Source: an uncultured Gammaproteobacteria bacterium
GTDB taxonomy: Bacteria; Patescibacteriota; Microgenomatia; Daviesbacterales; UBA10151
Assembly: GCA_964390595.1 (NCBI GenBank)
Contig: CAYMIA010000005.1
Span: 3,586 to 67,585, forward strand
Reading direction: 5' to 3'
DNA length: 64,000 bases
This document shows positions 1 through 64,000 of this stretch, one piece after another (the first letter of the stretch is position 1; the number at the start of each line of letters is the position of its first letter). The notes below the pieces were generated by a model. That model ran no database searches. It worked only from the letters and a program-made list of their open reading frames with translations, and had not been told where the DNA came from. Made by a program: the position numbers and the translations under genes.

Positions 1-15
1 ACTGCCAAGATTTGG

Positions 16-1542
16 GTGGGAGAGTTTTTTAGGTGGTTACTTTATGCGCCACTCTTTGCAATCTTTTTGGCAGGGCTAGTGGCTTTTTGGGGAAATTTCC
101 AAAAGGTTAACCCAGCTGGTCCTGGTTCTAATCCAATTCCTCTCTCGGGTATTAATTATCCATGTGAGCCCAATTCTAAAACTAATGTGAATGGTTCGAG
201 TAGTTATTATCCGACTTCGATCAATATTTTAGTTGGTGGGCCTTGTCAGACTTTGGCTTTTGACAATGATCCACTGAAAAATAACAGTGTTAATATCCCT
301 GAATCATTTTTGCAATATGTGGTGGCTTTAGTGATGCTTTGGGGGGTGATTTTAGTGCCATGGATACTACTTAAAATCTTTTTGGATTATTTATATAGCT
401 TTTCTTGGGGTGATAATAGTATAGCAAAGTATCTTGTTAATTCAGCATCCCCACTTAGAAACCGCTATTTTGGGGGAAGAGAGCCAGTTCCAGGGCCGCC
501 CGTCCGCCCGGGATCTCCGGGAGTTCCACCGAGTGGGACAACTGGGCGGGCGATGGAGTTGCCTTACTTTAAAGAGAGTCCAATGCAGGTTGCAGAGAAA
601 AACGAACAGTCGGCTAATGTCTTTAATTCAGCTAATGTGGCGACCAGTGAAAGTGTCCGGGAGATGAACCGGGCCACTAATTTGGCGAATCAAACCAGTC
701 AGATCCAAAATCAAACTCAATCATCAATTTCTTCAATTGCTAATATGCCTACATTTAACAGCGCGGCAACTGATTCCCAGTCAACTAGTGAAATACTGAA
801 CTTAACTAATTTAAGTATCCCAACGATTCAAGATATTGCTAAATATGAGGCAGCAATTATTTCAACAGAAACTAACAGTCAGGTGGAGATAAACAACCAA
901 GCTCAGGTAAGTAAGATCTCTGAATCGCTAAACCGGTTGGCTGGGACAAGTCCAATTACCACTCCTTCTGAACGGGAGATTTATACCAAGGTTAGGGAGC
1001 GGATTGAAAGAGAGTCAGTTAAAGGCAATAAGATTGCATCAACTATTTTGAATGCAGCAGTGCCGCAAGCGGTTAAAGCGGCGATTCCAGACAAGAACAC
1101 CGTTCAGCAAGTTAATTTGGATGATTATGAAGAGGTTAAGCGGACTTGGTTACAAAACTACCGCAAACTAGATGCTCCGGCGGCCCCAGATGGTTCGCCA
1201 CGCAATAGAAAAGAGTGGTTGAAGCAAGAGGTGGCTCAAATTAGTCAAGTGACAAGTTTGATGGCATCAAATGAACCGGCAAAACAGGAGCAAGCTAAGG
1301 CAATGGTTTCCAAGATTTTACCATTTTTGCTTTTGGGAGGATTCTCTCAAAGCGAGATTATTGCTTACTTGAAAGCCAAGCAAGAAGCTGCTAAGACTGT
1401 TCTGGCAGATATGCCAGCAGACGGTGAGTCAGAAGAAGATTTGGTTTCGATCGAAAAGAAAAAACAAGAGGCTCCTAAAACTATGACCACAGAAGCAGAA
1501 ATACCTGAGGATAAAAAACCAGAACCTTTGAAAAACAGTTAA
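16..1542 (+). CDS. hypothetical membrane protein with N-terminal TM helices, a Pro-rich patch, a Q/N/S/T-rich low-complexity middle and a Lys/Glu-rich C-terminus; 5' end may extend beyond the window (GTG start, frame open to nt 1)
   Basis: long ORF; hydrophobic segments WLLYAPLFAIFLAGLVAFWG and VVALVMLWGVILVPWILLKIFL; no catalytic motif recognised. Confidence 0.45.
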   Translation: MGEFFRWLLYAPLFAIFLAGLVAFWGNFQKVNPAGPGSNPIPLSGINYPCEPNSKTNVNGSSSYYPTSINILVGGPCQTLAFDNDPLKNNSVNIPESFLQYVVALVMLWGVILVPWILLKIFLDYLYSFSWGDNSIAKYLVNSASPLRNRYFGGREPVPGPPVRPGSPGVPPSGTTGRAMELPYFKESPMQVAEKNEQSANVFNSANVATSESVREMNRATNLANQTSQIQNQTQSSISSIANMPTFNSAATDSQSTSEILNLTNLSIPTIQDIAKYEAAIISTETNSQVEINNQAQVSKISESLNRLAGTSPITTPSEREIYTKVRERIERESVKGNKIASTILNAAVPQAVKAAIPDKNTVQQVNLDDYEEVKRTWLQNYRKLDAPAAPDGSPRNRKEWLKQEVAQISQVTSLMASNEPAKQEQAKAMVSKILPFLLLGGFSQSEIIAYLKAKQEAAKTVLADMPADGESEEDLVSIEKKKQEAPKTMTTEAEIPEDKKPEPLKNS

Positions 1543-2360
1543 TGCGCAAAGCCATTTTTTTAATTCTAATTTTTTTGAGTTTAATTTTACTTCTGGTGAG
1601 ACTGAGCAATAAACCACTGGCTTCTTTTTTAGGATTGTCTGCTCATACTGGGATTAAAGTGGATGCTAATGTGGGTTCAAAAGTGGTAATTGATGGCAGC
1701 GAAGTTGGGAAAACTCCCTATCAAGATGAAAGCTACTCAGTAGGGGATCATTTAATTGAAGTGGCGCCGTTACCTGAAGGGACTGGTTCTGGAAAAATTA
1801 CCTGGCGGGCTTATGTCAGGTTAAATCAGGGGACTTTAACTGTAGTGAATAGAGATTTGGAGGCAACACAGGCTAACTCTTCTGGAGAGGTAATTACATT
1901 AGAGCCTGGTTCAGGAATAGCGGTGGTATCTGCACCAGCAGGGGCAGATGTGGAGGTAGATGGAACTGCTTATGGGAAGACTCCTTTGTATATACCAAGT
2001 ATTACCCCGGGAGACCATCTGTTTATTGTAGGCAAACCAGATTTTTTGAAGCGAAGCATCAGGGCAAATTTGGTGGCTGGATTTAAATTAAACTTGAGTG
2101 TGGATCTGGCAATTTCTGAGGCTGATTTAACTCAAGTGACTACTGTGCCAATTCAATCTTCTAAACAAGTAGTGGTTAAACAAACTCCAATTGGATTTTT
2201 GCGGGTTAGAAAAGATGCCACAATAAATAGCGCAGAGGTGGAAAGGGTGGCACCAGGAGATGTGTTGATACTCTTAGAAGAGATTCCAGGTTGGGATAGA
2301 GTTAAGCTATCTGATGGTAAAGAAGGTTATGTTTCAAGTGCATTTGTAGAGAAAAAATGA
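1542..2360 (+). CDS. PEGA-domain protein with C-terminal SH3b-like domain, signal-anchored
   Basis: two PEGA-like repeats (GSEVGKTPYQDESYSVGDHLIEVAP; DVEVDGTAYGKTPLYIPSITPGDHLFIV); C-terminal GFLRVRKDATINSAEVERVAPGDVLILLEE...GYVSSAFV resembles bacterial SH3; N-terminal hydrophobic helix. Confidence 0.55.
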   Translation: MRKAIFLILIFLSLILLLVRLSNKPLASFLGLSAHTGIKVDANVGSKVVIDGSEVGKTPYQDESYSVGDHLIEVAPLPEGTGSGKITWRAYVRLNQGTLTVVNRDLEATQANSSGEVITLEPGSGIAVVSAPAGADVEVDGTAYGKTPLYIPSITPGDHLFIVGKPDFLKRSIRANLVAGFKLNLSVDLAISEADLTQVTTVPIQSSKQVVVKQTPIGFLRVRKDATINSAEVERVAPGDVLILLEEIPGWDRVKLSDGKEGYVSSAFVEKK

Positions 2361-2362
2361 TT

Positions 2363-2719
2363 TTAAAATTCTTGGGAGACTAGTTTGGTGGTTTTAAAAT
2401 ATTTTTTGGTAAAATCGAGAGCTTTTTGATTGGAGAATTTTTTACAGGTATAAAGAACGCAGGAGAGAAATTTTTCATTAGTCCAAACATAAAGGGCAAT
2501 TCCTGAATCAATTAAGGGGACAAAGGCATCAAATCCTTGGTTTTCCTCTTTTCCCTCTCCAGATGGTGAATGAATAATTGGTTCTCCATAAGTTTTCAGA
2601 TCTAAATTGATCGCTAATTCTAGAAGGTATTTTTTAACGGTTTCCGCAGTTACCTCTATAGAAAAATTGGCTTCTATTAAAAGTCTTTGTCTAATAATTT
2701 GCGGGGCTATGTCTTCCAT
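2363..2719 (-). CDS. S-adenosylmethionine decarboxylase (SpeH/class 1b AdoMetDC)-like small protein
   Basis: 118 aa; segment DSGIALYVWTNEKF...VLYTCKKF aligns by eye with AdoMetDC proenzyme core ES|HISIHTWPE...VDVFTCG; the Ser of the cleavage site is conserved but the processing His appears replaced by Tyr. Confidence 0.4.
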   Translation of the reverse strand: MEDIAPQIIRQRLLIEANFSIEVTAETVKKYLLELAINLDLKTYGEPIIHSPSGEGKEENQGFDAFVPLIDSGIALYVWTNEKFLSCVLYTCKKFSNQKALDFTKKYFKTTKLVSQEF

Positions 2720-2744
2720 AAGAATATTTTAACATAAGAGTGTG

Positions 2745-2838
2745 TATTGCTCGAGCATAAGAGTGCAGGGGTGAGATAAAAATCCTACGCCGGGTGTGGG
2801 ATTTTTTGTAGGCGTACAAACTATTGCTCGAGCATAAA
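2745..2838 (-). promoter_or_regulatory. pair of 16-nt near-palindromic sites TATTGCTCGAGCATAA (2745-2760 and 2823-2838), candidate operator pair in the promoter region of the AdoMetDC-like gene
   Basis: exact 16-nt direct repeat containing the perfect 10-bp palindrome TGCTCGAGCA, 78 bp apart, 26 nt upstream of the start codon at 2719. Confidence 0.3.
2783..2817 (-). terminator. possible intrinsic terminator for the UbiA-family gene (stem CCTAC/GTAGG or TACGCC/GGCGTA, followed on the minus strand by ATTTTTAT)
   Basis: hairpin plus T-run read on the minus strand; the loop is large (19 nt), so the call is weak. Confidence 0.25.
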
Positions 2839-2920
2839 TGTGTACGGTTAAAGGATTAGAATTTAACACCAGGTGAGAGTCAGGTTAGAAGTTCAGTTTT
2901 TTAATGGATGATTTTGGTGG

Positions 2921-3862
2921 TTAGGCGCCTAAGTAATAAATGATTCCAATGACTACAACCAACCAGAGCATGACGGTGATGAGGAGGGGTTGGTCGGTGA
3001 GTAGAACTCGCTCTGGAGATTCGCCTTCCTTTTTTTCATAGATAATGTAGAGGTAGCGCATGACTCCATATATGACAATGGGGATGGTGATCATTAGAAA
3101 TTTTGAATAGTTGGTGAAAGGTAAATTAAAGTTATCTAAGAAGCTGACTAGCCGGTGTCTGGCAACTATTGGAGGTTGCAAAAAAGTGAATAGGGCAAAA
3201 GCTAGCCAAGTTGAATTAGCGAACATAGCGGTTAAAATATCCAATAAATTTTCAGGGTAGTGAAGCAAAGTTTCCCGGTGTTTGCTGGCCGCAGTGGCAT
3301 TGTGGAGCAAGGTTAGTTCGGAGCGGCGCTTACCTATTGCTAAGAAAAGAGCAAAAGAGATAACTGTCAGTAGAAACCAAATATTTAAATGGGCATCAAT
3401 TGCCCAAACTCCAGCATAAACCCGTAGCACAAACCCAGCAGCAATCGCCATCACATCAAGTAAAATGACTGATTTAAGATAGGAAGAATAAAGTAGTTGG
3501 AGAGCCAGGTAACCAAAAACAGCTAGGAAAAATGAGGGCGAAATTTTAAAAGCAAAAAAGAGTGAACCAAAGATTAAAACAACTACTAAAACTAAGGCAA
3601 AAGGAATTGAGATAAGCCCAGCAGCGATAGGGCGCTTGCTTTTGAAGGGATGAAGGCGGTCTCTTTTAATATCAAAGATATCATTTAAGACATAGGTGGC
3701 AGATGAAGCAGCGCAAAAAATTAGAAAGGCAAATAGAATAGTGATTAAACTTTCGGAATTATTTAGTTTGCCAGAAAAAAGCAGCCCAGCAAAGAGGGCA
3801 AAGTTTTTTATCCATTGTCTTGGTCTGACCTCCCGAAGAAGGGCCCAAAGGAATTTAACCAT
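2921..3862 (-). CDS. UbiA-family prenyltransferase, decaprenyl-phosphate phosphoribosyltransferase-like
   Basis: RPRQWIKNFALFAGLLF N-terminal motif, YVLNDIFDIKRDRLHP (NDxxDxxxD) and KSKRPIAAG motifs, 8-9 TM helices. Confidence 0.7.
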   Translation of the reverse strand: MVKFLWALLREVRPRQWIKNFALFAGLLFSGKLNNSESLITILFAFLIFCAASSATYVLNDIFDIKRDRLHPFKSKRPIAAGLISIPFALVLVVVLIFGSLFFAFKISPSFFLAVFGYLALQLLYSSYLKSVILLDVMAIAAGFVLRVYAGVWAIDAHLNIWFLLTVISFALFLAIGKRRSELTLLHNATAASKHRETLLHYPENLLDILTAMFANSTWLAFALFTFLQPPIVARHRLVSFLDNFNLPFTNYSKFLMITIPIVIYGVMRYLYIIYEKKEGESPERVLLTDQPLLITVMLWLVVVIGIIYYLGA

Positions 3863-4920
3863 AAGATAAATCCGATAAATAATATTGAAACTCCCAAAAT
3901 TGCAAAGAACTTTGAGGTAGTATCAATAAATAACGAGACTAAGCCTAAGATAGCAGAGATAGCAATATAAAACAAGGCGATCCGCTCTTGAGACCAACCT
4001 TTACGGTCAAGTAGAAGATGATGGAGATGGCCCCGGTCGCCCCAAACTGGAGATTTGCCATGAGCGATTCTTCTCACAATAGTATAGATAAAATCGAGCG
4101 CAGGTATGGCGAGTACCAGCAACATAGTGGCAACTTTAGCACCAGATAGAATTGACAGAATTGCTAACATAAAAGCCGAGATTGTAGATCCGGAAAAACC
4201 GGGCAGAATTTTACTAGGATGCCAATTAAAAAGTAAAAAAGCCAGAGAGGTACCGGCGGTAATAAATCCTAATTTAGCAACAGTTAGTTGGTGAATGTCT
4301 CCCTGGAAAAAAAGTTTGGTAGAAAGGATGGCCATAGTTAGAGAGGCGATGAAGGTAATTCCTGGCATTTGCCCGTCAACTCCCTTGCTCCAATTGATGA
4401 CTTGGGTGAGAGCAATGATTAAAAAGAAAGCAAAAATATCAGCGATGGGAATTATTTGATGCGGGCCAAAAAATTGAAAAGGGATGGTGATTTGATCCAG
4501 TCTAATATATGAGCCAACCTGCAATGGATTAGCGATAAACGAAACGCCGATGCCTGATGCAACTGCACAACCAGCTGCTAAAAATAACAGAGAGAGTCTA
4601 ATATAAGGGTTAAAATTTCTAAATTTATCATCGAGAAGTCCAATGATTAACAGAACGGTGATTCCAAGGAGAGTCCCAATTAAATATTTCTTGATTGGTA
4701 AAAGGAGTAAGGTAGTAATGACAATTCCTAGGTAAATAGCAAGTCCACCCGCGCGGGGGATAACTCTTTGTTGAATATGGGCGGGGTGGGGTCTCTTTTT
4801 TGGGTCATCAACAAGAGAATATTTTTTGGCAATTTTAATGGTAATGGGAATGGCAGCACAGGTAACTAAAAAAGCGATTAGAAATGGAAAGACGTCGATC
4901 ATTTTAAATGAATATTCCAA
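3808..4920 (-). CDS. glycosyltransferase family 4 polyprenyl-phosphate sugar-1-phosphate transferase (MraY/WecA family)
   Basis: IIGLLDDKF motif, polytopic membrane protein, HHLLL... C-terminal region typical of MraY/WecA; the 3' end overlaps the UbiA-family ORF by ~55 nt. Confidence 0.65.
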   Translation of the reverse strand: MEYSFKMIDVFPFLIAFLVTCAAIPITIKIAKKYSLVDDPKKRPHPAHIQQRVIPRAGGLAIYLGIVITTLLLLPIKKYLIGTLLGITVLLIIGLLDDKFRNFNPYIRLSLLFLAAGCAVASGIGVSFIANPLQVGSYIRLDQITIPFQFFGPHQIIPIADIFAFFLIIALTQVINWSKGVDGQMPGITFIASLTMAILSTKLFFQGDIHQLTVAKLGFITAGTSLAFLLFNWHPSKILPGFSGSTISAFMLAILSILSGAKVATMLLVLAIPALDFIYTIVRRIAHGKSPVWGDRGHLHHLLLDRKGWSQERIALFYIAISAILGLVSLFIDTTSKFFAILGVSILFIGFILWLNSFGPFFGRSDQDNG

Positions 4921-5260
4921 TTATTTTTAAGGCAGTAATCAGTATCAATAAAGCGATTGAGGTAGTGGCAATGCTGATGACCCGTTTGAGGATTAATTGA
5001 GAGGTATGAAGTTGCCAGGTGATGATCAAATTAATCAGGGCGATTAGTAAAATAAGTGAAGGTAAAATAATAAATTGGGGTTTGTTAACCAGCTGGCTAT
5101 CGCCCCAGTTGAGTGAGTAAAATAAGGGAAGTCTGGAAGGGAGTTGATTGTAGGCTAATGCAAACCGGATGACTATGGTAATGCTACAAAGGAGTGTTAA
5201 TAGATTGGCATAAAATTCAATTTTGTCTTGTTCGTGATAAAGGCTAATTAATTTGTCCAT
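4904..5260 (-). CDS. small integral membrane protein (3-4 TM)
   Basis: ORF with hydrophobic helices; start overlaps upstream gene; no motif. Confidence 0.35.
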   Translation of the reverse strand: MDKLISLYHEQDKIEFYANLLTLLCSITIVIRFALAYNQLPSRLPLFYSLNWGDSQLVNKPQFIILPSLILLIALINLIITWQLHTSQLILKRVISIATTSIALLILITALKIIGIFI

Positions 5261-7035
5261 TAGGTTGAGATGCGGGCTTTGTTGGTGGTCCGGTACTTGA
5301 TGTGTTTGCCAAACATGAGAGTAGTTTGAGCATCAATTGCTGGAATAGTTGAAATAGTTACAACTACAATTGGAACGAGTAAAAATTGAATATAGGACCA
5401 GAGTCTTTGGAGGAGTCCCCAGTTTTTTGGCCTGGGTGGAGAGGTTTTTTCATGAACATAGATGGTGACAAAAAGTCCAATGAAAGCGGCTGTCATAATA
5501 TAGGAGGAGATAATGGGTAGATTAACTGCTAGGACAGATTCTTTGTAGTGGGGGTTGATTAAGGGAATTAGCATACCGGCAAAAGTGACAAAAAGCGCTA
5601 GGGTGCCCCATTTTAAATTAGCCCAAAGAGTAAAAGCTAACCGGTCGGTTTTGGCCCAAAAATCGATATCAGTCCGCCTGAAATATTGTTTAAAAATATA
5701 AGGGAGGTGTTCAACCCCATAAGCCCAGCGTTTGAGTTGGAGATATTGATTTTGAAAAGTTTTAGCTAAGGTAACATCCAAAACCGTGTCAGCACTAATT
5801 GGCATAAAGTGTGGAATGACCTTGTAGTCACCTTTAAAATGAAAAAAGGCTTTCCAGTAAAACCCAGAATCATCGTTGACTTTATCTGGAATCCAAAGTC
5901 CGATGTCGAGTAGAGATTGCATATTGATTGAGAGAGAAGAGTAGTTCATATATTTATCTGAACCAACCATTTCAGCCAATTGCCAGAAGCTAGTACCAGT
6001 GGCAATGAGTCTCATGGGAGTTGGAGCTTGCCAATAGTTGTTGTGGTATAAGAAGACACCAGTATAACTTCTTTTGTCTCTTAAATTTTCTGGGGTAGAC
6101 AGATATTTGTGAAGCGCGCCGCTTAAAAACTCCGGGTGAATAACAAAATCAGCATCTAGAGTCGTGGCTAAAACTTGTTTGGGGTCTATTTTATTTTTCT
6201 TAAGATATTCCTGAGCTCTGTTAATCATCCAATTACGGTTTGTACCAGGGCCAGCGATTTCGCCATGAAGACCCTCTGGGTGATAAGTAATGATTACCCC
6301 GCCGATCTTGTCATTCAAAGAATTTAGATACTTAATAGTTTCACTGTGAAGTTCTTTGGGGTTGACCCGTTCTTCAAATCCTACTACTAAAAATATTTTG
6401 TTTTTAGGAAAGTTAGAGTTAACAACTGCATCGAAAGCCGGGCCGAGTACCTCTAAACTTTCCTTGTAGACTGGCAGGGCCAAAAGCTGATAATAATCTT
6501 GCCATTCTAGAGGAAAGTCTTTTTTTAGATTAATGAGCCAGGGTTGTTTTTTAGCCCACTCCATTTTTTTGTAACCGACAATAATCAAGACAGAAATCCG
6601 GATGGCGCTAATTAACCAATAGACATCAGCGATGATAATTAAATAGGCGACTGTTAGAGGTAGGGTAAAGGAGAGCCAGAAGGGGGAGGTGAGAGCGAGC
6701 CAGGTCATGGCACCAGGTAAAATTTCAATAATCCGTGTTATCAGATTTTCATGTTTTTTTAGAAATTGTTTCTCCGCCCGTTCATGGATGATATATTGTT
6801 GGGAGAGAAGGTGGTGACCGACTAATCCGCAGCCAGCTCCAAGTAAAAAAGTCGCTATAAAAACATCTAGAGGTGTGCTCACGATAAGGTGGCCAAAAAA
6901 ACCCATTAAAAAGCCAATCAATATTAGGCTTAGCCCAAAAATACTATGAAGAGGTCTTTTAAAAATCCGGTTGATCAGCTCTCCAAGGTAAAAAAAGGAT
7001 AGTAAACCAATCAAAAAGCTGGCAATTAAACGCAT
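5260..7035 (-). CDS. large polytopic membrane protein with central soluble domain; possible membrane glycosyltransferase of a cell-envelope glycan cluster
   Basis: TM helices at both ends, ~350-aa globular middle; adjacent and translationally coupled to the GT4 and UbiA genes. Confidence 0.35.
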   Translation of the reverse strand: MRLIASFLIGLLSFFYLGELINRIFKRPLHSIFGLSLILIGFLMGFFGHLIVSTPLDVFIATFLLGAGCGLVGHHLLSQQYIIHERAEKQFLKKHENLITRIIEILPGAMTWLALTSPFWLSFTLPLTVAYLIIIADVYWLISAIRISVLIIVGYKKMEWAKKQPWLINLKKDFPLEWQDYYQLLALPVYKESLEVLGPAFDAVVNSNFPKNKIFLVVGFEERVNPKELHSETIKYLNSLNDKIGGVIITYHPEGLHGEIAGPGTNRNWMINRAQEYLKKNKIDPKQVLATTLDADFVIHPEFLSGALHKYLSTPENLRDKRSYTGVFLYHNNYWQAPTPMRLIATGTSFWQLAEMVGSDKYMNYSSLSINMQSLLDIGLWIPDKVNDDSGFYWKAFFHFKGDYKVIPHFMPISADTVLDVTLAKTFQNQYLQLKRWAYGVEHLPYIFKQYFRRTDIDFWAKTDRLAFTLWANLKWGTLALFVTFAGMLIPLINPHYKESVLAVNLPIISSYIMTAAFIGLFVTIYVHEKTSPPRPKNWGLLQRLWSYIQFLLVPIVVVTISTIPAIDAQTTLMFGKHIKYRTTNKARIST

Positions 7036-7095
7036 GGTTACTGTTAAGTTTACGGTCTTTACCTACAGAAATCAAATGAATTATAGTACAGGATA

Positions 7096-7596
7096 ATGGA
7101 CAGTCAATTTCTACATGAAGTGGTCATTACAGCAATTATTCGAAAGGATGGTAAATACCTAGTTATTAGAAGAGCTAAGACCAAAAAGAGATTTCCAGGG
7201 ATGTGGACAGTGCCTGGGGGGAGGTTGGAGACCAAGGATTATACAACCTTGCCTAAAGATACCAAAGACTATTGGTACAACGTTTTGGAGCAGACTCTAA
7301 AGAGGGAAGTGGGGGAGGAGGTAGGGCTCTCAGTTAAAAATATTGAATATGTGACCAGTTTGGCTACAATCCATCCAGATGGTGCACCAAGTTTGGTGAT
7401 CTCTTGTTTGGCTGATTATGATAGGGGAGAGGTGAAATTACAAGAGGAGGAAGTTGATGATTTTGCTTGGGTTAATTTAAAAGAAGCTAAGAAGTATGAG
7501 TTAATAGGAGGAATTTATGAAGAGCTGGAAATGGCTGACATGAGAGCTAGGGGGCAGGGGCAAGAATGGAAGAAGAGTAGAGCAACTACTCCGTAG
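7096..7596 (+). CDS. NUDIX hydrolase
   Basis: Nudix box GMWTVPGGRLE...LKREVGEEVGL (Gx5Ex7REUxEExGU). Confidence 0.7.
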   Translation: MDSQFLHEVVITAIIRKDGKYLVIRRAKTKKRFPGMWTVPGGRLETKDYTTLPKDTKDYWYNVLEQTLKREVGEEVGLSVKNIEYVTSLATIHPDGAPSLVISCLADYDRGEVKLQEEEVDDFAWVNLKEAKKYELIGGIYEELEMADMRARGQGQEWKKSRATTP

Positions 7597-8011
7597 CCCA
7601 TTTGTTTTCTGGCCAGGCGTAAAGCATCATTTCCGAGATAGGGATTTGTTTAATTTGGTCGGTTTCTTTTAAGAGGATAATTATATCTATTCCTGAGTGG
7701 ATACTGCTTTCCCAGATAATTTGTTTGCAGGCATGACAGTTTGGTCCTGTAATAGCAGTAATCTCTTTTTCTCCATAAGTAGCAGCATTGCCCAATGCAA
7801 CAGCTTCAGCGTGCATAGTGAGTGACATAATTTGAGTATGATAGGAAACACCTGGATAAAATTTACCGGTAGCAGTTAAGACAACAGAGGCGACTTTATT
7901 ACCAACTGGGTAACTGTTTGGTAGGTATTCATTAACCATCTTAAACATTTTTTGGCAAATCTCGTTGGGGAGCTGATAAACTTTTAAGCCATTTTTTATT
8001 TTGTAATTCAT
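7586..8011 (-). CDS. cytidine/deoxycytidylate deaminase-like zinc-binding protein
   Basis: HAEAVAL (H[AC]E) and GPNCHACKQ (PCxxC-like) zinc ligand motifs, ~140 aa. Confidence 0.45.
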   Translation of the reverse strand: MNYKIKNGLKVYQLPNEICQKMFKMVNEYLPNSYPVGNKVASVVLTATGKFYPGVSYHTQIMSLTMHAEAVALGNAATYGEKEITAITGPNCHACKQIIWESSIHSGIDIIILLKETDQIKQIPISEMMLYAWPENKWATE

Positions 8012-8820
8012 ATATTGAAGAGAGTTTGGGCGTTTTGGAAGATTTGATTAGCGGTTTCTTCAAAAGAGAGGTTTTTGAGATCGGCGATAAGTTCTGTGAT
8101 TTCTTTGACAGAAGAGGGATCATTTCTTTGGCCGCGGATGGATTGGGGAGGGAGGAAAGGACAGTCAGTTTCGGTGAGGATTTTATCCAGGGGAGTCGAT
8201 TTAACAATTTCTCGAAGGGATTCATTCTTAGGATAGGTGATTGTGCCAGAAAAAGACAGGTAATAGCTAAGATCTAGAGCTTTTTTAGCTTCAGTTTCGG
8301 TTCCAGAAAAGGTGTGGAATAAACCTTTAGTACCTGCCAGATCGTCGAAGATGTCATTCCAGGCGTCTCGACAGTGTATCAGCAGAGGAAGATCCAATTT
8401 TTTGGCGAGTTCAATTTGAGCTTTGAAAAGAGTTTTTTGGAGAGATTTGAGCTGGTCAGCTGACAGGCCAATATCGGTAAAATCTGAGTTTCCATGAAAG
8501 AAGTAGTCTAGACCACATTCACCAACAGCAATAACTTTTTGAGGGTTTTGATGATAGATTTCTTCAAGCTTTTCAGTAGCAGATTGGATTGTTGTATCAG
8601 TATTTTCTGAAAAGTTGTGAGCTTCATGTGGATGAAGACCAATAGATGAGTAAAATTTTACTTGGGAGTTTTCCATTTGGCTGGCAGTTTGGCTTGAATG
8701 GAGATCAACGCCAACATTAATAATGGTTGTAACGTCAGCACTAAGGCAGCTTGTAAGTACTTGATCAAAGTCTGCTTTAAATGAATCCCAATAGAGGTGT
8801 GCATGGGTGTCGATGAGCAT
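8008..8820 (-). CDS. tatD: TatD-family metal-dependent DNase/hydrolase
   Basis: N-terminal MLIDTHAHL, internal GLHPHEA, VAVGECGLDY motifs. Confidence 0.8.
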   Translation of the reverse strand: MLIDTHAHLYWDSFKADFDQVLTSCLSADVTTIINVGVDLHSSQTASQMENSQVKFYSSIGLHPHEAHNFSENTDTTIQSATEKLEEIYHQNPQKVIAVGECGLDYFFHGNSDFTDIGLSADQLKSLQKTLFKAQIELAKKLDLPLLIHCRDAWNDIFDDLAGTKGLFHTFSGTETEAKKALDLSYYLSFSGTITYPKNESLREIVKSTPLDKILTETDCPFLPPQSIRGQRNDPSSVKEITELIADLKNLSFEETANQIFQNAQTLFNI

Positions 8821-9167
8821 GAGAGTAGTATATCGTATTTAGTATTTTGTATGTAGGGAGGGAAGAGGGGAGGTGAAAAATTCCCGAAGATGATCAAACT
8901 ATATCAATGTCCTATAATTTTTAGCAGAGGATGTATAAAATTGCTAATTCGTGAAAAGGTCGCGTGAAAAAAGGGAAGTGGTGGGGAAGATGCGAGGGTA
9001 ATGAACGCTCTCTCTTGGTATGTGGTATTTAGTATGTTGTATATAGGGAAAATACTGGTAATTTTTGCCAGGGAAGTGGTCGGAAAAATTTGAGGCTAAA
9101 AAGTTGGGGTTCTCTCCCCTTTTGGACTCCCCGGCTTTTTTTGAGAATTTTTGTTATAATTCCGGAC

Positions 9168-9758
9168 ATGGCTAATGGAATTGAACTAGAAGCTAGATTT
9201 TTACTGGTTCCCTCGCAGACTGATGAGATTTTAATTGATCAGTTCGTTGATTCTGGAGCAAAATATCTGGGGCATGTGATTTTAACCGATCTGATGTATA
9301 TCACTTCTAAAGGAGGGTTTTCTGAGATGGTGCTTCGAGTCCGCGACGATGGATCAGCCGTAACTTTAACGAGAAAAATATTTGGAGCGGTTAGTTTAGC
9401 TACTTTAGAGGAAGAGTTGGAGATTCCGAGTGTTGAATACGCCGTTGATTTGCTAGAAAATGAGTTGGGTTACCACAGAACGGGAGTGCAGCAGCAATCG
9501 GTTCATAAATTTTTGTATGCAGAGGAGCAAACTGAAACAACAATTAGGAGATGGCCAGCTCCAAATGGAATTATACCAAGGTATGTTGAAGTTGAAGGTC
9601 CATCTGAGGAAGCGATTCGATCAACTGCGGGGCGTTTGGGTTTTGATTGGCAGGATGTTAAATTGGAGAGTCCAAGATGGATCTTAACTAATTATTTTGG
9701 TTTTCCAGTTAGAAGGTTTAAAAAATGTACTTTTGATGAGATTCTAGAAGCTGATTAA
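9168..9758 (+). CDS. CYTH (triphosphate tunnel metalloenzyme)-like domain protein; probable start at ATG 9168 rather than ORF-track start 9090
   Basis: MANGIELEARFLLV (ExExK-like opening motif), VLRVRDDG...TLTRK, YVEVEGPSEE (ExE) motifs; a hairpin+T-run at 9105-9125 lies inside the longer ORF. Confidence 0.5.
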   Translation: MANGIELEARFLLVPSQTDEILIDQFVDSGAKYLGHVILTDLMYITSKGGFSEMVLRVRDDGSAVTLTRKIFGAVSLATLEEELEIPSVEYAVDLLENELGYHRTGVQQQSVHKFLYAEEQTETTIRRWPAPNGIIPRYVEVEGPSEEAIRSTAGRLGFDWQDVKLESPRWILTNYFGFPVRRFKKCTFDEILEAD

Positions 9759-10888
9759 TTTAAAATTCTCACCACTCCCCTTTTGGCATCAACTTCAATT
9801 AGATCACCATTTTTTAAAATTTGAGTAGCATTTTTAGTTCCGACAATGCAGGGGATTTTCATTTCTCTGGAGACAATTGCAGCGTGAGATAATACCCCAC
9901 CTAGATCGGTAATAATTGCTTTGGCCTGTTTCATTAAAGGGATAAAATTTGGAGTAGTCATATCGGTGACTAGAATTGAGTTTTTATTTAACTGAGTACC
10001 ATTTAATTCTTGGCTTAGAATGATTTGGACTGTCCCGGTAGCCTCTCCTGGAGATCCAATTTGACCTTTGACTACTTCCCTATCTGTTTGGCTGTGAGTA
10101 GGAGGGATGGAGAAATCTTGATAGAGATCGCCCAAGGTGCGGTTATAATCAGTAAACCAAAGTCCATATTCTTCGGTAGTCACCGCTTCGAAATAACCGT
10201 TCAAATAATAGTTAGTGAATTTAGCGTTGAGCTTTTCAATTAAAGTAGTTCTTTGATGAATATCTAAAACATGGAGAGTTTGGAGAATTTCCAGCAAAAC
10301 TTTTTTAGGATCTTCAGGTAGATCTTTCGGCCAAGTTTGGTAATCATAAAAAAAGGTTTCTGGTTTACCTTCATCGTGAAAGCCGTGAGTTAATTGGTGA
10401 TGGCGCCCTTGAATAATTTCGCCATAAATACCTCGAGGAGCGATGACAAAGATAGTGGAATAAATTGTGTTGTCAGAATGAGGAACAAAATAGGCTTTGT
10501 AGTTTTTAGGGTCAATTGATTGCTCATAAAACCAAACCATCGCTTTTTCAACTGTGTGTCCCCTCATCCGGAGCTTGGGGAGTTTTGGATCAAGTGGGAC
10601 TAGGCGGAGAGCACAGAGGTCTTGGTTGTGGTCTTTATAAAATTCTTGAAAAACTGGGGTGTTTTCCACTAGGTCTATGGCTAGCATTTGGGTAGGTTTG
10701 TCATAGGGGAGATTAATAACTTTATTTAAAAACTCCAAGCGTTCTGGTTTTTGGTTATCTTCAAGACGAAGAGCTTCAGTATCTTTGTGCCCAGCTGCTT
10801 CAAACCATTCAGTTAAAGAGATTTGAGTTTTTAACAATTCAGTGATGTCAGCTTTTTGAGACATAAGGAGATGACTCTTGTTTACCAC
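9755..10888 (-). CDS. PEP-utilising-enzyme mobile-domain protein (phosphohistidine swivel domain at C-terminus, uncharacterised N-terminal domain)
   Basis: C-terminal ILVTDMTTPNFIPLMKQAKAIITDLGGVLSHAAIVSREMKIPCIVG matches the PEP-utilising mobile domain (GGxxSHAAI). Confidence 0.55.
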   Translation of the reverse strand: MVNKSHLLMSQKADITELLKTQISLTEWFEAAGHKDTEALRLEDNQKPERLEFLNKVINLPYDKPTQMLAIDLVENTPVFQEFYKDHNQDLCALRLVPLDPKLPKLRMRGHTVEKAMVWFYEQSIDPKNYKAYFVPHSDNTIYSTIFVIAPRGIYGEIIQGRHHQLTHGFHDEGKPETFFYDYQTWPKDLPEDPKKVLLEILQTLHVLDIHQRTTLIEKLNAKFTNYYLNGYFEAVTTEEYGLWFTDYNRTLGDLYQDFSIPPTHSQTDREVVKGQIGSPGEATGTVQIILSQELNGTQLNKNSILVTDMTTPNFIPLMKQAKAIITDLGGVLSHAAIVSREMKIPCIVGTKNATQILKNGDLIEVDAKRGVVRILN

Positions 10889-10977
10889 AAAGAAAGGGGA
10901 ATTGTATAGAGTGTGTTTGACAAATTGGTTGGTTAAGATGAGTTGTTTTTAAAATTCTAAAAAGGTACCATCAATTA

Positions 10978-11319
10978 GTGGATACAACTAATAATATTAT
11001 AAAGAAAATCCTGTTAATTACGGCGAGTGAAATTATTCTGCTATTGTTGATTGCGTCATTTTTCTATTTCAATCTTTCCACAACTAAGAGCAGTCCTACA
11101 GATAATAATTTGGGAGCGGTTTTAGCTCTCTTGTTCTTTGGTCGTGTTGCATCTTATGCAGTATTTTTATTCGGACTTATTGTAGCTTACCTGTGGATTA
11201 GAAATTCAGTTGGTAAAAGATTATTTTATTGCTTAGTAACTTTGCTAGTTAGTTTAGTGATTAATTTTTTTGTTTACCCTGTGATAAGTTTTGTAATTGG
11301 TCTGATTATAGGTGCCTAG
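10978..11319 (+). CDS. small membrane protein (3 TM)
   Basis: hydrophobic ORF; possible TTGACA -35 upstream. Confidence 0.35.
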   Translation: MDTTNNIIKKILLITASEIILLLLIASFFYFNLSTTKSSPTDNNLGAVLALLFFGRVASYAVFLFGLIVAYLWIRNSVGKRLFYCLVTLLVSLVINFFVYPVISFVIGLIIGA

Positions 11320-11350
11320 AATTAAATCTTTTCTAGCATTGCTTGGTTGG

Positions 11351-12769
11351 CTATGAGATTCTTGGAAAGAGGGGAGAGCTGGATTTTATTTCTCCAGAGA
11401 ACTGTTTTAAGATTTTGGCTGATGTTTCAGGGAGAAAGGGTTGCAAGTTAAAGGCCACTATTTGGATGACTTTTACCAGATCAGTTAAAACTTCTTTAGC
11501 CCTCTCCCCTTCTAATTCCCAGGGTTTATCCCGGTTTACTTTTTGATCGGCTTCGGTAATAGTTGTCCAGATCCACTTTAAGGCTTCACTAAATTTGAAT
11601 TCTTGGAGATTCTTTTCAATGATCTCTTCAAAAACTTTTGGTGGTTCGGGGGCGGTTAAGTGATGATTTTCCGCAAGGCGAGCGACTCTGGCTACTAAAT
11701 TACCTAGGCCGTTAGCCAAATCAGCATTGTAGACTTCCTCAAATCTTTCTGGATCAAAATCGCCGTCGCCATTTATAGGGATTTGCGAGAGCATGTAATA
11801 TCTAATGGGTTCGAGTCCATACTTTTCAATGACCTCCTTTGGTTCTGGGGCATTGCCTAAAGATTTAGAAAATTTTTCGCCACCTTTAGCGTTAACAAAA
11901 CCGTGAATTAAAATCTGCTTGGGTAGAGAGATTCCAGCTGACAGAAGCATCGCTGGCCAATAGACTGTGTGAAACCGGTTAATATCCTTGCCAATAACAT
12001 GAAGATCAGCTGGCCACCACTTACTCCACTTCTCCTCGTTCCACCCAAAACCAATTCCAGTCATATAAATATTTAAGGCGTCAAACCAAACATAGATCTT
12101 TTGGGTATCATCTTCTGGAACAGGGACCCCCACTCCCCTGGCCCGTTCATTAGACCTGGAAATACTGAAATCTTCTAGCCCGGATTTGATGAAAGAGAGA
12201 GCCTCGGCTCTTTTGTTTTCGGGAGTGATTTTAAAATCTTCATTCTCGATTAATTTAATAAGTTGTGCTTGATACTTAGAAAGTTTAAAAAAATAGTTTT
12301 CTTCTTGAATTCGGTCGGGCTTTTTTTGATGGATAGGACAAAGACCATTGACTAACTCAGCCTCTGTCTTAAAAGATTCGCAGCCAACACAATACCAGCC
12401 TTCGTAGGACTTTTTATAAATATCGCCATTTTCTTGACAGAGCTTCCAGAGCTTTTGGACACCGGGCCAATGTTTTTCTTGATCAGAACCTCTTTGAAAA
12501 ACGTCAAGATGGACGCCAACTAGCTCATAGGTATCTTTCCAGATTTGGGAATATTTATCTAAGTAGTCTTGAACTTCTAAGCCCTCTTTTTCAGCTGCTT
12601 GAACGTTCTTTAAAGCATTCTCGTCCGCGCCAGAGAGCAGGAGAGTCTCATCCCCTATTAAGTCGTGATACCGTTTGATAGTATCAGCTTGGAAGTATTC
12701 TAATGTATGCCCAATATGCGCCTTGCCGTTAACATAAGGGATGGCTGTGGTTAGGTAATATTTAGACAT
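11351..12769 (-). CDS. metG: methionyl-tRNA synthetase (short form)
   Basis: class I aaRS: AIPYVNGKAHIGHTLEY (HIGH), KFSKSLGN (KMSKS), zinc knuckle CxxC...CPIH, anticodon-binding C-terminus. Confidence 0.85.
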   Translation of the reverse strand: MSKYYLTTAIPYVNGKAHIGHTLEYFQADTIKRYHDLIGDETLLLSGADENALKNVQAAEKEGLEVQDYLDKYSQIWKDTYELVGVHLDVFQRGSDQEKHWPGVQKLWKLCQENGDIYKKSYEGWYCVGCESFKTEAELVNGLCPIHQKKPDRIQEENYFFKLSKYQAQLIKLIENEDFKITPENKRAEALSFIKSGLEDFSISRSNERARGVGVPVPEDDTQKIYVWFDALNIYMTGIGFGWNEEKWSKWWPADLHVIGKDINRFHTVYWPAMLLSAGISLPKQILIHGFVNAKGGEKFSKSLGNAPEPKEVIEKYGLEPIRYYMLSQIPINGDGDFDPERFEEVYNADLANGLGNLVARVARLAENHHLTAPEPPKVFEEIIEKNLQEFKFSEALKWIWTTITEADQKVNRDKPWELEGERAKEVLTDLVKVIQIVAFNLQPFLPETSAKILKQFSGEIKSSSPLFPRIS

Positions 12770-13154
12770 TTTTGACCTTTCTGAATTCGCCGCTTCGACG
12801 GTTAGGCATAAGTTTATTGATTTGGCGTTTGATTGTCAAACCACGGTTGGGGAGAAAGCGGTAGAGTAGGATGGTTAAGATGACTACAAAAAAGATGGTT
12901 ACAATATTTAATTTGTCTAAAGACTGAAGAGTGGTGATGAACATCAGCCCTAGTCCAAAGGCGAAACTTCTCATGATATGGTTCAGGAGTAGGTTAATAA
13001 TGCCTGTGAAAAGTAAAAGTAAAGGGATAAAGAGGCTGAGGATTTGAGTTATAGAAGCGGTTTCCCAAGTTTTGGGTGGGGGAGTGAAAAAAATAATGCA
13101 GCTTAAAATTCCAGCAAATAGAACGACAAAAAGCAGTCTGGTTAGAAATGACAT
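12762..13154 (-). CDS. membrane protein, hypothetical
   Basis: 4 hydrophobic helices; start overlaps metG. Confidence 0.4.
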   Translation of the reverse strand: MSFLTRLLFVVLFAGILSCIIFFTPPPKTWETASITQILSLFIPLLLLFTGIINLLLNHIMRSFAFGLGLMFITTLQSLDKLNIVTIFFVVILTILLYRFLPNRGLTIKRQINKLMPNRRSGEFRKVKNV

Positions 13155-13174
13155 ATATAATATTGTAGCTTAAT

Positions 13175-13711
13175 GTGGACAAGCCAGCCAGCTTGATTTA
13201 TAATTCCAAAACTATGAGTTTGAGTCCGGATAGAATTATTGAGTTAGATAAGCAGTATCAGGGGTTGAGTACTCCTTTGGGTAGGATGGGAAATTTGTTT
13301 GAGAGATTGGAGCCAGCAGGTGAGGTTAATGGTTTAGAAACAAGGCGGAAGTTTCTAGAAAAACTAAAAGGTCAGTATGGGGAGATAGTAATTAGAAGGG
13401 ACTCTGCGGATTGGGGCAAAGGTTCTGACCTAGCTTATGATGTAGGTTTAGCTGGCTTGCAGCTAACTTTTGCCAGAAGGTATTTTATGATAACTCTACA
13501 TCAAGGGTTAGAGTTGAGGGTGGGAGATCAAAGTATAGGTGTTTTAAACTTAGATCCGGCTGATGGATTGCACATAAGCTTACCAGTTGCTTATAACCGA
13601 ACCTCAGAATCTAAAAAGATAATAATAGACCGAGCCCTTAACTGGGTTAAATCAACAATTGATTATGGAATTGTAGTTGTTCCGCCGTTCAATTTCAGAC
13701 TTAACTATTAA
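13175..13711 (+). CDS. hypothetical protein
   Basis: ORF only; no motif. Confidence 0.3.
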   Translation: MDKPASLIYNSKTMSLSPDRIIELDKQYQGLSTPLGRMGNLFERLEPAGEVNGLETRRKFLEKLKGQYGEIVIRRDSADWGKGSDLAYDVGLAGLQLTFARRYFMITLHQGLELRVGDQSIGVLNLDPADGLHISLPVAYNRTSESKKIIIDRALNWVKSTIDYGIVVVPPFNFRLNY

Positions 13712-15932
13712 TAACTTCAAAGGTGGAGCCGGAGGCGTTTTTGGAGACTTCAATGCGGGTGGGGAATTCAGCTTTTAGTTCTTCAATATGAGTAATGACT
13801 ACTATCTTTTCAAAATCTGCTTTAATGGTGTCTAGAACTTCGACTAATCTGGCGCGGCCAGGAGCATCTTGAGTGCCAAAGCCTTCATCGATGACTAAGA
13901 ATTGCAATTTTGCTCCAGCACGGTGAGCAAGTAGCTTGGAGATAGCTAGTCTGATTGCAAAATTAACCCGGAAAGTTTCTCCGCCAGAGTAGAGTTCATA
14001 TGCCCGCTCCCCCATTTCATCAGAGATAACGATATCTAGAGTTTCGACTGTGGCGTGTTCTTTTTTTCCATCGAGTCCAGCCACTTTAGTTTTGGTTTCT
14101 TTTTGAGTATCTAATCTAATCTTCATCCGACCTTCGGTTAACTTATCAAGCAGGTTGTTAGACTCCTCTTCGATTTCGGGGATGGCGTTTTCGATGATCA
14201 TCGCTTGAATGCCTTTTTTGCCAAAAGCGAGGGAGAGTTCCTCATAAATTTCTTTCTCTTTAGTTAATTTAGATTTTTCTGCATGTTTGGTTTTGAATAA
14301 TTCTTCTAATTGTTTGGTGCGGGAGACTAGTTGATTGGCTTCTCCGTACTTTGAGCGAAGCTCCATAACTTTTTCTTGGAGTTCTTCATGAATTTGATTT
14401 TGAGCTTTTAATTGTTGTTCAATTTCAGATAATTTGGATAAGAAGATATTGAGTTGTTCCTCAAAATCGGCGGCTTTTTCTAATTCTTTTTGTTTAGACT
14501 CATAAATTTTTTCTAGATCGGTGACCGCTTCTGTGTGAGTTTTAACAGCGATTTCAGCTTGACTTAGTTTTAAATAGAGGTCTTTGTAGTGGTCTAGAGA
14601 GATTAGTTCTGTGGAGATAGTGGAGTAATCTTTGGTGGCCTCCTCTAAAATTTTAACCTCCGCTCCCTTTTTCTCAGCCTGAGCGATTTCTGGAAGGATG
14701 ATAGACTGGTATTTTTTAAGGGTAGTTTCTAGGGTTGTTAACTCCTGTTGGTTTCTAGCGATGAGGGATGAATTATGAGTAATGAGTTCCTTATTTTTAC
14801 CCTCGCCAATAGGTTGGTTGCAAGTAGGGCAGATGGTTTTTTGATTTTTCAGTTGATCGATCTGATGCTTGTGGGTTTCACTTTCTGTAGTTAGAGCTTT
14901 AATTTTCAATTCAACTTCAGAGATAGCGTCTTTGCGTTTGTTTTCTCTGTCGCTGATAATTTTTTCGATCTGAACTAATTCATCTTTAGCTTTTATCAAA
15001 TCAGAGCGCTTTTGTTCTAATTGTTGTTTTTGAGTTTGGAGTAGTTCAATTTTTTCGTAGTTGGTTTCAATTTCAGTTTTCTGATCAAGGATCTGCTGAA
15101 AATCCAGTTGGGCTTGTTTTTTAAGATCAATCTGGGACTTTAGGGAGGTGAGTTCATCTTTGATATTTTGATAGCGCTCTTTTTGTGCCTCTAGACTTTG
15201 GACTTTGGTGTGAATAATTTGTTTTTCATCCTCTATGGTTTTAATTAACTTTTCCAGATCTTTGAGCTGCTCTCCAGCTTCTTCGCCTTGCTTCCTAATC
15301 TCTGAAAGGTTTTTTTCGCGTTCTTCTTTTTGAGAGAGCTCAGCTTCAATTTCTAAGACTTGGTATTCTAATAGTTGCAGTTTAGTTTGAAGATCTTTGG
15401 CCTGGTCTTTAGCTTTTTCTTCTAGTTTATCATAGTGATCCAGACCTAAAATGTCTGCCAAAATTCTTTTCCGGTCAGTTGGACCTTTAGTAGTAAATTC
15501 ATCAGCATGACCTTGGCGGATAAAAGAGGAGTTGGTAAAAGTTTCATAGGTTAGGTGGAGGGTATCAATTATTTTTTGTTGAGTAGCTTTGATGGTGCCT
15601 TCAGTTAAGTTGTGAGAGTTTGACCAAACTTCTAGGGCGGTATTGCCGCCGCCCTTTTTAGTGCGGGCTCTTTTGATGGTGTATTCATGGCCATCTAAAT
15701 CAAAAGAAAATTCCACAAACATTTTTTCGCTACCTAGTCTAATTAACCCATCTGCTGAATCTCCAGCGCGTGAGGCGCCCCAAACACACCAAGTGATGGC
15801 ATCAAGAAGTGAAGACTTGCCTGCACCGTTGTGTCCAGAGATGGCCGCCATATGAAAGCTGGTAAAATCCAACTCTGGTACGTTCTCACCATAGCTAGTG
15901 AAGTTTTGTAGTTTTAATTTAAGGGGGATCAT
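13701..15932 (-). CDS. sbcC: SbcC/Rad50-family DNA double-strand-break repair ATPase
   Basis: N-terminal Walker A ISGHNGAGKSSLLDAITWCVWG, long coiled coil with central zinc hook CPTC, C-terminal signature LYSGGETFRV and Walker B LQFLVIDEGFG. Confidence 0.8.
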   Translation of the reverse strand: MIPLKLKLQNFTSYGENVPELDFTSFHMAAISGHNGAGKSSLLDAITWCVWGASRAGDSADGLIRLGSEKMFVEFSFDLDGHEYTIKRARTKKGGGNTALEVWSNSHNLTEGTIKATQQKIIDTLHLTYETFTNSSFIRQGHADEFTTKGPTDRKRILADILGLDHYDKLEEKAKDQAKDLQTKLQLLEYQVLEIEAELSQKEEREKNLSEIRKQGEEAGEQLKDLEKLIKTIEDEKQIIHTKVQSLEAQKERYQNIKDELTSLKSQIDLKKQAQLDFQQILDQKTEIETNYEKIELLQTQKQQLEQKRSDLIKAKDELVQIEKIISDRENKRKDAISEVELKIKALTTESETHKHQIDQLKNQKTICPTCNQPIGEGKNKELITHNSSLIARNQQELTTLETTLKKYQSIILPEIAQAEKKGAEVKILEEATKDYSTISTELISLDHYKDLYLKLSQAEIAVKTHTEAVTDLEKIYESKQKELEKAADFEEQLNIFLSKLSEIEQQLKAQNQIHEELQEKVMELRSKYGEANQLVSRTKQLEELFKTKHAEKSKLTKEKEIYEELSLAFGKKGIQAMIIENAIPEIEEESNNLLDKLTEGRMKIRLDTQKETKTKVAGLDGKKEHATVETLDIVISDEMGERAYELYSGGETFRVNFAIRLAISKLLAHRAGAKLQFLVIDEGFGTQDAPGRARLVEVLDTIKADFEKIVVITHIEELKAEFPTRIEVSKNASGSTFEVINS

Positions 15933-15935
15933 AGA

Positions 15936-16517
15936 TTATTCAATGATGATGTTGAAACTTTTTAAAAGCGAGAGAGCTTCTGGAACTGAAAATTTAGCCT
16001 TTTTGATTTTACTGGCATTAACATCAATAAAATAGTTTTTGGCTTGCCTAAAATCAGCCTCAGTTAGATTAGTTTTAAAAAACTTGCTGTTTTCTAAATC
16101 GGTGTTGGTAAAAATACTTTTGTTTAAATCAGCTTCTGTAAAATCAACTTCTTTGGCCTCACAATCAGTGATTTTAGTTTGGGGTATTTTAAGCCCGGTA
16201 AAGTTAGAATAATTGATTTGAGAATGATTAAATTCTAAATCATGCAAATTAGAAGCTTTGGTCCAGTCAAATCCAACCACTTTACAATTTACAAATTTAA
16301 TCTCTCCAAAGTTACAATTTATTGGATCGATGGCACTTAAAACACAGTTATTAAAGGTGCAGTTAATAAATTTGCACTTAATGAACTTGCATTTAATAAA
16401 ACTACAATTTTCAAATTGACAATCCTCAAATTCAATTTCTTCAATGACTCCTTCAGAGATAGAAAGAGAGGAAATTTTTTCTTGATAATAAGTTTTTTTA
16501 AGTAAATTATTTGTCAT
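15936..16517 (-). CDS. pentapeptide-repeat protein
   Basis: tandem A(D/N)LxF-type repeats CQFENCSFIKCKFIKCKFINCTFNNCVLSA etc.; 4-nt gap to sbcC start. Confidence 0.7.
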   Translation of the reverse strand: MTNNLLKKTYYQEKISSLSISEGVIEEIEFEDCQFENCSFIKCKFIKCKFINCTFNNCVLSAIDPINCNFGEIKFVNCKVVGFDWTKASNLHDLEFNHSQINYSNFTGLKIPQTKITDCEAKEVDFTEADLNKSIFTNTDLENSKFFKTNLTEADFRQAKNYFIDVNASKIKKAKFSVPEALSLLKSFNIIIE

Positions 16518-16908
16518 TGGCTAAAAATTTCTGTAAAGATTTGGTGATAACCTGCATGTCTGCTAATTCATGCTGGGTTAGTTTGTCGATGTCTTCCCAA
16601 TAAAGATGGTGTTGGTTGTCTAATACTTTTTCAGGGATTGAACCTTCCCATTTAGTTATTAAAAAAGGGAAGAGTGTTTTACCGTCTTTACTTGTATGGC
16701 CTTCTAATAGGAATTGAGAGAAGGTAGTTGGCTTAACTCCTAGCTCTTCTTGAGATTCTCTCATTAAGGTTTGAAGAGGAGTTTCTCCATCCTCCATAGT
16801 GCCTGATGTAAAAGTGGGTAAAGGACTATAGGGATCATTCTCGCTCTTTTTTTCCAAGAGGGCTTGGTTATTTTGGACAAAAATCATGACTACTGATGGC
16901 TTTTTCAT
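16507..16908 (-). CDS. NUDIX hydrolase
   Basis: Nudix box GTMEDGETPLQTLMRESQEELGV; overlaps pentapeptide gene by 11 nt. Confidence 0.6.
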   Translation of the reverse strand: MKKPSVVMIFVQNNQALLEKKSENDPYSPLPTFTSGTMEDGETPLQTLMRESQEELGVKPTTFSQFLLEGHTSKDGKTLFPFLITKWEGSIPEKVLDNQHHLYWEDIDKLTQHELADMQVITKSLQKFLANDK

Positions 16909-16998
16909 TATTAGTACTTGAGTTTATCATACCAAAGAAAAAGCGAATAGAGGTTGAAAAAGTGTGGTATTATGTGAGCCTTAAGCTGCCTAAAGCTT

Positions 16999-17196
16999 AT
17001 GAAGTTTTATAAGTTAAATAGATCGCAGATTGAAAAATTGTCGGATATTTCATCGGATGTTGGGTTAGTGGCAATAGCGTCTGTTTCTATCCCTTCTTTG
17101 TTTGACAAGTTCAGTCTAGTTTTAGTACTATTTGGAATAGTAACAGCCCTCAGTTTTTGGATATTTAGTTTAATGCTTAGGAGAAAATTAAAATGA
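16999..17196 (+). CDS. small hydrophobic peptide (65 aa, 2 TM), followed by a second unlisted 31-aa hydrophobic ORF (17197-17292)
   Basis: extended -10 TGGTATTAT upstream; hydrophobic content. Confidence 0.3.
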   Translation: MKFYKLNRSQIEKLSDISSDVGLVAIASVSIPSLFDKFSLVLVLFGIVTALSFWIFSLMLRRKLK

Positions 17197-17319
17197 CAGA
17201 TGGTTTATTAATGTTTTTAATTTTAGCAATTTTGTTACTAGCTTTAGTGCTGGTAGCACTTCCTACTTTGTGGGATAGAAAAAAGAAATGAGCCAGGTGA
17301 TGTCTTTCAAAGAAAAGGA

Positions 17320-17772
17320 TTAGAAAGATTTGATTGCTTCGAGAAGCTTGTCTACACCGTCAATACTTCTTTCAACTAAGATGTCCCCATATAATACTCT
17401 TTCGTCTGAAGAGAAGGCGATAATCCTGATGTTGGGATCCTGTTGTCTTAAAGCTGTGGTTACTCTGCTACCATCGAGGAGTCTGTGATCTTCAAAGATT
17501 CTCGTGGTTGAACTAGGTTCAAGGATATCAGCTAAGATTGCAACTTGGACCCCTAGGGCTTTGGCTAATTTTGTACCCTCCATTGCAGTATCCAGGTCGC
17601 CAGCTTCATAGACAACGCTGTGACCAGCTTCAGTAAAAAATTTACGTAATTGTCTTCGGAGAGTTTCATTCTCTTCAGTCAGAAACAGTTTAGCCTCTTC
17701 AACCATATTAAGGGAATAATATTCTTGTCCTATAGATTTGTCAATAGTAATCGGTTTTTTGGGAGGAGTCAC
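17320..17772 (-). CDS. standalone response-regulator receiver (CheY-like) domain protein
   Basis: pattern EAGDLDTAMEG...VQVAILADILEP...DGSRVTTALRQQDPNIRIIAFSS resembles receiver fold (acidic pocket, D in ADILEP, conserved S/T and K positions approximate). Confidence 0.4.
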   Translation of the reverse strand: MTPPKKPITIDKSIGQEYYSLNMVEEAKLFLTEENETLRRQLRKFFTEAGHSVVYEAGDLDTAMEGTKLAKALGVQVAILADILEPSSTTRIFEDHRLLDGSRVTTALRQQDPNIRIIAFSSDERVLYGDILVERSIDGVDKLLEAIKSF

Positions 17773-18940
17773 TGTCTAATAATTTAGCTGCATAAGATTC
17801 GAGTTCTTTTTGTTTTTCAGGGGTGAATTTTTTGGAAGTGAAATAAGTTTTTAAAGCTTCGATTGGGGTTAGACGCTCGACTGTTTCTGCGCCTTCAACT
17901 CTCTCCCGGTGGATTCTTTCGATGTTTCTAGAGATGCCGGCGAGAAGATGAGCATCTGATAGAGATTTTTTGATCTTATCCATCTCAATTTCGCCTTCGC
18001 AGGCAGCAGGGATATTAATGGTAACCCGGACAATTTTTTCTTTGACATCGTGTTTTTTTATTTCACCTAAAATAATTTGAGTGAGGTCTTTATCAGCTGC
18101 TTTTAGATTAATAGTGATGGTGAGAAATTCGCGGCAATTGGTGGAGAGGAATTGATAGGAGGACTTTGGGGAGTGAGGAAGGTTAGGGGAGTTGGGGAGT
18201 TCTACTAAAATTAGGCCTTTGTCTTCTTTTTCTTCGCCAAAGTCGATGCGGTGAGGGGAGCCAGCGTAAACTACAAGTGGGTCAGTTGATAAGACTTGGT
18301 GTTTGTGGATATGGCCTAGGGCGACATAGTTTAAGCGGCGGTCTTGTAAAAGTGACAGGGGAATGGTGACGTCATTGGCGATTGCTAATCCTTTTTCGCT
18401 TCCGTATTCAGCGCCTTCAACTTCGCAGTGTGACAAAAGAATAGCAGGGGAGTCAGGTTTAATTTTTTCATATAAAAGATTGAGCCTCTCCCCTACTACT
18501 TTGTAATCATTTTTGTGGAGCCAAGGGAGAGTAATAATTTGTAGATTACCAGATTTAGTATCAATATTTAAAAATTCAATATCACGGCTGACCCAAACAT
18601 TTTCAATTTCTAGCGCTGAATAAATATCCAAAGTGTTGGCGCGGCCCTCAGCATTGGGGGTGTCATGGTTGCCGACAACTAAAATAACAGGAATGTTGCT
18701 TTTGGCAAGACGTTTAATTCTTTCTCCAAAACCTCTTTGCTGAGTTGGGTTAGGGTCACGGGTTTTATAAGCATCTCCTGCAAAAACAACTGCATCCACT
18801 CCCCTTTCAATGGCAGTATCAACTATAAAATCAAAGGTGTTTAAAAAATCAGTTAGTCTGGAAGAAAGTCCAGTTTTGGGATCCAACTTAGAATAGTTCT
18901 CCATCCCGATATGAATATCTGAAAAATGCAGCAGTTTCAT
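17741..18940 (-). CDS. sbcD: SbcD/Mre11-family nuclease
   Basis: calcineurin-like phosphoesterase motifs MKLLHFSDIHIG, FAGDAYKTRDP, VVGNHD, LGHIHK. Confidence 0.8.
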   Translation of the reverse strand: MKLLHFSDIHIGMENYSKLDPKTGLSSRLTDFLNTFDFIVDTAIERGVDAVVFAGDAYKTRDPNPTQQRGFGERIKRLAKSNIPVILVVGNHDTPNAEGRANTLDIYSALEIENVWVSRDIEFLNIDTKSGNLQIITLPWLHKNDYKVVGERLNLLYEKIKPDSPAILLSHCEVEGAEYGSEKGLAIANDVTIPLSLLQDRRLNYVALGHIHKHQVLSTDPLVVYAGSPHRIDFGEEKEDKGLILVELPNSPNLPHSPKSSYQFLSTNCREFLTITINLKAADKDLTQIILGEIKKHDVKEKIVRVTINIPAACEGEIEMDKIKKSLSDAHLLAGISRNIERIHRERVEGAETVERLTPIEALKTYFTSKKFTPEKQKELESYAAKLLDSDSSQKTDYY

Positions 18941-19019
18941 TGCAACCCTGAGTCTAACACATCTAGAAATAAGCGAACAGGTATTGACAGAGTGGGTTTG
19001 TGGGTTATATTTATAGTTA

Positions 19020-19388
19020 ATGGTTGGCGATCGGTCATATGAATTTTATCATGATAAAGCCTGGGAACTCATAATGGGGGCAAAAAAAGATAACGATTTA
19101 GGAGATTTAATTTCTGCTCAACGTTCTTATGCTTTGGCAGGTCAGGTGGAGGAGATAGGTTTTAGTTTTTTACCTCCTGAAGATGAAGCCAGACGAATTG
19201 CTGCCGGAAAAAACATTATTGCTCTTTATGCCAGAGGAGGAAATTTTTTAAGATTAATATCGGTATATCATGGGCTTTTATCCGGACTTAATTGGTCTGA
19301 TGAACAAAGATCAGAGATGGAAGAGATACTTAGGTGGGTTTATCAGGGAATTGATAATTCGACAGTTGCTTTAGTGTTAAGAAGTTGA
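19020..19388 (+). CDS. hypothetical protein
   Basis: ORF only. Confidence 0.3.
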   Translation: MVGDRSYEFYHDKAWELIMGAKKDNDLGDLISAQRSYALAGQVEEIGFSFLPPEDEARRIAAGKNIIALYARGGNFLRLISVYHGLLSGLNWSDEQRSEMEEILRWVYQGIDNSTVALVLRS

Positions 19389-19886
19389 TTTGTAGAAATT
19401 AAAATTGCCTTCTTTTTTGTAAGGTGACCAGTTTTTGAAGTGATAGGTTTGAGTGATGACGATGGCGCCTGGTTTTAATTCTTTTTGAAGCTTTTTTTCT
19501 AAACGGTTGACAGCTTTGTTTAAGAGATAAATGTAGACTACATCTGCTGGGTAATAATTGCGGTCAAAAATATTGCCGTGATAAAAGTGAGCGTTTTGGA
19601 GTTTTAATTTTCTGGCTTGATGTCTGGAGTACCAAACTCGGAGCCAAGATTGTTCAATTCCATAAGAGATGGCACCAAGTTTAGCGGCGGCAAGGACTAC
19701 TCTGCCATCACCAGAGCCTAATTCATAAAAGTTTTTGCTCTGACCAACCCGGGCGAGCTTTAAAACTTGGGTAATTAAATCCAGTTTAGTTGGGACATAA
19801 GGAGCATCAGATCCAGCAAACCAGGAGAGTCCTAAAAATCCCAGAGGGAGAAGAATTAAAACAAAAATAAGCAGAGGATCGATCAT
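19377..19886 (-). CDS. class I SAM-dependent methyltransferase, N-terminally membrane anchored
   Basis: motif I FYELGSGDGRVV, post-I acidic GIE, motif IV-like region; N-terminal TM. Confidence 0.5.
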   Translation of the reverse strand: MIDPLLIFVLILLPLGFLGLSWFAGSDAPYVPTKLDLITQVLKLARVGQSKNFYELGSGDGRVVLAAAKLGAISYGIEQSWLRVWYSRHQARKLKLQNAHFYHGNIFDRNYYPADVVYIYLLNKAVNRLEKKLQKELKPGAIVITQTYHFKNWSPYKKEGNFNFYKSTS

Positions 19887-19888
19887 CT

Positions 19889-20899
19889 TTATTTTTTACC
19901 TAGTAATTTAAGTAGAAAAAGCTTGATTGGCATGACTTTATCAATGCTGGTAAAAGCCCAGTAAAGCGGATCATTAAAAACTAAATCAAAGGTGCCGATA
20001 TATTCAGTTAGTTTGGCACCATAACCTTTTTTGAAATTATGGAAGCCGATCCAAGGATCCTTTGGATTTGGATCTGGACCAAGTGCTCCCCACATATCAA
20101 ATTTGGTAAGCCCTAAGCGTTTACCAACTTTAATTGCTTCCCAAGCGACCAAATTGCTGGCCATGACTTCTTTGTGGAGATTAGACGAAGCGCCATAAGG
20201 ATAGTAGAGAGTGTCTTTGAAGTTAAAAAGCATCCAAGCCGAAAGCGGTTCATCCTGATAAAAACCAATTACAACTCTAGCCATATTGGCATCTCTTAAA
20301 GTTTTCCAAACCTGTCGGTGGTAGTGTTCATTGTGAGACTGAAAGTTTTGTCTTTTGGTTGTTTCAAAGTGGAGTTTTAAAAAGATTTCAAAACCTTTGT
20401 CATCAGTCCGTTCTTCCACTGTGACTCCCCTTTTTTCAGCTAGGCGGGTGTTATAGCGGGTTTTTTGGTGCATATTTTTAAGGAGATCTTCTTCTGTGGG
20501 AGTTAAATCGAGGACAAAATTATACTTGGTAAACAAAGGTTTGGGAGATGGTTGAAAGGTGGGGTAGATTGAGTAAATGGGGGTGGAGGATTCAATATTT
20601 GGTTCAACTTTAATAAAAGCCGTATGATGTTCGGGTCCGATTTGTTCAAGTGCCTCTGCAAGCTCTTTGTTAGGTAGTGGACCTTTAGGGAGATAACCGA
20701 CAAACTGTTTGGTAAAAGGGATTTGATGTAAAGTTAACTGAAAGGCGGTTATGAGTCTCTCACCCTCGTAGATGCCATAACGGAGCAATGGTGTTCCTAG
20801 GTTTTTGCGGAACTCTCCCCACTCAAATGACTGCATGACATGAGTAACTACATTATTATAGTTGTCCTTTTGATCGTCCGTAATTGGTTTAATATTCAT
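19889..20899 (-). CDS. FemABX-family peptidoglycan aminoacyl/peptidyl transferase
   Basis: collinear by eye with FemX: QSFEWGEFRK, GYLPKGPL, FIKVEPN, LYYPYGAS, FDMWGAL, NFKKGYGAKLTEYIGTFD. Confidence 0.6.
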   Translation of the reverse strand: MNIKPITDDQKDNYNNVVTHVMQSFEWGEFRKNLGTPLLRYGIYEGERLITAFQLTLHQIPFTKQFVGYLPKGPLPNKELAEALEQIGPEHHTAFIKVEPNIESSTPIYSIYPTFQPSPKPLFTKYNFVLDLTPTEEDLLKNMHQKTRYNTRLAEKRGVTVEERTDDKGFEIFLKLHFETTKRQNFQSHNEHYHRQVWKTLRDANMARVVIGFYQDEPLSAWMLFNFKDTLYYPYGASSNLHKEVMASNLVAWEAIKVGKRLGLTKFDMWGALGPDPNPKDPWIGFHNFKKGYGAKLTEYIGTFDLVFNDPLYWAFTSIDKVMPIKLFLLKLLGKK

Positions 20900-21007
20900 G
20901 ATCTTATTATATTGTCAAAGAGTGAGTTTTACGAGAAGGGAATTAAATTAGAAGACTCGCTGTTGACAAGCTGATAAAAATTTACTATAGTACGCAACAA
21001 TAAATAT

Positions 21008-21649
21008 ATGGAACGACGAGACCTTCTAATTACCGGTTTGGCATTGTTACTTATCTTGGGTATTATTGGTGGAACTGTTTTTTATCTGTTTCATCTTTTT
21101 CAAAAACCGAAGATCAGTTCTTTAAATAACCGCTCAGCAGTACCACTCGCGAGCACAGCAACTTTACCAACTAACCGGGCTGTGGCAAGTACTGCGCCAG
21201 CTCAAAATGGTAATCAAGGAAATAACACAGCTGCAATTGCGGATCCAAACTTTAAGACTTATTCAGGCGCTGGATTTAGCTTGAAGTATCCCAAAAGTTG
21301 GGGGTTACTAACTTGTTCAAACTCACAAAACTTTGAACTTGATCCCACTAATGGTTCCGATCAACTGAATGTTCCCTGCGATTATGCATTAAAGCCAGTC
21401 TCTGTTTTGGTGAACAGTAATGATTGTACTGGAACCCCAATTACTTTGGGCGCGAACGCATTTTTAAAGACCAAAACTACTACACCTGAAGGAGATGCTA
21501 AATATAGCTGGTGCACAAAAAGCAGTGTTCCTAATTTGAATGTGACACACCGGGTTTCTCCACAAACCGCTCGGGGGTACAGCAACTCTGACTACTCAAG
21601 TCAAATAGAAGAGATGCTAAAAACTGTTAGGTTTGGCGGAGCTTCCTAA
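21008..21649 (+). CDS. signal-anchored secreted protein, paralogous family member 1 (motif GFSLKYPKSW)
   Basis: N-terminal TM LLITGLALLLILGIIGG, low-complexity linker, globular domain starting G[FY]S[LV]KYP. Confidence 0.45.
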   Translation: MERRDLLITGLALLLILGIIGGTVFYLFHLFQKPKISSLNNRSAVPLASTATLPTNRAVASTAPAQNGNQGNNTAAIADPNFKTYSGAGFSLKYPKSWGLLTCSNSQNFELDPTNGSDQLNVPCDYALKPVSVLVNSNDCTGTPITLGANAFLKTKTTTPEGDAKYSWCTKSSVPNLNVTHRVSPQTARGYSNSDYSSQIEEMLKTVRFGGAS

Positions 21650-21678
21650 GACTCTTTTTATCTGTTAAACTATTCTTA

Positions 21679-22536
21679 ATGCAGAAAGGGATTGCTAATT
21701 TAGTTTTGTTAATTGGGGTGATTCTGATTGGGGTACTAGTTTATGGAACTTTTCATATTGAAGACATTAGAAGGTTTGAATTAAAGTTTCCCAAGGCAAC
21801 CTCCGCTCCAACTCAAACTGTTAATCCGACAATTTCTAAGCCATCCCCTACTCCTCAAGATGAGACAGCAAATTGGCAGACATATCTAAACCAGGAAGGT
21901 GGTTATTCGGTGAAATATCCACCCGATTATATAGTAGAGACTGCTAATATATCTAATAATTTACCTCAGACAAGTGTAACTATTATCCCAAAGAACTATA
22001 CAACGCTAAGAAAAGATCAGTTTTTAGGAGGGATTGGAGTAGATAAACAACCAGCCAAGCTGCCTTTAAATATAGCGGTAGAGGATTATTTAAATAAATA
22101 TTATTCAGATGGTTGTTGTAATGTAGTTTTTAAATCCGCTCACATGGCTAAATTAGGAGATGTAGATGTATATCAAATTTTAACTGCGGACGATCCGGTA
22201 AAACCGGCTATAATTTATGTGGAGCTGGATAGGTATTTGTATGTCTTTACGTTTCAAACTGGAGGTGGTCCTCGACCGTCAGCCTCTCAAGCTAGAAACT
22301 ATCAGGATTACGAAAAAATTATTTCGACCTTTAAGGCTGTTTCTACCTCAGTTTCTGCTGATGAAAAAGCGAGGATTGATATTTGGATTTCAAGAAATAG
22401 TCTAAACCAGTATGGGGATCTTCAAGATACTGTTTATGCTGGTGGGACACCTTTGTTTGATGAAACAACAGGGGAGATGATGGACCGTTATGAGTATATT
22501 GTTAAAAGACATCCAGGTAAACCTTGGAATCAATGA
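21679..22536 (+). CDS. signal-anchored secreted protein, paralogous family member 2 (motif GYSVKYPPDY)
   Basis: same architecture as preceding gene. Confidence 0.45.
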   Translation: MQKGIANLVLLIGVILIGVLVYGTFHIEDIRRFELKFPKATSAPTQTVNPTISKPSPTPQDETANWQTYLNQEGGYSVKYPPDYIVETANISNNLPQTSVTIIPKNYTTLRKDQFLGGIGVDKQPAKLPLNIAVEDYLNKYYSDGCCNVVFKSAHMAKLGDVDVYQILTADDPVKPAIIYVELDRYLYVFTFQTGGGPRPSASQARNYQDYEKIISTFKAVSTSVSADEKARIDIWISRNSLNQYGDLQDTVYAGGTPLFDETTGEMMDRYEYIVKRHPGKPWNQ

Positions 22537-22549
22537 TATACTTAAGTAG

Positions 22550-23203
22550 ATGCAGCGAGGAAATATTGCCCTAATCCTACTGGTAGCTTTTTTATTAATT
22601 GGAATTCTGGTGGGTGGGTTGATTTTTTACCAAAGCCAGAAAAAAACTCCCCTAGTTATTAATCAAAAAGTTTTGACTACCCCGGTTCCAACTCCTTTGG
22701 TACTAACTTATTTAGACAGTACTTTTGGATTTAAATTTTCTTACCCAGCTTTGCTGATAGTTAAGTCTGATTCGGAATCAGATTATAATTTGAGAAATGG
22801 GGGAGACGCTAGGAAAGATTTTAACAGTTATGTTCAATATGAACCTCCTCAAATAGCGAGCGCAAGTGCTGTGGTGGCTAAAACCCAAAAGTTGAATAAT
22901 GCACCATTTCTAATCTGGATATTTGAGAACCCTTTAAACTTAAATGAGATGGCTTGGTTTGAAAAATATTGGTATTACCCTTTTTTATGGGGTCAGTTTG
23001 AGACAGCAGAAAAAGCTAAATTGGCTCCTAGTAAAGAGGTTTCAATTGATCAGGGGTTGGTTAAATATGGTGAGGTAGCCTATCAAGCAGGTTCTCCAAA
23101 ATATTATTTAATCCCCAAAGACCAAAAGATGATTTTAATTAGAGTTTTAGAGGGTGAAGAGGGCGCGAAAATTTTAAAAACATTTAGTGCTTCAGCAAAT
23201 TAA
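22550..23203 (+). CDS. signal-anchored secreted protein, paralogous family member 3 (motif GFKFSYPALL)
   Basis: same architecture. Confidence 0.45.
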   Translation: MQRGNIALILLVAFLLIGILVGGLIFYQSQKKTPLVINQKVLTTPVPTPLVLTYLDSTFGFKFSYPALLIVKSDSESDYNLRNGGDARKDFNSYVQYEPPQIASASAVVAKTQKLNNAPFLIWIFENPLNLNEMAWFEKYWYYPFLWGQFETAEKAKLAPSKEVSIDQGLVKYGEVAYQAGSPKYYLIPKDQKMILIRVLEGEEGAKILKTFSASAN

Positions 23204-23911
23204 TTATTCTAGGTAGATGTCAATGAAATGGGCGGACCAGCCAGCAGTTCTGGCGTCATCGAAACCTAGGTCAATGATATCGCCTTTAATCGCTCCGCCA
23301 GTGTCTCCGGCGATTGCTTGGCCATAGCCAGGGATGTAAAGTTGGCTTCTCATTTTAATGACAGATGGGTCAACCGCGATAACTCCTTTACCTTGTCTCA
23401 TGCCAATGGCAGTCCACTCGTTGCAACCTGGACAATGAGAATCATAATGAGTTGCCCAAACCCGCATCTTCTTCCAGTATTTAATTTCTCCATTTGGAGT
23501 GGACAGAGTGCGCCAGACGATTTTGGTACCCTTGGAGATTATTTTATCTTTTGGAGGTACAAAATCAGTCGAGACATTTTCTCTGGAATATTCCTCCCCT
23601 TCATAAAGGGTGATCTTAATGACTTTGGTGCGATGACCGTCTTGACCTTCTTCAAGAACTGAATCTTCACCAATTTCTTTTTCAGGATCATCTTTATAGA
23701 TAGTTTGGCGCTCAATTTTGACTGTTTCAGACTCTAGTTTTGTTTCAAAACGGGAGGTGGTGTGAAGTGGTTGGGGAGCGTCTAAAACTTCGTTGATTGT
23801 TGGAGTTTGCGCTTCAGCTGAGGAGGATGGTACTGTGAGAATGGAAGCAAGGAGAGCTATAACGATTATTCCAGATAGTACTATATATTTATCCATAATA
23901 CCAAAGCTCAA
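23204..23911 (-). CDS. G5-domain plus 3D-domain cell-wall protein (YabE/RpfB-like)
   Basis: G5-like YKDDPEKEIGEDSVLEEGQDGHRTKV; C-terminal 3D domain with conserved Asp in VDPSVI, DTGGAI, DIIDLGFDD; signal anchor. Confidence 0.6.
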   Translation of the reverse strand: MSFGIMDKYIVLSGIIVIALLASILTVPSSSAEAQTPTINEVLDAPQPLHTTSRFETKLESETVKIERQTIYKDDPEKEIGEDSVLEEGQDGHRTKVIKITLYEGEEYSRENVSTDFVPPKDKIISKGTKIVWRTLSTPNGEIKYWKKMRVWATHYDSHCPGCNEWTAIGMRQGKGVIAVDPSVIKMRSQLYIPGYGQAIAGDTGGAIKGDIIDLGFDDARTAGWSAHFIDIYLE

Positions 23912-23993
23912 AGTTCAAATATCAAATCAATGTCGAGTTTTAGAATTTGTAATTTTGAATTCATTTGTAATTTGGTATTTGTAATTTGTAATT

Positions 23994-26021
23994 TTAAAAG
24001 TTGAGCCAGTCGTCTTCGTCGACTTGGCTGACGTCGTCACTGAAGGTGGGTTTGTCTTCGAGACGGTCAGAGTATTTACTATTTGAATCTAGCAGATTTT
24101 CGGGTATCGATGCAATAAAGCGGGAGACTAAATTATTAGAGCGGGTGCCGAAATAAAGCCGGGAGCGGGTGTAGGTTAAGTAGAGGCGGTCTTTAGCCCT
24201 GGTGATGCCGACATAAGCGAGGCGGCGTTCTTCTTCCATCTCATTTGGGTTTAGCATTGATCTTGAATGGGGGAAGAGCCCTTCTTCCATTCCAACTAAA
24301 AAGACCACTGGAAACTCCAGGCCTTTGGAGGCATGGATAGTCATTAGGGTGACAGCTTCTTGTGACTGTTCGGATTTGCCATCTGGCATGTTGTCGCCTT
24401 GGACCAAAGAGACATTTTCTAAAAATGAAACTAAATCAGGAAACTCTTCAGCAACTGAGCGGAGCTCTTTAACGTTTTCAACGCGGTTTTTACCGGCATC
24501 GGTACCATCATCTAAATAAGCGAGGTAACCGGTTTTGATCAAGACGTTGTCTAATAGTTCTAGGGTAGTATAATCACTGGTTTTGCCACTGACCTCCCCA
24601 ATGTATTCAAAAAATTTTTGGGCTCTCCCCTTGCCGATTTTTTCAACTCTTTTTTTGGCGATTGAATCGCTGGGATTTTGGAGCAATTTTAAATAAGAGA
24701 GGACGTCTTTGATCTCTTTTCGGGCATAAAATTGAACGCCACCAAAAAGTTTGTATGGCACTCCAGATTTGAGGAAAGCTTCCTCGAGACTTCTGGATTG
24801 AGCATTGGTTCGGTAGAGGATAGCAAAGTCTGAAAGGGTAAGTTTGGTAGACTCGGGGGTCCTGTCGGCTAACAGCCCCATCCGACCTCCTCGTTCCGTT
24901 AGCACTCCACTGCGGGGGCTCGATGGGGCGCCCCGTTTGCCGTCACCCTCCTCGCCTAACCTAAGTTTTTCTGCGTCACCCAAAATTGAACCACTTGAGG
25001 CCATTCTCAATATTTGATCGATTAGGAAAAGAGCTTCTTCGACCTCATTTCGGGCTTGGAAGATGGTGATTTTGGGGCCCTCTTTTTTATCGGTCCAGAG
25101 TTTTAAAATTGGATGGCTAGTATTTTCGGAGATAACAGCTTGGGCGGCATCAAGGATAACTTGAGTTGAACGGTAGTTTTGTTCCAAATTAAAAACTTTA
25201 GTTTCTGGGTAGTCTTTTTCAAAGTTGACGATGTTCCGGAAGTCGGCGCCACGGAAGCCATAGATGGCCTGGGAGGCGTCTCCAACCACGCAGATGTTCC
25301 GGTAGCGTTTAGCTAGGAGTTTAATGAGTTGATATTGGGCAGCGTTAGTATCTTGATACTCATCAACTAAAATATATTTAAATTGTTGTTGGTAGCGGGA
25401 GAGCACTGGAGGTTGTGATTGAAAGAGACGGATTGTTTCCATAAGCAAGTCATCGAAGTCGAGCGCCCAGTTTTGGCGCAGAATTTTTTGATATTCAATA
25501 TAAACTTTGGCGACAGTTTCTTGAAAATAACCTCTCGCGTACTGCGGATATTCCATTTCAGAGATGACCTCATTTTTGGCTCCAGAGATAGTATTTCGAA
25601 CGGCATTGGGATTAATTTTTTGAGTAGCTAAATTTAATTTAGCCATGGCCTGCTTGATAGCATCGAGAGCATCGCTTTCGTCATAAATTGAAAAGCCGGG
25701 GTTGAGGCCAGCGTTGTGGGCTTCTTTGCGTAGGATTTTAGCGCAGATGGAGTGAAAGGTGCCCATTAGGGGTTGGTTCGAGCTTTTACCTAGGAGTTGT
25801 AAAATCCGCTCGCGCATCTCCCCTGCCGCTTTGTTGGTAAAAGTAACAACTAAAATATTATCTGGGGAGATTTGATGCTGGGAAATTAAATAGGCGACCC
25901 GGTAAGTTAAAACTCTAGTTTTGCCAGAGCCAGCACCAGCTAAAACTAAAACTGGACCTTCAGTGGCTTTAGCAGCTTCTTGTTGAATGGGGTTTAAATC
26001 CTCTAAATTAACACTGGGCAT
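23994..26021 (-). CDS. pcrA: ATP-dependent DNA helicase UvrD/PcrA, carrying a 41-codon GC-rich in-frame insertion
   Basis: motif I LAGAGSGKTRVLTYRVAYL, motif II VDEYQDTN, motif IV YRTNAQSR, C-terminal LAYVGITRAKDRLYLT; insertion RLGEEGDGKRGAPSSPRSGVLTERGGRMGLLADRTPEST precedes motif IV. Confidence 0.85.
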   Translation of the reverse strand: MPSVNLEDLNPIQQEAAKATEGPVLVLAGAGSGKTRVLTYRVAYLISQHQISPDNILVVTFTNKAAGEMRERILQLLGKSSNQPLMGTFHSICAKILRKEAHNAGLNPGFSIYDESDALDAIKQAMAKLNLATQKINPNAVRNTISGAKNEVISEMEYPQYARGYFQETVAKVYIEYQKILRQNWALDFDDLLMETIRLFQSQPPVLSRYQQQFKYILVDEYQDTNAAQYQLIKLLAKRYRNICVVGDASQAIYGFRGADFRNIVNFEKDYPETKVFNLEQNYRSTQVILDAAQAVISENTSHPILKLWTDKKEGPKITIFQARNEVEEALFLIDQILRMASSGSILGDAEKLRLGEEGDGKRGAPSSPRSGVLTERGGRMGLLADRTPESTKLTLSDFAILYRTNAQSRSLEEAFLKSGVPYKLFGGVQFYARKEIKDVLSYLKLLQNPSDSIAKKRVEKIGKGRAQKFFEYIGEVSGKTSDYTTLELLDNVLIKTGYLAYLDDGTDAGKNRVENVKELRSVAEEFPDLVSFLENVSLVQGDNMPDGKSEQSQEAVTLMTIHASKGLEFPVVFLVGMEEGLFPHSRSMLNPNEMEEERRLAYVGITRAKDRLYLTYTRSRLYFGTRSNNLVSRFIASIPENLLDSNSKYSDRLEDKPTFSDDVSQVDEDDWLNF
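24846..24961 (-). mobile_element. GC-rich hairpin-rich insertion element copy B1 inside pcrA/uvrD, flanked by 7-bp direct repeats TAAGTTT (24839-24845 and 24962-24968)
   Basis: 116 nt of ~70% GC in a ~38% GC gene; direct repeats 123 nt (41 codons) apart; removing it restores collinearity with PcrA; related to intergenic copy 35357-35452. Confidence 0.5.
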
Positions 26022-26104
26022 AACTGTTGGCTATCTTATCATTTATAGACAAGTTAGGCAAAGTGAGCTTGACATGAGCCTATAAAGGTATTAATATTCA
26101 GATT

Positions 26105-26509
26105 ATGTCAGAAGCAGAGCAAGTAAGATATACGCCAGATGAGATTCGCGCAATTAGAGATGAGGCGTGGTTGGCGACAGAGGGCGGTAGGACAAAAGGG
26201 ACTTATCGAACTAGAAGTGGAGAGGAAAGATTGGTTGAAGAGGCATTAGCTGCGTATGAAGAAGCTCTTGGAATTCCCCGGGTAGATTTAATCAGTCAGC
26301 GGGGATTGTTTGCGAATAGAAGTGCGATGGAGTGGCATTTTAGTAGAGGTCATTATGGAGGTTCAACTTTAGAGACTACTTATAGATTGGCGGGAATGTA
26401 TGGTGTGGCGAGTGGGCATCAAACTCTGGCGATAGCTGAACAAGAAGCTATTGATAAAGCAATGGGCAAAAAAGTTCTAGACTCAACAAATTCGGTCAGC
26501 TTATTCTAG
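26105..26509 (+). CDS. hypothetical protein (GC-richer than neighbours)
   Basis: ORF only. Confidence 0.3.
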   Translation: MSEAEQVRYTPDEIRAIRDEAWLATEGGRTKGTYRTRSGEERLVEEALAAYEEALGIPRVDLISQRGLFANRSAMEWHFSRGHYGGSTLETTYRLAGMYGVASGHQTLAIAEQEAIDKAMGKKVLDSTNSVSLF

Positions 26510-27561
26510 TATTTTTGAAGTAGTTTTAAAACTGCGTACTCTTCTTTTTTTAAGTCTTTGGGGGTTTTGCTTAGCTTGAAAATTTCTTCGAAGTGGGGGA
26601 TTAAAATTTTGTTTTGATAGGAGTCGATGATGGTGGGATGAATATAATAGTTGCGGCAAACTGTGGGGGTGTTTCTGAGATGATTGGAGACAACTTTAAC
26701 GGTTTGAATAATATTTTGGTTGGCGATATCATCTGTTTGAAAGTCTCCGAAGTGATAAAGAGTGTCGCCAGATAAAACTGTGGCACCCCAAGTCCGGAAG
26801 TCTTTAGCAGTTACATCTTCACCGGTTAAAGACTTTAAATAATCGTTCACATCAGCTGAGTCGATGGTATGGCGGATGTTGTCATCATCTAGATACTGAA
26901 AGATCTCATAACCTGGGAGTTCGATTAGCTCTTTGATAATTTTAGCGATTTTGGGATGAGTAATTGAAACTGAATGGTGGATGCCGCTTTTACCTTTGAA
27001 TTCAAATTTGATCTTTTGGCCTCTGACAAAAACATGACGGTTGCGCAAAGTGGTTAAACCATAGGAGCTGTTCTCTTTGGCGTATTCATCATTACCAACC
27101 CGGATAAAAGTGTGTTCAAGGAGCCAGATGATGGTAGCGGTTAATTGTTTTTTACCTAGATCTGATTGGTTCATATCTGAGGCGACTTTCTGGCGGATCT
27201 CCGGTAAGACTTGACCAAAAAAAGTCATTTTGTCGAACTTTTTTTGTTGAGTGCGGAGAATCCATTCTGGGTGATAGATATATTGCTTGCGGCCTTTTTC
27301 GTCAAAGCCGATGGCTTGCAGGTAACCCGCGCGGGAAGGGGAGATCCAAACATTTTTCCAAGCTGGTGGGATGGTGAGCTTATTAATCCGGTCATTGGTG
27401 TGAGCGCTGCCAATAACCTTGCCATCCGCGTCATGGTATTTAAAGCTTTTGCCATTTTTTTTGCGGGAGTAACCGGGGTTAGTATCGGGGATGTAGCGTA
27501 ACTTAACTTGGTTGAGTTGGTTGATGAGATCGCTTAAATCGGGTGCAGGCATTAGTTTCAT
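26506..27561 (-). CDS. type IB DNA topoisomerase (poxvirus/bacterial TopIB family)
   Basis: collinear by eye with vaccinia TopIB: IGFDEKGRKQYIYH, GLTTLRNRH, FEFKGKSGIHHSV, KDFRTWGAT, catalytic Tyr context NTPTVCRNYYIHP. Confidence 0.75.
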   Translation of the reverse strand: MKLMPAPDLSDLINQLNQVKLRYIPDTNPGYSRKKNGKSFKYHDADGKVIGSAHTNDRINKLTIPPAWKNVWISPSRAGYLQAIGFDEKGRKQYIYHPEWILRTQQKKFDKMTFFGQVLPEIRQKVASDMNQSDLGKKQLTATIIWLLEHTFIRVGNDEYAKENSSYGLTTLRNRHVFVRGQKIKFEFKGKSGIHHSVSITHPKIAKIIKELIELPGYEIFQYLDDDNIRHTIDSADVNDYLKSLTGEDVTAKDFRTWGATVLSGDTLYHFGDFQTDDIANQNIIQTVKVVSNHLRNTPTVCRNYYIHPTIIDSYQNKILIPHFEEIFKLSKTPKDLKKEEYAVLKLLQKY

Positions 27562-27632
27562 TATATATTAATAATGTAGTTTTGTAATGATATCTTGACC
27601 GCAAAATTGACCGGTGGTAATATCAATTTCCT

Positions 27633-27896
27633 ATGGCAAAGGTCAAACTAGTCGATTATTGGGCTCCTTGGTGTGGACCATGTAAGATGATGGAACCAAT
27701 TTTGCATGAGTTGCAAAAAGAGATGGGAGATAATTTGGAGATTGAAGAGATTAATGTTGATGAACACCCAGATAAAGCTTCTTCGGAGGGGGTGATGAGC
27801 ATTCCGACTTATGTGGTAGTCAGGGATGGTAAGGAAGTGGGTAGAAAAGTTGGATTTACTCCCAAAGCTGATATGGCAAAACTACTGGCTGCATGA
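27633..27896 (+). CDS. trxA: thioredoxin
   Basis: WAPWCGPCKMM active site, 87 aa. Confidence 0.8.
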   Translation: MAKVKLVDYWAPWCGPCKMMEPILHELQKEMGDNLEIEEINVDEHPDKASSEGVMSIPTYVVVRDGKEVGRKVGFTPKADMAKLLAA

Positions 27897-28219
27897 GCAA
27901 TTTTAAAGACCGGGTTATTGAGATTATTAAAAAAATTCCCAGAGGTAGAGTGACTAATTACGGTACGGTTGCTGTTTTGGCTGGTTTGCCCCGAGGAGCT
28001 AGGCTCGTTGGAGGAGTACTTCATTTTAACGAAGCGGTTGATGTTCCTTGGCAGAGAATTATTAATAGACACGGATTTATATCAACTAAATGTTTAGAAC
28101 ATCCCAAAGAACTGCAAAAAGCATTGCTTCTCCAAGAAGGCGTAGAAGTATCTGATGATTTCATGATAGACTTGGAGAAGTATGGGTGGTGGGGAGAAAA
28201 ATCTTTGGATTATAGCTAA
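27893..28219 (+). CDS. alkyltransferase-like (ATL) protein: MGMT DNA-binding domain with active-site Cys replaced by Trp
   Basis: collinear with Ogt/Ada C-terminal domain (IPRGRVTNYGTVA...GARLVGGVL) but PCHRV is PWQRII. Confidence 0.65.
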   Translation: MSNFKDRVIEIIKKIPRGRVTNYGTVAVLAGLPRGARLVGGVLHFNEAVDVPWQRIINRHGFISTKCLEHPKELQKALLLQEGVEVSDDFMIDLEKYGWWGEKSLDYS

Positions 28220-28862
28220 TTGGAAATCAAATAAATCAATTGCAGAGGCATTGGAGTGGGTATCTCTGGTGGGTTCAAAGGTGCTAGCCAGTGAAGAAGT
28301 GAAAGTGGTAGTTTGCCCAGAGTTTAGTGCAGTTGAGGAAGTTAAAAAGGCGGTTCTGGTGGGGAATTATTCACTCCTGGTTGGGGTGCAGGATCTATCG
28401 CCTTTTCCACCGGGTGCTTTTACTGGTGAGGAATCTGGTCAGGATTTAAAACAGTTTGCATCGGTGGTGATTATTGGACACTCGGAGAGGCGAAAAAACT
28501 TTGGTGAAACTGATGAGATGGTGGCAGAGAAAGTTAAAAGATCATTGGAGGTAGGGATGACGCCTTTGGTTTGTGTTCAGGGAAAGGAGACGCCGGTTCC
28601 GGAGGGATGCAACCTAGTGGCTTTTGAGCCAGTTGAGGCGATTGGAACTGGGCATCCGGATACTCCCGGGGATGCGAATGAGGTAGCCCAATTTTTAAAA
28701 GATAAATATGGGGAGAGACTGGAAGTTTTATATGGGGGGAGTGTAATTCCGGAGAACGCAGAGGCTTTTACAAAGCAGGAAAACATCAGCGGTTTGTTGG
28801 TTGGAGGGGCGTCGCTTTCTGCCGAGCAGTTTTTGGCGATCATTGAAAATGTAACCAGGTGA
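28182..28862 (+). CDS. tpiA: triosephosphate isomerase
   Basis: ANWKSNKS, IIGHSERR, AFEPVEAIGTG motifs. Confidence 0.8.
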   Translation: MGGGEKNLWIIANWKSNKSIAEALEWVSLVGSKVLASEEVKVVVCPEFSAVEEVKKAVLVGNYSLLVGVQDLSPFPPGAFTGEESGQDLKQFASVVIIGHSERRKNFGETDEMVAEKVKRSLEVGMTPLVCVQGKETPVPEGCNLVAFEPVEAIGTGHPDTPGDANEVAQFLKDKYGERLEVLYGGSVIPENAEAFTKQENISGLLVGGASLSAEQFLAIIENVTR

Positions 28863-28879
28863 GCCTTGAATGAAGAAAA

Positions 28880-30064
28880 ATGGATCAAAACTTGAGGATA
28901 AAAAAATCAAAGGGTTGGAAAAGATACTGGCCGGTTTGGTTGCTTTTGGGAACTATAGTGGTGATTGTTTTGGCTTGGTTGCTTTTTTCGTCTAGTTCGA
29001 GTGCTTTTAATTTTGGTTTTCCGGGTCGTCTGAGCTCAATTAAATCTAGCGATGACCGGGTGAATATTTTGCTTTTAGGAAATGGAGGCGGAAAACATGA
29101 TGGTCCAGATTTAACTGATTCAATTATTGTGGCCTCTTTAAATTTAAAAACCAACCGGGTGGCTTTGATCTCGATTCCGCGTGATCTTTGGTTAGATTCG
29201 ATTAAATCCAAGGTAAACACAGCTTACGTTTTAGGGGAGAAAAAGGGGAATGGTTTAAAGTTTGCCGAAGACAAGATTGATGATATTTTAGGGATTCCAA
29301 TTCATTATGGAGTGAGGTTGGATTTTAATGGTTTTTCTAAAGCGGTTGATTTGGTGGAGGGGATTGATGTTGATGTGCCTCACACCTTTGATGATTTTAT
29401 GTATCCGATCGCTGGGAAAGAAGATGATCTGTGTGGATATAGTGAAAAAGAGGTTGATGTTAGCGAGGATCAGGCTAAGCAACTAAATATTAAATCAGGT
29501 AAACAAAAGATATTTTTTGATCCAGCTGGAAAAATTGCTACTGATTCGGCTAATTTCGATTTTGCCTGCCGGTTTGAACATATTCATTTTAACAAAGGTG
29601 TTTCTCATATGGATGGGGAAACGGCATTGAAGTTTGTGAGATCTAGACATGCCTTTGGGGTTGAGGGCTCTGACTTTGCCCGTTCGCATAGGCAACAGTT
29701 GGTGATCCAGGCTTTTAGAGAAAAAGCTTTGTCCTTGCAAACTTTGATTAATCCGGTCAAAATTGCTGGGCTTTTTGGAACTTTTGGAGATAGTTTTGAA
29801 ACAGATATTCCCAGTTCTAATTTCTTAGAATTTTATAACTTGACTAAAAAAATTGAAGAGACGGATAGTTATGTACTGGGTGATTTAGGAGATGGAAAGT
29901 CGCTATTTACCAATCCGCCCCCATCTGATTATGGTGGGGCCTGGGTTTTGGTTCCTCAAAGTAATAACTTTTCTGAAGTGATGCAATTTGTTAAAGATGC
30001 ACTGAATGATAACTTGAATATTAGTAGCCCAACTCCGGTGGGTACTCCAGCAAAGGTTAAATAA
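28880..30064 (+). CDS. LytR-CpsA-Psr (LCP) family cell-envelope phosphotransferase
   Basis: N-terminal TM; NILLLGNGGG...GPDLTDSIIVASLN...ALISIPRDLW core. Confidence 0.7.
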   Translation: MDQNLRIKKSKGWKRYWPVWLLLGTIVVIVLAWLLFSSSSSAFNFGFPGRLSSIKSSDDRVNILLLGNGGGKHDGPDLTDSIIVASLNLKTNRVALISIPRDLWLDSIKSKVNTAYVLGEKKGNGLKFAEDKIDDILGIPIHYGVRLDFNGFSKAVDLVEGIDVDVPHTFDDFMYPIAGKEDDLCGYSEKEVDVSEDQAKQLNIKSGKQKIFFDPAGKIATDSANFDFACRFEHIHFNKGVSHMDGETALKFVRSRHAFGVEGSDFARSHRQQLVIQAFREKALSLQTLINPVKIAGLFGTFGDSFETDIPSSNFLEFYNLTKKIEETDSYVLGDLGDGKSLFTNPPPSDYGGAWVLVPQSNNFSEVMQFVKDALNDNLNISSPTPVGTPAKVK

Positions 30065-30065
30065 G

Positions 30066-30728
30066 ATGCAGCTATTTATTCTTCATGGGCCAGGTCTAGT
30101 GACACTGCGAAGCCGATTGATGGCGATTAAAAAACAATATGAAGGGGCGTTAATTAGTGAGTATGCCGGACCTGATTTAGAATTTTCCCAGTTGCTGGTT
30201 GAGATGGGTAGTTTGGGGCTTTTTTCACCGACCCGTTTGATTATTATTTCGAGTCCAGATACGGATTTGGATTTGGAGAAGTTACCAAATACCGAAAACT
30301 TGGGACTGGTGATAACTTTTCCTAAAACTATCCCCAGCAACAGTAAATTTTTAAAAGCAGCGACGGCTCGATCGGCGCAGATAATGCAATTTTCTGAGGC
30401 AGAAGAGATCTCGGTATTTCCTTTTTTAGATGCTTTAGCTGAAAAAAAATCCGCGGCTTTTGAACAACTCCAAAAGTTATTAAAAGAATATGGTAGTCAG
30501 TATATTTTAACGATGATCTTTTATTCTCTCCGGAAATTTGTTTTACCTTCGCACAATTTACCGCCTTTTATTTTGAAGAAGCACCAATTTCAGGCCCGCA
30601 ACTTCCCCTTGCCCCGGATTAAACTGCTTTATTTTCAAACTATCGAAACAGATTATAAAATAAAGTTAGGGTTAATTGATGAGATGAATGGACTGACAAT
30701 GCTGACTGAAAATTTTTTAAAAAGTTAA
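30066..30728 (+). CDS. hypothetical protein (weakly DNA polymerase III delta/HolA-like N-terminus)
   Basis: MQLFILHGPG start; no firm motif. Confidence 0.25.
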   Translation: MQLFILHGPGLVTLRSRLMAIKKQYEGALISEYAGPDLEFSQLLVEMGSLGLFSPTRLIIISSPDTDLDLEKLPNTENLGLVITFPKTIPSNSKFLKAATARSAQIMQFSEAEEISVFPFLDALAEKKSAAFEQLQKLLKEYGSQYILTMIFYSLRKFVLPSHNLPPFILKKHQFQARNFPLPRIKLLYFQTIETDYKIKLGLIDEMNGLTMLTENFLKS

Positions 30729-30731
30729 TTT

Positions 30732-31604
30732 ATGATCAAGGGTTTAATTTTTTGGGGGTTGGTCACTTTGACATTAGTATTGGGGGTTAAGATAATCTTT
30801 TTTACTACTCCTTGTGATCAACCAGTTACCTATCACATTGGTTCGATTGATGCCCGCTTTAAGTTAGATAAAGTGGGGCTGAAAGATGATTTAGCGCGCG
30901 CGAGTACTATTTGGAAAGAGGCTTGGGGAAAGGAGCTGTTTGTTTATAACGAAGACCTGGATGGAGTGGTGGTGGATTTAGTGTTTGATCAGCGGGCGAA
31001 TTTAAACAGTCAAATTAATCAGCTACAAGACAAGCTATCTGAAGAAAAAACTAACATCAGGCCGGAGATTAGCGATTTTGAAAAAAGATCAACGGAGTTT
31101 AAACTTAAGCTTCAGGCATTAAATGAGGAGATCAGTCAATGGAATGCTAGGGGTGGAGCGCCTGAGGGGGTTTTTGAATCGTTGACTAAAAGGCAGCAAG
31201 AGCTGAAGCAAGAAGCTGATCAGCTGAATGCGGAGGCGGGTAGTTTGAATCAGACGACCAGCGATTATAACGCTCAAATTGATCAACTTCATCAAAAAGT
31301 TGGAACTTTAAATGCGGCTTTGGAAGTCAAACCAGAAGAAGGCGTTTATACCTCAGCTGATAAAAGAATAGTGATTTATTTTAACAACAGCCAAGATGAA
31401 TTGATACATACTTTGGCTCATGAATTGGGACATGCGTTAGGTTTGGGGCACGTGAATGATCCAGCAGCTATTATGAATCCGAATACAACCGAAGTAACAA
31501 AGGCCTCCAGTACGGATAAGGAAGCTTTGGGTGAACTTTGCAAAAAGCCAAATATGGCAGTAGTGGAGAGGCTAGCATCAATTCTAAAAGTAAAATTCAG
31601 GTAG
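30732..31604 (+). CDS. membrane-anchored zinc metalloprotease, matrixin/M10-like
   Basis: HELGHALGLGH (HExxHxxGxxH), N-terminal TM, central coiled coil. Confidence 0.55.
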   Translation: MIKGLIFWGLVTLTLVLGVKIIFFTTPCDQPVTYHIGSIDARFKLDKVGLKDDLARASTIWKEAWGKELFVYNEDLDGVVVDLVFDQRANLNSQINQLQDKLSEEKTNIRPEISDFEKRSTEFKLKLQALNEEISQWNARGGAPEGVFESLTKRQQELKQEADQLNAEAGSLNQTTSDYNAQIDQLHQKVGTLNAALEVKPEEGVYTSADKRIVIYFNNSQDELIHTLAHELGHALGLGHVNDPAAIMNPNTTEVTKASSTDKEALGELCKKPNMAVVERLASILKVKFR

Positions 31605-31633
31605 GCTTAAATTTGCCTACCTGAAAGATTACA

Positions 31634-31897
31634 TTAATAAGCGCGTCTGACAAACATGCGGTGGATCGCGATAACAACTATGGCGCCTAGGGTGGCCACT
31701 AAGATGCTATAAATATCAAAACCGCCCGGGCCACTTTGGCCAAATAGGTTCATAATCAGACCGCCAACGAATGCTCCAATTATGCCTAGTATGATATCCA
31801 TGATAACTCCATGAGGGCTTCGCATTACAAGCGATGCTAGAAAGCCAGCGATCGCGCCCACAACTAACCAAACTATAAGTCCCATACTCCTTTTCAC
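31634..31897 (-). CDS. GlsB/YeaQ/YmgE-family transglycosylase-associated small membrane protein
   Basis: 87 aa, MGLIVWLVVGAIAGFLAS...GIIGAFVGGLI signature. Confidence 0.6.
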   Translation of the reverse strand: MKRSMGLIVWLVVGAIAGFLASLVMRSPHGVIMDIILGIIGAFVGGLIMNLFGQSGPGGFDIYSILVATLGAIVVIAIHRMFVRRAY

Positions 31898-32031
31898 CTC
31901 CTTTAACCTTGCTTGTATTATACAGCGAGCAATTAAGAGATAAATGAGGGATTGGTAAAGGATTGATAAGAGAAAAATGGTGACTAATTTTTATTACATG
32001 GTGGTTGTGGTAAGATATTATTATCTTCATA

Positions 32032-34274
32032 TGGACCTTTTAAAATTCTTGCCCAGCATTCCCTTTTTGAACCAAAAAAAATCGCCCGATGAGTTTTATT
32101 TTGGACTTTATATTGAAGAAGGGGTCGTTGAAGGATGCGTTTGGGGAATCGTTGGCAAACATCTAAGATTAATTAGTAGTGCCAGAGCAAATTACAAGAC
32201 TAACCATGACTTAGTTGAGGCATCAAATCATGTTCTAGATGTGGCTTTGGCTGATTTTTCTCCGGAGCCTGCAAAAGTTTTGTTTGGTGTGCCAGATTCT
32301 TGGCTTCAAGATGATAATTTAAAAGAAGAAAACTTAAAGTTGCTCCGTCATTTAGTGAAGGCGCTGGATGTAACGCCAATGGCTTATGTTTCAACGACTC
32401 ATGCCGTTTCTCATCTATTGGAAAAGCGCTCTGGAGTGCCAACTACAGCTGTTTTGATTGGAGTATTTGATCCTTTGGCAGTGACAATAGTTAAAGCTGG
32501 CAAGATCATTGGGACAAAGTACCAAAACCGCTCAAGTGACTTGGCCGATGATATAGCGAAGGCTTTGATGAGTTTTTCTGATGTGGAAGTTTTGCCTTCC
32601 AAGATTACAGTTTATGGAAATGAGAATCTAGAGGGTTTTAAGGATAAACTGACTGCTTATTCCTGGATTCCCAAGTTGCCATTTTTGCATCTACCCAAAG
32701 TGGAGATTTTAGATCAGGACAGTGCGTTAAATGCAGTCTGTTTAGCTGGTGCAACAGAGTTATATCCAGATGTGGCGTTTTCAGCGAAGTCTTTGAATCC
32801 GGTAGACGCGCGCTCATCTCAGAGTGGGATTATCAAACCAGAACCAGATGTGATTCATGCCCGGGGTAGTCACCACGGCGATGACGAAGAGCTGGAGAAT
32901 GTGGGATTTGTAGCGGGAGATGTGGAGGAGTTAGGAGGTTTGGACGAGACATACCCCAGAGCAGTTGACGAGGAGTCGGTGGTTTTAAGAGGGAGAGATC
33001 AAGAAGTAGATCCTTATTCGGGTGGTCATCACTTGGCTAAAAGTTCGGGGATTTTAGGAATGATAGGTGGCTTTTTTGCCAAAGTGCCACTGCCGCGGAA
33101 ATTTTTATCTTTTGGACCGGGGATTACTTCGAAACTGCCGCTTCTTTTGCCTGTTTTGGTGGTGTTAATTTTGGTAGGAGCTTATATTTTTTTACCAAAG
33201 GCACAGGTCGCTATTTTAATCGATCCGAAGATTTTAGAAAAAGAGGCTCAGATAACCGCTGATCCAAAAGTGACTAGTGTTGATGAAAACGCTAAGATTA
33301 TTCCTGGAAAATTAATTGAAACAGATGAGAGTGGGACTGATAAAGCGCCAGCGACGGGCAGAAAGCAGATTGGTGATCCCGCCAAGGGAGGGGTAATTGT
33401 TTACAATTTATCGAGTAATAAAGTGAGCTTGCCTCAAGGAACAGTTTTGACTGGTCCGAATAACACTAAATTTACCTTGGATGGTTCAGTGTCGATCGCT
33501 TCTCAGTCTTCAACCATTGGAGCAGATTTTACAACGGTAACCACTCCGGGAAAAGCTAACTCGGGGGTGACTGCTCAAACAATTGGTCCAGATGGGAATC
33601 TACCAGCTGCTACTAAATTGAATGTAGCAGGTTATACAGACAGTGCAGTGGTGGCAAAGGTTGACTCCGCTTTGTCTGGAGGGACTAGTAAAGACGTTCA
33701 GGTGGTGACCTCTGATGACCAAAAGAAACTATTAGCTTCTTTGGCCTCAACACTCCGCCAAAAAGCTCAAGCTGATTTGCAGGGCAAAGTGCCTGAGGGC
33801 CAAAAGATTTTGACCGAGGCTTTGGCTGAGACTTTGGGCAGCCCTAGTTACTCAAAGAAAGTTGGAGAGCAGGCGAGTGAGTTTGGACTAACTTTGACTG
33901 TTCATTACAAAGGGACAACTTACGCGGACTCAGATCTGAAAAATATTGTTTCTAAGCTAGTTGAAGTTAATGTGCCATCCGGGTTTGATTTTAATTTAGC
34001 TGAGGCGGAGACTCAGGCCGATGTGGGGAAGCTCGAGAAAGACGGGCGGCTGATTTTTAATGCTAAGTTTCAAGCTAAACTGATTCCGAAGATGGATTTA
34101 GAAAAGATTAAGAAAGATTTGGCTAATAAAAGTCCAATGGCAGCAGCTGATTACTTGAAAAATATGGAAAATGTGGTTGGTTCAGAGATTCATATTAAGC
34201 CCTCTTTGCCAGGACCATTGCAGCGCTTGCCAATTCTAGCCAAGAATATTTCGGTTGAGATAAAACCCAAATAA
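32032..34274 (+). CDS. large bitopic membrane protein: cytoplasmic actin/FtsA-like-looking N-terminal domain, TM helix (~residue 380), large extracellular Gly/Thr/Ser-rich domain; probable start ATG 32032
   Basis: FYFGLYIEEGVVEGCVWGIVG resembles actin-fold phosphate-1 motif; TM LPLLLPVLVVLILVGAYIFL; followed by a sortase gene. Confidence 0.4.
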
Positions 34275-34308
34275 GGCTATACTATATATTGAGCAGACGG
34301 ACGTCTTT

Positions 34309-34947
34309 ATGCTCATAAAACTGGCCTCACTGCTATTTCTAGGTCTGGGAGTTTTTATTTTGGTCCAAGTGGCGACTCCTTTTTTGGCGTTCAAAGTTTG
34401 GGAGGTAACTGCTTATAGTCAGGACTCTTTGCTGGTTGATCCGGTGTCCACAAAACCGGTGGATGGAGTTTTTGTTCAAGATTTGGGCAACTTTCCAGCG
34501 ATAGTTTCTGCTAATAACCGGGATGGGGGAACCCCCTATCATGAATTTGAATTGACTATTCCGACAATTAAATTGCAAGATATAAAGGTGGTAGTTGATA
34601 GCAATGATTTTGAACATAATTTAGCGCATTTGCCTGGATCAGCGTTGCCAGGTGAAAAAGGGAATGTGTTTGTAACTGGGCATTCTTCCTTAGCCCAGTT
34701 TTTTAAACCAGATAACTTTAAAGCGATTTTTGCCAATTTACCCAATATTAAAAAAGGAGATGAGATATTTGTTACTGCGGGAGGGCAATCTTTTGTATAT
34801 GTGGTTGAGGGGATGAGAATTGTTGATCCAAAAGAGATTAGTGTAGTAAATCCACCTAATTCAACAGGGAGGTATTTAAGTTTGATGACTTGTGTCCCAC
34901 CTGGATTTAATACCAAGCGTTTGGTAGTATTAGCTAGATTAAAATAG
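34309..34947 (+). CDS. sortase-family transpeptidase
   Basis: N-terminal TM, LPGEKGNVFVTGHS (catalytic His) and YLSLMTCVPPG (TLxTC catalytic Cys) motifs. Confidence 0.65.
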   Translation: MLIKLASLLFLGLGVFILVQVATPFLAFKVWEVTAYSQDSLLVDPVSTKPVDGVFVQDLGNFPAIVSANNRDGGTPYHEFELTIPTIKLQDIKVVVDSNDFEHNLAHLPGSALPGEKGNVFVTGHSSLAQFFKPDNFKAIFANLPNIKKGDEIFVTAGGQSFVYVVEGMRIVDPKEISVVNPPNSTGRYLSLMTCVPPGFNTKRLVVLARLK

Positions 34948-35339
34948 TGAAATATTTAGGCATAGATTATGGGCGTAGAAAAATTGGTCTGTCAATTTCT
35001 GAAGGCCAGTTGGCTTCCGTTTTTAAAGTTTTAACAGTTGGTGGGGTGGCTGATGCTGTTTCTAAAATTATTCAAGTGATTCACAAGGAAGATATTAACC
35101 GGGTGATTGTGGGCGTTCCTGAAGGGGGAACTGGAAAGATGGTCAAGTCTTTTGTTGAGAATCTGAAAAATGAATTATCCGAGACTGATGTGGTAGTTTT
35201 AGAAGCTGATGAGACGCTTTCTTCAAAAAAGGCCTTGGATTTGATGATTCAAGTTGGGGCTTCTAAAAAAGACCGGAAAAAAGAAGACGCCTTTTCAGCA
35301 GCGATTATTTTACAAAACTTTTTAGATTCTTTAGAATAG
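34947..35339 (+). CDS. ruvX: Holliday-junction resolvase-like RuvX/YqgF
   Basis: MKYLGIDYGRRKIGLSIS start, RNase H-like; conserved ruvX-mltG adjacency. Confidence 0.7.
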   Translation: MKYLGIDYGRRKIGLSISEGQLASVFKVLTVGGVADAVSKIIQVIHKEDINRVIVGVPEGGTGKMVKSFVENLKNELSETDVVVLEADETLSSKKALDLMIQVGASKKDRKKEDAFSAAIILQNFLDSLE

Positions 35340-35356
35340 TATAGGTAGTTTACTTA

Positions 35357-35452
35357 GGGTCCTGCCAGCTTGGTTTCCCGTCGGATGTCCTCACTATGCT
35401 ATCGCTCCGTTGCGGGCATGCGCCGGGAGCCCTCCTCGCTGTCACCCTGCGT
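35357..35452 (+). repeat. GC-rich hairpin-rich element copy B2 (intergenic, between ruvX and mltG), homologous to the insertion inside pcrA
   Basis: ~96 nt of ~65% GC; shares GGGTCCTG(C/T)C(A/G)GCT..., ...CTCCGTT(A/G)..., CCCTCCTCGC...GTCACCCT blocks with 24852-24957. Confidence 0.5.
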
Positions 35453-35475
35453 AAACTTTTATTTAGACATAGAAA

Positions 35476-36462
35476 ATGAAAAAAAACTTTATTAGAAATT
35501 GGTTGATATTAATTGGAGTGGTGGTGGTGGTGGGAGTGGGGGTGAAAGTTTATTGGGGATATTTAAATTCAGCGGTTAATTCGAGTGAACCTTCAACTAA
35601 AGCGTTTGTGATTCAAAAAGGGGAGTCAGTAACGAGTATTGCTGAACACTTAAAACAAGAAGGGTTGATCCGTTCGCCGCTGGCTTTTAAAGTGGCTTTA
35701 AAATTATCGGGAGTGGGGGTGAAAATTGAGGCAGGAGATTTTAAGTTATCGCCAAGTATGTCAATTAAAGATTTGATGAGTGCATTGCAAAATGGAGCAA
35801 CAGATAAATGGGTGACGCTGCTTGAGGGATGGAGGCTGGAGCAAGTAGCTGATGAGTTAAATAGACAATTGACAATTGACAAGGGACAATTTCTGAAGGT
35901 GGCCCGTGAGGGGTATATGTTTCCTGACACTTATCTTTTTAATAAAGAAGCTAGCGCAGAGACAATCGCCTCAACTTTAGAAAATACTTTTGACCAAAGG
36001 TATGATGAGGAGTTAAAAGCTAAGGTACGCGCAAGAGGTCTGACTGAGCAACAAGGGGTGATATTAGCGTCAATTGTGGAGAGAGAAGCGAGGTCTGATG
36101 AGGTTAGGACTAAAGTAGCAAGTATTTTGTTAAAGAGGTTTAAAATTGGGATGGCTTTAAATGCTGATGCGACTGTTCAATATGCTAAAGATTCGCAAGC
36201 TTTAAAAATGGGAAACTTGGCAAAATTTTGGCAGCCGGTTACAACTGATGATTATAAAGAGATTGTTTCCCCCTACAATACTTATTTAAATGCGGGGCTA
36301 CCACCTACTCCAATTTGTAACCCAGGTTTGTCATCAATAAAGGCGGTTGCGAGTGCCGATCCATCAACACCCTATCTATTTTATTATCATGATAGCCAAG
36401 GAAACTCATATTATGCTAAGACTTTGGAAGAGCATAATCAAAATGTCAGGAGTCATCCGTGA
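35476..36462 (+). CDS. mltG: endolytic murein transglycosylase MltG (YceG-like)
   Basis: N-terminal TM, YceG-like domain (ASIVEREA, catalytic E context), C-terminal GLPPTPICNPG. Confidence 0.7.
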   Translation: MKKNFIRNWLILIGVVVVVGVGVKVYWGYLNSAVNSSEPSTKAFVIQKGESVTSIAEHLKQEGLIRSPLAFKVALKLSGVGVKIEAGDFKLSPSMSIKDLMSALQNGATDKWVTLLEGWRLEQVADELNRQLTIDKGQFLKVAREGYMFPDTYLFNKEASAETIASTLENTFDQRYDEELKAKVRARGLTEQQGVILASIVEREARSDEVRTKVASILLKRFKIGMALNADATVQYAKDSQALKMGNLAKFWQPVTTDDYKEIVSPYNTYLNAGLPPTPICNPGLSSIKAVASADPSTPYLFYYHDSQGNSYYAKTLEEHNQNVRSHP

Positions 36463-37163
36463 TTGATTTGGCTGATTTTACTCCCAGAGAAGTTGATATT
36501 ATTCCTCAAGATGTTTTTCCAAATTTTAATCAGAAGGAATTATTAGATTCTTCGTTTGTACCTCAGAATGACAGGGTAAAAAAACTGCTGCACGGCAAAA
36601 GCGAGGACTTGCATCAACTTATTTTAGATACAGCGCTTGCTATGTGGGATGGGGGATATGATTTTATGATAAATAAGTTTGGTTTTTATCAACCAGGGGA
36701 GTATCAAAAATTCAAAGGACATTGCCATCAGATTACTCCAGCGCTAGGGGTGGTTTTGAAAAGCTTGGGGTTTTCGCGGGTAGTTTATTTAGAATGTTTC
36801 AGGGTTGATCCAAAAACTGGCGAAAAGATTGATCCCAAAGAGGAACCAGATCCGCAGATGCGAGATGAATTTTGTGGAATTGGCAGGATTCCATATTGTT
36901 GTTTGGGAGTTGAGGTGGGAGGGGAGATGTTTTATTTAACTGGGAAGCATATTAAGCCAGGGGATAATGGGCAGCCCAAAGTAATTCTCACCCCAGATTG
37001 TTATAGAGATTTTGTGGGAGTGTTGAGGCATCCCAAGGACTCTTCAAAAAGTGGAATTTATTTGAAAGTTGTAAAAGAGGAACCATTTACTTGGCAAAAA
37101 CAGGTAGACGGCAAAGACGGCTCGTCTGAATTCTTTCAAGCTTATGTGAAGATGAACTTTTAG
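36459..37163 (+). CDS. hypothetical protein (Cys/His-containing, possible transglutaminase-like fold)
   Basis: ORF; start overlaps mltG stop (translational coupling); no firm motif. Confidence 0.35.
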   Translation: MIDLADFTPREVDIIPQDVFPNFNQKELLDSSFVPQNDRVKKLLHGKSEDLHQLILDTALAMWDGGYDFMINKFGFYQPGEYQKFKGHCHQITPALGVVLKSLGFSRVVYLECFRVDPKTGEKIDPKEEPDPQMRDEFCGIGRIPYCCLGVEVGGEMFYLTGKHIKPGDNGQPKVILTPDCYRDFVGVLRHPKDSSKSGIYLKVVKEEPFTWQKQVDGKDGSSEFFQAYVKMNF

Positions 37164-37182
37164 ATCTGGTATAATCCATAGA

Positions 37183-37668
37183 ATGGAGCAGGATCTGCCA
37201 ATCACTCCGAGAGAAAAGAACTTTTATGTTAATCCCAAAAAAGCGATGTGGGGATTTTCGATAGCAGTGATTTTTCTAACTATTATTGGGGTATTTTTAT
37301 TGTCTACACATGAGACCAGTTTAAGTATTGCCCCCTCCCCTAGTCCAGAAGGAAATGGGTTGACCCAATTTGGGTCGGTGGCTTCAATAAAACCACCTCA
37401 GGTTCAAGGAGTATCAACTAGTAATCCTGAAGAGGCTGGAAATTATCAGATAAATGAACCCAAACCTTCAGCCATAAAAACACCAGCTCCGACACCTAAA
37501 GTTAGCGCTACTCCCTCACCTTCTCCTACTCCTTCACCATCCCCTACTAATTCACCAGTACCAATTAGTTCTCCGTCTCTGTCTCCCTGCAGCACCCCAT
37601 CACCTGTCCCTTCCTCAACTTCTGACCCATCTTCTTCACCTAGTCCAACTCCCTGTGCAAGTCCATAA
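37183..37668 (+). CDS. signal-anchored Pro/Ser/Thr-rich low-complexity surface protein
   Basis: TM FSIAVIFLTIIGVFLL; C-terminal (SPSPTP)n-like region. Confidence 0.4.
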   Translation: MEQDLPITPREKNFYVNPKKAMWGFSIAVIFLTIIGVFLLSTHETSLSIAPSPSPEGNGLTQFGSVASIKPPQVQGVSTSNPEEAGNYQINEPKPSAIKTPAPTPKVSATPSPSPTPSPSPTNSPVPISSPSLSPCSTPSPVPSSTSDPSSSPSPTPCASP

Positions 37669-37744
37669 AGTTGCATTTGGTTGGTTCTTTTGATAGAATA
37701 TTATTCTCATGCTTAAGCATAAATTTAAGCTAGATAACTTACGA

Positions 37745-37797
37745 TTCGCCAGGAAACTAGGCGAAGTAGAGGAAACCGCCAGGAGGCGGTTTTTTTA
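37745..37797 (+). terminator. tandem hairpins: TTCGCC-AGGAAACTA-GGCGAA then ACCGCC-AGGA-GGCGGT followed by TTTTTTT (intrinsic terminator)
   Basis: perfect 6-bp stems; T7 run at 37791-37797. Confidence 0.7.
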
Positions 37798-37829
37798 TGG
37801 TGTAAACCAGAAGCGAGGTACGAAGATTC

Positions 37830-39275
37830 ATGCATAAATTTGGATTAGATTTTGGAACGACTAATAGTGCGATTGCCATTGAAGATTCTGGGAGTGGGAA
37901 AGTTTTGGGGATTGATGATTTATCAGTGGATCCAAGAGTGATTAGGTCGATGCTTTATTTTAATAGAAGGGAGATTGTTTATGCTCCCAAAATTGCTCTA
38001 TCCAAGATTAAAATGCAACTTTTTGAACCAGGGGATTTTCACTGGGAGGGAGAGTTCAAGCCTTTAATTGGGGAAGCAGCGATTGAGAGATATCTCTCAG
38101 AAAATAAAAATAGATCCCAGGGAATTAAGCGGACCATTTTTACGGGCCGGATTATCAGCACTGAAACTGGTGAAGAAGTTAAAGGTGGGGCTGGGGCGGT
38201 TAGAGAATATTATGAGGAGATTGATTATGGAACAGGGAGACTTTTGCAGGCTCTAAAGACAGCCCTGAAGTCACCCTATTATAAAGGGACAACTATTTTT
38301 GGTCAGTATTTTTCATTGGAGGAGCTAATTTCAATCTTTCTAGGTCAAATAAAAAAGAAAGCTGAACAGCTTTTGGGAGAAAAGATAGATGAGGTGGTTT
38401 GTGGAAGACCCGTTCATTTTAGGGATGAAGAAGAAAAAGATCAGGCTGCTCAAGGCAGACTTGAGGAGGCACTAAAAAAAGCTGGCTTTAAAAAAATTAC
38501 TTTTGAATTCGAACCAGTAGCAGCAGCGAGGCAGTTTTTATCTCTAGCCACGAAAGGCCTGGCCTTGCGTGCCCAAACAGTGTTTGTGTTTGATTTTGGT
38601 GGAGGGACGCTGGATACAGCGATTGTTAAAGTTAGTCCTTCGACTGGCGCTCAGGATAAAAATGTTTTAGCAGCTGATGGAGTGTATATTGGAGGAGATT
38701 TGTTGAATGCGGATATTTTGAAAGCGAAGCTGTGGAAGTATTTTGGGGCGGAGGCTTATTATGGTGATCAAACGCAATTGATGCCCAGACATATTTATGA
38801 GGCTTTAAATTCTTGGTACTCAATTCCCAACTTAAACAATCCAGTAATGATGCAAATGCTAGAAAGTTTAGCTTATAAAAACACTGATCCAGAAGCTTTA
38901 AAGAGATTAATCTATTTGATTAAATCTAATTTAGGATTTGATTTATATGAGGCGATTGAAAAAGCTAAAAAGGAGTTATCTTCAAAGACAGAATCTGTGA
39001 TTGAATTTTCAAGTGGAATAATTGAGATTCAAGAAAAAATTACTAAGGAGGAGTTTGAAGAGATAATTGAACCGAGAGTGGTGGAGATTAGCCAGACAAT
39101 TTACCGGACTCTTAAAACCGCTGGAGTAGAACCAGAGGAGATTGATGTGGTGGTTAGAACTGGGGGATCAAGTTTGATACCTGTTTTTGAGACTTTGCTC
39201 ATTGAGATTTTTGGTCAGGAAAAGATTCAACAATTTGAAACTTTCACCTCAATTGCAGCGGGCTTAGCTCTATAG
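37830..39275 (+). CDS. Hsp70-family ATPase, nucleotide-binding domain only (YegD-like), no substrate-binding domain
   Basis: MHKFGLDFGTTNSAIAI (phosphate 1), FVFDFGGGTLDTAIVKV (phosphate 2), 481 aa. Confidence 0.65.
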   Translation: MHKFGLDFGTTNSAIAIEDSGSGKVLGIDDLSVDPRVIRSMLYFNRREIVYAPKIALSKIKMQLFEPGDFHWEGEFKPLIGEAAIERYLSENKNRSQGIKRTIFTGRIISTETGEEVKGGAGAVREYYEEIDYGTGRLLQALKTALKSPYYKGTTIFGQYFSLEELISIFLGQIKKKAEQLLGEKIDEVVCGRPVHFRDEEEKDQAAQGRLEEALKKAGFKKITFEFEPVAAARQFLSLATKGLALRAQTVFVFDFGGGTLDTAIVKVSPSTGAQDKNVLAADGVYIGGDLLNADILKAKLWKYFGAEAYYGDQTQLMPRHIYEALNSWYSIPNLNNPVMMQMLESLAYKNTDPEALKRLIYLIKSNLGFDLYEAIEKAKKELSSKTESVIEFSSGIIEIQEKITKEEFEEIIEPRVVEISQTIYRTLKTAGVEPEEIDVVVRTGGSSLIPVFETLLIEIFGQEKIQQFETFTSIAAGLAL

Positions 39276-39315
39276 TTGAATTGCTTTGGGGTTTAACATA
39301 TAATCTCGACTTACT

Positions 39316-40014
39316 ATGGTTGAAGTAGGAGATATTTGGGTACCAGAAGGTTGTTCAGAAGAGGTTTACCCAAGAGCTAAACAGTTATTAAATAGGGTGT
39401 TGTCTAAAGGACCAATTAAGAGGTATCAAATAAGAGCCCAAACGCCCCATGATAATGCGGTTAGTTTAAATTGGGCTTTTTTGCAGGAGAGGATTGGCCG
39501 GGGGTTGCTAGAAACTGTGGGACTTTGGGCTGTAAATGGTCAATACTCTGAGTCAGTTGGTTTGGGGTTAGATGAGGTTGATACTCAGTTGGGTTTGTCT
39601 AGGAGAGGAGGATTGAATGTGGCGTTGGAGTTGTTTAAAAAAGGAGATTTGGTTTTGCAATCTAACCGGAGATTTTTTGATAGGATGGATATGGCTGGTC
39701 AGTTATTTATTGGAAACCAGTTTATCTATAAAGGTGAAGATCATTATTTAAGATCAGTTAGAAGGATTAAGATAGGTTTTGCTGGAATTATTTTTGACAA
39801 TAACAGCCCATGGTTCGAGCTTCCTCCCACACCAAAATCTTTTGAAGATTTACCTCCAGTAGTAGTTAAGGGGGCGGTAAATAGTATGATCGAGGCCTAT
39901 AAAGCTTTTATTGAAGCTAGAGAGATGGATATGCAAGTTTTAACTCAAGAGCAAGTTGATACAGCCATGAAGTGGTCATATGGATGTGATTGGTTGTTAA
40001 AACAGAATAAATAA
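39316..40014 (+). CDS. hypothetical protein
   Basis: ORF, same strand and close spacing to the Hsp70-like gene. Confidence 0.4.
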   Translation: MVEVGDIWVPEGCSEEVYPRAKQLLNRVLSKGPIKRYQIRAQTPHDNAVSLNWAFLQERIGRGLLETVGLWAVNGQYSESVGLGLDEVDTQLGLSRRGGLNVALELFKKGDLVLQSNRRFFDRMDMAGQLFIGNQFIYKGEDHYLRSVRRIKIGFAGIIFDNNSPWFELPPTPKSFEDLPPVVVKGAVNSMIEAYKAFIEAREMDMQVLTQEQVDTAMKWSYGCDWLLKQNK

Positions 40015-40016
40015 TT

Positions 40017-40196
40017 ATGGAAAGAGACAGACCTAGAAAACCAGCCGAAGTGGTGATAGATAAGTTGAAAAGAAGTGGAGTGATTAGAACTGAAGATGAT
40101 CTAACTCCTGAGATGTTGCAGTTAATTAAAGAGTTGAATGAAGCGATTGAGTTGATTAAGCAATCATATGTTGAGCCAGAAGAAGAAGCAAGGTAA
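40017..40196 (+). CDS. small ORF (59 aa, below ORF-track cutoff): MERDRPRKPAEVVIDKLKRSGVIRTEDDLTPEMLQLIKELNEAIELIKQSYVEPEEEAR
   Basis: fills the gap between two same-strand genes; charged helical peptide. Confidence 0.25.
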   Translation: MERDRPRKPAEVVIDKLKRSGVIRTEDDLTPEMLQLIKELNEAIELIKQSYVEPEEEAR

Positions 40197-40199
40197 GAG

Positions 40200-40913
40200 A
40201 TGTTTCTAAGAGAAGCAGTTGAATTAGCCCGGTTGACCGGTATTCCCAGAGTAAGTGCAGGTGAGGTTTTGCCGCTCCATTTAATTTTGCGGGCTGAACC
40301 TTTAATTGCCCAGAGAAAAAATATGGCTGATGTTTTTTCTTATGTCCGCTCAAATCCGGGGGATGTAGTTAATCTATATGATGATTTAGATCAGGCGGTT
40401 GATCTGATTAATGTTTATTCAAATGGTCCTGAACCCGATCTGATATGTAAGGAGATGTGGGCAATTAGGAATTTAGGATTGCAACTACCCTACCCTTTTT
40501 TATATGCCAATGAGATAGAGCTTGAAGATAGACCTAAATATGACTTGGCTTTTGCAAAGGCATTAGTTTTAGGAAACCAATATATGAAAGTTAGAGAAGA
40601 GGTGGAAGATTCAAACCAACTTTCTGCTGAGATTAGAGAAAATGATCAGTGGTTAGAGTTTCATCTAAGAGCTAAAACTCTAAGGTCAAGGCTCGCTGCT
40701 ATGATGGTTCATGGATATGATATTTTTTTGAATCAATATACAGAAGGGGCGATAAAACTGGAACAGGGAGTTAATGCAATCTGTGAGGCGATGGCAGTTT
40801 ATAACCCAACTTCAAAGTTATATGAAATTTTAAAAGATCCGAATGATTTAGACTGGTATGCACCTGGGTATGGAATGTCAGATGAATTGTTAAAATTGAT
40901 AGGGAGGATTTAG
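40200..40913 (+). CDS. hypothetical protein
   Basis: ORF only. Confidence 0.4.
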   Translation: MFLREAVELARLTGIPRVSAGEVLPLHLILRAEPLIAQRKNMADVFSYVRSNPGDVVNLYDDLDQAVDLINVYSNGPEPDLICKEMWAIRNLGLQLPYPFLYANEIELEDRPKYDLAFAKALVLGNQYMKVREEVEDSNQLSAEIRENDQWLEFHLRAKTLRSRLAAMMVHGYDIFLNQYTEGAIKLEQGVNAICEAMAVYNPTSKLYEILKDPNDLDWYAPGYGMSDELLKLIGRI

Positions 40914-40914
40914 G

Positions 40915-41301
40915 TTGAACGAGACAAAAGAGCAGCGTTCGAAACGAATCTTAAATAAGTTAAAAGAGAAATATCCTGGAAAAGCTTGTTTTGATTTGGA
41001 TGGATCAGGTAATCATTTTGTTTGTGAGGTGGAACCGACTCAAGACCATCCAGAATATGATAAAGCAGTTGAGGTGATAATTGCTAGTAAACCACACAAG
41101 CATGAGAAGATGACCCAGTACTATACGATTCTTTCTGGGCAGTTAGAACTTTATGTTGGAGATAGGGTTGTTATTCTGAATCAGGGAGAAAAATACTCAA
41201 TAGAGCCTCCTAATATTCATTGGGCTAAAAGTGATAATGAGTGTTGGGTGGAGATACTTTCCAAACCAGGTTGGGTGAAAGAAGATCACATTCCGGTTTA
41301 G
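40915..41301 (+). CDS. cupin-fold small protein
   Basis: HKHEKMTQYYTILSGQLELYVGDRVVILNQGEKYSIEPPNIHWA resembles cupin motif pair. Confidence 0.4.
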   Translation: MNETKEQRSKRILNKLKEKYPGKACFDLDGSGNHFVCEVEPTQDHPEYDKAVEVIIASKPHKHEKMTQYYTILSGQLELYVGDRVVILNQGEKYSIEPPNIHWAKSDNECWVEILSKPGWVKEDHIPV

Positions 41302-41870
41302 TTTTTCTTTGCCTTTTCTTTTATGGTTTCTGCTATATCTGGAAGGGAGGTGATGCTTTGGGTGTCGTCGGCGGGGCCGGAAAAATGATCCATGTTGTGT
41401 TTGATAATAATTTTAGCGTTTAATTTTTCTTTAAAAATGTCAGCAAACTTAAGGGGAACATAGGGGTCATTATCTGAATGAATGGCTACAAAATAATCTG
41501 ATTTAGTTTTAATTCTTTCAAAATCGATTGGGGTTTGAAAAAAGTTGCTTAATTCCTTATAACCTAAATCATCTGTGAAACCAGCGACTAGCACTACCCC
41601 ACCGACTTTTTGGCCATTATTTAATTGTTCAAGATATCTTAGGATGGTGATACATCCAGAGCTATGGCCAATTAAAATTAAATCTTCATCTGGTTCACCC
41701 ACCGCCTCTTTTAATTTTGGTAACCAGAGATTGAGTTTGGGTAGATTAGTTTCTGGCATAGTCGGAACTTGCACTTCAAAACCTTTTTCTTCCAATTCTT
41801 TTTTAGTTTGGGGATACCAGCAATATTCAGGATAACCATCCCAACAATGAACAATAATTGCTCTTTTCAT
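41298..41870 (-). CDS. alpha/beta-hydrolase, RBBP9/YdeN-like serine hydrolase
   Basis: IIVHCWDG start, nucleophile elbow LIGHSSGC, ~190 aa, C-terminal D/H. Confidence 0.55.
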   Translation of the reverse strand: MKRAIIVHCWDGYPEYCWYPQTKKELEEKGFEVQVPTMPETNLPKLNLWLPKLKEAVGEPDEDLILIGHSSGCITILRYLEQLNNGQKVGGVVLVAGFTDDLGYKELSNFFQTPIDFERIKTKSDYFVAIHSDNDPYVPLKFADIFKEKLNAKIIIKHNMDHFSGPADDTQSITSLPDIAETIKEKAKKN

Positions 41871-41888
41871 TTCTAAACTATAGCAGGT

Positions 41889-42233
41889 TTAGTTTCTCAG
41901 GACGAGACTGGCTTCGGGGAAGGCTTCAAAATCATAAGACATATTTTTAATTCTTTGGAGGGTATAGTTGCCAGCATCTGACTGATAAGCTTCAGCGATT
42001 AAATTATTAAAGACCCTCCTCATGGTTTGGCGGTGTGACTTTAGGTCAAGATAGGGGTGGGTAGCGAGGACCCGGAATTCTAAAATAGTCCGCCAATACC
42101 TAATCATTGAGATCTCAGGGTTAATTGGAGCATGAAGGGTGGCTTCAACCTCTGGATAATAGACTTGGGTGAAATCAAGGTCTCTTTCGTCAACGGCTAT
42201 TTCAATGGAATTTTCTAGTAGTTTGCCAAACAT
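41889..42233 (-). CDS. hypothetical protein
   Basis: ORF only. Confidence 0.3.
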   Translation of the reverse strand: MFGKLLENSIEIAVDERDLDFTQVYYPEVEATLHAPINPEISMIRYWRTILEFRVLATHPYLDLKSHRQTMRRVFNNLIAEAYQSDAGNYTLQRIKNMSYDFEAFPEASLVLRN

Positions 42234-42295
42234 GAGCTGATATTATACAAATTTGGATTTGACAAGGCAAGCATAAAAGATTTAATCTGAAAAAC

Positions 42296-43201
42296 ATGCC
42301 CTATGGTGATGGTATTGAACGGATTGACTGTTTTTCTCTGACTGACTTTTATGATTTCGAGAGGTGTCCGTTTAGATTTTTTGTTAAGCATCATCTGGGG
42401 AAAAAATATGACATTGAAGCCGCATCTGAGGCGATGGCATTAGGAATCTTGTTAGATTTAGCGATCAAGAAATTTCACTCCTCTAAGGCTTATGGTCAAC
42501 CCGCTGCTTATTTAAGAAATTTAGTGATGGCGGCTTTTAATGAGGTTTGTGATAAGGTGGCAAAAAACTCTGGGGCCTCATTTTATTCAGCAATTATGCC
42601 CTTTTTAACTGATGAGCTATTGCATAAAGCTACAGAAATTTTCATTACTTATTACAGCGCGCTGGATTTTAAAATTAAACAAAGCTTTGCTGAAGTGGGA
42701 TTTTGTGAATGGATTATTCAAACTGAGGGTAGGGTTTTCAAGCTTTGGGGAGGACCAGATTGCTTTGAAATGGGGGAGGATGGAATACCTGAGATTGTGG
42801 ATTATAAGTCTAGGGAAGATGTGGAAAAGGGTAAAGATAATATGGATATGGACTTGATGCCTAAGTTATACACTTTGCTTTGTTGTAAAAAACTGCAACA
42901 GTTGGGTTACGCCAAGGCCAGATTTGTAGTTAGATTTTGGCAAGATCCACTGGAGGATAGTTTTTATGAGGAGTTTGAACTCTCTGATGTGAAGTCCTTG
43001 GAGCTAATTTTTAAGCAAAAAATAGATCAAATTGTCAATACAATTGAAGTTAAATTTTGTGAGAGCCCTTACTGCAGTGGCTGTAAACATGCAGACAAGA
43101 ATAAGTTTTTACATGAGTTGGAGAAACAGGGAATAAAGTATTTGTCTCCCACCGTTGTTCATGAAGGTGATGTGAGTTTAGGGTCTGCTTTGTCATCCTG
43201 A
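42296..43201 (+). CDS. PD-(D/E)XK nuclease with Cys cluster (Cas4/RecB-exonuclease-like), no CRISPR context
   Basis: N-terminal Cys (IDCFS, ERCPF), EIVDYKS (motif III hhDYK), C-terminal CESPYCSGC. Confidence 0.45.
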   Translation: MPYGDGIERIDCFSLTDFYDFERCPFRFFVKHHLGKKYDIEAASEAMALGILLDLAIKKFHSSKAYGQPAAYLRNLVMAAFNEVCDKVAKNSGASFYSAIMPFLTDELLHKATEIFITYYSALDFKIKQSFAEVGFCEWIIQTEGRVFKLWGGPDCFEMGEDGIPEIVDYKSREDVEKGKDNMDMDLMPKLYTLLCCKKLQQLGYAKARFVVRFWQDPLEDSFYEEFELSDVKSLELIFKQKIDQIVNTIEVKFCESPYCSGCKHADKNKFLHELEKQGIKYLSPTVVHEGDVSLGSALSS

Positions 43202-43235
43202 ATTGTAATGAAAATCCAATCCGAATCGAGAAGTT

Positions 43236-43736
43236 CTAGTTTGTGTAGTAGCTCTTTACTTGGAAGAGGATGTAGAGGGTGAGGAGGGAGCCGATGATGA
43301 GGCCAACGATGTTGAAGGAGAGAACGTTTTGGACTACACCGACCAGAGTGGCGTAATACATGAGCCGCCAAGATCTTCTTTGTTGTTTAAAGAGGCCTGG
43401 AAGAGCCATAATTTCTATTACCAAGACTACAATTGTTAAGGCTAGGTGCACAATGTAAAGAAAGCCAGCACTTAAACCGCCGAGGAAGCTGAATGGAGCA
43501 AGTAGTGCGCCGAGTCCTAAGAGAGCTAACAATACTGGGGCCGCTAAAATAATTAAAATTAAAGTAATCCAAGGACCAAATTTAACGATCGCATCTTTAG
43601 CGCCAGCAGGAAGAGCTGGGGCTTTTTTGATTAGATATAAATCTAGTTTGTCTTCGAGTTGACCTAACATGCTGTTAAAGCTATTACTTGTTGCCATATG
43701 TAGCTTAAGCGTAATATAGCTTGTTTGGCTTGTCAA
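43236..43736 (-). CDS. membrane protein (4 TM), hypothetical
   Basis: hydrophobic ORF. Confidence 0.4.
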   Translation of the reverse strand: MTSQTSYITLKLHMATSNSFNSMLGQLEDKLDLYLIKKAPALPAGAKDAIVKFGPWITLILIILAAPVLLALLGLGALLAPFSFLGGLSAGFLYIVHLALTIVVLVIEIMALPGLFKQQRRSWRLMYYATLVGVVQNVLSFNIVGLIIGSLLTLYILFQVKSYYTN

Positions 43737-43795
43737 GAAGGGATTTTTGAAAATGAGTTGATATTTGAGGGAAAGGAACCTTACAATACGTTGTT

Positions 43796-45079
43796 GTGGA
43801 TAACTTTAAAATTGTGGCCAAAGAGGGGAAGGCGAGAGCGGGAGTGCTGAAAACTGCGCATGGAGAGGTGGAGACACCAGTATTTATGCCAGTGGGGACG
43901 CAGGCTTCTGTTAAAGCCCTCTCCCCCGAAGATTTAAAGGAGGCTGGGGCCCAAATTATTTTGGGGAATACCTATCACTTATTTTTGAGACCTGGGTCAA
44001 AGGTAATTAGAAAGATGGGGGGGTTGCATAAATTTATGAATTGGTCCTCCCCTATTTTAACTGATTCTGGAGGTTTTCAAGCTTTTTCCTTAGGGAAGAT
44101 GATCTCTGATGGAATTAAGAAAGTGCCGTCACCCACTTCGCACCCTTATGGTAAGAAGAGAGTTGATTTGTCGGATAGTAGAGGGGTGTTGTCGAGGATG
44201 ACTGAGGAAGGGGTGGAGTTTAAGAGTCATTTGGATGGATCGACGCATCTGTTAACTCCTGAGGTTTCAATGGAGGTCCAATTGGACTTAGGGTCAGATG
44301 TGGCTTTAGTTTTAGATGAACTCCTCTCCCCTATTGCCACTCCAGAATATGTTAAAGAGTCTTTGGAGAGAACTCACAGATGGGAGATCCGTTCTAAGGA
44401 ATATTTTGAGAAAAATTTGAGAAGTTCAACCAACCCAGGTGCTCAACTGTTTGGGATTTTACAAGGTGTTTACGATCAAGAGATTAGAGAAAATGAAGCC
44501 CGCTGGATAGCTTCTCAAGATTTTGCGGGGGTTTCTATTGGTGGGAGTTTTGGGGTATCTGAAAATTGGCCCGCTTCGACGAGCGAGCGAGGCGAGGGTG
44601 GTGAGGAAACTAATTGGACTGCCATTAAATCTATTACTGATACCCTGGACTGGGTGATGCCCCATTTGAGTGAGGAGTGGCCAAAGCATATTTTAGGGAT
44701 TGGAGAGGTGGAAGATTTTTTTGAGTCAGTAGAACGGGGGGCAGATATGTTTGATTGCGTGGCTCCAACTAGAAGAGCCAGAAATGGTTCATTATATATA
44801 GGTAGGGAAAGTGGGGGGAGTAAGAAAGGTAAGTTTGTACTAAATATCACACGGGCAGAATTTAGCTCTGACCCCTCCCCTATTGATCCAAAATGCAATT
44901 GCTATACTTGTCAGAATTTTTCCAGAGCTTACTTAAGGCATCTGTATATGTCTGGCGAACTCCTTTACTTTAGACTGGCAACTATTCATAATGTTTATTT
45001 TATGTGTCATTTAATGGAACAAATTAGAGATTCAATAAAAAATGGACAGTTTAAAAAATTAAAGGCTAAATGGTTATGA
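43796..45079 (+). CDS. tgt: queuine tRNA-ribosyltransferase, with a 16-codon GC-rich insertion
   Basis: ETPVFMPVGTQASVKAL, ILGNTYHLFLRPG, MFDCVAPTRRARNG, zinc site CNCYTCQNFSRAYLRHL; extra NWPASTSERGEGGEET between the GG and LGIG motifs. Confidence 0.85.
   Translation: MDNFKIVAKEGKARAGVLKTAHGEVETPVFMPVGTQASVKALSPEDLKEAGAQIILGNTYHLFLRPGSKVIRKMGGLHKFMNWSSPILTDSGGFQAFSLGKMISDGIKKVPSPTSHPYGKKRVDLSDSRGVLSRMTEEGVEFKSHLDGSTHLLTPEVSMEVQLDLGSDVALVLDELLSPIATPEYVKESLERTHRWEIRSKEYFEKNLRSSTNPGAQLFGILQGVYDQEIRENEARWIASQDFAGVSIGGSFGVSENWPASTSERGEGGEETNWTAIKSITDTLDWVMPHLSEEWPKHILGIGEVEDFFESVERGADMFDCVAPTRRARNGSLYIGRESGGSKKGKFVLNITRAEFSSDPSPIDPKCNCYTCQNFSRAYLRHLYMSGELLYFRLATIHNVYFMCHLMEQIRDSIKNGQFKKLKAKWL
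44570..44611 (+). mobile_element. short GC-rich insertion B3 inside tgt flanked by 6-bp direct repeats AATTGG (44564-44569, 44612-44617)
   Basis: 42 nt of ~70% GC (CCCGCTTCGACGAGCGAGCGAGGCGAGGGTGGTGAGG); direct repeats 48 nt (16 codons) apart; coding-strand AGGCGAGGGTGGTGAGG resembles AGGCGAGGAGGGTGACGG of the pcrA insertion. Confidence 0.35.
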
Positions 45080-45375
45080 TTGAGGTAGATTTTAAGCAAG
45101 TTTGTCCAGCGCTCAGAAGAATGAAGAACGAGGATCTGGTTGGTCAGAGGTCACATTATTTAATTAGAATTGATCCAACTAATGAGAGGAGTTCAAGTAA
45201 CTTATGTTTAATGGGGGCTTTTGCAGATAGGATGACTCCACAGGGTGATTTTTATCCAAGTGCCCAAGTGGTCTCCGCTAGAACTAGTGGTTTGGAAAGA
45301 AAGTATGTAGTGCAGGTTGGCTGTAGAGGTTGTTCATTGGTACCTAGAGGGTTTTCATTGGAAATAGAGAAGTGA
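45070..45375 (+). CDS. hypothetical small protein (may be spurious)
   Basis: ORF overlapping tgt stop; no motif. Confidence 0.2.
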   Translation: MVMIEVDFKQVCPALRRMKNEDLVGQRSHYLIRIDPTNERSSSNLCLMGAFADRMTPQGDFYPSAQVVSARTSGLERKYVVQVGCRGCSLVPRGFSLEIEK

Positions 45376-45383
45376 GATGGATC

Positions 45384-45412
45384 TTGACTTTGGTAGTTTA
45401 GTTTGGTAATAT
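45384..45412 (+). promoter_or_regulatory. sigma70-like promoter upstream of rpoB: TTGACT-17 nt-TAATAT
   Basis: consensus-like hexamers with 17-nt spacer ~95 nt upstream of the rpoB ORF. Confidence 0.4.
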
Positions 45413-45508
45413 TCTTTCAATTGAATACATTTAATGGTAGACGTACTTCGTATGTGCGTTTTTTTGTGAATGTAGCCAGTTGATCTGCCTTTAAAGAGCC
45501 ATCTACTT

Positions 45509-48500
45509 ATGTCTGGTGCAGTAGGAGCAACTAATATTTTTAACAACCGTGTTTATTGGGGAAATAATAAATCCTTGCCGCGCGATCTGGATTTAATTGA
45601 ACTTCAAAAACAATCATACAATGCTTTTTTAACCGAGGGTATTGGTGAGGCGATTAAAGAGATCACCCCGGTACTCGACTTTACTGGTAAGAACTGGCAA
45701 TTAGAATTTGGTGAATATTCATTTGGCAATTCCCGGTTAACCCCTGAACAATGTCAATTAAAAGGTGTGTCATATGATGCGCCACTTCGGGTTAAAGTGA
45801 CTTTAACTAATCTACAAACGAGCGAACAGTATTCTCAAGAAGCATTTTTGGGAGATATTCCCATGATGACTGAGAAAGGTACCTTTATTGTAAACGGTAT
45901 CGAGCGGGTTATAATCAACCAAATCGTACGCGCCCCAGGCGCGTTTTTTTCGGCTTCAGATGATCCAATTACTGGGCGGAGACTGTATGGTGGAGAGCTG
46001 CGGCCAGCTCATGGATCTTGGCTGGAGTTTTCAATCTCCCGGTCCGATGTCTTAATGGTTAAGATCGACCGCAAACGGAAGTTTGCTGCGACAACTTTGC
46101 TTAGAGCGATTGGTATGAATGAAGAGGAGATTAAACAGGTGTTTGCTGATGTGGATAACAATCCTGATCATTCATATGTTGATTCAACTTTGGCTAAAGA
46201 TCTAACTAAAGAGACCAATGAAGCACTGCTGGAGATCTTTAGAAAGATGCGGCCAGGAGATCCAGTGGTTTTAGATACAGCTAAATCTTTGTTGGAGAAT
46301 ATGTTTTTTAACTCACGCCGGTATAATCTGACCCGGGTTGGCCGGTTTAAAATTAACAAAAAACTCAACCTAGATATTCCAAACACACCAGAAAATTGGG
46401 TGTTAACTAAGCAAGATATTATTGCGACACTACGCTATTTAATTAACTTGGCTAATGGAGCGGGCGGTAAGATTGATGAAATCGATCACTTGGCTAACAG
46501 ACGGGTCCGTTCAGTTGGGGAATTAGTTTCTCAAAATGCTTTCCGGATTGGATTGCTGCGGTTAGAAAGGGTCATTAAGGAGAGGATGAGCTTACTGTCG
46601 CTCGATCAGGAGATTACAGCGGCTGGGTTAGTTAATGCCCGTCCAGTGATTGCGGCGATTAATGAGTTTTTCAGGTCCTCACAGTTGTCCCAGATTCTAG
46701 ATCAGATCAATCCTTTGGCTGAAGTTGATCATTTAAGACGATTGTCAGTAATGGGAACTGGCGGGATAGCCCGGGATAGAGCAAGTTTTTCAATCCGGGA
46801 TATTCATCACAGCCAGTACGGCCGGATTGATCCAGTCCGTTCACCTGAAGGTCAAAACATTGGTCTGGTAACTTATTTAGCGCTTTTTGCCCGGGTGAAT
46901 GAGTATGGATTTTTGGAGACACCTTACCGGAAGATCGTGCATGACGGAAATAAGCCAAGAGTCACAGATGACATTATTTATTTATCAGCTGATGATGAGG
47001 AGAATATGCACATCACTGAGGCGACTATTGCGATAGATGAAAAAGGTTATATCACTCAAGCGAGAGTGCCAGTCCGTTTTGGAGGTTCGTTCTTTGAGAC
47101 TGAGGCTAAAGAGGTTGATTTGATTGATGTGACGCCCCAACAGATTGTGGGGACTTCGGCTTCTTTGATTCCATTTTTGGCTCATGATGATGCTAACCGG
47201 GCTTTGATGGGTTCACACATGCAATGCCAAGCAGTTCCCTTACTGCTGCCAACTTCCCCACTAGTGGGAACAGGTATGGAAGAGTTGGTGGCCAATAATA
47301 TCGCCCGGATAGTGCGGGCGCCATTTGATGGGACTATCGGTTATGTTGATGGTGACAAAGTAATTTTGGAAGGTAAAGAAGGCAAGCAGGAATTTAAGGT
47401 GACTAAATTTGCTAACTCGCCAATGTCAACTTGCTACTCACAGAAACCAATGGTTGCTAAAGGCCAAAAAATTAAAACTGGGGACTTACTGATTGAGGGA
47501 ACTTCCACTCAAAATGGGGAGTTGGCTTTGGGCCAAAATTTAGTGATCGCTTATATGACTTTTGAAGGACTGGGATATGAGGACGCGATCGTGATTTCTG
47601 ACCGGTTGGTCCATGCTGACCTGCTTTCATCAATTCATATTGAAGAGTATTCCACTGATGTAGTAGAGACCAAACTTGGTCCAGATGAGGTCACTCCGGA
47701 TATTCCAAATGTGGCTGAGGATGCGTTGCGCCACTTGGATGACCGGGGAATTATTCGGATTGGGGCGGAAGTTGGACCAGGAGATATCTTAGTTGGTAAG
47801 GTTCAGCCTAAGGGTGAGACAGAGCTAACAGCTGAAGAGAGACTACTCCGGGCGATCTTTGGTGAAAAAGCAAAAGAGGTCCGGGATACTTCGCTGCGGA
47901 TGCCACATGGTGAGCGGGGAACGGTTATTGGAGTGCAAATTTTATCCCGGGCTGAGGGTGATGATTTGGATGCTGGAACTTTGATGAGAATTAAAGTTAA
48001 GGTAGCCCAGCTGCGAAAGATCACTGCTGGAGATAAATTGGCTGGCCGGCACGGTAACAAAGGGGTAATTTCTAAGATTGTATCGGAGTTTGATATGCCT
48101 CATTTGGAAGATGGAACTCCGGTAGATATTATTATTTCTCCGGTGACGATCTTGTCGCGTATGAATTTAGGGCAGTTGCTTGAGGCTCATTTGGGATTAG
48201 CGGCTGAGAAGTTGGGTTATAAAGTGGCGGCGCCTGTTTTTGAGAAGATCCCGGAATCGATTTTGACAGATCAGTTAGCTGCAGCTGGTTTGCCTTTGAG
48301 TGGGAAATCGAAGCTAATTGATGGCCGGACTGGCGAGTATTTTGATCAGGAGGTAGTGGTGGGCCGGGCTTATTTCTTGAAATTGATTCACATGGTTGAA
48401 GATAAAACTCATGCTAGGTCGACTGGTCCTTACTCACTGGTGACTCAACAGCCTCTGGGTGGAAAAGCTCAGATGGGTGGTCAGAGATTGGGAGAGATGG

Positions 48501-48982
48501 AAGTTTGGGCGCTCGAGGCTTATGGTGCAGCGCATATTTTGCAGGAGATGTTGACTATTAAATCTGATGATGTGGTTGGACGGGCTAAAGCGTTTGAGGC
48601 GATCGTTAAAGGGACTGAGATTCCACAGGCTTTGATTCCAGAATCATTTAAAGTGCTTGGCAAAGAGTTGCAAAGCTTGGGGATTGCGGTGCGGACTTTG
48701 GGTGCAAAAATAGTGACTGCTCCAGTTGATGATACAGCATTGGGTGGACCAGCTCAGATTCCAGCTCCAACTAGTGATGATGACGATACTCCAACAGCTG
48801 AAGAAGCGGCATTTGAAGAAACTCAGCAAGAAGTAGCTGATGCGAGTGAGGCGCTTGAGGTTAGTCAAGAGCTAGCTGCTGAGGATTTGGGTGGAGTAGA
48901 GATAATGGATACTCTCGCTGAAGCTGAGGTAGAAGAACCACCTGAAGATGAACTCAAAAAGATTGAACAAGGAGAGGAGTAA
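45509..48982 (+). CDS. rpoB: DNA-directed RNA polymerase beta subunit
   Basis: conserved rpoB blocks (FGEYSFGN..., RMNLGQLLE, GGQRLGEMEVWALEAYGAAHILQEML); acidic C-terminal tail. Confidence 0.9.
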   Translation: MSGAVGATNIFNNRVYWGNNKSLPRDLDLIELQKQSYNAFLTEGIGEAIKEITPVLDFTGKNWQLEFGEYSFGNSRLTPEQCQLKGVSYDAPLRVKVTLTNLQTSEQYSQEAFLGDIPMMTEKGTFIVNGIERVIINQIVRAPGAFFSASDDPITGRRLYGGELRPAHGSWLEFSISRSDVLMVKIDRKRKFAATTLLRAIGMNEEEIKQVFADVDNNPDHSYVDSTLAKDLTKETNEALLEIFRKMRPGDPVVLDTAKSLLENMFFNSRRYNLTRVGRFKINKKLNLDIPNTPENWVLTKQDIIATLRYLINLANGAGGKIDEIDHLANRRVRSVGELVSQNAFRIGLLRLERVIKERMSLLSLDQEITAAGLVNARPVIAAINEFFRSSQLSQILDQINPLAEVDHLRRLSVMGTGGIARDRASFSIRDIHHSQYGRIDPVRSPEGQNIGLVTYLALFARVNEYGFLETPYRKIVHDGNKPRVTDDIIYLSADDEENMHITEATIAIDEKGYITQARVPVRFGGSFFETEAKEVDLIDVTPQQIVGTSASLIPFLAHDDANRALMGSHMQCQAVPLLLPTSPLVGTGMEELVANNIARIVRAPFDGTIGYVDGDKVILEGKEGKQEFKVTKFANSPMSTCYSQKPMVAKGQKIKTGDLLIEGTSTQNGELALGQNLVIAYMTFEGLGYEDAIVISDRLVHADLLSSIHIEEYSTDVVETKLGPDEVTPDIPNVAEDALRHLDDRGIIRIGAEVGPGDILVGKVQPKGETELTAEERLLRAIFGEKAKEVRDTSLRMPHGERGTVIGVQILSRAEGDDLDAGTLMRIKVKVAQLRKITAGDKLAGRHGNKGVISKIVSEFDMPHLEDGTPVDIIISPVTILSRMNLGQLLEAHLGLAAEKLGYKVAAPVFEKIPESILTDQLAAAGLPLSGKSKLIDGRTGEYFDQEVVVGRAYFLKLIHMVEDKTHARSTGPYSLVTQQPLGGKAQMGGQRLGEMEVWALEAYGAAHILQEMLTIKSDDVVGRAKAFEAIVKGTEIPQALIPESFKVLGKELQSLGIAVRTLGAKIVTAPVDDTALGGPAQIPAPTSDDDDTPTAEEAAFEETQQEVADASEALEVSQELAAEDLGGVEIMDTLAEAEVEEPPEDELKKIEQGEE

Positions 48983-48991
48983 TTAAAAATT

Positions 48992-51900
48992 ATGAACGAT
49001 TTAATTGATTTCGAAGCCTTAGAAGTAGCGATTGCGAGCCCAGAGATGATCCGGGGTTGGAGTTTTGGTGAGGTGACCAAGCCAGAAACGATTAATTACC
49101 GGACTCTCAAGGCTGAAAAAGATGGACTTTTTTCCGAGAATATCTTTGGACCAACTAAAGATTTTGAATGTTACTGTGGAAAATACAAAAGAATCCGTTA
49201 CCGTGGTGTGATCTGCGATAAATGTGGTGTGGAAGTGACTCAATCCAAGGTCCGCCGTGAGAGGATGGGGCATATCTCTTTGGCTGCTCCAGTGGCCCAT
49301 ACCTGGTATGTTAAAGGTGCACCAAGCAAGTTGTCTTTGATTCTCGATTTAACTATGAAGAATCTGGAAGCGGTCATCTACTTTGCATCCTTTCTGGTAA
49401 CTGAAGCTGACGATGAGGGCAAAAAGCAGGCATTTGAAAAGTTGACAAAAGACTTGGAAGAGAAAAAAGAGGCTCATAAAAGGATAGTGGAAGAGGTTGT
49501 TGAGGTCAAGGAAAAAGAGATTCAAAAAGAGCTCGAGGGCTTAAAGAAAAATACTAAAGATAATGACAAATTTGAGATGGCTGCCTCAGATTTGCAGCTT
49601 AAGAGCAGACAAGAGATTGCTAAGATGCGGGAGCAAAATGCCAAAGAGTTGGCTCAAATCGAGGAGATTTATAATGCAGTTTCTGGTTTGGTAAAAAGTG
49701 TGACCGCTTTAAAGCTGTTGTCCGAGGAAGAGTACTATAAGCTAGAAGAGTATGGAGTGGCTGATTTTGTAAAGGTGGGTATGGGCGCGGAAGCGCTGCT
49801 CGAGGTTTTGAAAAAGATTGATTTAGATAAACTAGCCTCATTTTTGAGAGAAGAGGTGGCTAAATCTTCTGGCCAGAGGCATATTAAAGCAACCAAAAGA
49901 CTGCGGTTGGTGGAAGGGATGAGAGGGGCGAAGATCGATCCAGCCTGGATGATAGTTAGCGTTTTGCCTGTTTTGCCTCCTGATTTACGCCCAATGGTGC
50001 AGCTGCCTGGAGGAAGATTTGCAACTTCGGACTTAAATGATTTGTACAGACGGGTGATTAACCGGAATAACCGGTTAAAGAGGTTAATTGATCTGGGGGC
50101 ACCAGAGATTATCTTGAGAAATGAAAAAAGAATGCTGCAAGAAGCAGTTGATTCATTAATTGATTCTTCAGGACGGACTTCCAGACGGGGTGGAGCTGGT
50201 GGACATCAGCTCAGATCTTTATCTGATATGCTTCGGGGTAAACAGGGCCGGTTTAGGCAGAATCTATTGGGAAAAAGAGTCGATTATTCAGGGCGGTCAG
50301 TTATTATCGTTGGTCCGAAACTGAAGCTAAACCAGGTTGGCTTGCCAAAAGAGATGGCTTTGGAGATCTTTAAGCCATTTGTTTTGCGGGAGATGATGAC
50401 CCGGGGGATTGCTTCAAATGTAAAAGGAGCTAAGAATGTGTTGGAGCTTCGTCCGCCTGAGGTTTGGGATATTTTGGAAGAGGTGATTGAGGGACATCCG
50501 ATTTTGATTAACCGGGCACCAACTTTGCACCGGTTAGGTATTCAGGCTTTTTATCCAATTTTGATCGATGGCAACGCGATTCAAATCCATCCATGTATTT
50601 GTGCTGGATTTAATGCAGACTTTGATGGTGATCAGATGGCGATACATGTGCCTCTCAGCAAACGGGCGATTGAAGAGGCGCAAACTTTGATGATGGCTAA
50701 GGAGAACTTGCTTTTGGGTTCCGATGGTTCACCAGTGAACATTCCTAATCGTGAGATGGCTCTGGGAACTTATTATGTGACTTCAATTAATCAAAATATT
50801 GTACCCTTGGATAAAGTTTTAGACAAACAAGAGGCGGTTTTGGCCTACCAAGTGGGTAAATTGAACCTGAGGCAACTGTTTAAGTGCCGGATGGAGAGTG
50901 GTGAAACGCTCGATACAACTGTTGGAAGGTTACTGTTTAATAGCTTCTTGCCTGAGGAGCTAAGGTACGTTAACGAAGCAGTCCGGGGTGGTGGGATTAA
51001 AGAGATTATTATGAAGGCGTTTAAGAGATTTGACCGGGATGCGGTCGCTAAATTGGTTGATGATATTAAACAGTTTGGTTTTTGGGGATCAACTGTATCT
51101 GGGTTGTCACTGGCTATTTCCGATAACAAGATAATCCCGGAGAAGGGTCAAATGATTGCGGATGGTGATAAAGAGATTTCGGAGATTGAAGATAATCTTA
51201 AGAAAGGTTTAATCACCAATGAGGAAAAGCGGGCTTTGGCTCAAGAGGTTTGGACTAGAATTGGTGAGGAGATCGCGAGGAGAACATTTGCCTCTATTGA
51301 GCCGGATAATCCGATTCAGGTGATCATTCAATCTGGGGGAGCCCGGGCGACATCAGAGCAGATCAAGCAGGTTTCGGGAATGAGAGGATTTTCAGTTGAC
51401 GCGACGGGCCGGATTGTGGAGTTGCCAACTAAGTCTAATTACCGTGAAGGCTTGGGAGTGTTTGAATACTTTACATCCTGCCGCGGAGCTAGAAAAGGGG
51501 TGGCCGACCGGGCTATCCGAACGGCTGATGCTGGATATTTGACCAGACGTTTAGTTGATGTCTCACATGATGTAATTATCCGAAGAGAAGATTGCGGGAC
51601 TCAAAATGGCTTGACGCTACCAGTTAGCAAAGAGAATTTTAGCTCTAATATCGCCAGATTCTTGGGTAGAAAACTGTTGCAAAAGATCGTTGATCCCAAA
51701 ACCAAAACGACGATCGCAGGTGTTGGTGAGCACGTTGAAGAAGATCAAATTCAAGCGATCGTTAAGGGTGAGGTAGAAGAGATCACTGTCAGGTCACCGT
51801 TGACTTGTGAGGCTAAATTCGGAATTTGTGCTGCGTGTTATGGACTTGATCTATCAACTAGAAAACCAGTCGCACTTGGAGTGCCAGTTGGAGTAATTGC

Positions 51901-52699
51901 CGCTCAATCCATCGGTGAGCCTGGAACACAGTTGACTATGCGGACTTTCCACACTGGTGGAGTTGTGGGTGTGGATATTACTCAGGGTTTGCCTCGAGTA
52001 GAAGAGCTTTTTGAGGCGAGAACTCCAAAAACAACGGCTTCGATCTCTGAGATCGCTGGTAAAGTGACTATTTCTGAAACACCTGACGGGCGGGTAATTC
52101 GAGTTAGGACAACGACTAAGCCACATGAAGAAAGAGAATATTTGGTACCTATGGCAAGCACCTTGCAAGTTGAAGAGGGTGATTTGATCGCGGCAGGTAC
52201 ACCACTATCCTTGGGTCATTTGGATATAAAAGAGGTTTTGCGAATCAAAGGTCTTAGAGAAGCGCAGCGCTACATCGTTGATGAAGTACGCAAAGTTTAT
52301 GAAAGCCAAGGCCGGCCAATTAATGAAAAGCATTTTGAGGTGATTGTGCGCAAGATGTCTGATAAGGTTCGGGTTGAGAGTCAGGGCGATACAGCGCTGT
52401 TGCCTGGTGAGATTATTGATAGAAATAGATTTGAGGATGAGAATACTAAAATCTTGGCTGAAGGTGGAGATCCATCAACAGCTGGAGTGGTGGTTTTGGG
52501 TATTACTAGAGCATCTTTGCAAACAAGTAGCTTCTTGTCGGCGGCTTCCTTCCAGGAAACCACGACAGTTTTGGCGGACGCGGCTGCCTCTGGGGCAGTT
52601 GATCATTTGATTGGGTTGAAAGAAAATGTTATCATTGGCCGGCTGATTCCAACCAGTCCAGACCGGGTGATCGAGGGCGAACTGCCAGAAGCAGCATAA
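48992..52699 (+). CDS. rpoC: DNA-directed RNA polymerase beta' subunit
   Basis: zinc finger [37 protein letters not shown] catalytic motif, 10-nt gap after rpoB. Confidence 0.9.
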
Positions 52700-52702
52700 G
52701 TT

Positions 52703-53143
52703 ATGCCAACAATTAATCAATTAGTTAAAAATGGTCGGGCACGAAGAGTTAAAAAGATCCGGGGAACGGCTCTGCGGAGATCTTACAACGCTAAAGACCG
52801 AGTTTATGATACTAACTTTAACCCACAAAAACGGGGGGTGGTGACTTTGGTCCGGACGATGACACCTAAGAAACCAAATTCAGCTTTGCGGAAGGTAGCT
52901 AGGGTCAGACTGTCTAATAAAACTGAGGTGACAGCTTATATTCAGGGTGAAGGTCATGATTTAGCTGAGCATGGAATTGTGCTAGTACGTGGTGGGAGAG
53001 TGAAAGATTTAGTTGGGGTAAAATATCATTTGATCCGTGGTAAATTGGACTTGGGTGGAGTTAAGAACCGTAAGAAATCCCGGAGTAAGTATGGTACAAA
53101 AAGAGCTTCAGGAGGAGCTAAAGCAGCTGCAGCTGCTGCATAA
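52703..53143 (+). CDS. rpsL: 30S ribosomal protein S12
   Basis: [12 protein letters not shown]...[18 protein letters not shown], Ala-rich C-terminal extension. Confidence 0.9.
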
Positions 53144-53147
53144 ATAA

Positions 53148-53624
53148 ATGAGAGCAGGTAAAGTTAAGAGACGAATTCTGGACCCAGATCCAATTTATAA
53201 TTCTAGGCTCGTGACCAGGTTTATTAACCGGGTGATGCAAGATGGTAAAAAATCAGTGGCTCAAAGGATAGTTTACAAAGCTTTTGAAGAGATTGAAAAG
53301 CAAACTGGCAAAAATCCAGTGACTGTTTTTGATGGAGCGATTGCGAACGCTTCCCCAAAGATGGAGGTTAGACCAAGAAGGGTAGGTGGAGCTTCTTATC
53401 AAGTACCTGTTGAGGTTAGAGGAGATAGAAGAGAGGCCTTGGCGATTAGATGGTTGATTGCTGGAGCGCAAGCTAAATCTAATAAAGAGTTTAAAAGCTT
53501 TTCTAATAAGTTAGCTCAAGAGCTAATTGATGCAGCTAATGGGCAGGGTGTAGCGATTAAGAAAAAAGATGATGTGCTAAGAATGGCAGAAGCAAATAAG
53601 GCTTTTTCGCATTTCCGCTGGTAA
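53148..53624 (+). CDS. rpsG: 30S ribosomal protein S7
   Basis: PDPIYNSRLVTRFINRVMQDGKKSVAQRIVY..., ends ...AFSHFRW. Confidence 0.9.
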   Translation: MRAGKVKRRILDPDPIYNSRLVTRFINRVMQDGKKSVAQRIVYKAFEEIEKQTGKNPVTVFDGAIANASPKMEVRPRRVGGASYQVPVEVRGDRREALAIRWLIAGAQAKSNKEFKSFSNKLAQELIDAANGQGVAIKKKDDVLRMAEANKAFSHFRW

Positions 53625-53635
53625 GTTTAAACACC

Positions 53636-53740
53636 AAGGCCTGGCCTTGCGTGCGTGATTGAGCTCTTCGAGTCCGAGTGACCTCAGAGTCGAGGACTTG
53701 CAAGGTCTCACCCTGTTGAAACTAAATTGAAAACTTGACT
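53636..53740 (+). repeat. intergenic hairpin repeat R1 (core 53651-53712 identical to 63693-63754), with imperfect 13-bp hairpin CTTCGAGTCCGAG-TGAC-CTCAGAGTCGAGG and outer CCTTGC/GCAAGG stem
   Basis: 62-nt exact identity with second copy 10 kb downstream, plus ~20 nt of similar 3' tail ending in TTGACT. Confidence 0.6.
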
Positions 53741-53762
53741 GGGGGAGGTTTGCGGGTATAAT
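53735..53762 (+). promoter_or_regulatory. sigma70-like promoter TTGACT-16 nt-TATAAT, driving the gene block inserted between rpsG and fusA
   Basis: consensus hexamers 7 nt upstream of ORF 53769; the -35 lies inside repeat R1. Confidence 0.4.
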
Positions 53763-53768
53763 CATGTT

Positions 53769-54173
53769 ATGGCAGATAGAGAGCCGATTATTCCCAGACT
53801 AGAAGAGCAATTCCCTGATGAGAATTTGGCGAGTGCAGCAGTTAGGGAGATTAAAGATCCAGAGGGGATGTTTCAATTTATAGGGGAGTATGTTTCAAAA
53901 ATGGTTAGGGATGATGATTTTGCCGAAGAGTATGCCTCTGATATTGCCCATGAGAATATTGGGTATTTTTTAGGTTCATATGATGAGGAAACTGCCAGAG
54001 CCTGGTTTGCTGCATTACCAGATCTAAAACATCCATATTTTGATAGAGAAGTAGTTATTGATTTGGATGAGGTTAGGGAAAGAGGTAGGTTGAATGGGAT
54101 TAAGGCAGAGAGGATGAGAAAGTTGGCAGCAAGGGGCTTTCGAATAATTGAGGGAGGTAAGTCAGATTCGTGA
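53769..54173 (+). CDS. hypothetical protein
   Basis: ORF only. Confidence 0.4.
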   Translation: MADREPIIPRLEEQFPDENLASAAVREIKDPEGMFQFIGEYVSKMVRDDDFAEEYASDIAHENIGYFLGSYDEETARAWFAALPDLKHPYFDREVVIDLDEVRERGRLNGIKAERMRKLAARGFRIIEGGKSDS

Positions 54174-54335
54174 AAGAATATTTATTCAAATGGTTAAAAG
54201 AAGATAAGTTGGCGTTAGAAGCAGGGATAGGATTGACTGCAGTACTTTATAGGTCTTTGCTTTATTCCCGGTTTGGAACTAGAGAGAATTTTAATAGAAC
54301 AGTTTTTGGGTGGAGAAGAGGGTGGAGGATGATGT

Positions 54336-54806
54336 TTGGCGATGTCTAAAAAGATTACCCTGGCAGTTTTAGCTTTAATTATTCTGGCAGTTTTGGTTTT
54401 TTTGTACACCCGTTTGCCCAATGATGATTCAATGGCTTTAAAAACATCTCCTAAGCCTTCAACAACTTCAGCTTCTTCTTCAGCCCAACTGAAAATCGAA
54501 GATACTAAACAAGGTTCAGGCGTAGCTGTTAAATCTGGAGACACTGTAGTGATGAATTATACTGGAACTTTGGAGGATGGGACTAAATTTGATAGTAGTT
54601 TAGACAGGGGTCAGCCTTTTGAAACCAAAATTGGGACAGGTGAGGTGATTAAGGGTTGGGATCAGGGAATTCCAGGAATGAAGGTTGGTGGGAAGAGGAG
54701 GTTAACTATTCCTCCTGAGCTGGGATATGGAGCTGAGGGTTCGCCACCAAAAATTCCACCCAATTCAACTTTGATCTTTGATGTTGAACTTTTACAGATA
54801 AAGTAA
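54336..54806 (+). CDS. FKBP-type peptidyl-prolyl cis-trans isomerase, signal-anchored
   Basis: [21 protein letters not shown]...[38 protein letters not shown]...LIFDVELL. Confidence 0.75.
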
Positions 54807-54818
54807 TAACCTTAACGT

Positions 54819-55202
54819 ATGTTTGATGAAAGCAATGAGATTGGTAAAACTCCCGAGTTAGTGGACAGAGAGAAAAAGCTGGGCCGGATTCACAATTTAA
54901 AGGGCAGACTCGAGCAGTTTGTGGCGGGAAAAGGGATTCCTAAAGAGGGTGCGGATTTGGCAGATTTTGAAGTGATAGCAGCTGATTATAAAGACTTGAG
55001 TGGAGTGTCGGAGGATGATGCAAAGACCATCTTGCAAGCGGGTTTGGATTTAAGAGAGGCAGAAAAAAAATATAATGAAGCTCCAGAGGGTGATGGGAAA
55101 GACCGTTTAAGAAGAGATTTGGAAAGGTTGAAAGTAGTGGAGCCAGGTTTGAAAGAAATTGAACGGGGAATGATTGAAGATAAATTAAAACAGGCTGATT
55201 AA
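54819..55202 (+). CDS. hypothetical charged protein
   Basis: ORF only. Confidence 0.35.
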   Translation: MFDESNEIGKTPELVDREKKLGRIHNLKGRLEQFVAGKGIPKEGADLADFEVIAADYKDLSGVSEDDAKTILQAGLDLREAEKKYNEAPEGDGKDRLRRDLERLKVVEPGLKEIERGMIEDKLKQAD

Positions 55203-55264
55203 CTCTTGCTAGATTATTACTAAATTCTAGGCTTATTCTCAATCTTTTCTACTAATATGGGACT

Positions 55265-55474
55265 ATGGATAGTTCTATGGTGACTACTTTTGATTGGAGG
55301 TGGCTTTTGCCACTGGTGGTATTACCGGTAGTGGTTTTACTGTTTTGGCCAGTAGAGAAAAACCGGGACCGGATTGAATATGATTATGGTAAGGGAGTAA
55401 TTTATCATGATATTAACCCCAAGAAAAAAAAGAAGTTTATCCGCCGGAACCGCCTAAATAGAAAAACGCCTTAA
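55265..55474 (+). CDS. small membrane protein with basic C-terminal tail
   Basis: TM WRWLLPLVVLPVVVLLFW; KKKKKFIRRNRLNRK tail. Confidence 0.3.
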   Translation: MDSSMVTTFDWRWLLPLVVLPVVVLLFWPVEKNRDRIEYDYGKGVIYHDINPKKKKKFIRRNRLNRKTP

Positions 55475-55552
55475 TCTTACCTTTTCCTTACCCAACCTTT
55501 CTTTTTATCTTACTTTGTTTGGTTACGATAATTAAGGAATTATCAAAAAGAA

Positions 55553-55580
55553 GGCGAGAAGACGGACTCGCCTTTTTTTA
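55553..55580 (+). terminator. intrinsic terminator GGCGAG-AAGACGGA-CTCGCC + TTTTTTT
   Basis: perfect 6-bp GC-rich stem, 8-nt loop, T7 run. Confidence 0.75.
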
Positions 55581-55589
55581 TGCTAGAAT

Positions 55590-56330
55590 TTGGTAATGCC
55601 CTATTTTAGGAGTTCCAACCAGCTTGGGTTTGCGCCACTTTTTATTGTGCTTATTGTAGGTTCAATAGTTTTGGCTGGTGGTTTAATCTTTTATTTTAGC
55701 CGCAGCTCTAGTTCAGCTTTGGTGAGTAAACCTGGCGAGGCAGTCTCCACTCCAATGGAGGTGCCTCATGAACTGCCTTCTATTTCTCCTGGGGCATCAG
55801 TTGGGCCTCTTCCTTCAGGATGTGGCAAAGATTGTCAGGCTTATATTGACCTCCGGTTAGATACAGTTAAAAAAGATCTGCTAAAACAATTATCAGCTAG
55901 CGCCTTACCTTCCTCAACTGCAGTGGTGGGGACCCCTATTCCTCAAGCCTCTGCTGCAGTCTCTGCTCCCAAGGAGTATTACATTAGTTTGGGGGGAGGG
56001 GCTTCCACAACCTCAACTGCTTTTGTGGATATTCAAGGATCAGATTTTAAATTTGATCCAGGAAATTATCCAGGAGCGAGGGCTTTTTATTTTCAAGCCA
56101 TTTTAGTTTCAGATGCGCCTGACAAAGAGACTTTTGCTAGGCTTTATGATATCACTCACAACGTGGGGATTATTAATTCAGATATAAAATACAAAGGACT
56201 CAGCCCATCTTTGACTGAATCTGGGGCTTTGAACTTTTTTGCTGGAGTTCTGACTTTAAGAGTGCAAGTCCATGGGTTGGATATTAATTCAGCTTCAGTT
56301 TTAAATCCAAGAATTAAAGTAGTTTATTAA
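55590..56330 (+). CDS. signal-anchored secreted hypothetical protein
   Basis: N-terminal TM, Ser/Ala-rich linkers. Confidence 0.4.
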   Translation: MVMPYFRSSNQLGFAPLFIVLIVGSIVLAGGLIFYFSRSSSSALVSKPGEAVSTPMEVPHELPSISPGASVGPLPSGCGKDCQAYIDLRLDTVKKDLLKQLSASALPSSTAVVGTPIPQASAAVSAPKEYYISLGGGASTTSTAFVDIQGSDFKFDPGNYPGARAFYFQAILVSDAPDKETFARLYDITHNVGIINSDIKYKGLSPSLTESGALNFFAGVLTLRVQVHGLDINSASVLNPRIKVVY

Positions 56331-56432
56331 ACTTCCAGATAATGTTGGCAAATGTTTTTGGGAGGCTTTATGATGTTGATATCAGTATTGTGACAATTGT
56401 TAATCCAAGGATGAAAAATTTCTTATTAAATT

Positions 56433-56461
56433 TTGACAATCCTTTTTAATCTAATTATGAT
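56433..56461 (+). promoter_or_regulatory. sigma70-like promoter TTGACA-17 nt-TATGAT upstream of 56468
   Basis: hexamers and spacing. Confidence 0.35.
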
Positions 56462-56467
56462 TAGCGC

Positions 56468-57742
56468 ATGGTTGACTTTAATGAGATAGAAAGCCAATGG
56501 GCAAGGGAGAATGCTGCTAGGTTGGGCAGGCATTTTGAGCGCTCTCAAGATGCTCTAATGTGGGGTGGTCATGCAGCAGCGATGGGGCGTCAAGAAAATT
56601 TGTTAAGGGAACTTTTAGAAGAACAAAGGAGGTCTAACCCATATTATGTTGATCCTGAAGTAGCGGGACTTAAAGCTACAATAGCTGCAGATAGAGAATA
56701 TATTAGACGACTTCAAGAACAATTAGGGGGTAATTCAGATTTAACTAAACTGAGAGCTGAACTCGCCGCAAAAGAGGTAAGAATTAATGAACTAAGGGTG
56801 AGGATTAGTATTCAGGATTCGGAGATAAAAGATTTAAAGAATCAATTAGCAAAAAAGGGTGAGGAAGGTGAAGTTTTAACTCCGGTTCAAGAGAAAACTT
56901 ATGAAGATGTATTTGCTCAGGAAGATACTGCTCATGAACAATCTTATGAAGATCTTTTTGTCGGTGAAGACGTAACAAGATACGAAACTAGGTCTAGATT
57001 AGGAACTGTTGCGGATGTATCTAAGGTGGGTTCTTTGGCGGATCTATATTTCCATAAAACAGGTTACTACCATTCCAGATTATCAGTTTCCATATCCGGA
57101 GCAATGAAAGATTATTATGATAGTTTAAAGGGCCCAGAATCTTTTTTAGGTTTGCCTGTTAGCAATGAGTATAGAAGACCTGATGGAGTAACTATGATTC
57201 ATTTTGAGGGAGGGGTTATGTTGAATCATGGGGTAGAAGGATATCCAGCCATAGCTGTAGGTGCCCCTGTGGATCGAAAAATTGCGGACATATTTGCTTT
57301 ATGGACGATCTTACATTGGGATGGATTAAGCCAACCCAGAGGTGATTCAAATATTGAGATTTCTAGTTTTTTGACAGAAGCTTTGACACAGCATTTTATT
57401 GGAGATAATTTCGAAGGTGCGATGTACCGTCATTTGACAGGTCCTTACAAAACTTATACATGCGGTCTATCTGGTGACATTTTTAAATATTATAGGGATA
57501 TAATGGGAGGTTCTAAAGGGATTTGGGGATTGCCAATTTCTAATATTGAGAGAGAAGGCAGAAATCTGGTAGTCTATTTTGAGAATGGAATGATGCTTAG
57601 AAATATAGATGGGGAGATTAAGCTGCAAGAATTTAGTGAGCTTAAAAGCATATTGAAAGATCCAACTGAATTTGCTGTGCCATTTGTTTCTTTTCCTGGA
57701 GAGTCTGTTGCTAAGGGAAGCGAGTTGATGATTCTGGATTAG
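56468..57742 (+). CDS. coiled-coil protein with C-terminal LGFP-like repeats (cell-wall associated?)
   Basis: repeats GPESFLGLPVSNEYRRPDGVTMIHFEGGVMLNHG and SKGIWGLPISNIEREGRNLVVYFENGMMLRNIDG; N-terminal heptad region. Confidence 0.45.
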   Translation: MVDFNEIESQWARENAARLGRHFERSQDALMWGGHAAAMGRQENLLRELLEEQRRSNPYYVDPEVAGLKATIAADREYIRRLQEQLGGNSDLTKLRAELAAKEVRINELRVRISIQDSEIKDLKNQLAKKGEEGEVLTPVQEKTYEDVFAQEDTAHEQSYEDLFVGEDVTRYETRSRLGTVADVSKVGSLADLYFHKTGYYHSRLSVSISGAMKDYYDSLKGPESFLGLPVSNEYRRPDGVTMIHFEGGVMLNHGVEGYPAIAVGAPVDRKIADIFALWTILHWDGLSQPRGDSNIEISSFLTEALTQHFIGDNFEGAMYRHLTGPYKTYTCGLSGDIFKYYRDIMGGSKGIWGLPISNIEREGRNLVVYFENGMMLRNIDGEIKLQEFSELKSILKDPTEFAVPFVSFPGESVAKGSELMILD

Positions 57743-57790
57743 ATGTGGTGTCAAGTGTTTTTGGGAGGTTTTTTTGGTAAAATATGAGAC

Positions 57791-58732
57791 ATGTCAGATG
57801 ATTTTGAAGTGTTGCTTTTTTACAAGTACATTAAGTTAGATGATCCAGAGGCAGTGAGGCTTTGGCAAAAGGGGCTTTGTGAGGCTCTAAACTTAAAGGG
57901 TCGGATTATCATTGCCCCAGAAGGGATTAATGGAACTGTGGAGGGGCTAAAAAAAGAGACTAGGCTGTATATTAGAAAAGTTAAAGAGTTTTTAAAGTTT
58001 AAGGATATCTCTTTTAAGAAAAGCATAGGAAGCGGTCAGGCTTTTTCCAAACTTTCGGTCAAAGTTAGAGAAGAGATTGTAGCAACTCATTTTGAAAAAG
58101 ATGTAGCCAGCCGGATTCAAAAAGTTGGAAAGTATGTCAATGCAGATGAATTGCATAAATGGTTTGAGGAGGAGAAGGAATTTTATATTGTGGATATGCG
58201 CAATGACTATGAACAAGATGGTGGGTATTTTAAAAATTCAATTTTGTCTGGATTTAAACAGTTTTATGATCTGCCAGAGATTTTGCCAAAAATTGAACAT
58301 TTAAAGGATAAGATAATTGTCCCAGTTTGCACTGGCGGAGTAAGATGTGAGCGGGCATCTTTGTTTTTGGAAGAGAATGGATTTAATCAGGTTTATCAAC
58401 TCAAGGATGGAATTCATAGTTATATGCAAAAATACCCCAATGAACATTTTAAGGGGGTTTTGTATGTTTTTGATAATAGATTGATAGTTGGATTTAATTT
58501 AGATAATCCGGAAAGAGCAGTTGTAGGTAGGTGTAAAATGTGTCAGAGGCCATCAGAGAATTATGTTAACTGCGCTTATGATTTTTGTCATTTGCACTAT
58601 ATTTGTTGTCCAAATTGTTTAGACAAAGAAACTGGTTTGCCTTTTGATAAAACAGAGTGCAAGCAGATTTTTCTGCAAACTGGAGGTACCTCCAAGGGTT
58701 TAATCAGAAGGACTGTTGAATATATTGGATAG
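57791..58732 (+). CDS. trhO: rhodanese-domain tRNA U34 hydroxylase TrhO (UPF0176/YceA family)
   Basis: LLFYKYIKLDDPEAVRLWQKGLCEALNLKGRIIIAPEGINGTVEG; rhodanese Cys loop CTGGVRCERA; C-terminal Cys cluster. Confidence 0.7.
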   Translation: MSDDFEVLLFYKYIKLDDPEAVRLWQKGLCEALNLKGRIIIAPEGINGTVEGLKKETRLYIRKVKEFLKFKDISFKKSIGSGQAFSKLSVKVREEIVATHFEKDVASRIQKVGKYVNADELHKWFEEEKEFYIVDMRNDYEQDGGYFKNSILSGFKQFYDLPEILPKIEHLKDKIIVPVCTGGVRCERASLFLEENGFNQVYQLKDGIHSYMQKYPNEHFKGVLYVFDNRLIVGFNLDNPERAVVGRCKMCQRPSENYVNCAYDFCHLHYICCPNCLDKETGLPFDKTECKQIFLQTGGTSKGLIRRTVEYIG

Positions 58733-58746
58733 AGTATAATTAAAAG

Positions 58747-59205
58747 ATGAGTTATGCATTGGAGCAGATACAAGCTATTTTGGAAGAACATGCCAGTGAG
58801 TTGGGTTTTGGAGAGGTGGTGCACAGGCATCCGGCTAGTTATTTAGATTTAGTTGATGTAGTGGTAGGACCAGTTGATTTAATTAGCTCTCCAGAGGAGT
58901 TGCAGCATTTTGCAGTTGGTTTATTAGGTGGACTTCCTAGATTGGTATATAAACAGGAGGCTAGACGAGAGAAGAGGATCCATCCAACTTATGGTCACAT
59001 CCTGATATTTGATCTGCCTAAATTTGGGGTTGGTGATGCGACTGTCAGCTTTTTCCCTAACGGAGAGATCGCCCAAACTGCAGCTAAAGTATTTAAGAGG
59101 CCAATGATAGAGAGGGGTTGGGAATATGATCTAACCCGCAGAGGAATATTAACTGATTTGGAGTGGCATCTGATAACTGAGGGTAAGAATCCGTTTAAGG
59201 AGTAA
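58747..59205 (+). CDS. hypothetical protein
   Basis: ORF only. Confidence 0.35.
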   Translation: MSYALEQIQAILEEHASELGFGEVVHRHPASYLDLVDVVVGPVDLISSPEELQHFAVGLLGGLPRLVYKQEARREKRIHPTYGHILIFDLPKFGVGDATVSFFPNGEIAQTAAKVFKRPMIERGWEYDLTRRGILTDLEWHLITEGKNPFKE

Positions 59206-59241
59206 CTGGTGGTTTTAGAGCAAAGATGATAATCTGAGGAT

Positions 59242-59847
59242 ATGCGGGAGCTTTTGATTGAGTTTATTGGGACTTTTTTCTTGGTTTTGATAGTTGCGCT
59301 AACTGGTAACCCACTGGCTATTGGGGCAATTTTGATTGCAATGGTTTATATGGGGGGTTATATCTCTGGAGCTCACTATAATCCAGCAGTGACTTTGGCA
59401 GTTTGGATGAATAAAGGGATAAAAACTGAGTTAGCGCTAAAGTATGTTGGGGTACAGCTTTTGGCGGGTATTTTAGCTAGCGCAGTATATTTTTTGGTAA
59501 CTAAGAGTTATTTTATTCCCTCTCCAGCTACAACAACCAGCCCTTGGGTGGCTTTGCTTTGTGAAATCCTTTTTACTTTTGTGCTGGCAACAGTGGTGCT
59601 TCATGTAGCAGCTTCTAAAGAGAGCCAGGGTCATGACTTTTATGGATTGGCGATTGGCTTAACTGTAATGGCAGGGGCTTTTGCTGTTGGAGCAATCTCT
59701 GGAGGAGCATTCAACCCAGCAGTTGGAATAGCTCCGCAGCTGTTTGACCTGGGGCATTTAGGAAGTCATATTTCCAATATTCTGCTTTACCTAATAGGTC
59801 CTTTGGGTGGAGGAGCGCTAGCGGCGTTAGTATATAAACAGAGATGA
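59242..59847 (+). CDS. aquaporin/MIP-family channel (short form)
   Basis: two NPA boxes [10 protein letters not shown] and [10 protein letters not shown]. Confidence 0.75.
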
Positions 59848-60233
59848 AAAATATGTCTGATGAGGAGTGGAAGAAGAAGCTAACTTCTGAGCAATATCAT
59901 GTTTTGAGAGAGAAGGGAACAGAGATTCCTTTTACAGGTAAATATGTTAACAATCACGACAAGGGGGTCTACGAGTGTGCTGCTTGTGGTGCTCCCCTAT
60001 TTTCTTCAGATACCAAGTTTGATTCAGGGACTGGTTGGCCATCTTTTGATAATCCGATGAATACTGAGCATATAATTTTGCAAGATGATGACTCTTTAGG
60101 GATGCATCGGACTGAGGTGATCTGTAAAAACTGTGGTTCGCATTTAGGGCATGTTTTTGATGATGGTCCCAAGCAAACGACTGGCAAAAGATATTGTATC
60201 AACTCTTGTGCGCTAAATTTTAAAGGTCAGTAG
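59844..60233 (+). CDS. msrB: peptide-methionine (R)-S-oxide reductase MsrB
   Basis: CAACGAPLF...GWPSF...[21 protein letters not shown], two CxxC pairs. Confidence 0.85.
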
Positions 60234-60265
60234 TTGAGGTAGTTTTTTCTGTTATCATAGATTTA

Positions 60266-60772
60266 ATGAGAAGTTCTCAGAGAGGGTCGGTCTTTTTAGT
60301 GCTTTTGATCCTGGGGCTTTTGATAGCTGTTTTTGTCGGATTCTTAGTTTACCTTCAAAATAATTTTGAGGAAGTGAATCAGAGCTCAACAGTTTATTCA
60401 GATATCAGTACTGATGGTTGGAAAACATATCAAAACGATGAAGTTAATTTCTCTATAAAATATCCAACCAACTGGAGCTTAAAGGTTTCAAATTATAATT
60501 ACGGTTTAAAAATTGCTCATTTGGAAGGAGATTCTGGGCGAGTGGATTTAATGTGGGGGGGAAGTTTTGGGGGAGTTTGTGATAAATATGAGAAAATTAA
60601 GATCCGCGATGAGTCATTGCTATCCTGCCATTTTGTGAAAAATGGAATTGAAAGTTGGGAACAGATTAACAAAAACACTAGAAGTGGTCAATTTTCAGCC
60701 AAAGCTTACGCCAACACCTTTGCTGACCGCCAGTTAATCTTAAACATGATCGGAACTTTGAAATTCTTTTAA
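60266..60772 (+). CDS. signal-anchored secreted protein of the KYP-motif family (NFSIKYPTNW)
   Basis: same architecture and motif as 21008-23203 paralogs. Confidence 0.45.
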   Translation: MRSSQRGSVFLVLLILGLLIAVFVGFLVYLQNNFEEVNQSSTVYSDISTDGWKTYQNDEVNFSIKYPTNWSLKVSNYNYGLKIAHLEGDSGRVDLMWGGSFGGVCDKYEKIKIRDESLLSCHFVKNGIESWEQINKNTRSGQFSAKAYANTFADRQLILNMIGTLKFF

Positions 60773-60795
60773 GAGAAGTTTTTAAAATAATCTAT

Positions 60796-60824
60796 TTGAC
60801 TTTTGGAATCAAACCAGATAAGAT
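60796..60824 (+). promoter_or_regulatory. sigma70-like promoter TTGACT-17 nt-TAAGAT
   Basis: hexamers and spacing; followed by hairpin+T-run before the next ORF. Confidence 0.3.
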
Positions 60825-60837
60825 TGGTGCATCAATT

Positions 60838-60864
60838 CTCCCCCTGAAACGAGGGAGATTTTTT
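60838..60864 (+). terminator. hairpin CTCCC-(loop)-GGGAG followed by ATTTTTT; terminator of the preceding gene or leader attenuator of the GreA-N-like ORF
   Basis: 5-bp stem, T6 run. Confidence 0.45.
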
Positions 60865-60880
60865 AAAGGTAAGGAATAAA

Positions 60881-61129
60881 TTGATGACAGATAACAAACA
60901 ACTTGAAGCTAAGATCCAATTATGGAATAAAAAGCTTGAAGCATTAAAAAAAGAATATGAGAGGATCATGAAGCTTCGGGGTGAGGCAATGCTGATGGGT
61001 GATTTGCGTGAGAACGCCGCTTTCCAAATGGCTGATGAAGATGCGAGTACCTATCAAGTGCGGATTGATGAGGTTGAGGCGATTATTAAAAAGCTGGAAC
61101 TAGAAATGGGAGGGAAGGCTGGTAAGTAG
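60881..61129 (+). CDS. GreA/GreB N-terminal coiled-coil domain-only protein (82 aa)
   Basis: GDLRENAAFQMADEDAS matches GreA N-domain motif GDLSENAEYxAAKEEQ; coiled-coil heptads; no C-terminal FKBP-like domain. Confidence 0.45.
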   Translation: MMTDNKQLEAKIQLWNKKLEALKKEYERIMKLRGEAMLMGDLRENAAFQMADEDASTYQVRIDEVEAIIKKLELEMGGKAGK

Positions 61130-61141
61130 GTCGACAATATT

Positions 61142-63280
61142 ATGGCTGCAACTAAGACAAACCGGGAATTCCCGTTAGACCGGATTCGGAATATTGGCAT
61201 TATTGCCCATATTGACGCGGGTAAGACTACCACTACTGAACGGATTTTATTCTACACTGGGCGGACTTACAAAATTGGTGATATTGATGAGGGAAATACG
61301 ACAACTGACTGGATGGAGCAGGAAAAAGAGCGGGGAATTACGATCGTTTCTGCGGCGATCACGACTTTCTGGATTCCCAAAGATGGTCCTTATAAGGATC
61401 AAGAGACCAGAATTAACTTAATTGATACCCCAGGACACGTTGATTTTACAGTTGAGGTTGAAAGATCGCTACGTGTGCTTGATGGTGGAGTAATTGTGCT
61501 TGATAGTGCTTCAGGTGTGCAATCTCAAACTGAGACAGTTTGGCGTCAGGCGGATAAATACGGGGTACCTTTGGTAGCTTTTTCTAACAAAATGGATGTA
61601 GTTGGGGCAGACTTTTTAGGAACAATTCAAAGTGCCCGGGACCGATTGGGTGCTAATGCAATTGCTTATAATTTACCAATTGGTACTGAAAATGATTTTA
61701 AGGGAATTGTTGATCTACTAACTAAAAAAGCATTAGTTTGGCAGGGAGATGAGACTGGAGCAAAGTTCGTTGAAATTGAGATTCCTGCTGATATGGTGGA
61801 TTTAGTGGAAGAGCATAGAAATAAATTAATTGAAGAGATTGCGGCGACAGATGAGACTTTGCTGGAAAAATATTTGAATGGTGAGGAGATAGCAGTTAAT
61901 GATCTCAAGTTAGCCTTACGGGCAGCTGTGATCGCTAAAAAAATTGTGCCTGTTTTGGCTGGATCTTCGCTGCGGAATAAAGGTGTTCAGCCGATGTTGG
62001 ATGCGGTGATTGAATACTTGCCTTCACCACAGGATATCTCACAAATTAATGGTAAAAATCCACGGACCGAAGAAGAGGAGACCAGACAGCAAACCAAAGA
62101 GGCGCCTCTGGCAGGCTTGGCTTTTAAAATTCAGGTTGATCCACACGTTGGCCGCTTAACTTATGTCCGGGTTTATTCTGGAACTTTGAAATCTGGTTCT
62201 TATGTTTATAACTCAACTAAAGGGGTCAAGGAACGGGTGGGACGGGTGCTTTTAATGCACGCGAATGATAGAGAAGAGATTGAGGAGGCTTATGCAGGAG
62301 AGATCGTGGCTGTTGTGGGTCTTAAAGACACTATTACTGGGGATACTTTATGTGATGAGAGTGCGCCGATTGTTTTAGAGTCAATTACTTTTGCAGAACC
62401 AGTTATTTCTTTGGCGATTGAACCTAAGACTAAATCAGATCAAGAAAAGTTAGCTTTGGCTTTGCAAAGACTGTCTGAGGAAGATCCAACATTTAGAGTG
62501 AAGACTAATCATGAGACTAATCAAACGATCATCTCTGGTATGGGTGAGCTGCATTTGGAGATTATTGTGGACCGGATGAAGCGGGAGTTTAAGGTGGAGG
62601 CCAATGTGGGTCAACCACAGGTGGCTTACAGAGAGACAATTACAAAAATAGCGGTAGGTGAGGGTAAATATATTAAACAAACTGGTGGTCGGGGTAACTA
62701 TGGGCATGCTGTGGTTAGAATTGAGCCCTTGCCACGCGGACAAGGCCGCGAATATGTGTCAGAGATCGTTGGTGGAGCGATTCCTAGGGAATATATTCCA
62801 GCGATTGAAAAAGGGGTGACCGAGAGAGAGGATACAGGAATTTATGCTGGTTTTCCAGTGGTGGATATCAAAGTAGCAGTTTTTGATGGCTCTTTTCATG
62901 AGGTTGATTCAAATGAGATGGCGTTTAAAATAGCTGGATCAATGGCGCTAACTGATGCGGCAGCTAAAGCTGATCCAATTTTGCTTGAGCCAATTATGAT
63001 GGTGGAGGTCTCCACCCCAAAAGAGTTTATGGGCGATATTATTGGAGATCTATCTTCAAAAAGAGCCCAAATTTTGGGCACTGAAGAAAAGGGGAATGGA
63101 TCAATTGTCAAAGCATTGGTGCCTCTAGCTGAACTTGGTGGTTACATTACAACAATCAGGTCAATGTCCCAAGGAAGGGCCAGTGCTTACATTGAGCCAC
63201 ATGACTATCAACCAGTTCCTGCAAACATTGCTGAAAAGGTCAAAGCAGCTTCTGGGTTTACAGGAAGGATGGAAGCTTAA
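61142..63280 (+). CDS. fusA: translation elongation factor G
   Basis: [35 protein letters not shown]-domain motifs; full five-domain length. Confidence 0.9.
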
Positions 63281-63306
63281 AAGCTGGTGTGATACACTGA
63301 ATTTAA

Positions 63307-63642
63307 GTGAAGTTTTTAAGAATTATATTAATTCTCTTTTCTACAATTGGAATTTCTCATTTTGCAGAATTAGTTATTTCTCAGCTATCTTTTCTGTTAA
63401 TAGGTCGAGGAGTTGCGACTTGTGCTGGTATAGATATAATTTTTTGCGGAGGAAGCCAAACATTTAATAGACGAGCTTTCTCAATTGTCTTATATTTAAT
63501 ACTTGTCCCAATATATTATTTTGCATTCAGCAAATTTTTAATTCATCATAAAATACTTCTTATTTGTGTTTCTGTAGTTGCAATCCTTTTGGCATTTTTG
63601 GGGATTTTTGTGTGGCTAATTGGCGATACTTTTATCGGTTAA
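63307..63642 (+). CDS. small membrane protein (3 TM)
   Basis: hydrophobic ORF. Confidence 0.35.
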   Translation: MKFLRIILILFSTIGISHFAELVISQLSFLLIGRGVATCAGIDIIFCGGSQTFNRRAFSIVLYLILVPIYYFAFSKFLIHHKILLICVSVVAILLAFLGIFVWLIGDTFIG

Positions 63643-63692
63643 TTTTATCCAGCGCTTTACAAGATATGTATTTGTCTGAAGGTTGTTTTTTT

Positions 63693-63774
63693 GTGCGTGA
63701 TTGAGCTCTTCGAGTCCGAGTGACCTCAGAGTCGAGGACTTGCAAGGTCTCACCTGTTTGAAGCTAGATTTGAC
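63693..63774 (+). repeat. intergenic hairpin repeat R2, second copy of R1
   Basis: 62-nt exact match to 53651-53712, then diverged tail ending in TTGACT. Confidence 0.6.
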
Positions 63775-63802
63775 TTGTCAATGAGTTCAATTGATTGGTG
63801 GT

Positions 63803-64000
63803 TTACTTTTGAGGAGTTTCTAACGCTTCGATTAGGGTTATTAGATGACTGGTTTCTCTGGTTGCGACTTTGGAAGTGGCTTGACGGTTATGGACTAAAC
63901 CTGAGCCAGGAATAATAGATCTTCTAATAGACTCTGCTAGGGAGGCAAATTCCCTGGCAACAGCTAGAAAGCGATCTGCAAAATCTTGATCTGAAAGCGA
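63803..64000 (-). CDS. 3' end of a minus-strand hypothetical gene continuing beyond the window (stop codon at 63803-63805)
   Basis: open frame on the minus strand through to the window edge (...PGSGLVHNRQATSKVATRETSHLITLIEALETPQK*). Confidence 0.3.
   Translation of the reverse strand, partial: SLSDQDFADRFLAVAREFASLAESIRRSIIPGSGLVHNRQATSKVATRETSHLITLIEALETPQK

Follow-up and report, generated by a model that had tools for sequence, protein, structure and literature searches.

The window, the whole 64,000-nucleotide (64 kb) stretch of DNA analysed here, belongs to a Candidatus Daviesbacteria genome with 41% GC and carries a gene for a PcrA/UvrD helicase, the product of which matches the solved PcrA structure 1pjr with an E-value of 4.5e-167. 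In a search of 5.8 billion protein clusters, the homologs were Candidatus Daviesbacteria UvrD-helicase proteins, the nearest, its own database record aside, being about 71% identical. Within the gene lies a GC-rich block, bounded by two copies of TAAGTTT that start 123 nt, or 41 codons, apart (Table 1). An earlier, sequence-only reading had described it as a hairpin-rich segment of 116 nt and about 70% GC, inserted between these repeats; the length and the repeats stand, and the GC content is 67.2%, compared to a window mean of 40.7% and a standard deviation of 5.9% for 100-nt windows. The peak 100-nt value at the element is 0.69, and only four stretches in the 64 kb reach 0.60 or more. The palindrome pointed out in that reading, GGGGCGCCCC, is located at 24925-24934. 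In the minimum-energy fold, the ends of the block pair as GGT.AGGC / GUCU.ACC, with the terminal inverted repeats GGTTAGGCGAGG... and ...CCCGAGTCTACC paired to each other. Scans for tRNA and tmRNA were negative.

Table 1. Features of the pcrA locus and of the second element copy (positions in the window).
Feature	Position	Strand	Basis and remarks
pcrA/uvrD host gene, 675 aa	23994..26021	-	ORF and translation; encoded on the lagging (C-rich) strand
TAAGTTT direct repeat (AAACTTA on the coding strand), candidate target-site duplication, downstream copy relative to pcrA	24839..24845	+	sequence
Full element copy, 116 nt, sense GGTTAGGCGAGGAGGGTGAC...CAGGACCCCCGAGTCTACC	24846..24961	-	sequence; translated as part of 41 extra residues
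Covariance-model match: helices P1-P5, internal loop GA / RCAGG, motifs CCCGCAG and CGAGGA	24849..24956	-	cmsearch
TAAGTTT direct repeat, upstream copy relative to pcrA	24962..24968	+	sequence
12-nt stub GGGTGACGCAGA, an exact match to the 5' start of the family core; encodes part of 'LGDAE'	24970..24981	-	sequence
Second, diverged family copy, 65% identical to the pcrA copy	35349..35455	-	nhmmer E 9e-4; cmsearch 82.7 bits, E 1.5e-19

The PcrA translation around the insert reads ...GDAEKL[RLGEEGDGKRGAPSSPRSGVLTERGGRMGLLADRTPESTKL]TLSDFAILYRTNAQSR, and removal of the 41 residues restores GDAEKLTLSDF..., as had been predicted. The predicted gap-free collinearity with PcrA does not fully follow, as query residues 341-395 stand in place of PcrA residues 344-350 in 1pjr, and the loop is still about 7 aa longer than that of 1pjr after the deletion. 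Among PcrA orthologs, the loop before motif IV ranges from 5 to 60 aa; at the insert site it measures 8-13 aa in most of 120 orthologs. Close orthologs mostly lack the segment, contrary to what would be expected of a loop of conserved length. AlphaFold2 predicts residues 344-391 of the window PcrA to be a disordered loop with pLDDT values below 50, placed between the helix formed by residues 326-342 and the strand formed by residues 399-403; the model thus agrees with the suggestion of a tolerated surface peptide.

In eight pcrA orthologs the nucleotides of the insert are conserved but the reading frame of the peptide differs, which implies that selection or ancestry acts on the DNA or RNA element and not on the protein loop. 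Insert-bearing orthologs are scattered over the PcrA tree, sister sequences hold different subfamilies, and decayed, AT-rich remnants of the element are present among the orthologs. The nearest relative of the pcrA copy, L062, is 89% identical and resides in a different gene of another genome. The 12-mer of the stub next to the pcrA copy also opens the cores of L050, L101 and the Omnitrophota copies, and similar 5' stubs precede the copies in L062, L099 and L005; judging from these sequences, the stub is probably what is left of an earlier copy in this pcrA loop.

The second copy in the window lies between ruvX (34947-35339, + strand) and mltG (35476-36462, + strand) and is antisense to both, making two copies in 64 kb, both on the - strand. 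A single pattern scan of species-representative genomes yielded about 100 further copies, mostly from Patescibacteria, and more than 25 copies are present in one Omnitrophota genome. Its output was 100 stretches, against about 0.5 expected by chance according to our own estimate. When 98 of these 100 stretches were searched with a covariance model, all but two scored at E<=1e-3, the two exceptions (L060 and L103) probably being chance pattern matches. A covariance model made from other copies recognizes the pcrA locus over the full model length, with 76 bits and an E-value of 9.4e-18 (cmsearch). Elements of the family are 95-120 nt long, and pairs at different loci of the same genome are often 93-98% identical. 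No copy was found in viral contigs. No description of the family was found in full-text literature, the coverage of which leaves out most subscription-journal papers; this family of small, hairpin-forming mobile elements is apparently undescribed so far.

Copies occur in unrelated genes as well as in intergenic DNA, with a conserved core and covarying helices. By an ORF criterion applied to 109 copies, long ORFs hold 38 copies in the sense and 33 in the antisense orientation, and the other 38 copies are intergenic or of unclear placement. The element resides in ORFs in either orientation without breaking them, 71 of the 109 copies being located within long uninterrupted ORFs; in AT-rich genomes about two thirds of the copies, in either orientation, are intragenic. 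Depletion of stops across the six frames is modest (4.3 open frames, versus 3.5 in shuffles). The proposed in-frame insertion is better understood as the survival of only those insertions that are in-frame and free of stops. The host genes include those for class-I aminoacyl-tRNA synthetases (aaRS; valS, leuS), carB, topA, polA and pcrA, and hosts are enriched for long multidomain enzymes. In the loops of pcrA, carB and valS, the same positions are occupied in distant lineages.

A rod-like fold is common to the copies, and covariation within it is strong. Across 90 copies, 82% of the cells at the proposed pairs are paired, compared to 35-41% with slid pairing, and the covariation score is 0.388, versus 0.05-0.09 for slid pairing; none of 500 shuffles reached it. 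In helix P2, the arms are wholly different between copies and their complementarity is kept. The family P1 is extended by covarying flanks. The family boundaries, as seen in flank logos, run G(C/T)GAG, GGGTGRC...CAGGACC, CCGA(G/A)C, with conservation ending at the two outer motifs. Single-sequence folding supports the structure of the pcrA copy only weakly: folded as RNA, the - strand gives -54 kcal/mol with a z-score of -2.4 and the + strand a z-score of -0.7, and folded as DNA the z-scores are -0.7 and +0.7, no better than shuffles. The claim of structure consequently rests on the covariation, and it is the family that supplies the strong evidence for something beyond chance at this locus.

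At the paired positions, G·U is seen 124 times overall and A·C 61 times. G·U outnumbers A·C in the inner helices, the pair 43-90 being G·U in 55 of the 90 copies, whereas in the outer helices G·T and A·C occur about equally often; by these counts, the GGGTGRC strand is favoured by the inner helices and not by the outer ones. The sizes of the GA / RCAGG loop (2+5) fit a K-turn, yet position 2b is G and not A. Rfam 15 gave no match at the element region (E<=10), none in the whole window at the gathering threshold and none at copies in eight other loci at E<=0.1. Integron attC sites, with R'' (RYYYAAC) and R' (GTTRRRY) at the ends of an imperfect palindrome and arranged in cassette arrays, were also considered and rejected: just one end of the window copy in pcrA fits (GTTAGGC to GTTRRRY), other copies show no fit, and the copies are dispersed and not arrayed.

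The orientation of the element follows the replication strand and not the direction of transcription. For 77 of 86 copies, and for 51 of the 52 under strong skew, the strand reading GGGTGRC…CAGGACCC is found on whichever strand is locally C-rich (lagging), irrespective of host gene direction (p about 1e-14). The polarity is present in all contexts, at 29:6 for copies in the sense orientation in ORFs, 24:1 for antisense copies in ORFs and 24:2 for intergenic copies. Each of the six extra copies found by the covariance model alone lies on the same strand as its neighbour. Of the three multi-copy loci in the Omnitrophota genome, two hold copies on opposite strands. In the window itself, genes on the + strand have a GC3 skew of +0.42 and those on the - strand one of +0.43 (both in + strand letters), with 65% of the coding DNA on the + strand. 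This strand polarity of roughly 50:1 is a new finding.

With regard to insertion, the proposed 7-bp target-site duplication at pcrA is plausible, having parallels of 7-9 bp in another subfamily, although most copies show no clear duplication, among them most copies of Omnitrophota subfamily 1. Target duplications were found at L011 (8 bp), L020 (7 bp) and L094 (9 bp). Direct repeats 7 bp or longer, searched for within 30 nt, accompany 11% of the real copies and 4.3% of control flank pairings, and abutting repeats of at least 5 bp are seen for 5 of 107 copies, versus 1.8 expected. At L094, which belongs to Omnitrophota subfamily 2, the element abuts a 2.3-kb transposon encoding a DDE_Tnp_IS1 protein. 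The terminal repeats of this transposon, GGTAGTGTCCTAATTTGGC and GGTACTGTCCTAATTTGCC, match the element arms, and the duplication CCCCGGCC(G) occurs three times. The Omnitrophota arms measure 15-19 nt, and the same core may be flanked by at least three kinds of arm, or by none. The link of one subfamily to the IS1 family, through arms that equal terminal repeats and duplications of 7-9 bp, is also a new finding.

By tblastn, no IS1- or IS200-type transposase was detected in the window or near CPR copies, and no cognate insertion sequence with matching terminal repeats was found at the window or the CPR loci examined. The top 120 homologs of the IS1-family transposase, which is widespread in environmental bacteria, include no CPR names. 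Clustering of the gene families neighbouring copies returned host housekeeping genes only and no transposase family. At L003, an IS200-like Y1_Tnp gene is located directly upstream of pcrA, not flanked by copies.

We consider it likely that the block represents a mobile DNA element of a non-autonomous, MITE-like type, about 95-120 nt long, which forms a GC-rich, imperfect, rod-like hairpin and is widespread in the Patescibacteria (CPR), with copies in at least one Omnitrophota genome too. Its mobility is deduced from sequence comparison. The copy in pcrA would have entered the surface loop before helicase motif IV at the DNA level, duplicating 7 bp (AAACTTA); the predicted empty site is ...GGGTGACGCAGAAAAACTTACCCTTTCAGAC.... 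The adjoining 12-nt stub of another copy suggests that this loop was probably struck before. Because element and duplication together amount to 123 nt and contain no stop in the frame used, the insertion would have survived, translated as a disordered loop of 41 aa that PcrA tolerates. Movement may be catalysed in trans, as suggested by the Omnitrophota subfamily with duplications of 7-9 bp, in which the arms equal the terminal inverted repeats of a neighbouring IS1-family transposon. The termini of the window copy (GGTTAG...CTACC) and its 7-bp repeat would fit the same kind of DDE transposase. In addition, both the covariation of the core and the polarity of roughly 50:1 hint at a role for a folded single strand at the replication fork, either during insertion or in retention.

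The likeness to MITEs lies in a size below about 300 bp, the lack of coding capacity, terminal inverted repeats and the several similar copies per genome. Some copies also have 7-9-bp duplications, and at L094 the arms equal the terminal repeats of an adjacent IS1-family transposon sharing the duplication. IS1 usually makes duplications of 8-9 bp. Classical MITEs are most conserved at their ends, whereas here the internal structured core is the conserved part; the arms vary while the core is conserved across phyla, which a simple origin by deletion from an insertion sequence leaves unexplained. Tentatively, and with distinctly less confidence than in a MITE-like element, the core may be seen as a structure-specific module acting as folded single-stranded DNA at the replication fork, or as a domesticated replication-polar signal, with permissive loops of essential genes colonised across the CPR. 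As a module, it could embody a novel mode of insertion or retention, targeting hairpins or earlier copies and being captured by different terminal arms, including IS1 ends. The occupation of the same loops in distant lineages could reflect ancient, maintained insertions rather than repeated transposition.

Other explanations fit the data less well. A lineage-specific protein loop, expanded in place by GC-rich drift or peptide selection and not mobile, would be in keeping with the variable length of the loop before motif IV (5 to 60 aa) and with its predicted disorder, but its probability is close to negligible: the same nucleotide core is present in unrelated genes, intergenic DNA and other phyla, orthologs use different frames for the same nucleotides, the helices covary, and the second window copy and the roughly 100 copies elsewhere refute it in practice. 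The sequence-only reading had named the absence of further copies as the other observation that would speak for such a loop. Covariation would be explained by a functional structured RNA, be it a small RNA or a cis-acting mRNA structure, such as one that makes translation pause in large multidomain proteins. The excess of G·U over A·C, the z-score of the - strand RNA and the long multidomain enzymes among the hosts also suit this explanation, which is nevertheless quite unlikely, as the orientation follows GC skew and not transcription, copies are sense and antisense to their hosts in near-equal numbers (38:33), and the copy at 35349-35455 is antisense to both neighbours. Near-identical copies within genomes and target duplications point to DNA mobility instead, the outer helices show no G·T preference and Rfam holds no match. 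Even less probable, and in our view very unlikely, is a host-beneficial, replication-polar DNA motif, such as a folded single-strand signal at the fork, kept since the early CPR radiation and located in genes only incidentally. The strength of the polarity, a core of sequence and structure conserved across phyla, the recurrence in the same pcrA, carB and valS loops and the fact that, against a GC3 skew of 0.42, the element retains a G-rich strand where the DNA is C-rich would all be accommodated, but not the patchy distribution among orthologs with decayed remnants, the target duplications and IS1 link, or the opposite-strand copies at Omnitrophota loci; near-identical copies within genomes and the turnover of subfamilies resemble selfish dynamics.

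REP/REPIN elements with their RAYT and the palindrome-associated elements derived from IS200/IS605 are likewise hairpin-forming repeats, and an element of this type, moved as a single strand at the fork by a Y1 HUH transposase (RAYT or TnpA), is unlikely here. Strand-specific, replication-linked polarity is the hallmark of IS200/IS605 'peel and paste' transposition, and a fork-linked single-strand mechanism would explain the polarity observed (PMC5027513; PMC6006769), but replication-orientation bias is also seen in many DDE insertion-sequence families (PMC3971601). Many copies lack target duplications, in line with such an element; others have clear duplications of 7-9 bp and IS1-type terminal repeats. 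The Y1_Tnp gene of L003 is tied to the element by proximity only: the covariance model finds no copy beside this tnpA, and Y1 homologs are absent from all other loci examined. REPs are extragenic and 20-40 nt long, whereas the present element is not extragenic and has about 100 nt with several internal loops. No GT[AG]G is conserved 5' of the hairpin foot; GTAG is confined to some of the pcrA copies and the two copies of the window.

Rickettsia palindromic elements (RPEs), palindromic and some 100-150 bp in length, are repeated many times per genome; a large share reside in-frame in unrelated, often essential genes of small AT-rich genomes, and their translation falls at sites that the fold of the protein can accommodate (PMC10969869). 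The analogy drawn in the sequence-only reading between the pcrA insert and these selfish elements is supported by the many copies, the frame changes and the 93-98% identical pairs within genomes. Shared features are the palindromic, multi-copy nature, in-frame residence with the ORF preserved and small AT-rich hosts; this is an analogy and not membership, and the hosts are Patescibacteria and Omnitrophota, not Rickettsia. The present family differs in having a GC-rich core with covarying helices conserved across phyla, an orientation tied to the replication strand and, in one subfamily, IS1-type terminal repeats with 7-9-bp duplications. To our knowledge, neither a covarying cross-phyla core, nor replication-tied orientation, nor IS1-type ends are established features of RPEs. 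The GC clusters of yeast mitochondria are GC-rich palindromic mobile elements of about 30-50 bp in a very AT-rich genome and can sit in-frame in a coding gene (var1); they are organellar, much shorter and unrelated in sequence to this family.

For the tiny genomes of the CPR, the results mean that a selfish structured element can persist by residing in essential genes, where it is translated into disordered loops, much like RPEs in Rickettsia. Annotation and phylogenomics are affected as well: the element is the source of G-, R-, P- and S-rich inserts of 30-45 aa in aaRS, PolA, TopA, CarB and PcrA, and, being read in different frames depending on the lineage, these inserts should be masked. 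In terms of protein evolution, the same permissive loops have been struck repeatedly. For transposon biology, the covarying core shared across phyla and the pronounced strand polarity point to a folded-strand step, with the IS1-family transposase as the candidate partner for one subfamily.

The GC-rich insert of 41 codons with flanking 7-bp repeats that the sequence-only reading had described in pcrA was borne out, coordinates included (see the table). The 116 nucleotides enclosed by the TAAGTTT pair have a GC content of 67%, in a window with a mean of 40.7% (standard deviation 5.9% in 100-nt windows) and four stretches of at least 60% GC in its 64 kb, and GDAEKLTLSDFAILYRTNAQSR is regained when the 41 residues are removed from the protein. 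The insert residues RLGEEGDG...TPESTKL directly precede YRTNAQSR. The top homologs of this PcrA are Candidatus Daviesbacteria proteins, the nearest about 71% identical with its own database record excluded. Alignment with structure 1pjr shows residues 341-395 replacing PcrA residues 344-350. In an AlphaFold2 prediction with 42 orthologs as input, residues 344-391, which separate the helix at 326-342 from the strand of motif IV at 399-403, have pLDDT values below 50. As modelled, the insert would lie at the surface of domain 2A as a disordered loop, in keeping with its tolerance by PcrA.

Features of the element, its relatives and neighbouring genes (window positions unless a locus is named)
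Feature	Position	Strand	Basis
Direct repeat TAAGTTT	24839-24845	+	sequence
Direct repeat TAAGTTT, second copy	24962-24968	+	sequence
Host ORF, 675-aa PcrA/UvrD helicase	23994..26021	-	translation
P1-P2 internal loop, pcrA copy	about 24859-24863 and 24943-24944	-	
12-nt core start GGGTGACGCAGA	24970-24981	-	
Second, diverged copy, between ruvX and mltG, antisense to both	35349-35455	-	nhmmer, covariance model
Other GC-rich block (up to 67% GC) in ORF 16..1542	436-598		
Two element copies in the P0009 gene	L001 2945-3050 and 3299-3398		
IS200-like Y1 transposase gene, directly upstream of an element-bearing pcrA, Daviesbacteria contig	L003 2596-3030		PF01797, E 2.6e-34
IS1-family transposon, 2.3 kb, low GC (about 36-59%) in a 69% GC Omnitrophota genome	L094 4763-7061		

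The insert is a nucleotide element rather than a protein loop. Most of 120 aligned PcrA orthologs lack it and have a loop of 8-13 residues at this site; about 15 contain longer inserts, with the recurring, frame-shifted motifs KRGAPSS, EEGSR, RQDPE and RRDT..GP. When the DNA of seven insert-bearing pcrA orthologs is compared, one conserved element emerges, (G)GGGTGAC ... CCCGCAG ... CGAGGA ... CGACGGG ... GRCAGGACCC, the reading frame of which differs by lineage, with indels restoring the frame. The arms of the 7-bp helix P2 can be wholly different between copies yet complementary (GGCAAAG/CTTTGCC, AGTTCCG/CGGAACT, GGAGGAC/GTCCTCC), and RNAalifold predicts 24 pairs from 11 copies, 15 of them with compensatory changes. 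Locus L005 has an intergenic copy besides the one in pcrA. One Daviesbacteria ortholog, P0009 (681 aa, locus L001), holds two in-frame copies in two different loops.

Further copies were found both in the window, where a second one is present, and in species-representative genomes, where a scan with one degenerate pattern (about 0.5 chance matches by our own estimate) matched 100 stretches. Among the taxa represented are Daviesbacteria, Levybacteria, Blackburnbacteria, Nomurabacteria, Saccharimonadia and other Patescibacteria (CPR); a single Omnitrophota MAG (69% GC) contains 25 or more nearly identical copies. The content of a few MAGs with non-CPR taxonomic labels is CPR-like. Several MAG records labelled 'uncultured Gammaproteobacteria', 'Acidiferrales' or 'Lysobacterales' (L007/L014, L012, L044 and other loci) have about 40% GC, and a Daviesbacteria-like pcrA is present in at least one of them, CAYTPB010000048.1 (L007/L014); these records appear to be mislabelled or to come from contaminated bins. 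Viral contigs yielded no element copy.

Five helices, P1-P5, were proposed from 90 distinct copies. The proposed pairing leaves 82.3% of cells paired, versus 35-41% for slid pairings, and its covariation score is 0.388, versus 0.05-0.09; none of 500 shuffles reached 0.388. The covariance model derived from this set scores the pcrA and second window copies, which belong to different subfamilies (65% identity), at 76 and 83 bits. Of the 98 stretches (out of 100) on which it was run, it recovered all but two, and it gained ten further copies; the two it missed, L060 and L103, are probably chance pattern matches. The asymmetric loop between P1 and P2 is invariant, GA / RCAGG (2+5 nt), and has kink-turn dimensions, but position 2b is G, not A. 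The outer P1 of many copies has a tandem GA/AG mismatch. The GC-rich block at the start of the window, encoding a Pro/Gly-rich peptide, GGREPVPGPPVRPGSPGVPPSGTTGRAME, is not matched by the model; as DNA it folds weakly better than shuffles (z -1.7), and may be either another kind of inserted element or a low-complexity linker.

Within a genome, copies from separate loci often share 93-98% identity, a figure that approaches 100% in the Omnitrophota MAG. The host orthologs differ much more from one of these genomes to another (59-71% protein identity for PcrA). In a neighbour-joining tree of PcrA, built after masking of the insert, insert-bearing orthologs are scattered: the sister of the window PcrA has no insert, and the sister orthologs P0015 and P0018 carry different element subfamilies. 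The window pcrA copy is most similar (89%) to one that another genome carries in a gene other than pcrA, and P0046, P0032 and P0021 retain AT-rich, decayed remnants. The nucleotide conservation, the scattered orthologs and the near-identical copies uphold the interpretation as a palindromic, selfish element that is tolerated in frame.

Sequence conservation in the Daviesbacteria-type subfamily stops between G(C/T)GAG and GGGTGRC on one side and between CAGGACC and CCGA(G/A)C on the other, and the flanking pairs covary. Across the family it is the core, not the termini, that is conserved. The window pcrA copy has an arm of the GGTTAG / CTACC type, partly common to L062, which adds six nucleotides per side beyond the family ends and lengthens the hairpin. 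The 7-bp repeat adjoins the outer ends of this arm and is a candidate target duplication. In the family as a whole, 11% of copies have flanking direct repeats of 7 bp or longer, versus 4.3% of controls, and five of 107 copies (1.8 expected) have repeats of 5 bp or longer that directly abut the element. The 12-nt core start directly upstream of the window pcrA copy is one of several stubs that reproduce the 5' start of the core (GGGTGRC...) exactly, located 10-33 nt upstream of full copies in the window, L062, L099 and L005. These suggest repeated insertion at the same place; new copies may have entered at or beside older ones, or insertion itself may have duplicated part of the 5' end.

Copies were counted as intragenic where an unbroken ORF of 150 aa or more spans them and extends 30 aa or more to either side; on this criterion, 38 of 109 copies are sense inside a long ORF, 33 antisense, and 38 intergenic or unclear. 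Hosts were named from the translated ORFs and from clusters of neighbouring ORFs. Class-I aminoacyl-tRNA synthetases form a cluster of 16 loci, including ValS and LeuS (the latter at several sites); other hosts are TopA, PolA, PcrA, MurB, CCA-adding enzyme, P-type ATPase, transketolase and PMT-type glycosyltransferases. The same CarB loop is occupied in three distant genomes (L012, L072, L078) and the same ValS site in two (L022, L043), in differing frames, which suggests hot spots for insertion or, alternatively, ancient insertions that have been maintained. Stop codons are sparse in the element (a mean of 4.3 open frames versus 3.5 in shuffles); about 90% of copies are free of stops in the antisense frames, and the TGA of GGGTGAC shuts one sense frame.

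The clearest duplications are in Omnitrophota subfamily 2 (L011, 8 bp; L020, 7 bp; L094, 9 bp). On the - strand of L094, the order is CCCCGGCCG, an element with arms GATCGTGTCTCAATTTGGC and their inverted copy, CCCCGGCCG again, a transposon with terminal repeats GGTAGTGTCCTAATTTGGC / GGTACTGTCCTAATTTGCC, and CCCCGGCC; the 8-9-bp target sequence is thus found three times around the tandem. The transposon has a gene for a DDE_Tnp_IS1 protein (PF03400, E 3e-10), whose IS1-family homologs in environmental bacteria number in the thousands, and passenger genes for a trypsin-like peptidase and 'Bflower'. Because of the 7-9-bp duplications and the adjacent IS1-family transposon, the terminal repeats of which match the arms of the element, this subfamily is, judged from sequence, an IS1-type MITE. 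For the CPR copies, tblastn of the window and the loci near copies revealed no cognate transposase, and clustering of neighbouring ORFs returned host families, no transposase family.

Orientation was compared with GC skew in up to 4 kb of flank per side at AT-rich loci, leaving out the element itself. The GGGTGRC strand lies on the locally C-rich rather than the G-rich strand in a ratio of 77:9 (binomial p about 1e-14), rising to 51:1 where the flank skew exceeds 0.08 in size. The bias is present in sense (29:6), antisense (24:1) and intergenic copies (24:2), and therefore follows replication, not transcription. All six extra copies found by the covariance model only, at AT-rich loci, are on their neighbour's strand. 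The window has a very strong replication-associated skew (GC skew +0.21 on the + strand); its GC3 skew, in + strand letters, is +0.42 for + genes and +0.43 for - genes and so independent of gene direction. Both window copies are on the - strand, with 65% of coding DNA on the + strand, and their skew is opposite to that of the surroundings. The leading strand is usually G-rich, which places the complement strand (GGGTCCTGYC...GYCACCC) on the lagging-strand synthesis template.

The polarity indicates coupling to replication; it does not name the enzyme, because such bias is known for IS200/IS605 elements (PMC6006769, PMC5027513) and likewise for many DDE insertion-sequence families (PMC3971601). 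A Y1/REP-like single-strand element, to which this bias and the Y1 gene of L003 could be related, is unlikely: no element copy flanks that gene. The covarying helices might belong to a functional RNA. As a guide to which strand folds, G·T pairs are more numerous than A·C pairs in the inner helices, whereas the outer helices show no such excess; Rfam gave no match at the element, anywhere in the 64-kb window (which also has no tRNA genes) or at copies in eight other loci, and we hold this reading to be improbable. Least credible of these three is a polar motif kept for its benefit to the host, with the strand bias on its side and the scattered, decaying copies against it.

The selfish palindromic element tolerated in-frame is functionally similar to the Rickettsia palindromic elements (PMC10969869). 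No description of the family was found in the full-text literature searched, the coverage of which mostly leaves out subscription journals. New here are how widely the family is spread across CPR, its covarying core, which is conserved across phyla, the concentration in essential genes, the replication-strand polarity and, in one subfamily, the link to IS1.

Follow-up and report, generated by a model that had tools for sequence, protein, structure and literature searches.

Rickettsia palindromic elements (RPEs), the textbook oddity of in-frame repeats in essential genes, are palindromic repeats of about 100-150 nt in the small, AT-rich genome of a host-dependent bacterium. Ogata et al. in 2000 reportedly found about half of the RPE copies in frame in unrelated housekeeping genes, where they add a peptide and leave the gene intact. 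To our knowledge RPEs have no known cognate transposase, and their mode of spread has never been worked out. The mobile GC clusters of yeast mitochondria are GC-rich palindromes in an AT-rich genome, with in-frame copies in VAR1, while integron attC sites have paired ends with extrahelical bases and a variable terminal hairpin (60-140 nt), are recognised as folded single strands and have a chromosomal orientation related to replication. In-frame insertion of RPEs into Rickettsia genes is documented (PMC10969869), occasional in-frame intragenic copies are described for MITEs and the small mobile sequences of the enterobacterial RU/ERIC type (PMC2759123, PMC3184786), and single-strand transposons of the IS200/IS605 family show an orientation bias relative to replication (PMC5027513, PMC3116915).

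The element that we describe here occurs twice in the window, by which we mean the whole 64-kb stretch of DNA that was analysed: copy A lies in the spacer between ruvX and mltG, and copy B lies within pcrA. Both belong to a large, widespread and apparently undescribed family of hairpin-forming repeats of Patescibacteria (CPR bacteria). Like RPEs, the element is palindromic, dispersed in a small, AT-rich genome with a host-dependent bearer, and in frame in unrelated housekeeping genes; it differs from them in being found in Patescibacteria, in being shorter (73-116 nt), in having one base module that is conserved across several candidate phyla, and in using both orientations within genes, with the orientation tied to GC skew. 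Hosted by Daviesbacteria, it is an analogue of RPEs and not a member of that group, and kinship in sequence with RPE-1 to RPE-10 is not to be expected. The yeast GC clusters differ from it in being organellar, much shorter and of unrelated sequence families.

The features at copy A are as follows, with positions counted in the window.

34947-35339, + strand: ruvX, upstream neighbour of copy A (Pfam RuvX, 7.6e-22)
35330-35339, + strand: left copy of a 10/11 direct repeat, TTTAGAATAG, at the ruvX end and including its stop codon
35347-35457, no strand: extended hairpin of copy A, including a 7-bp flanking inverted repeat (sequence, fold and flank-pairing table)
35357-35447, + strand: conserved core of copy A, with ends GGGTCCTGCCAGCT ... 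GCTGTCACCC (read from the sequence)
35456-35466, + strand: T-rich tract CTTTTATTTAG, directly 3' of the copy A hairpin (sequence)
35462-35472, + strand: right copy of the 10/11 direct repeat, TTTAGACATAG, 3 nt before the mltG ATG
35476-36462, + strand: mltG (YceG family), downstream neighbour of copy A (Pfam YceG, 1.9e-78)

The spacer between the two genes is 136 nt long, and the GC-rich island that a first-pass annotation had reported in it is real: positions 35350-35449 are 62% GC, as against 40.7% for the whole window. The C-rich 'sense' strand of copy A is the + strand of the window and the G-rich, better-folding strand is the - strand, on which the covariance model of the family (described below) matches 35351-35453 with 92.9 bits; the + strand folds with -41.9 kcal/mol (z = -3.45). 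The core is flanked by a 7-bp inverted repeat, AGTTTAC (35347-35353) and GTAAACT (35451-35457), which lengthens the hairpin. The longest exact direct repeat found in the flanks is TTTAGA, and the imperfect 10/11 repeat listed above is a possible but uncertain target duplication. In two relatives (L151 and L152) ruvX and mltG overlap, and in a third (L150) they are separated by a spacer of 89 nt from which the motif is absent. Partly as seen in these relatives and partly as reconstructed, the gene pair once abutted or overlapped and now stands 136 nt apart through the insertion of copy A, which would have set a hairpin of -42 kcal/mol, and then UUUUAUUU, between the two genes. Together the hairpin and the T-rich tract form a terminator-like layout on the ruvX/mltG strand. 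By intrinsic-terminator criteria copy A presents a hairpin followed by CTTTTATTT; a simple consensus terminator scan, whose rules do not allow for so long a stem, made no call here.

From their alignment, copies A and B are homologous. They align on the same strand and collinearly over 93 nt, with 63% identity; the z score is 6.7 and 5.4 for local alignment and 4.0 for global alignment, none of 1000 dinucleotide shuffles reaches the observed score under permissive scoring, and blastn within the window gives E = 1e-4. The first-pass annotation had claimed that the island shares ordered blocks with the pcrA insertion in the same orientation, and had proposed alignment on both strands against shuffled controls as a check; the same strand is significant, as claimed, and the reverse complement aligns at chance level (z about 0.2). 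Some details of the claim need correction. The block CCCTCCTCGC, cited as collinear at the 3' end, lies inside the element in copy A, before GTCACCC, while its counterpart CCTCCTCGC in copy B lies in the flank after GTCACCC. The block said to be inverted between the copies (GTCGGATG against CATCCGAC) aligns collinearly as TCGGAT/TCCGAC, and the difference lies in base pairs that have swapped sides (C-G to G-C) within a stem that covaries. Under stringent scoring (+2/-3), identical blocks of 8-10 nt remain, but 150 of 2000 shuffles score as well and significance is lost, so that permissive scoring is needed. This last result is what would be expected if the likeness were a chance one between two GC-rich, C-rich stretches; however, the scores obtained with permissive settings, the failure of a third GC-rich island of the window (463-571) to align with family copies above chance level (z < 0), and the retrieval of about 90 further members of the same architecture by a pattern made from A and B leave chance with next to no credence. 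The third island, considered as a further copy, was rejected for its lack of similarity, and nhmmer and the covariance model, run with filters off over the 64-kb window, found no copies besides A and B.

The features at copy B are the following.

23994-26021, - strand: pcrA/uvrD-type helicase gene, the host of copy B (Pfam UvrD-helicase, 1.3e-95; UvrD_C, 8.7e-63)
24839-24845, + strand: TAAGTTT, left 7-bp direct repeat, putative target-site duplication (AAACTTA on the gene strand, encoding K-L)
24840-24962, - strand: 41 codons added to PcrA, RLGEEGDGKRGAPSSPRSGVLTERGGRMGLLADRTPESTKL (codon mapping)
24846-24961, no strand: full inserted element of 116 nt, between the two direct repeats (orthologue alignment, codon mapping)
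24857-24948, + strand: conserved core of copy B, with ends GGGTCCTGTCGGCT ... GCCGTCACCC (sequence, alignment to copy A)
24962-24968, + strand: TAAGTTT, right 7-bp direct repeat, putative target-site duplication of copy B

Copy B has the same chromosomal orientation as copy A and is antisense to pcrA; the covariance model matches it on the - strand at 24851-24954 with 76.7 bits. Alignment shows that the insert is absent from four PcrA orthologues (P0122, P0124, P0127 and P0132). Orthologues without it are 613-634 residues long and read ..KKLTLNSFA.., whereas in the PcrA of the window 'KL' flanks the insert on both sides. It is this orthologue alignment, together with the 41-codon insert, that makes the 7-bp repeat a putative target-site duplication. 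The flanks of the two copies had been described as comparable, which they are not, that of A being a 7-bp inverted repeat and that of B a 7-bp direct repeat. In the AlphaFold model of PcrA, which is weak overall, residues 343-391 have pLDDT values of 25-31 and no secondary structure. The same site is occupied in other genomes; between genomes the copies there show 86% identity, as against 47% at synonymous sites. One pcrA gene (L155) holds two copies that are 89% identical and have private terminal variants in common.

Family copies were retrieved with the pattern built from A and B. In the genome collection this pattern demanded a trailing T that is absent in most members, with the result that the family is under-sampled there, and most of the 60 matches in that collection (Sorangium, Streptomyces and others) are unrelated to the family. 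About 90 copies were obtained from Daviesbacteria, Saccharibacteria, an unclassified Patescibacteria MAG and metagenome contigs: the Daviesbacteria MAG JACOXD01 has three copies on three contigs, one Patescibacteria MAG and one Saccharibacteria MAG contribute further copies, and 89 metagenome stretches contain copies, a groundwater series having yielded many of the matches. The covariance-model search that the first-pass annotation had suggested returned the two copies of the window and 93 matches in 708 kb of loci, among which are additional, diverged copies and one mini copy that is 'termini-only'. Two copies each are found on three of the contigs (L077, L090 and L155), as in the window, and the three JACOXD01 copies are far more alike mutually than are copies from different genomes. 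A phage origin was considered and rejected, there being one match among 2.9 million viral contigs.

The core of the element measures 73-100 nt, and the greatest length in the family, 116 nt, is that between the direct repeats at copy B. The ends are near-invariant, GGGTCCTGCC(A/G)GCT ... (A/G)GC(C/T)GTCACCC, with a variable hairpin between them. Read on the G-rich strand, the ends form a near-invariant base module, 5'-GGGU-GA-C(G/A)GC ... GC(C/U)G-GCA-GG-ACCC-3', in which two short helices surround an asymmetric internal loop; tandem G.A mismatches (CGAG/CGAG) often enclose the module, which carries a variable apical hairpin with covarying stems. Each of the 78 distinct copies has GGGT...ACCC and C(A/G)GC...GC(C/T)G paired, although the pairing of the ends is imperfect, with CCTGCC opposite GAC. 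Across the family alignment 94.1% of cells are paired, as against 75.6% when shuffled, compensatory changes in which both sides are altered occur in 17 of 23 pairs, and the covariation score is 0.481 as against 0.156 (none of 500 shuffles is as high, and slid controls reach at most 0.09). The G-rich strand folds better in 65 of 75 copies with RNA parameters and in 73 of 75 with DNA parameters, and G.U pairs number 73 across the family against 32 A.C. Common flanks, GCTCG and CTCGC, pair together in the flank-pairing table and look like part of the element.

Long ORFs harbour 35 of the 84 non-redundant copies, in frame, their hosts including PolA, SecA, TopA, DnaX, TsaD, RadA, Der, a ClpB-like protein, L10 and PcrA; the others are intergenic. 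Both orientations are used within genes (22 anti, 13 sense), with a strong preference of frame (anti frame 1 in 19 copies, sense frame 1 in 11), and the only reading frames in the in-gene copies are those of the host, with no transposase ORF among them. The intact frames suggest that the inserts are translated and tolerated in the host proteins. The encoded peptides are hydrophilic, with RGDGEEGSRR...EPAGP and RGPAGS...SPSP recurring, and these recognisable common peptides would suit an explanation at the protein level, in which a common linker peptide or low-complexity coding sequence underlies the likeness and the spacer copy is a decayed coding fragment. We find this hardly tenable, since one and the same DNA yields unrelated peptides through its two orientations and several frames, what is conserved is the pairing of nucleotides, with compensatory changes, intergenic copies make up more than half of the family, and the 41-residue PcrA insert has no match among 1.84 billion representatives. 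The view of the first-pass annotation that protein low complexity is not the cause is borne out, and so is its view of the island as a dispersed mobile palindromic element, given the number of related copies, their division between reading frames and spacers, and the relatives that lack the ruvX-mltG copy or the PcrA insert. A search with concatenated consensus peptides gave four weak matches only; with peptide searches nearly empty, the family must be traced at the DNA level.

With local GC skew taken as a proxy for the direction of replication, the C-rich strand of the element coincides with whichever host strand is locally richer in G at 45 of 56 independent loci (p = 5e-6), whereas relative to the local coding strand it is split only 34/25. 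Where skew and coding strand are in conflict, skew wins in 16 of 18 cases. Copies A and B both obey the skew rule. Of the element's two strands, the one carried by the G-rich host strand folds less well. Judged from skew, the orientation of the element appears to follow the replication strand and not transcription.

These data bear on the proposal that copy A is a separate gene for a structured small RNA and that the coding copies derive from it secondarily, a possibility that the first-pass annotation had also raised. A GC-rich island in an AT-rich spacer, the stable fold of copy A, the family-wide covariation and a promoter-like hexamer pair just upstream (35309-35337) would all be in keeping with such a gene. 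However, the window has no match in Rfam 15 at gathering score, and at E <= 10 copies A and B have only chance snoRNA matches of 9-10 bits; the locus is not conserved, there being relatives without a spacer here; members lie within ORFs in either orientation; orientation tracks GC skew and not transcription; and the better-folding strand is antisense to the ruvX/mltG transcription unit. We consider a small RNA gene highly unlikely. ARAGORN found no tRNA or tmRNA. A resemblance by eye of the 3' end, AGCUGGCAGGACCC, to the terminus of E. coli 4.5S RNA was discarded, as the domain IV motifs are absent and the Rfam SRP models are unmatched.

Another reading is a host-selected cis element, in which the hairpin is kept for an RNA or DNA role in the cell and mobility is only its means of spread. 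Candidate roles would be an intrinsic terminator or a stabiliser of mRNA 3' ends in spacers, or a K-turn-like protein site at the conserved asymmetric loop with its G.A pairs. The motifs at the ends do not vary between Daviesbacteria and Saccharibacteria, compensatory change maintains the stems, and the copies at the pcrA site are conserved well beyond synonymous sites. In the sense orientation, a run of at least four T follows 18 of 47 intergenic copies, and also copy A, as against 6 of 47 in the opposite orientation; moreover, one of the two strands has the advantage in tandem G.A motifs and in G.U pairs. Against this, both orientations occur in genes and orientation is independent of transcription, intergenic copies such as A are usually placed so that the better-folding strand is not co-transcribed with the genes beside them, close relatives manage without the element at the same loci, and a strong hairpin with a U-run would be harmful, not useful, to the formerly coupled ruvX-mltG pair. 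The K-turn resemblance of the base loop was seen by eye, and the consensus is imperfect, with G, not A, at position 2b. We regard selection for such a role as unlikely.

The reading that we prefer, with a probability of roughly 70%, is that copy A is a non-autonomous, hairpin-forming mobile repeat of RPE/MITE type that has spread through Patescibacteria genomes, the spread being documented in Daviesbacteria, Saccharibacteria and one unclassified member of Patescibacteria. Mobility is suggested by the pattern of presence and absence, by the target-site-like duplication at copy B and by the paired copies with private variants in the same genome; no filled/empty polymorphism within a population was observed. 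We propose that an enzyme would mobilise the element in trans, at least sometimes duplicating a few AT-rich bases of the target (7 bp at copy B), and that copies would survive only at harmless places, namely spacers, where many precede a T-run in the manner of terminators, and permissive loops on protein surfaces, where the frames read would give hydrophilic peptides rich in Gly/Pro/Ser or in Asp/Glu/Arg. A step in single-stranded DNA at the replication fork may take part, either as strand-specific insertion or as preferential loss of those copies whose more stable hairpin falls on the template of the lagging strand; in either form it would explain both the strand-asymmetric fold and the orientation bias.

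Like MITEs, the element is small, lacks a transposase, has inverted-repeat ends, occurs in multiple dispersed copies and has a short direct repeat at B. It differs in being a whole single hairpin and not two terminal inverted repeats around unrelated DNA, in its asymmetric ends, in having no parent insertion sequence in 708 kb of loci, and in that target duplications are not established for the family as a whole (8 copies lie between symmetric direct repeats of 6 nt or more, with 4.6 expected; p about 0.08). A search of those loci for a complete element that shares these ends came back empty, unpaired ends occurring only in the mini copy, and all-against-all clustering of 1380 ORFs gave no recurrent gene beside the copies, only housekeeping genes and orthologous hosts.

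With IS200/IS605 elements and their derivatives (PATEs, and REP/REPIN with RAYT) the element has in common strand-specific folded DNA, non-canonical pairs and an orientation bias, and a Y1 transposase gene lies on a related Daviesbacteria contig (L156). This gene, the only such transposase seen among the loci, lies beside pcrA; as a mobiliser it was rejected, having unrelated hairpins of its own and not being flanked by the element. IS200/IS605 elements carry a pair of subterminal hairpins, leave the target unduplicated and insert 3' of a fixed tetra- or pentanucleotide, whereas the present element is a single hairpin with a 7-bp duplication at copy B. As target duplication is absent in transposition of this type, the two mechanistic hints fit no single known enzyme class. 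The rule for IS608 is also the opposite one, the better-folding strand here being carried by the host strand that is rich in C and is presumably the template of the leading strand. REP/REPIN sequences are 20-40 nt long and extragenic, have a GTAG head and flank RAYT; the present element is longer, often intragenic and without GTAG. With attC sites it shares conserved paired ends with unpaired bases and a variable terminal hairpin, but it has no core sites (the ends GGGTCCTGCC and GTCACCC carry no RYYYAAC/GTTRRRY), cassette array or integrase context, and it sits in housekeeping genes and ordinary spacers.

The excess of identity at the pcrA site over synonymous sites, together with ends that are invariant across phyla, points to ongoing replacement or conversion by active copies, or to direct selection on the element, which, if true, would make it more than selfish DNA. 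A tentative reading along these lines, which we hold to be rather unlikely, is that the element is a structured single-strand site under purifying selection across Patescibacteria and is recognised via its invariant asymmetric base module by a fork-associated partner. Such a partner could be a single-strand recombinase or HUH-like mobiliser of a new kind, or a host factor that uses strand-oriented chromosomal landmarks, and recognition would continually re-copy or maintain the element, essential genes included.

As a mobile repeat of the kind that we favour, the element would be a second, independent case of in-frame palindromic repeats after RPEs, with a much wider distribution. The ultra-small, host-dependent Patescibacteria offer hundreds of copies, many subfamilies and many genomes for comparison, and the handles on mechanism are the invariant base module, the strand-asymmetric fold, the orientation by replication strand and conservation far above that of synonymous sites. 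The inserts, which add 25-40 residues to core proteins (PolA, SecA, TopA, PcrA, L10 and others), have consequences in CPR genomes for gene calling, for orthology and alignment-based phylogeny, and for the prediction of structures, and the family makes GC-rich islands that could be mistaken for RNA genes. The unrelated GC-rich island at 463-571 of the window seems to be a different in-frame hairpin.

The repeat copy termed copy A lies in the 136-nt spacer between ruvX and mltG, both on the + strand, in a window whose GC content is 40.7%. The nearest homologues of the window's MltG and PcrA belong to Candidatus Daviesbacteria (Patescibacteria/CPR), with only ~65-71% amino-acid identity. The features around copy A are:

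34947-35339, +: ruvX (Pfam RuvX)
35309-35337, +: sigma-70-like hexamer pair in the 3' end of ruvX, TTTACA-17-TAGAAT (10/12), a match to consensus only
35330-35339 and 35462-35472: direct repeat, TTTAGAATAG and TTTAGACATAG, matching at 10/11 positions
35456-35464: T-run following copy A in the 'sense' (C-rich strand) orientation, CTTTTATTT
35476-36462, +: mltG (Pfam YceG)

The GC-rich island that the first-pass annotation described in this spacer is real, with 62% GC over the 100 nt at 35350-35449 against ~35-45% nearby. Aligning copy A (35357-35452) with copy B, the GC-rich insert in pcrA (24855-24965), we observed a same-strand, collinear and nearly gap-free match, identical at 63% of 93 nt (z = 6.7 and 5.4 in local and 4.0 in global alignment; blastn inside the window, E = 1e-4). 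None of 1000 dinucleotide shuffles equalled it, which bears out the proposed homology in the same orientation. Alignments of copy A to the reverse complement of copy B and to a third GC island (463-571) were at chance level, and neither nhmmer nor a covariance model run without filters found a third copy in the 64-kb window. Since a harsh scoring scheme leaves only short identical blocks, the homology is old. Several details of the original description do not hold: the CCCTCCTCGC block, listed as shared and ordered, occupies non-collinear positions in the two copies; the 'inverted block' consists of base pairs flipped within a covarying stem; and the flanks, thought comparable, are an inverted repeat at copy A (AGTTTAC/GTAAACT), which lengthens its hairpin, and a direct repeat at copy B (TAAGTTT).

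We searched two collections with a pattern derived from the ends common to both copies. Among species-representative genomes, it matched three different contigs of the Daviesbacteria MAG JACOXD01, one unclassified Patescibacteria MAG and one Saccharibacteria MAG; the remaining matches (Sorangium, Streptomyces etc.) are unrelated. The pattern was too strict for this collection, and the named taxonomic range is these three Patescibacteria MAGs. A refined pattern recovered 89 metagenome-contig stretches, nearly all of identical architecture, with 73-100 nt between the conserved ends GGGTCCTGCC(A/G)GCT and (A/G)GC(C/T)GTCACCC and a variable hairpin in the middle; 2.9 million viral contigs yielded just one match. 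Host contigs are mostly of 35-46% GC, a few reaching 54-74%. The covariance model, built on 47 copies and run over 708 kb of retrieved loci, gave 93 hits, among them additional diverged copies on contigs already represented (L090, L128) and, at a further locus, a 'termini-only' mini copy:

L064, about 13010-13037, - (model hit L064 1940-1976, +): both conserved ends directly joined, GGGTTCTGCCAGCTCGCTGTCACCC

One PcrA orthologue (P0179) likewise keeps only RGD-SRQDP, the two ends of the insert, which indicates internal deletion at the pcrA site; together with the mini copy, it suggests that the apical hairpin is recurrently deleted. Rfam 15 contained no match at either the gathering score or E <= 10, and full-text literature searches returned no account of such an element in Patescibacteria.

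Every copy folds as a single long irregular hairpin. In a model-based alignment of 78 distinct copies, standard pairs occupy 94.1% of pair cells, against 75.6% when shuffled, and 17 of 23 pairs vary at both partners. The covariation score, 0.481 against 0.156 for shuffled data, was equalled by none of 500 shuffles, and it falls to <= 0.09 when partners are slid by 1-3 columns. The two strands are not equivalent: the G-rich strand (5'-GGGUGAC...GGCAGGACCC-3') folds more stably in 65 of 75 copies with RNA parameters (p = 3.6e-11) and in 73 of 75 with DNA parameters. G.U pairs outnumber A.C pairs on this strand by 73 to 32, a supporting observation only, the alignment having been fitted to that strand, and its recurrent mismatches are tandem G.A pairs (CGAG opposite CGAG). 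The invariant base, GGGU-GA-C(G/A)GC / GC(C/U)G-GCA-GG-ACCC, places an asymmetric loop between two short helices and, as sequence, may loosely resemble a K-turn.

This asymmetry is accompanied by an orientation rule. In 47 of 58 copies, and in 45 of 56 once near-duplicate loci are removed (p = 5e-6), the locally G-rich strand of the host carries the element's C-rich strand; the rule is followed and broken by 27 and 7 intergenic copies, 10 and 4 antisense to the host gene, and 8 and 0 in sense. Scored against the local coding strand, copies divide just 34/25, and where skew and coding strand conflict, skew prevails in 16 of 18 loci. Both window copies obey, although the spacer of copy A lies between + strand genes and pcrA, the host of copy B, is on the - strand. 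Orientation tracks the chromosome strand, not the gene. With replication direction read from skew by the usual convention, the lagging-strand template carries the weaker-folding strand and the leading-strand template the stronger hairpin.

The occurrence of one copy in a spacer and one in frame in a gene, to which the first-pass annotation drew attention, extends to the whole family: 35 of 84 non-redundant copies, in both orientations, lie inside reading frames open for at least 120 nt on either side. Frame usage is clearly biased, 'anti' frame 1 accounting for 19 copies, 'sense' frame 1 for 11 and 'anti' frame 2 for 3. The genes that host them are genuine housekeeping genes, encoding PolA, SecA, DnaX, Der/EngA, a ClpB-type ATPase, RadA, TopA, TsaD, ribosomal protein L10 and, in the window, PcrA. 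Four of the six frames lack stop codons in almost all copies, intergenic ones included, and the frames in use, judged translated by their intactness only, would encode Gly/Pro/Ser-rich or Asp/Glu/Arg-rich peptides, which fits selection for harmless, flexible loops. A weak AlphaFold model shows the window PcrA insert (residues 343-391) as devoid of secondary structure, with pLDDT values of 25-31. Among intergenic copies, a T-run follows the element in 18 of 47 in the 'sense' orientation versus 6 of 47 in the other.

Some host positions recur in different organisms. PolA copies (L088 ~2949-3045, L119 ~3884-3965) share the linker that joins the 5'-3' exonuclease domain to the polymerase domain, and a large protein with an N-terminal MerR/excisionase-like HTH carries copies in the segment after that domain (L077, L079, L081, L084, L086, L101, L112, L116, L134, L147). 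Copies at such orthologous sites sometimes belong to different subfamilies; either the insertions are very old or a few permissive positions have been used repeatedly.

Comparison with relatives supports insertion. In PcrA orthologues of 613-634 aa the site is without insert (..KKLTLNSFA..), whereas the window protein (..EKL[insert]..KLTLSDFA..) has exactly 41 additional codons (24840-24962) between 7-bp TAAGTTT repeats encoding K-L on each side; other orthologues have family members at the same site. One of these (P0129, locus L155) bears a second copy ~350 nt downstream in the same gene, and its two copies are 89% identical and have in common private versions of ends that are invariant elsewhere (GGGTGGCGAC ... 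GTCGACAGGACCC), which indicates copying inside that genome. The three JACOXD01 copies (tsaD, topA and the recG-rpmF spacer) are likewise far more alike than copies across genomes. As to ruvX and mltG, in three Daviesbacteria relatives they overlap (L151, L152/153) or are separated by an 89-nt motif-free spacer (L150). Excision between the 10/11 repeats would leave 3 nt between the ruvX stop and the mltG start codon (ATG), as in the relatives' compact layout; this repeat is no more than suggestive. Family-wide, target duplications are not established (8 copies have one versus 4.6 expected, p about 0.08). We infer that insertion split a formerly abutting gene pair and set a -42 kcal/mol hairpin, then UUUUAUUU, between ruvX and mltG on the transcribed strand, with the promoter-like hexamer pair just upstream.

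The orientation, frame, covariation and presence/absence data contradict a small-RNA gene, the alternative offered originally, as well as chance resemblance and an explanation at the protein level. The findings agree with a mobile repeat of the RPE (Rickettsia palindromic element)/MITE type, non-autonomous and hairpin-forming, in keeping with the dispersed palindromic element first proposed; its copies would be retained in spacers and permissive protein loops. Conservation of the element greatly exceeds neutral expectation: across 99 nt, copy B matches the L155 copy from the same site in pcrA at 86% identity, while the surrounding genes encode proteins 75% identical and agree at only 47% of third codon positions. 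Similarity sorts by subfamily, not by locus, intergenic copy A being 85% identical to the pcrA-site copy of another locus (L157). Either active copies keep overwriting or re-seeding old ones, or the element itself is selected, the latter being unlikely.

The strand asymmetry of the fold and the link between orientation and skew suggest a single-stranded DNA step at the replication fork. This could occur at insertion, as in IS200/IS605 elements, whose insertion involves such a step (PMC5027513); alternatively, copies with the stronger hairpin on the lagging-strand template may be preferentially lost. The putative target duplication of copy B does not fit an IS200/IS605-type mechanism. Around the copies in the retrieved loci we found no parent element and no recurrent neighbouring gene that could supply a mobilising enzyme. 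The only Y1 transposase seen was rejected as mobiliser:

L156, 691-1125, -: Y1_Tnp gene (PF01797, IS200-like), 144 aa, upstream of pcrA on Daviesbacteria contig CAZFVS010000052

It has hairpins of its own on either side, CCGCGGACTAAAGTCCGCGG and CCCCGCCCTAAAAGAGGGCGGGG, which are unrelated to the family, and the family element is not at its flanks.

Other repeats were also observed. Daviesbacteria PcrA has a second insertion hot spot (alignment columns ~520-590; window PcrA ~residue 475, after KGRAQKFFEY), at which P0129 bears a further family copy and several other orthologues have recurring peptides (..PSRAAGRMI..ENDKAEHEG.. and ..GAKQ.QKNEIATS..SPRNDG..), apparently from other families of in-frame repeats. 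The GC-rich island at 455-575 (+), inside ORF 16-1542, reaches 77% GC and has no sequence relationship to copies A and B. Its + strand forms a branched hairpin (-50.5 kcal/mol, z = -2.0) and is read in frame as ..GGREPVPGPPVRPGSPGVPPSGTTGRAME.. in a hypothetical membrane protein; the island probably represents another family of in-frame palindromic inserts. Sorangium spp. chromosomes (L001-L055; e.g. L001 4702-4796) carry a weakly folding (-19 kcal/mol) 95-96-nt sequence, GGGTCCTGAC(A/T)GCTCACCCTACCGGCTTGAACACGG...GTCACCCT, near-identical at five or more sites per genome in several genomes; this sequence has no relation to the Patescibacteria family and may represent an independent dispersed repeat or a piece of a multicopy gene. 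Finally, one family copy (L063 1867-1939) is centred exactly in a 15-bp perfect AT-rich inverted repeat (GAACAATAAAAAATA / TATTTTTTATTGTTC) that is lacking at a copy of the same subfamily (L105), and may have inserted at the apex of a pre-existing terminator-like palindrome.

Follow-up and report, generated by a model that had tools for sequence, protein, structure and literature searches.

A 62-nt sequence occurs twice in the window (the whole 64-kb stretch of DNA that was analysed, from the genome of an uncultured member of the CPR, a Daviesbacteria). We consider the chances about even that it is a strain-specific duplicated intergenic boundary module, arising from a rearrangement that placed a block of genes between rpsG and a greA-like/fusA unit. 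Such a module would consist of the roughly 62-nt imperfect hairpin and of promoter-upstream DNA ending in a -35 hexamer. Ectopic recombination or a segmental duplication would have given rise to its two copies, as part of the rearrangement which brought in the 7.2-kb block of native-looking genes now found between rpsG and the greA-like/fusA unit.

The two copies and their tails

The exact core of the repeat (GTGCGTGATTGAGCTCTTCGAGTCCGAGTGACCTCAGAGTCGAGGACTTGCAAGGTCTCACC, 62 nt) is found at two sites, both on the plus strand: copy 1 at 53651-53712 (110 bits with model R1), with the rpsG stop codon 27 nt upstream, and copy 2 at 63693-63754 (108 bits), with the stop codon of a 111-aa ORF 51 nt upstream and a T7 run preceding it. 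The 62-nt identity, the direct orientation and the start-to-start spacing of 10,042 nt claimed in the original prediction are all borne out, and a 30-nt sub-pattern allowing up to three mismatches matched these two copies only (0 expected, from 100 shuffles). Both cores lie 27-51 nt 3' of the stop codon that ends a run of co-directional genes, in the same orientation to upstream transcription. Pfam agrees with the naming of rpsG and fusA; copy 2, said to follow fusA, is indeed intergenic but does not follow that gene directly, being 413 nt past its stop codon and beyond the 111-aa ORF.

Homology between the copies has a sharp left edge, the upstream flanks of the two cores being unrelated, and on the right it decays into a diverged tail. 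The tail of copy 1 (CTGTTGAAACTAAATTGAAAACTTGACT, 53713-53740, plus strand) is homologous to that of copy 2 (TGTTTGAAGCTAGATTTGACT, 63755-63775, plus strand), as predicted; their alignment of 29 columns contains 18 matches, 2 substitutions and 3 indel events. TTGACT closes both tails (53735-53740 and 63770-63775), the final T of copy 2 falling at 63775 rather than at 63774 as first given. The contrast between core and tail (p = 6e-4, with 0 events over the 62 nt of the core and 5 over the 20 tail positions that align) is weak when substitutions alone are counted (p = 0.057). A perfect core beside a diverged tail could reflect either a gene-conversion tract, limited on the left by the point where homology ends, or selection acting on the hairpin.

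Copy 1 alone has the enclosing CCTTGC/GCAAGG pair described earlier (53645-53650 and 53700-53705). Also peculiar to it is a 19-nt stretch on the plus strand (53636-53654), made of the palindrome AAGGCC-T-GGCCTT, a GC dinucleotide and the initial 4 nt of the core; this stretch is identical to 38554-38572, within an Hsp70-like ORF.

The final 6 nt of the copy 1 tail match the -35 of a promoter, P1 (TTGACT-16-TATAAT, 53735-53762, plus strand), as had been proposed. P1 scores 11/12, the top promoter-like site of the region, and its -10 hexamer lies 6 nt before the ATG of a 134-aa ORF. This leaderless layout is seen at 17 of 69 gene starts against a background of 2.1%, a 12-fold enrichment. By sequence match, the copy 1 tail is thus predicted to contribute the -35 to a strong leaderless promoter that serves the 7.2-kb block. 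A sigma-70-type arrangement (-35 and -10 hexamers 16-18 nt apart, placed before a gene) is matched by copy 1 only: the -35-like TTGACT of copy 2 has no usable -10 hexamer and no in-register start codon, the promoter scan lists no site there, and the promoter part of this copy is probably dead. Of the terminator-plus-promoter cassette once suggested, the promoter half stands for copy 1 but not for copy 2, and the terminator half stands for neither.

A strain-specific gene block in the str cluster

The repeats were placed in context by comparison with five Daviesbacteria str loci (L083, L084, L081, L082 and L001). In the closest relatives, L083 and L084 (EF-G 88% identical), rpsG is followed by a 253-nt spacer, the greA-like gene and fusA; the DNA missing from both corresponds to 53625-60772, and copy 1 is situated precisely at the left edge of this insertion. 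The other three loci have different filler genes in each, with rpsG eventually followed by greA-like/fusA in all relatives. The right edge is marked by an ancestral promoter (TTGACT-17-TAAGAT, 60796-60824, plus strand) and a leader hairpin followed by T6 (60837-60864, plus strand). This greA-like leader is orthologous to the leaders of the relatives (z 4.2 and 7.8), whereas the spacer carrying copy 1 is not orthologous to theirs (z -0.4); they carry non-homologous hairpins without a U-tract just 3' of rpsG. Copy 2 follows the greA-like/fusA/111-aa-ORF unit at its 3' end, which is also as far as synteny with the relatives extends; a minus-frame ORF to its right, open to the window end, has no database counterpart.

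The inserted block (53769-60772, plus strand) encodes the 134-aa ORFan, an FKBP, four unknown ORFs (127, 69, 246 and 424 aa), a UPF0176/rhodanese protein, an unknown 152-aa ORF, a MIP channel, MsrB and a PsbP-like protein. None of its genes is found in the str regions of the relatives. In composition the block does not stand out from the window (GC 0.394 vs 0.407, with a mid-range tetranucleotide distance). Beyond it, and now also between the repeats, lies the ancestral unit (60884-63642, plus strand), formed of a greA-N-like mini-gene (81 aa), fusA (61142-63280, plus strand; Pfam) and the hydrophobic, lineage-specific 111-aa ORF (63307-63642, plus strand). The interval between the repeats is made up of housekeeping genes and ORFans. 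Scans of 53769-63642 with Pfam, PHROGs and PADLOC, and of about 45 window ORFs with Pfam, turned up no gene for a recombinase, a transposase, phage functions or defence, either between the repeats or in the rest of the window.

Identical direct repeats of tens of nucleotides around some 10 kb with strain-specific genes recall the attL and attR sites of genomic islands. We rejected this comparison on three grounds: no integrase or recombinase is found within 53769-63642 (Pfam, PHROGs, PADLOC); ARAGORN finds in the window neither a tRNA nor a tmRNA gene whose 3' end could be the target; and the bracketed DNA is not one unit, since only 53625-60772 is missing in L083 and L084. As the enclosed segment holds the ancestral greA-like/fusA genes with their orthologous leader, the repeats do not delimit the inserted DNA. 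The locus instead illustrates that the spacers of the str cluster in Daviesbacteria are hot spots, where each genome has its own filler genes and leaderless promoters.

Hairpin fold and known classes of repeat

The imperfect 13-bp hairpin described earlier (53666-53678 and 53683-53695 around a TGAC loop in copy 1) appears in every predicted fold, yet the repeat folds no better than shuffled sequence (z-scores of -1.07 for the plus strand of the 62-mer, -1.00 for its minus strand and 0.0 for copy 2 in context), so that any RNA role of the hairpin is putative. Nor does the idea of an intrinsic (Rho-independent) terminator find support. Such terminators resemble the repeat in having a stem-loop shortly 3' of a stop codon, but here no U-tract follows the stem, which runs on into ACTTGCAAGG, and the terminator scan lists neither copy, while canonical terminators elsewhere in the genome, like the greA-like leader, have a GC-rich stem followed by T6-T8. 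If the hairpins act at all, they may do so as REP-like 3'-end hairpins, stabilizing or insulating transcript ends.

That the repeat is a structured RNA under purifying selection, whether acting in cis, as a site for processing or stability within the 3' UTRs of rpsG and of the fusA unit (a target of RNase III type, for instance, or a site of r-protein/EF-G feedback), or in trans, as a small RNA with two gene copies, seems unlikely to us. The absence of any difference over 62 nt beside a diverged tail would fit, as would the shared position 27 and 51 nt past stop codons in the same orientation to transcription, the location in a translation-factor operon and the slightly better predicted fold of the plus strand (-21 vs -19 kcal/mol, through one additional G-U pair). 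Gene conversion, however, accounts for the identity without selection, and the element is missing from all five Daviesbacteria str loci, where the greA-like leader close by is nevertheless conserved. The Rfam scan advised with the original prediction is empty for both copies (no hit at gathering score anywhere in the window, and none at E<=10 near either copy), ARAGORN reports no tRNA or tmRNA in the window, and neither a promoter-like site upstream nor a terminator downstream is found for either core. With no Rfam match, no promoter common to both copies and z-scores of -1.07 and 0.0, the small RNA suggested earlier finds no support. The two cores are identical, and homologues that could reveal compensatory changes were found nowhere in the collections searched.

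Within the 64 kb examined, the description of the repeat as a REP/BIME-like dispersed element finds no support either. REPs are 20-40 nt long, carry a conserved GTAG-type head that a RAYT recognizes, and reach tens to hundreds of copies per genome, many of them forming inverted pairs (BIMEs), along with RAYT transposases. Like those of Enterobacteria and Pseudomonas, the repeat is an imperfect intergenic palindrome just 3' of stop codons, might serve as a hairpin at mRNA 3' ends and has the potential for recombination between copies. It differs in that its 62-nt core starts with GTGCGTGA and has no GTAG head, its two copies are both on the plus strand, 10,042 nt apart, with no inverted pairing, and no RAYT (TnpA-REP) gene is found among the roughly 45 window ORFs (Pfam). 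No third copy exists in the window, the other 54 kb being empty even with a covariance model, and there is no match in 185,579 species genomes, JGI metagenomes, IMG/VR, plasmids or phages.

The same evidence bears on a broader possibility, that the repeat is a 62-90-nt unit of a multi-copy intergenic family, either REP-like or a small non-autonomous mobile element, mobilized in trans through a transposase (RAYT, IS200/IS605-type or other) whose gene would lie elsewhere in the genome. The repeat looks as such an element would, being intergenic, imperfectly palindromic, sharply bounded on its 5' side and set in unrelated flanks; both copies are where gene order departs from that of the relatives, and two copies per 64 kb would amount to tens per Mb if evenly spread. 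Against this, both copies fall within 10 kb, the window carries no transposase, no other genome searched has the repeat, and its ends pair only as GTG/CAC, without terminal inverted repeats beyond this or a target-site duplication (the flanks GGCCTTGC and GTTTTTTT have no duplication in common), so that we hold this possibility to be a minor one. Correia repeat-enclosed elements (CREE) of Neisseria offer a similar likeness, as short intergenic repeats providing a hairpin in read-through transcripts and promoter hexamers for the downstream gene, at sites where gene order differs between strains; but CREE have 26-nt terminal inverted repeats, duplicate a TA target and exceed 100 copies, and the repeat shows none of this. 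Further copies may exist beyond the examined 64 kb. As it stands, the repeat is real, though of a fairly ordinary low-copy kind, and nothing marks it as a known RNA, REP family or mobile element.

Possible recombination between the copies

Direct repeats yield deletion or duplication, not inversion, and RecA recombination needs a minimum of roughly 25-30 nt. Of the rearrangements once proposed for the enclosed segment, deletion (or duplication) is therefore possible and inversion is not: RecA-type recombination between the 62-nt repeats could delete a 10,042-bp unit bearing fusA, release it as a circle or duplicate it in tandem. An independent Logan contig from SRR9179559 (L090) has the expected form, joining window 63466-63754 to 53713-55174 at 100% identity; the order of copy 2 left flank, core and copy 1 right flank is that of a circle or tandem junction. 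Two further Logan contigs (L091 and L092) show the block running on into greA-like/fusA.

Logan contigs are built with k = 31 as non-branching paths after graph simplification, each 31-mer being kept once per accession (PMC12424806). The 62-nt repeat thus becomes a single node, and a path crossing it is not read-level linkage. Coverage of the organism in the Logan runs is also low (16-37% of tested sequence recovered), and for these reasons the L090 junction is most likely a graph artefact. Protein recovery seems to favour the unit (6/11 inside, 3/19 outside, p = 0.04), but the six inside recoveries stem from two patches, and at 0.20 patches/kb inside against 0.23 outside there is no real excess. 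That the unit exists as an excised circle or tandem amplification, with L090 as its junction and the repeat as an att-like or homologous-recombination site, is therefore improbable, the more so as no recombinase lies in or beside the unit, which carries the only fusA seen, with its ancestral leader.

Less probable still is an assembly artefact, in which the MAG contig would be mis-joined at a repeat (E) present in one copy or in another arrangement, such as an A-E-C chromosome and a separate B-E molecule. The Logan path does differ from the MAG path, and a graph in which A and B-end lead to E, and E to B-start and C, fits A-E-B-E-C and A-E-C plus a circle equally. Yet the four flanks are distinct, all of them real sequence, and the tails differ. 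Both B flanks (end and start) recur in Logan at 100% identity, the MAG contig being the sole source of the rpsG flank and of tail 2; greA-like/fusA eventually comes after rpsG in all relatives, as in the MAG path; and a chromosome without fusA is implausible. Reads of 100-150 nt span 62 nt, and modern assemblers generally resolve such repeats.

A known parallel is the tandem duplication or amplification of segments between direct repeats such as rrn operons or IS copies in Salmonella and E. coli. There too, repeats in the same orientation and above the RecA minimum flank a dosage-relevant segment, and the predicted join point (unit end, repeat, unit start) matches L090; the difference is that the join point here comes from a k = 31 contig and no depth excess is seen.

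The importance of the repeat is slight as it stands: it is one more low-copy intergenic repeat, conserved in no genome beyond one MAG, and a modest marker that fixes the left edge of a strain-specific 7.2-kb insertion in the otherwise conserved rpsL-rpsG-fusA cluster. It is a long shot that the 62-nt repeats are working recombination sites of CPR gene shuffling, with the fusA unit really excising or amplifying in the natural population. Were this so, L090 would show a real junction, the 10-kb unit would also move stress genes (FKBP, MsrB, aquaporin), and repeat modules would be the means by which ribosomal super-operon spacers in Daviesbacteria acquire strain-specific blocks. If read-level data bore this out, circularization or amplification of the unit would count among the rare cases on record in which repeats change the copy number of an essential translation-factor gene, here in an uncultured bacterium with a reduced genome.

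A two-copy repeat and its boundaries

Two identical 62-nt sequences, here copy 1 and copy 2, lie on the same strand at 53651-53712 and 63693-63754, their starts 10,042 nt apart. Direct reading and a search with a 30-nt sub-pattern, which finds only these two sites in the window at up to three mismatches (none expected, 100 shuffles), confirm the direct repeat of the original prediction as real and non-chance. Copy 1 stands between the genes rpoC (48992-52699), rpsL (52703-53143) and rpsG (53148-53624) and a 7.2-kb block encoding an ORFan of 134 aa, an FKBP, four unknown ORFs (127, 69, 246 and 424 aa), a UPF0176/rhodanese protein, an unknown 152-aa ORF, a MIP channel, MsrB and a PsbP-like protein. 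Copy 2 had been placed after fusA (61142-63280) and does lie downstream of it, but 413 nt past its stop codon, with a hydrophobic 111-aa ORF (63307-63642) in between. To its right a single minus-strand frame stays open to the end of the window; this 65-aa fragment has no database counterpart and is therefore not called a gene. Elsewhere in the window, at 26506-27561 on the minus strand, this small CPR genome encodes a bacterial type IB topoisomerase (Topoisom_I and Top1B_N_bact domains).

When the copies are aligned with their flanks, the left boundary of homology is sharp, the upstream flanks being unrelated, and on the right the core passes into a homologous, diverged tail (53713-53740 and 63755-63775; 18 matches, 2 substitutions and 3 indel events in 29 columns) that ends in TTGACT in both copies (53735-53740 and 63770-63775). 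The contrast between core identity and tail divergence is significant with indel events counted (p = 6e-4) and weak on substitutions alone (p = 0.057). Such identity beside a diverged tail can reflect either a gene-conversion tract, its left limit being the end of homology, or selection on the hairpin. A 19-nt exact match between 53636-53654 and 38554-38572 (AAGGCCTGGCCTTGCGTGC; BLAST E = 3e-5), which contains the palindrome AAGGCC-T-GGCCTT, joins the left flank of copy 1 and the first 4 nt of its core with the interior of an Hsp70-like ORF (37830-39275), where it codes for KGLALRA. No homology extends past this match on either side or is seen at the other repeat boundaries, and copy 2 lacks the match.

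The imperfect 13-bp hairpin with a TGAC loop that had been described in the core is present in every predicted fold. Rfam and RNAfold checks had been proposed along with it. Rfam has no match in the whole window at gathering score and none around either copy at E<=10, ARAGORN finds no tRNA or tmRNA in the window, and folding the 62-mer gives -21.0 kcal/mol (z -1.07) for the plus strand and -19.0 kcal/mol (z -1.00) for the minus strand, no better than dinucleotide shuffles, with z of -2.6 for copy 1 and 0.0 for copy 2 in context. Significant structure is thus rejected, and a loose-criteria hairpin census of the window was uninformative. The suggestion that the element is a terminator is not borne out either, as no U-tract follows the stem, unlike the canonical hairpin and T-run terminators found elsewhere in the genome, including the leader of the greA-like gene upstream of fusA. 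A coding element is rejected as well, there being no ORF frame common to the copies on either strand and the tails differing by 1-nt and 7-nt indels. None of the features that could be tested places the element among REP/BIME elements, MITEs, terminators, att sites or Rfam families. By position, a REP-like function at operon ends would be plausible for the hairpin, the copies lying 27 and 51 nt past stop codons, both in the same orientation. Relatives also carry unrelated, U-less hairpins after rpsG. Within the inserted block, between the 69-aa and 246-aa ORFs, a symmetric hairpin with A-run and T-run flanks (55543-55582; AAAAAGAAGGCGAG...CTCGCCTTTTTTT) has the shape of a putative bidirectional intrinsic terminator.

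No further copy was found in the window with the 30-mer at 3 mismatches, BLAST at word size 7 or a covariance model made from the element itself. With this model the two copies reach 110 and 108 bits, and the next matches lie inside genes at E > 0.4. By BLAST, pattern and covariance model the element is absent from the str loci of five related Daviesbacteria. A 22-mer of the hairpin tip has no match in IMG/VR, 185,579 species-representative genomes or JGI metagenomes, a 21-mer of the 3' arm has none in IMG/VR, and the element is unmatched by blastn in plasmids and phages. Five metagenome contigs match a 20-mer of the 5' arm; they are rejected as true copies and taken as chance, since they lie in GC-rich coding DNA and their identity does not reach beyond the 20-mer. 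Within the public data the two-copy repeat is therefore strain-specific, confined to this genome. A literature search on intergenic repeats in Daviesbacteria or Microgenomates returned nothing relevant.

The rpsG-fusA interval in related Daviesbacteria

The source of the window is a Candidatus Daviesbacteria (CPR, Microgenomates). The best relative of rpsG among species genomes is a Daviesbacteria MAG (76% identity), and the EF-G homologues, at 79-88% identity, are likewise from Daviesbacteria. In the two closest loci (L083 and L084, EF-G 88% identical), only a 253-nt spacer separates rpsG from the greA-like gene and fusA, and the other three (L081, L082 and L001) have differing filler genes, each its own, both in this interval and past fusA. 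None of the block proteins occurs in the relatives' loci. Orthology with the promoter and leader of the relatives holds for the spacer upstream of the greA-like gene (60773-60880; z 4.2 and 7.8) and not for the spacer containing copy 1 (z -0.4); the first block gene, being an ORFan, offers no homologous upstream region for comparison with the latter. Relatives without the block, an orthologous greA-like leader and a non-orthologous copy 1 spacer together indicate that ~53625-60772 has been inserted when compared with the nearest genomes. Copy 1 lies at the left edge of this insertion, and the ancestral greA-like/fusA promoter borders it on the right.

An island or prophage was considered for the block and rejected: it has no PHROG or PADLOC match and no phage, defence, integrase or transposase signature, nor is any such signature seen elsewhere in the window, and its GC and tetranucleotide make-up are those of the rest of the window. 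As tuf, rpsJ and the relatives' filler and post-fusA genes are all missing from the window, synteny is not regained in the 246 nt past the core of copy 2.

Comparison of the five loci with 53625-60772 and 63281-64000 of the window marks the rpsG/fusA and fusA/tuf spacers of the str cluster as hot spots for genome-specific filler genes in Daviesbacteria; the filler ORFs are mutually non-homologous and range from none to 3.8 kb in the relatives, against 7.2 kb in the window. In both L083 (1273-1525) and L084 (3725-3977), another module, an A/T-rich hairpin of 8-9 bp with GCTACGTKGMTCTTAARGCTT after it, stands twice in tandem in the rpsG-greA-like spacer. Hairpin modules thus duplicate locally after rpsG in other Daviesbacteria too.

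Promoters and leaders

The TTGACT of copy 1 had been read as the -35 of a TATAAT promoter, and the resulting TTGACT-16-TATAAT (53735-53762) is, as a sequence match, the best promoter-like site in 11.4 kb, its -10 hexamer ending 6 nt short of the start codon (ATG) of the 134-aa ORF. This layout recurs in the window: of 69 gene starts, 17 are preceded at 5-8 nt by a TATAAT-like hexamer (background 2.1%), and only 7 by a Shine-Dalgarno-like motif. Leaderless expression is therefore the rule in this genome, and the site at copy 1 is very probably a real promoter. The reading holds for copy 1 only: copy 2 keeps the -35-like hexamer and has neither a -10 nor a start codon in register.

The most economical reading of the repeat is a duplicated intergenic boundary module, which would have been generated by the rearrangement that placed the block between rpsG and greA-like/fusA. 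In this reading copy 1 came to supply the upstream half of the promoter of the block, and copy 2 would be a promoter-dead duplicate.

Upstream of greA-like/fusA, all five Daviesbacteria loci compared (window 60796-60864; L083 1432-1525; L081 9696-9777; L082 9600-9691; L001 5165-5254) share a conserved leader made of a TTGACT-17-TAAGAT/TAATAT promoter, a hairpin and U6-U8, with only the -10 TAATAT visible in the stretch examined of L001. The hairpin (C/U-rich...GGAGG, -9.5 to -14.6 kcal/mol) has the U6-U8 immediately 3' of it, and its outer stem varies between genomes with pairing kept (TCTCCC/GGGAGA, ACCTCC/GGAGGT, AGCCTTCC/GGGAGGCT). The leader has no Rfam match; it resembles a promoter-proximal terminator or attenuator, which would control the expression of EF-G. 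Directly upstream of fusA, every Daviesbacteria locus examined (window 60884-61129 and homologues in L001 and L081-L084) encodes a protein of 72-81 aa with only the N-terminal coiled-coil domain of GreA/GreB, a mini-GreA that looks conserved and co-transcribed with EF-G.

Possible recombination between the copies

A Logan contig of 1,751 nt (L090, SRR9179559_2352867) joins window positions 63466-63754 to 53713-55174 at 100% identity. It runs from the sequence left of copy 2 through the core into the sequence right of copy 1, and it includes the 134-aa ORFan. This is the junction expected if the 10,042-bp unit between the repeats existed as a circle or a tandem duplication, and it comes from an independent assembly; two other Logan contigs (L091 and L092) show the block continuous into greA-like/fusA. 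Against such a form stands the way the assembly is built: Logan uses k = 31, keeps each 31-mer once per accession and reports non-branching paths after SPAdes-like simplification as contigs (PMC12424806). In such a graph a 62-nt repeat therefore collapses into a single node, and all that a contig crossing this node tells is that the two remaining edges were missing or had been pruned. Overall Logan recovery was only 16-37%, and the organism was therefore at low coverage in those runs, with missing edges likely. Exact-protein look-ups found 6 of 11 proteins encoded in the unit and 3 of 19 encoded elsewhere in the window (p = 0.04). The six, however, belong to only two patches, and at the level of independent patches (0.20 per kb inside versus 0.23 outside) the excess is gone; over-representation of the unit in Logan is rejected. 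Most probably, then, the junction is an artefact of the assembly graph at low coverage, and a real circle or tandem form is unlikely.

The copies had also been proposed to mediate deletion or inversion of the enclosed segment. As direct repeats they are a substrate for deletion or duplication, not inversion, and the repeat is of low intrinsic interest unless the 10-kb fusA unit proves recombinationally active at read level.
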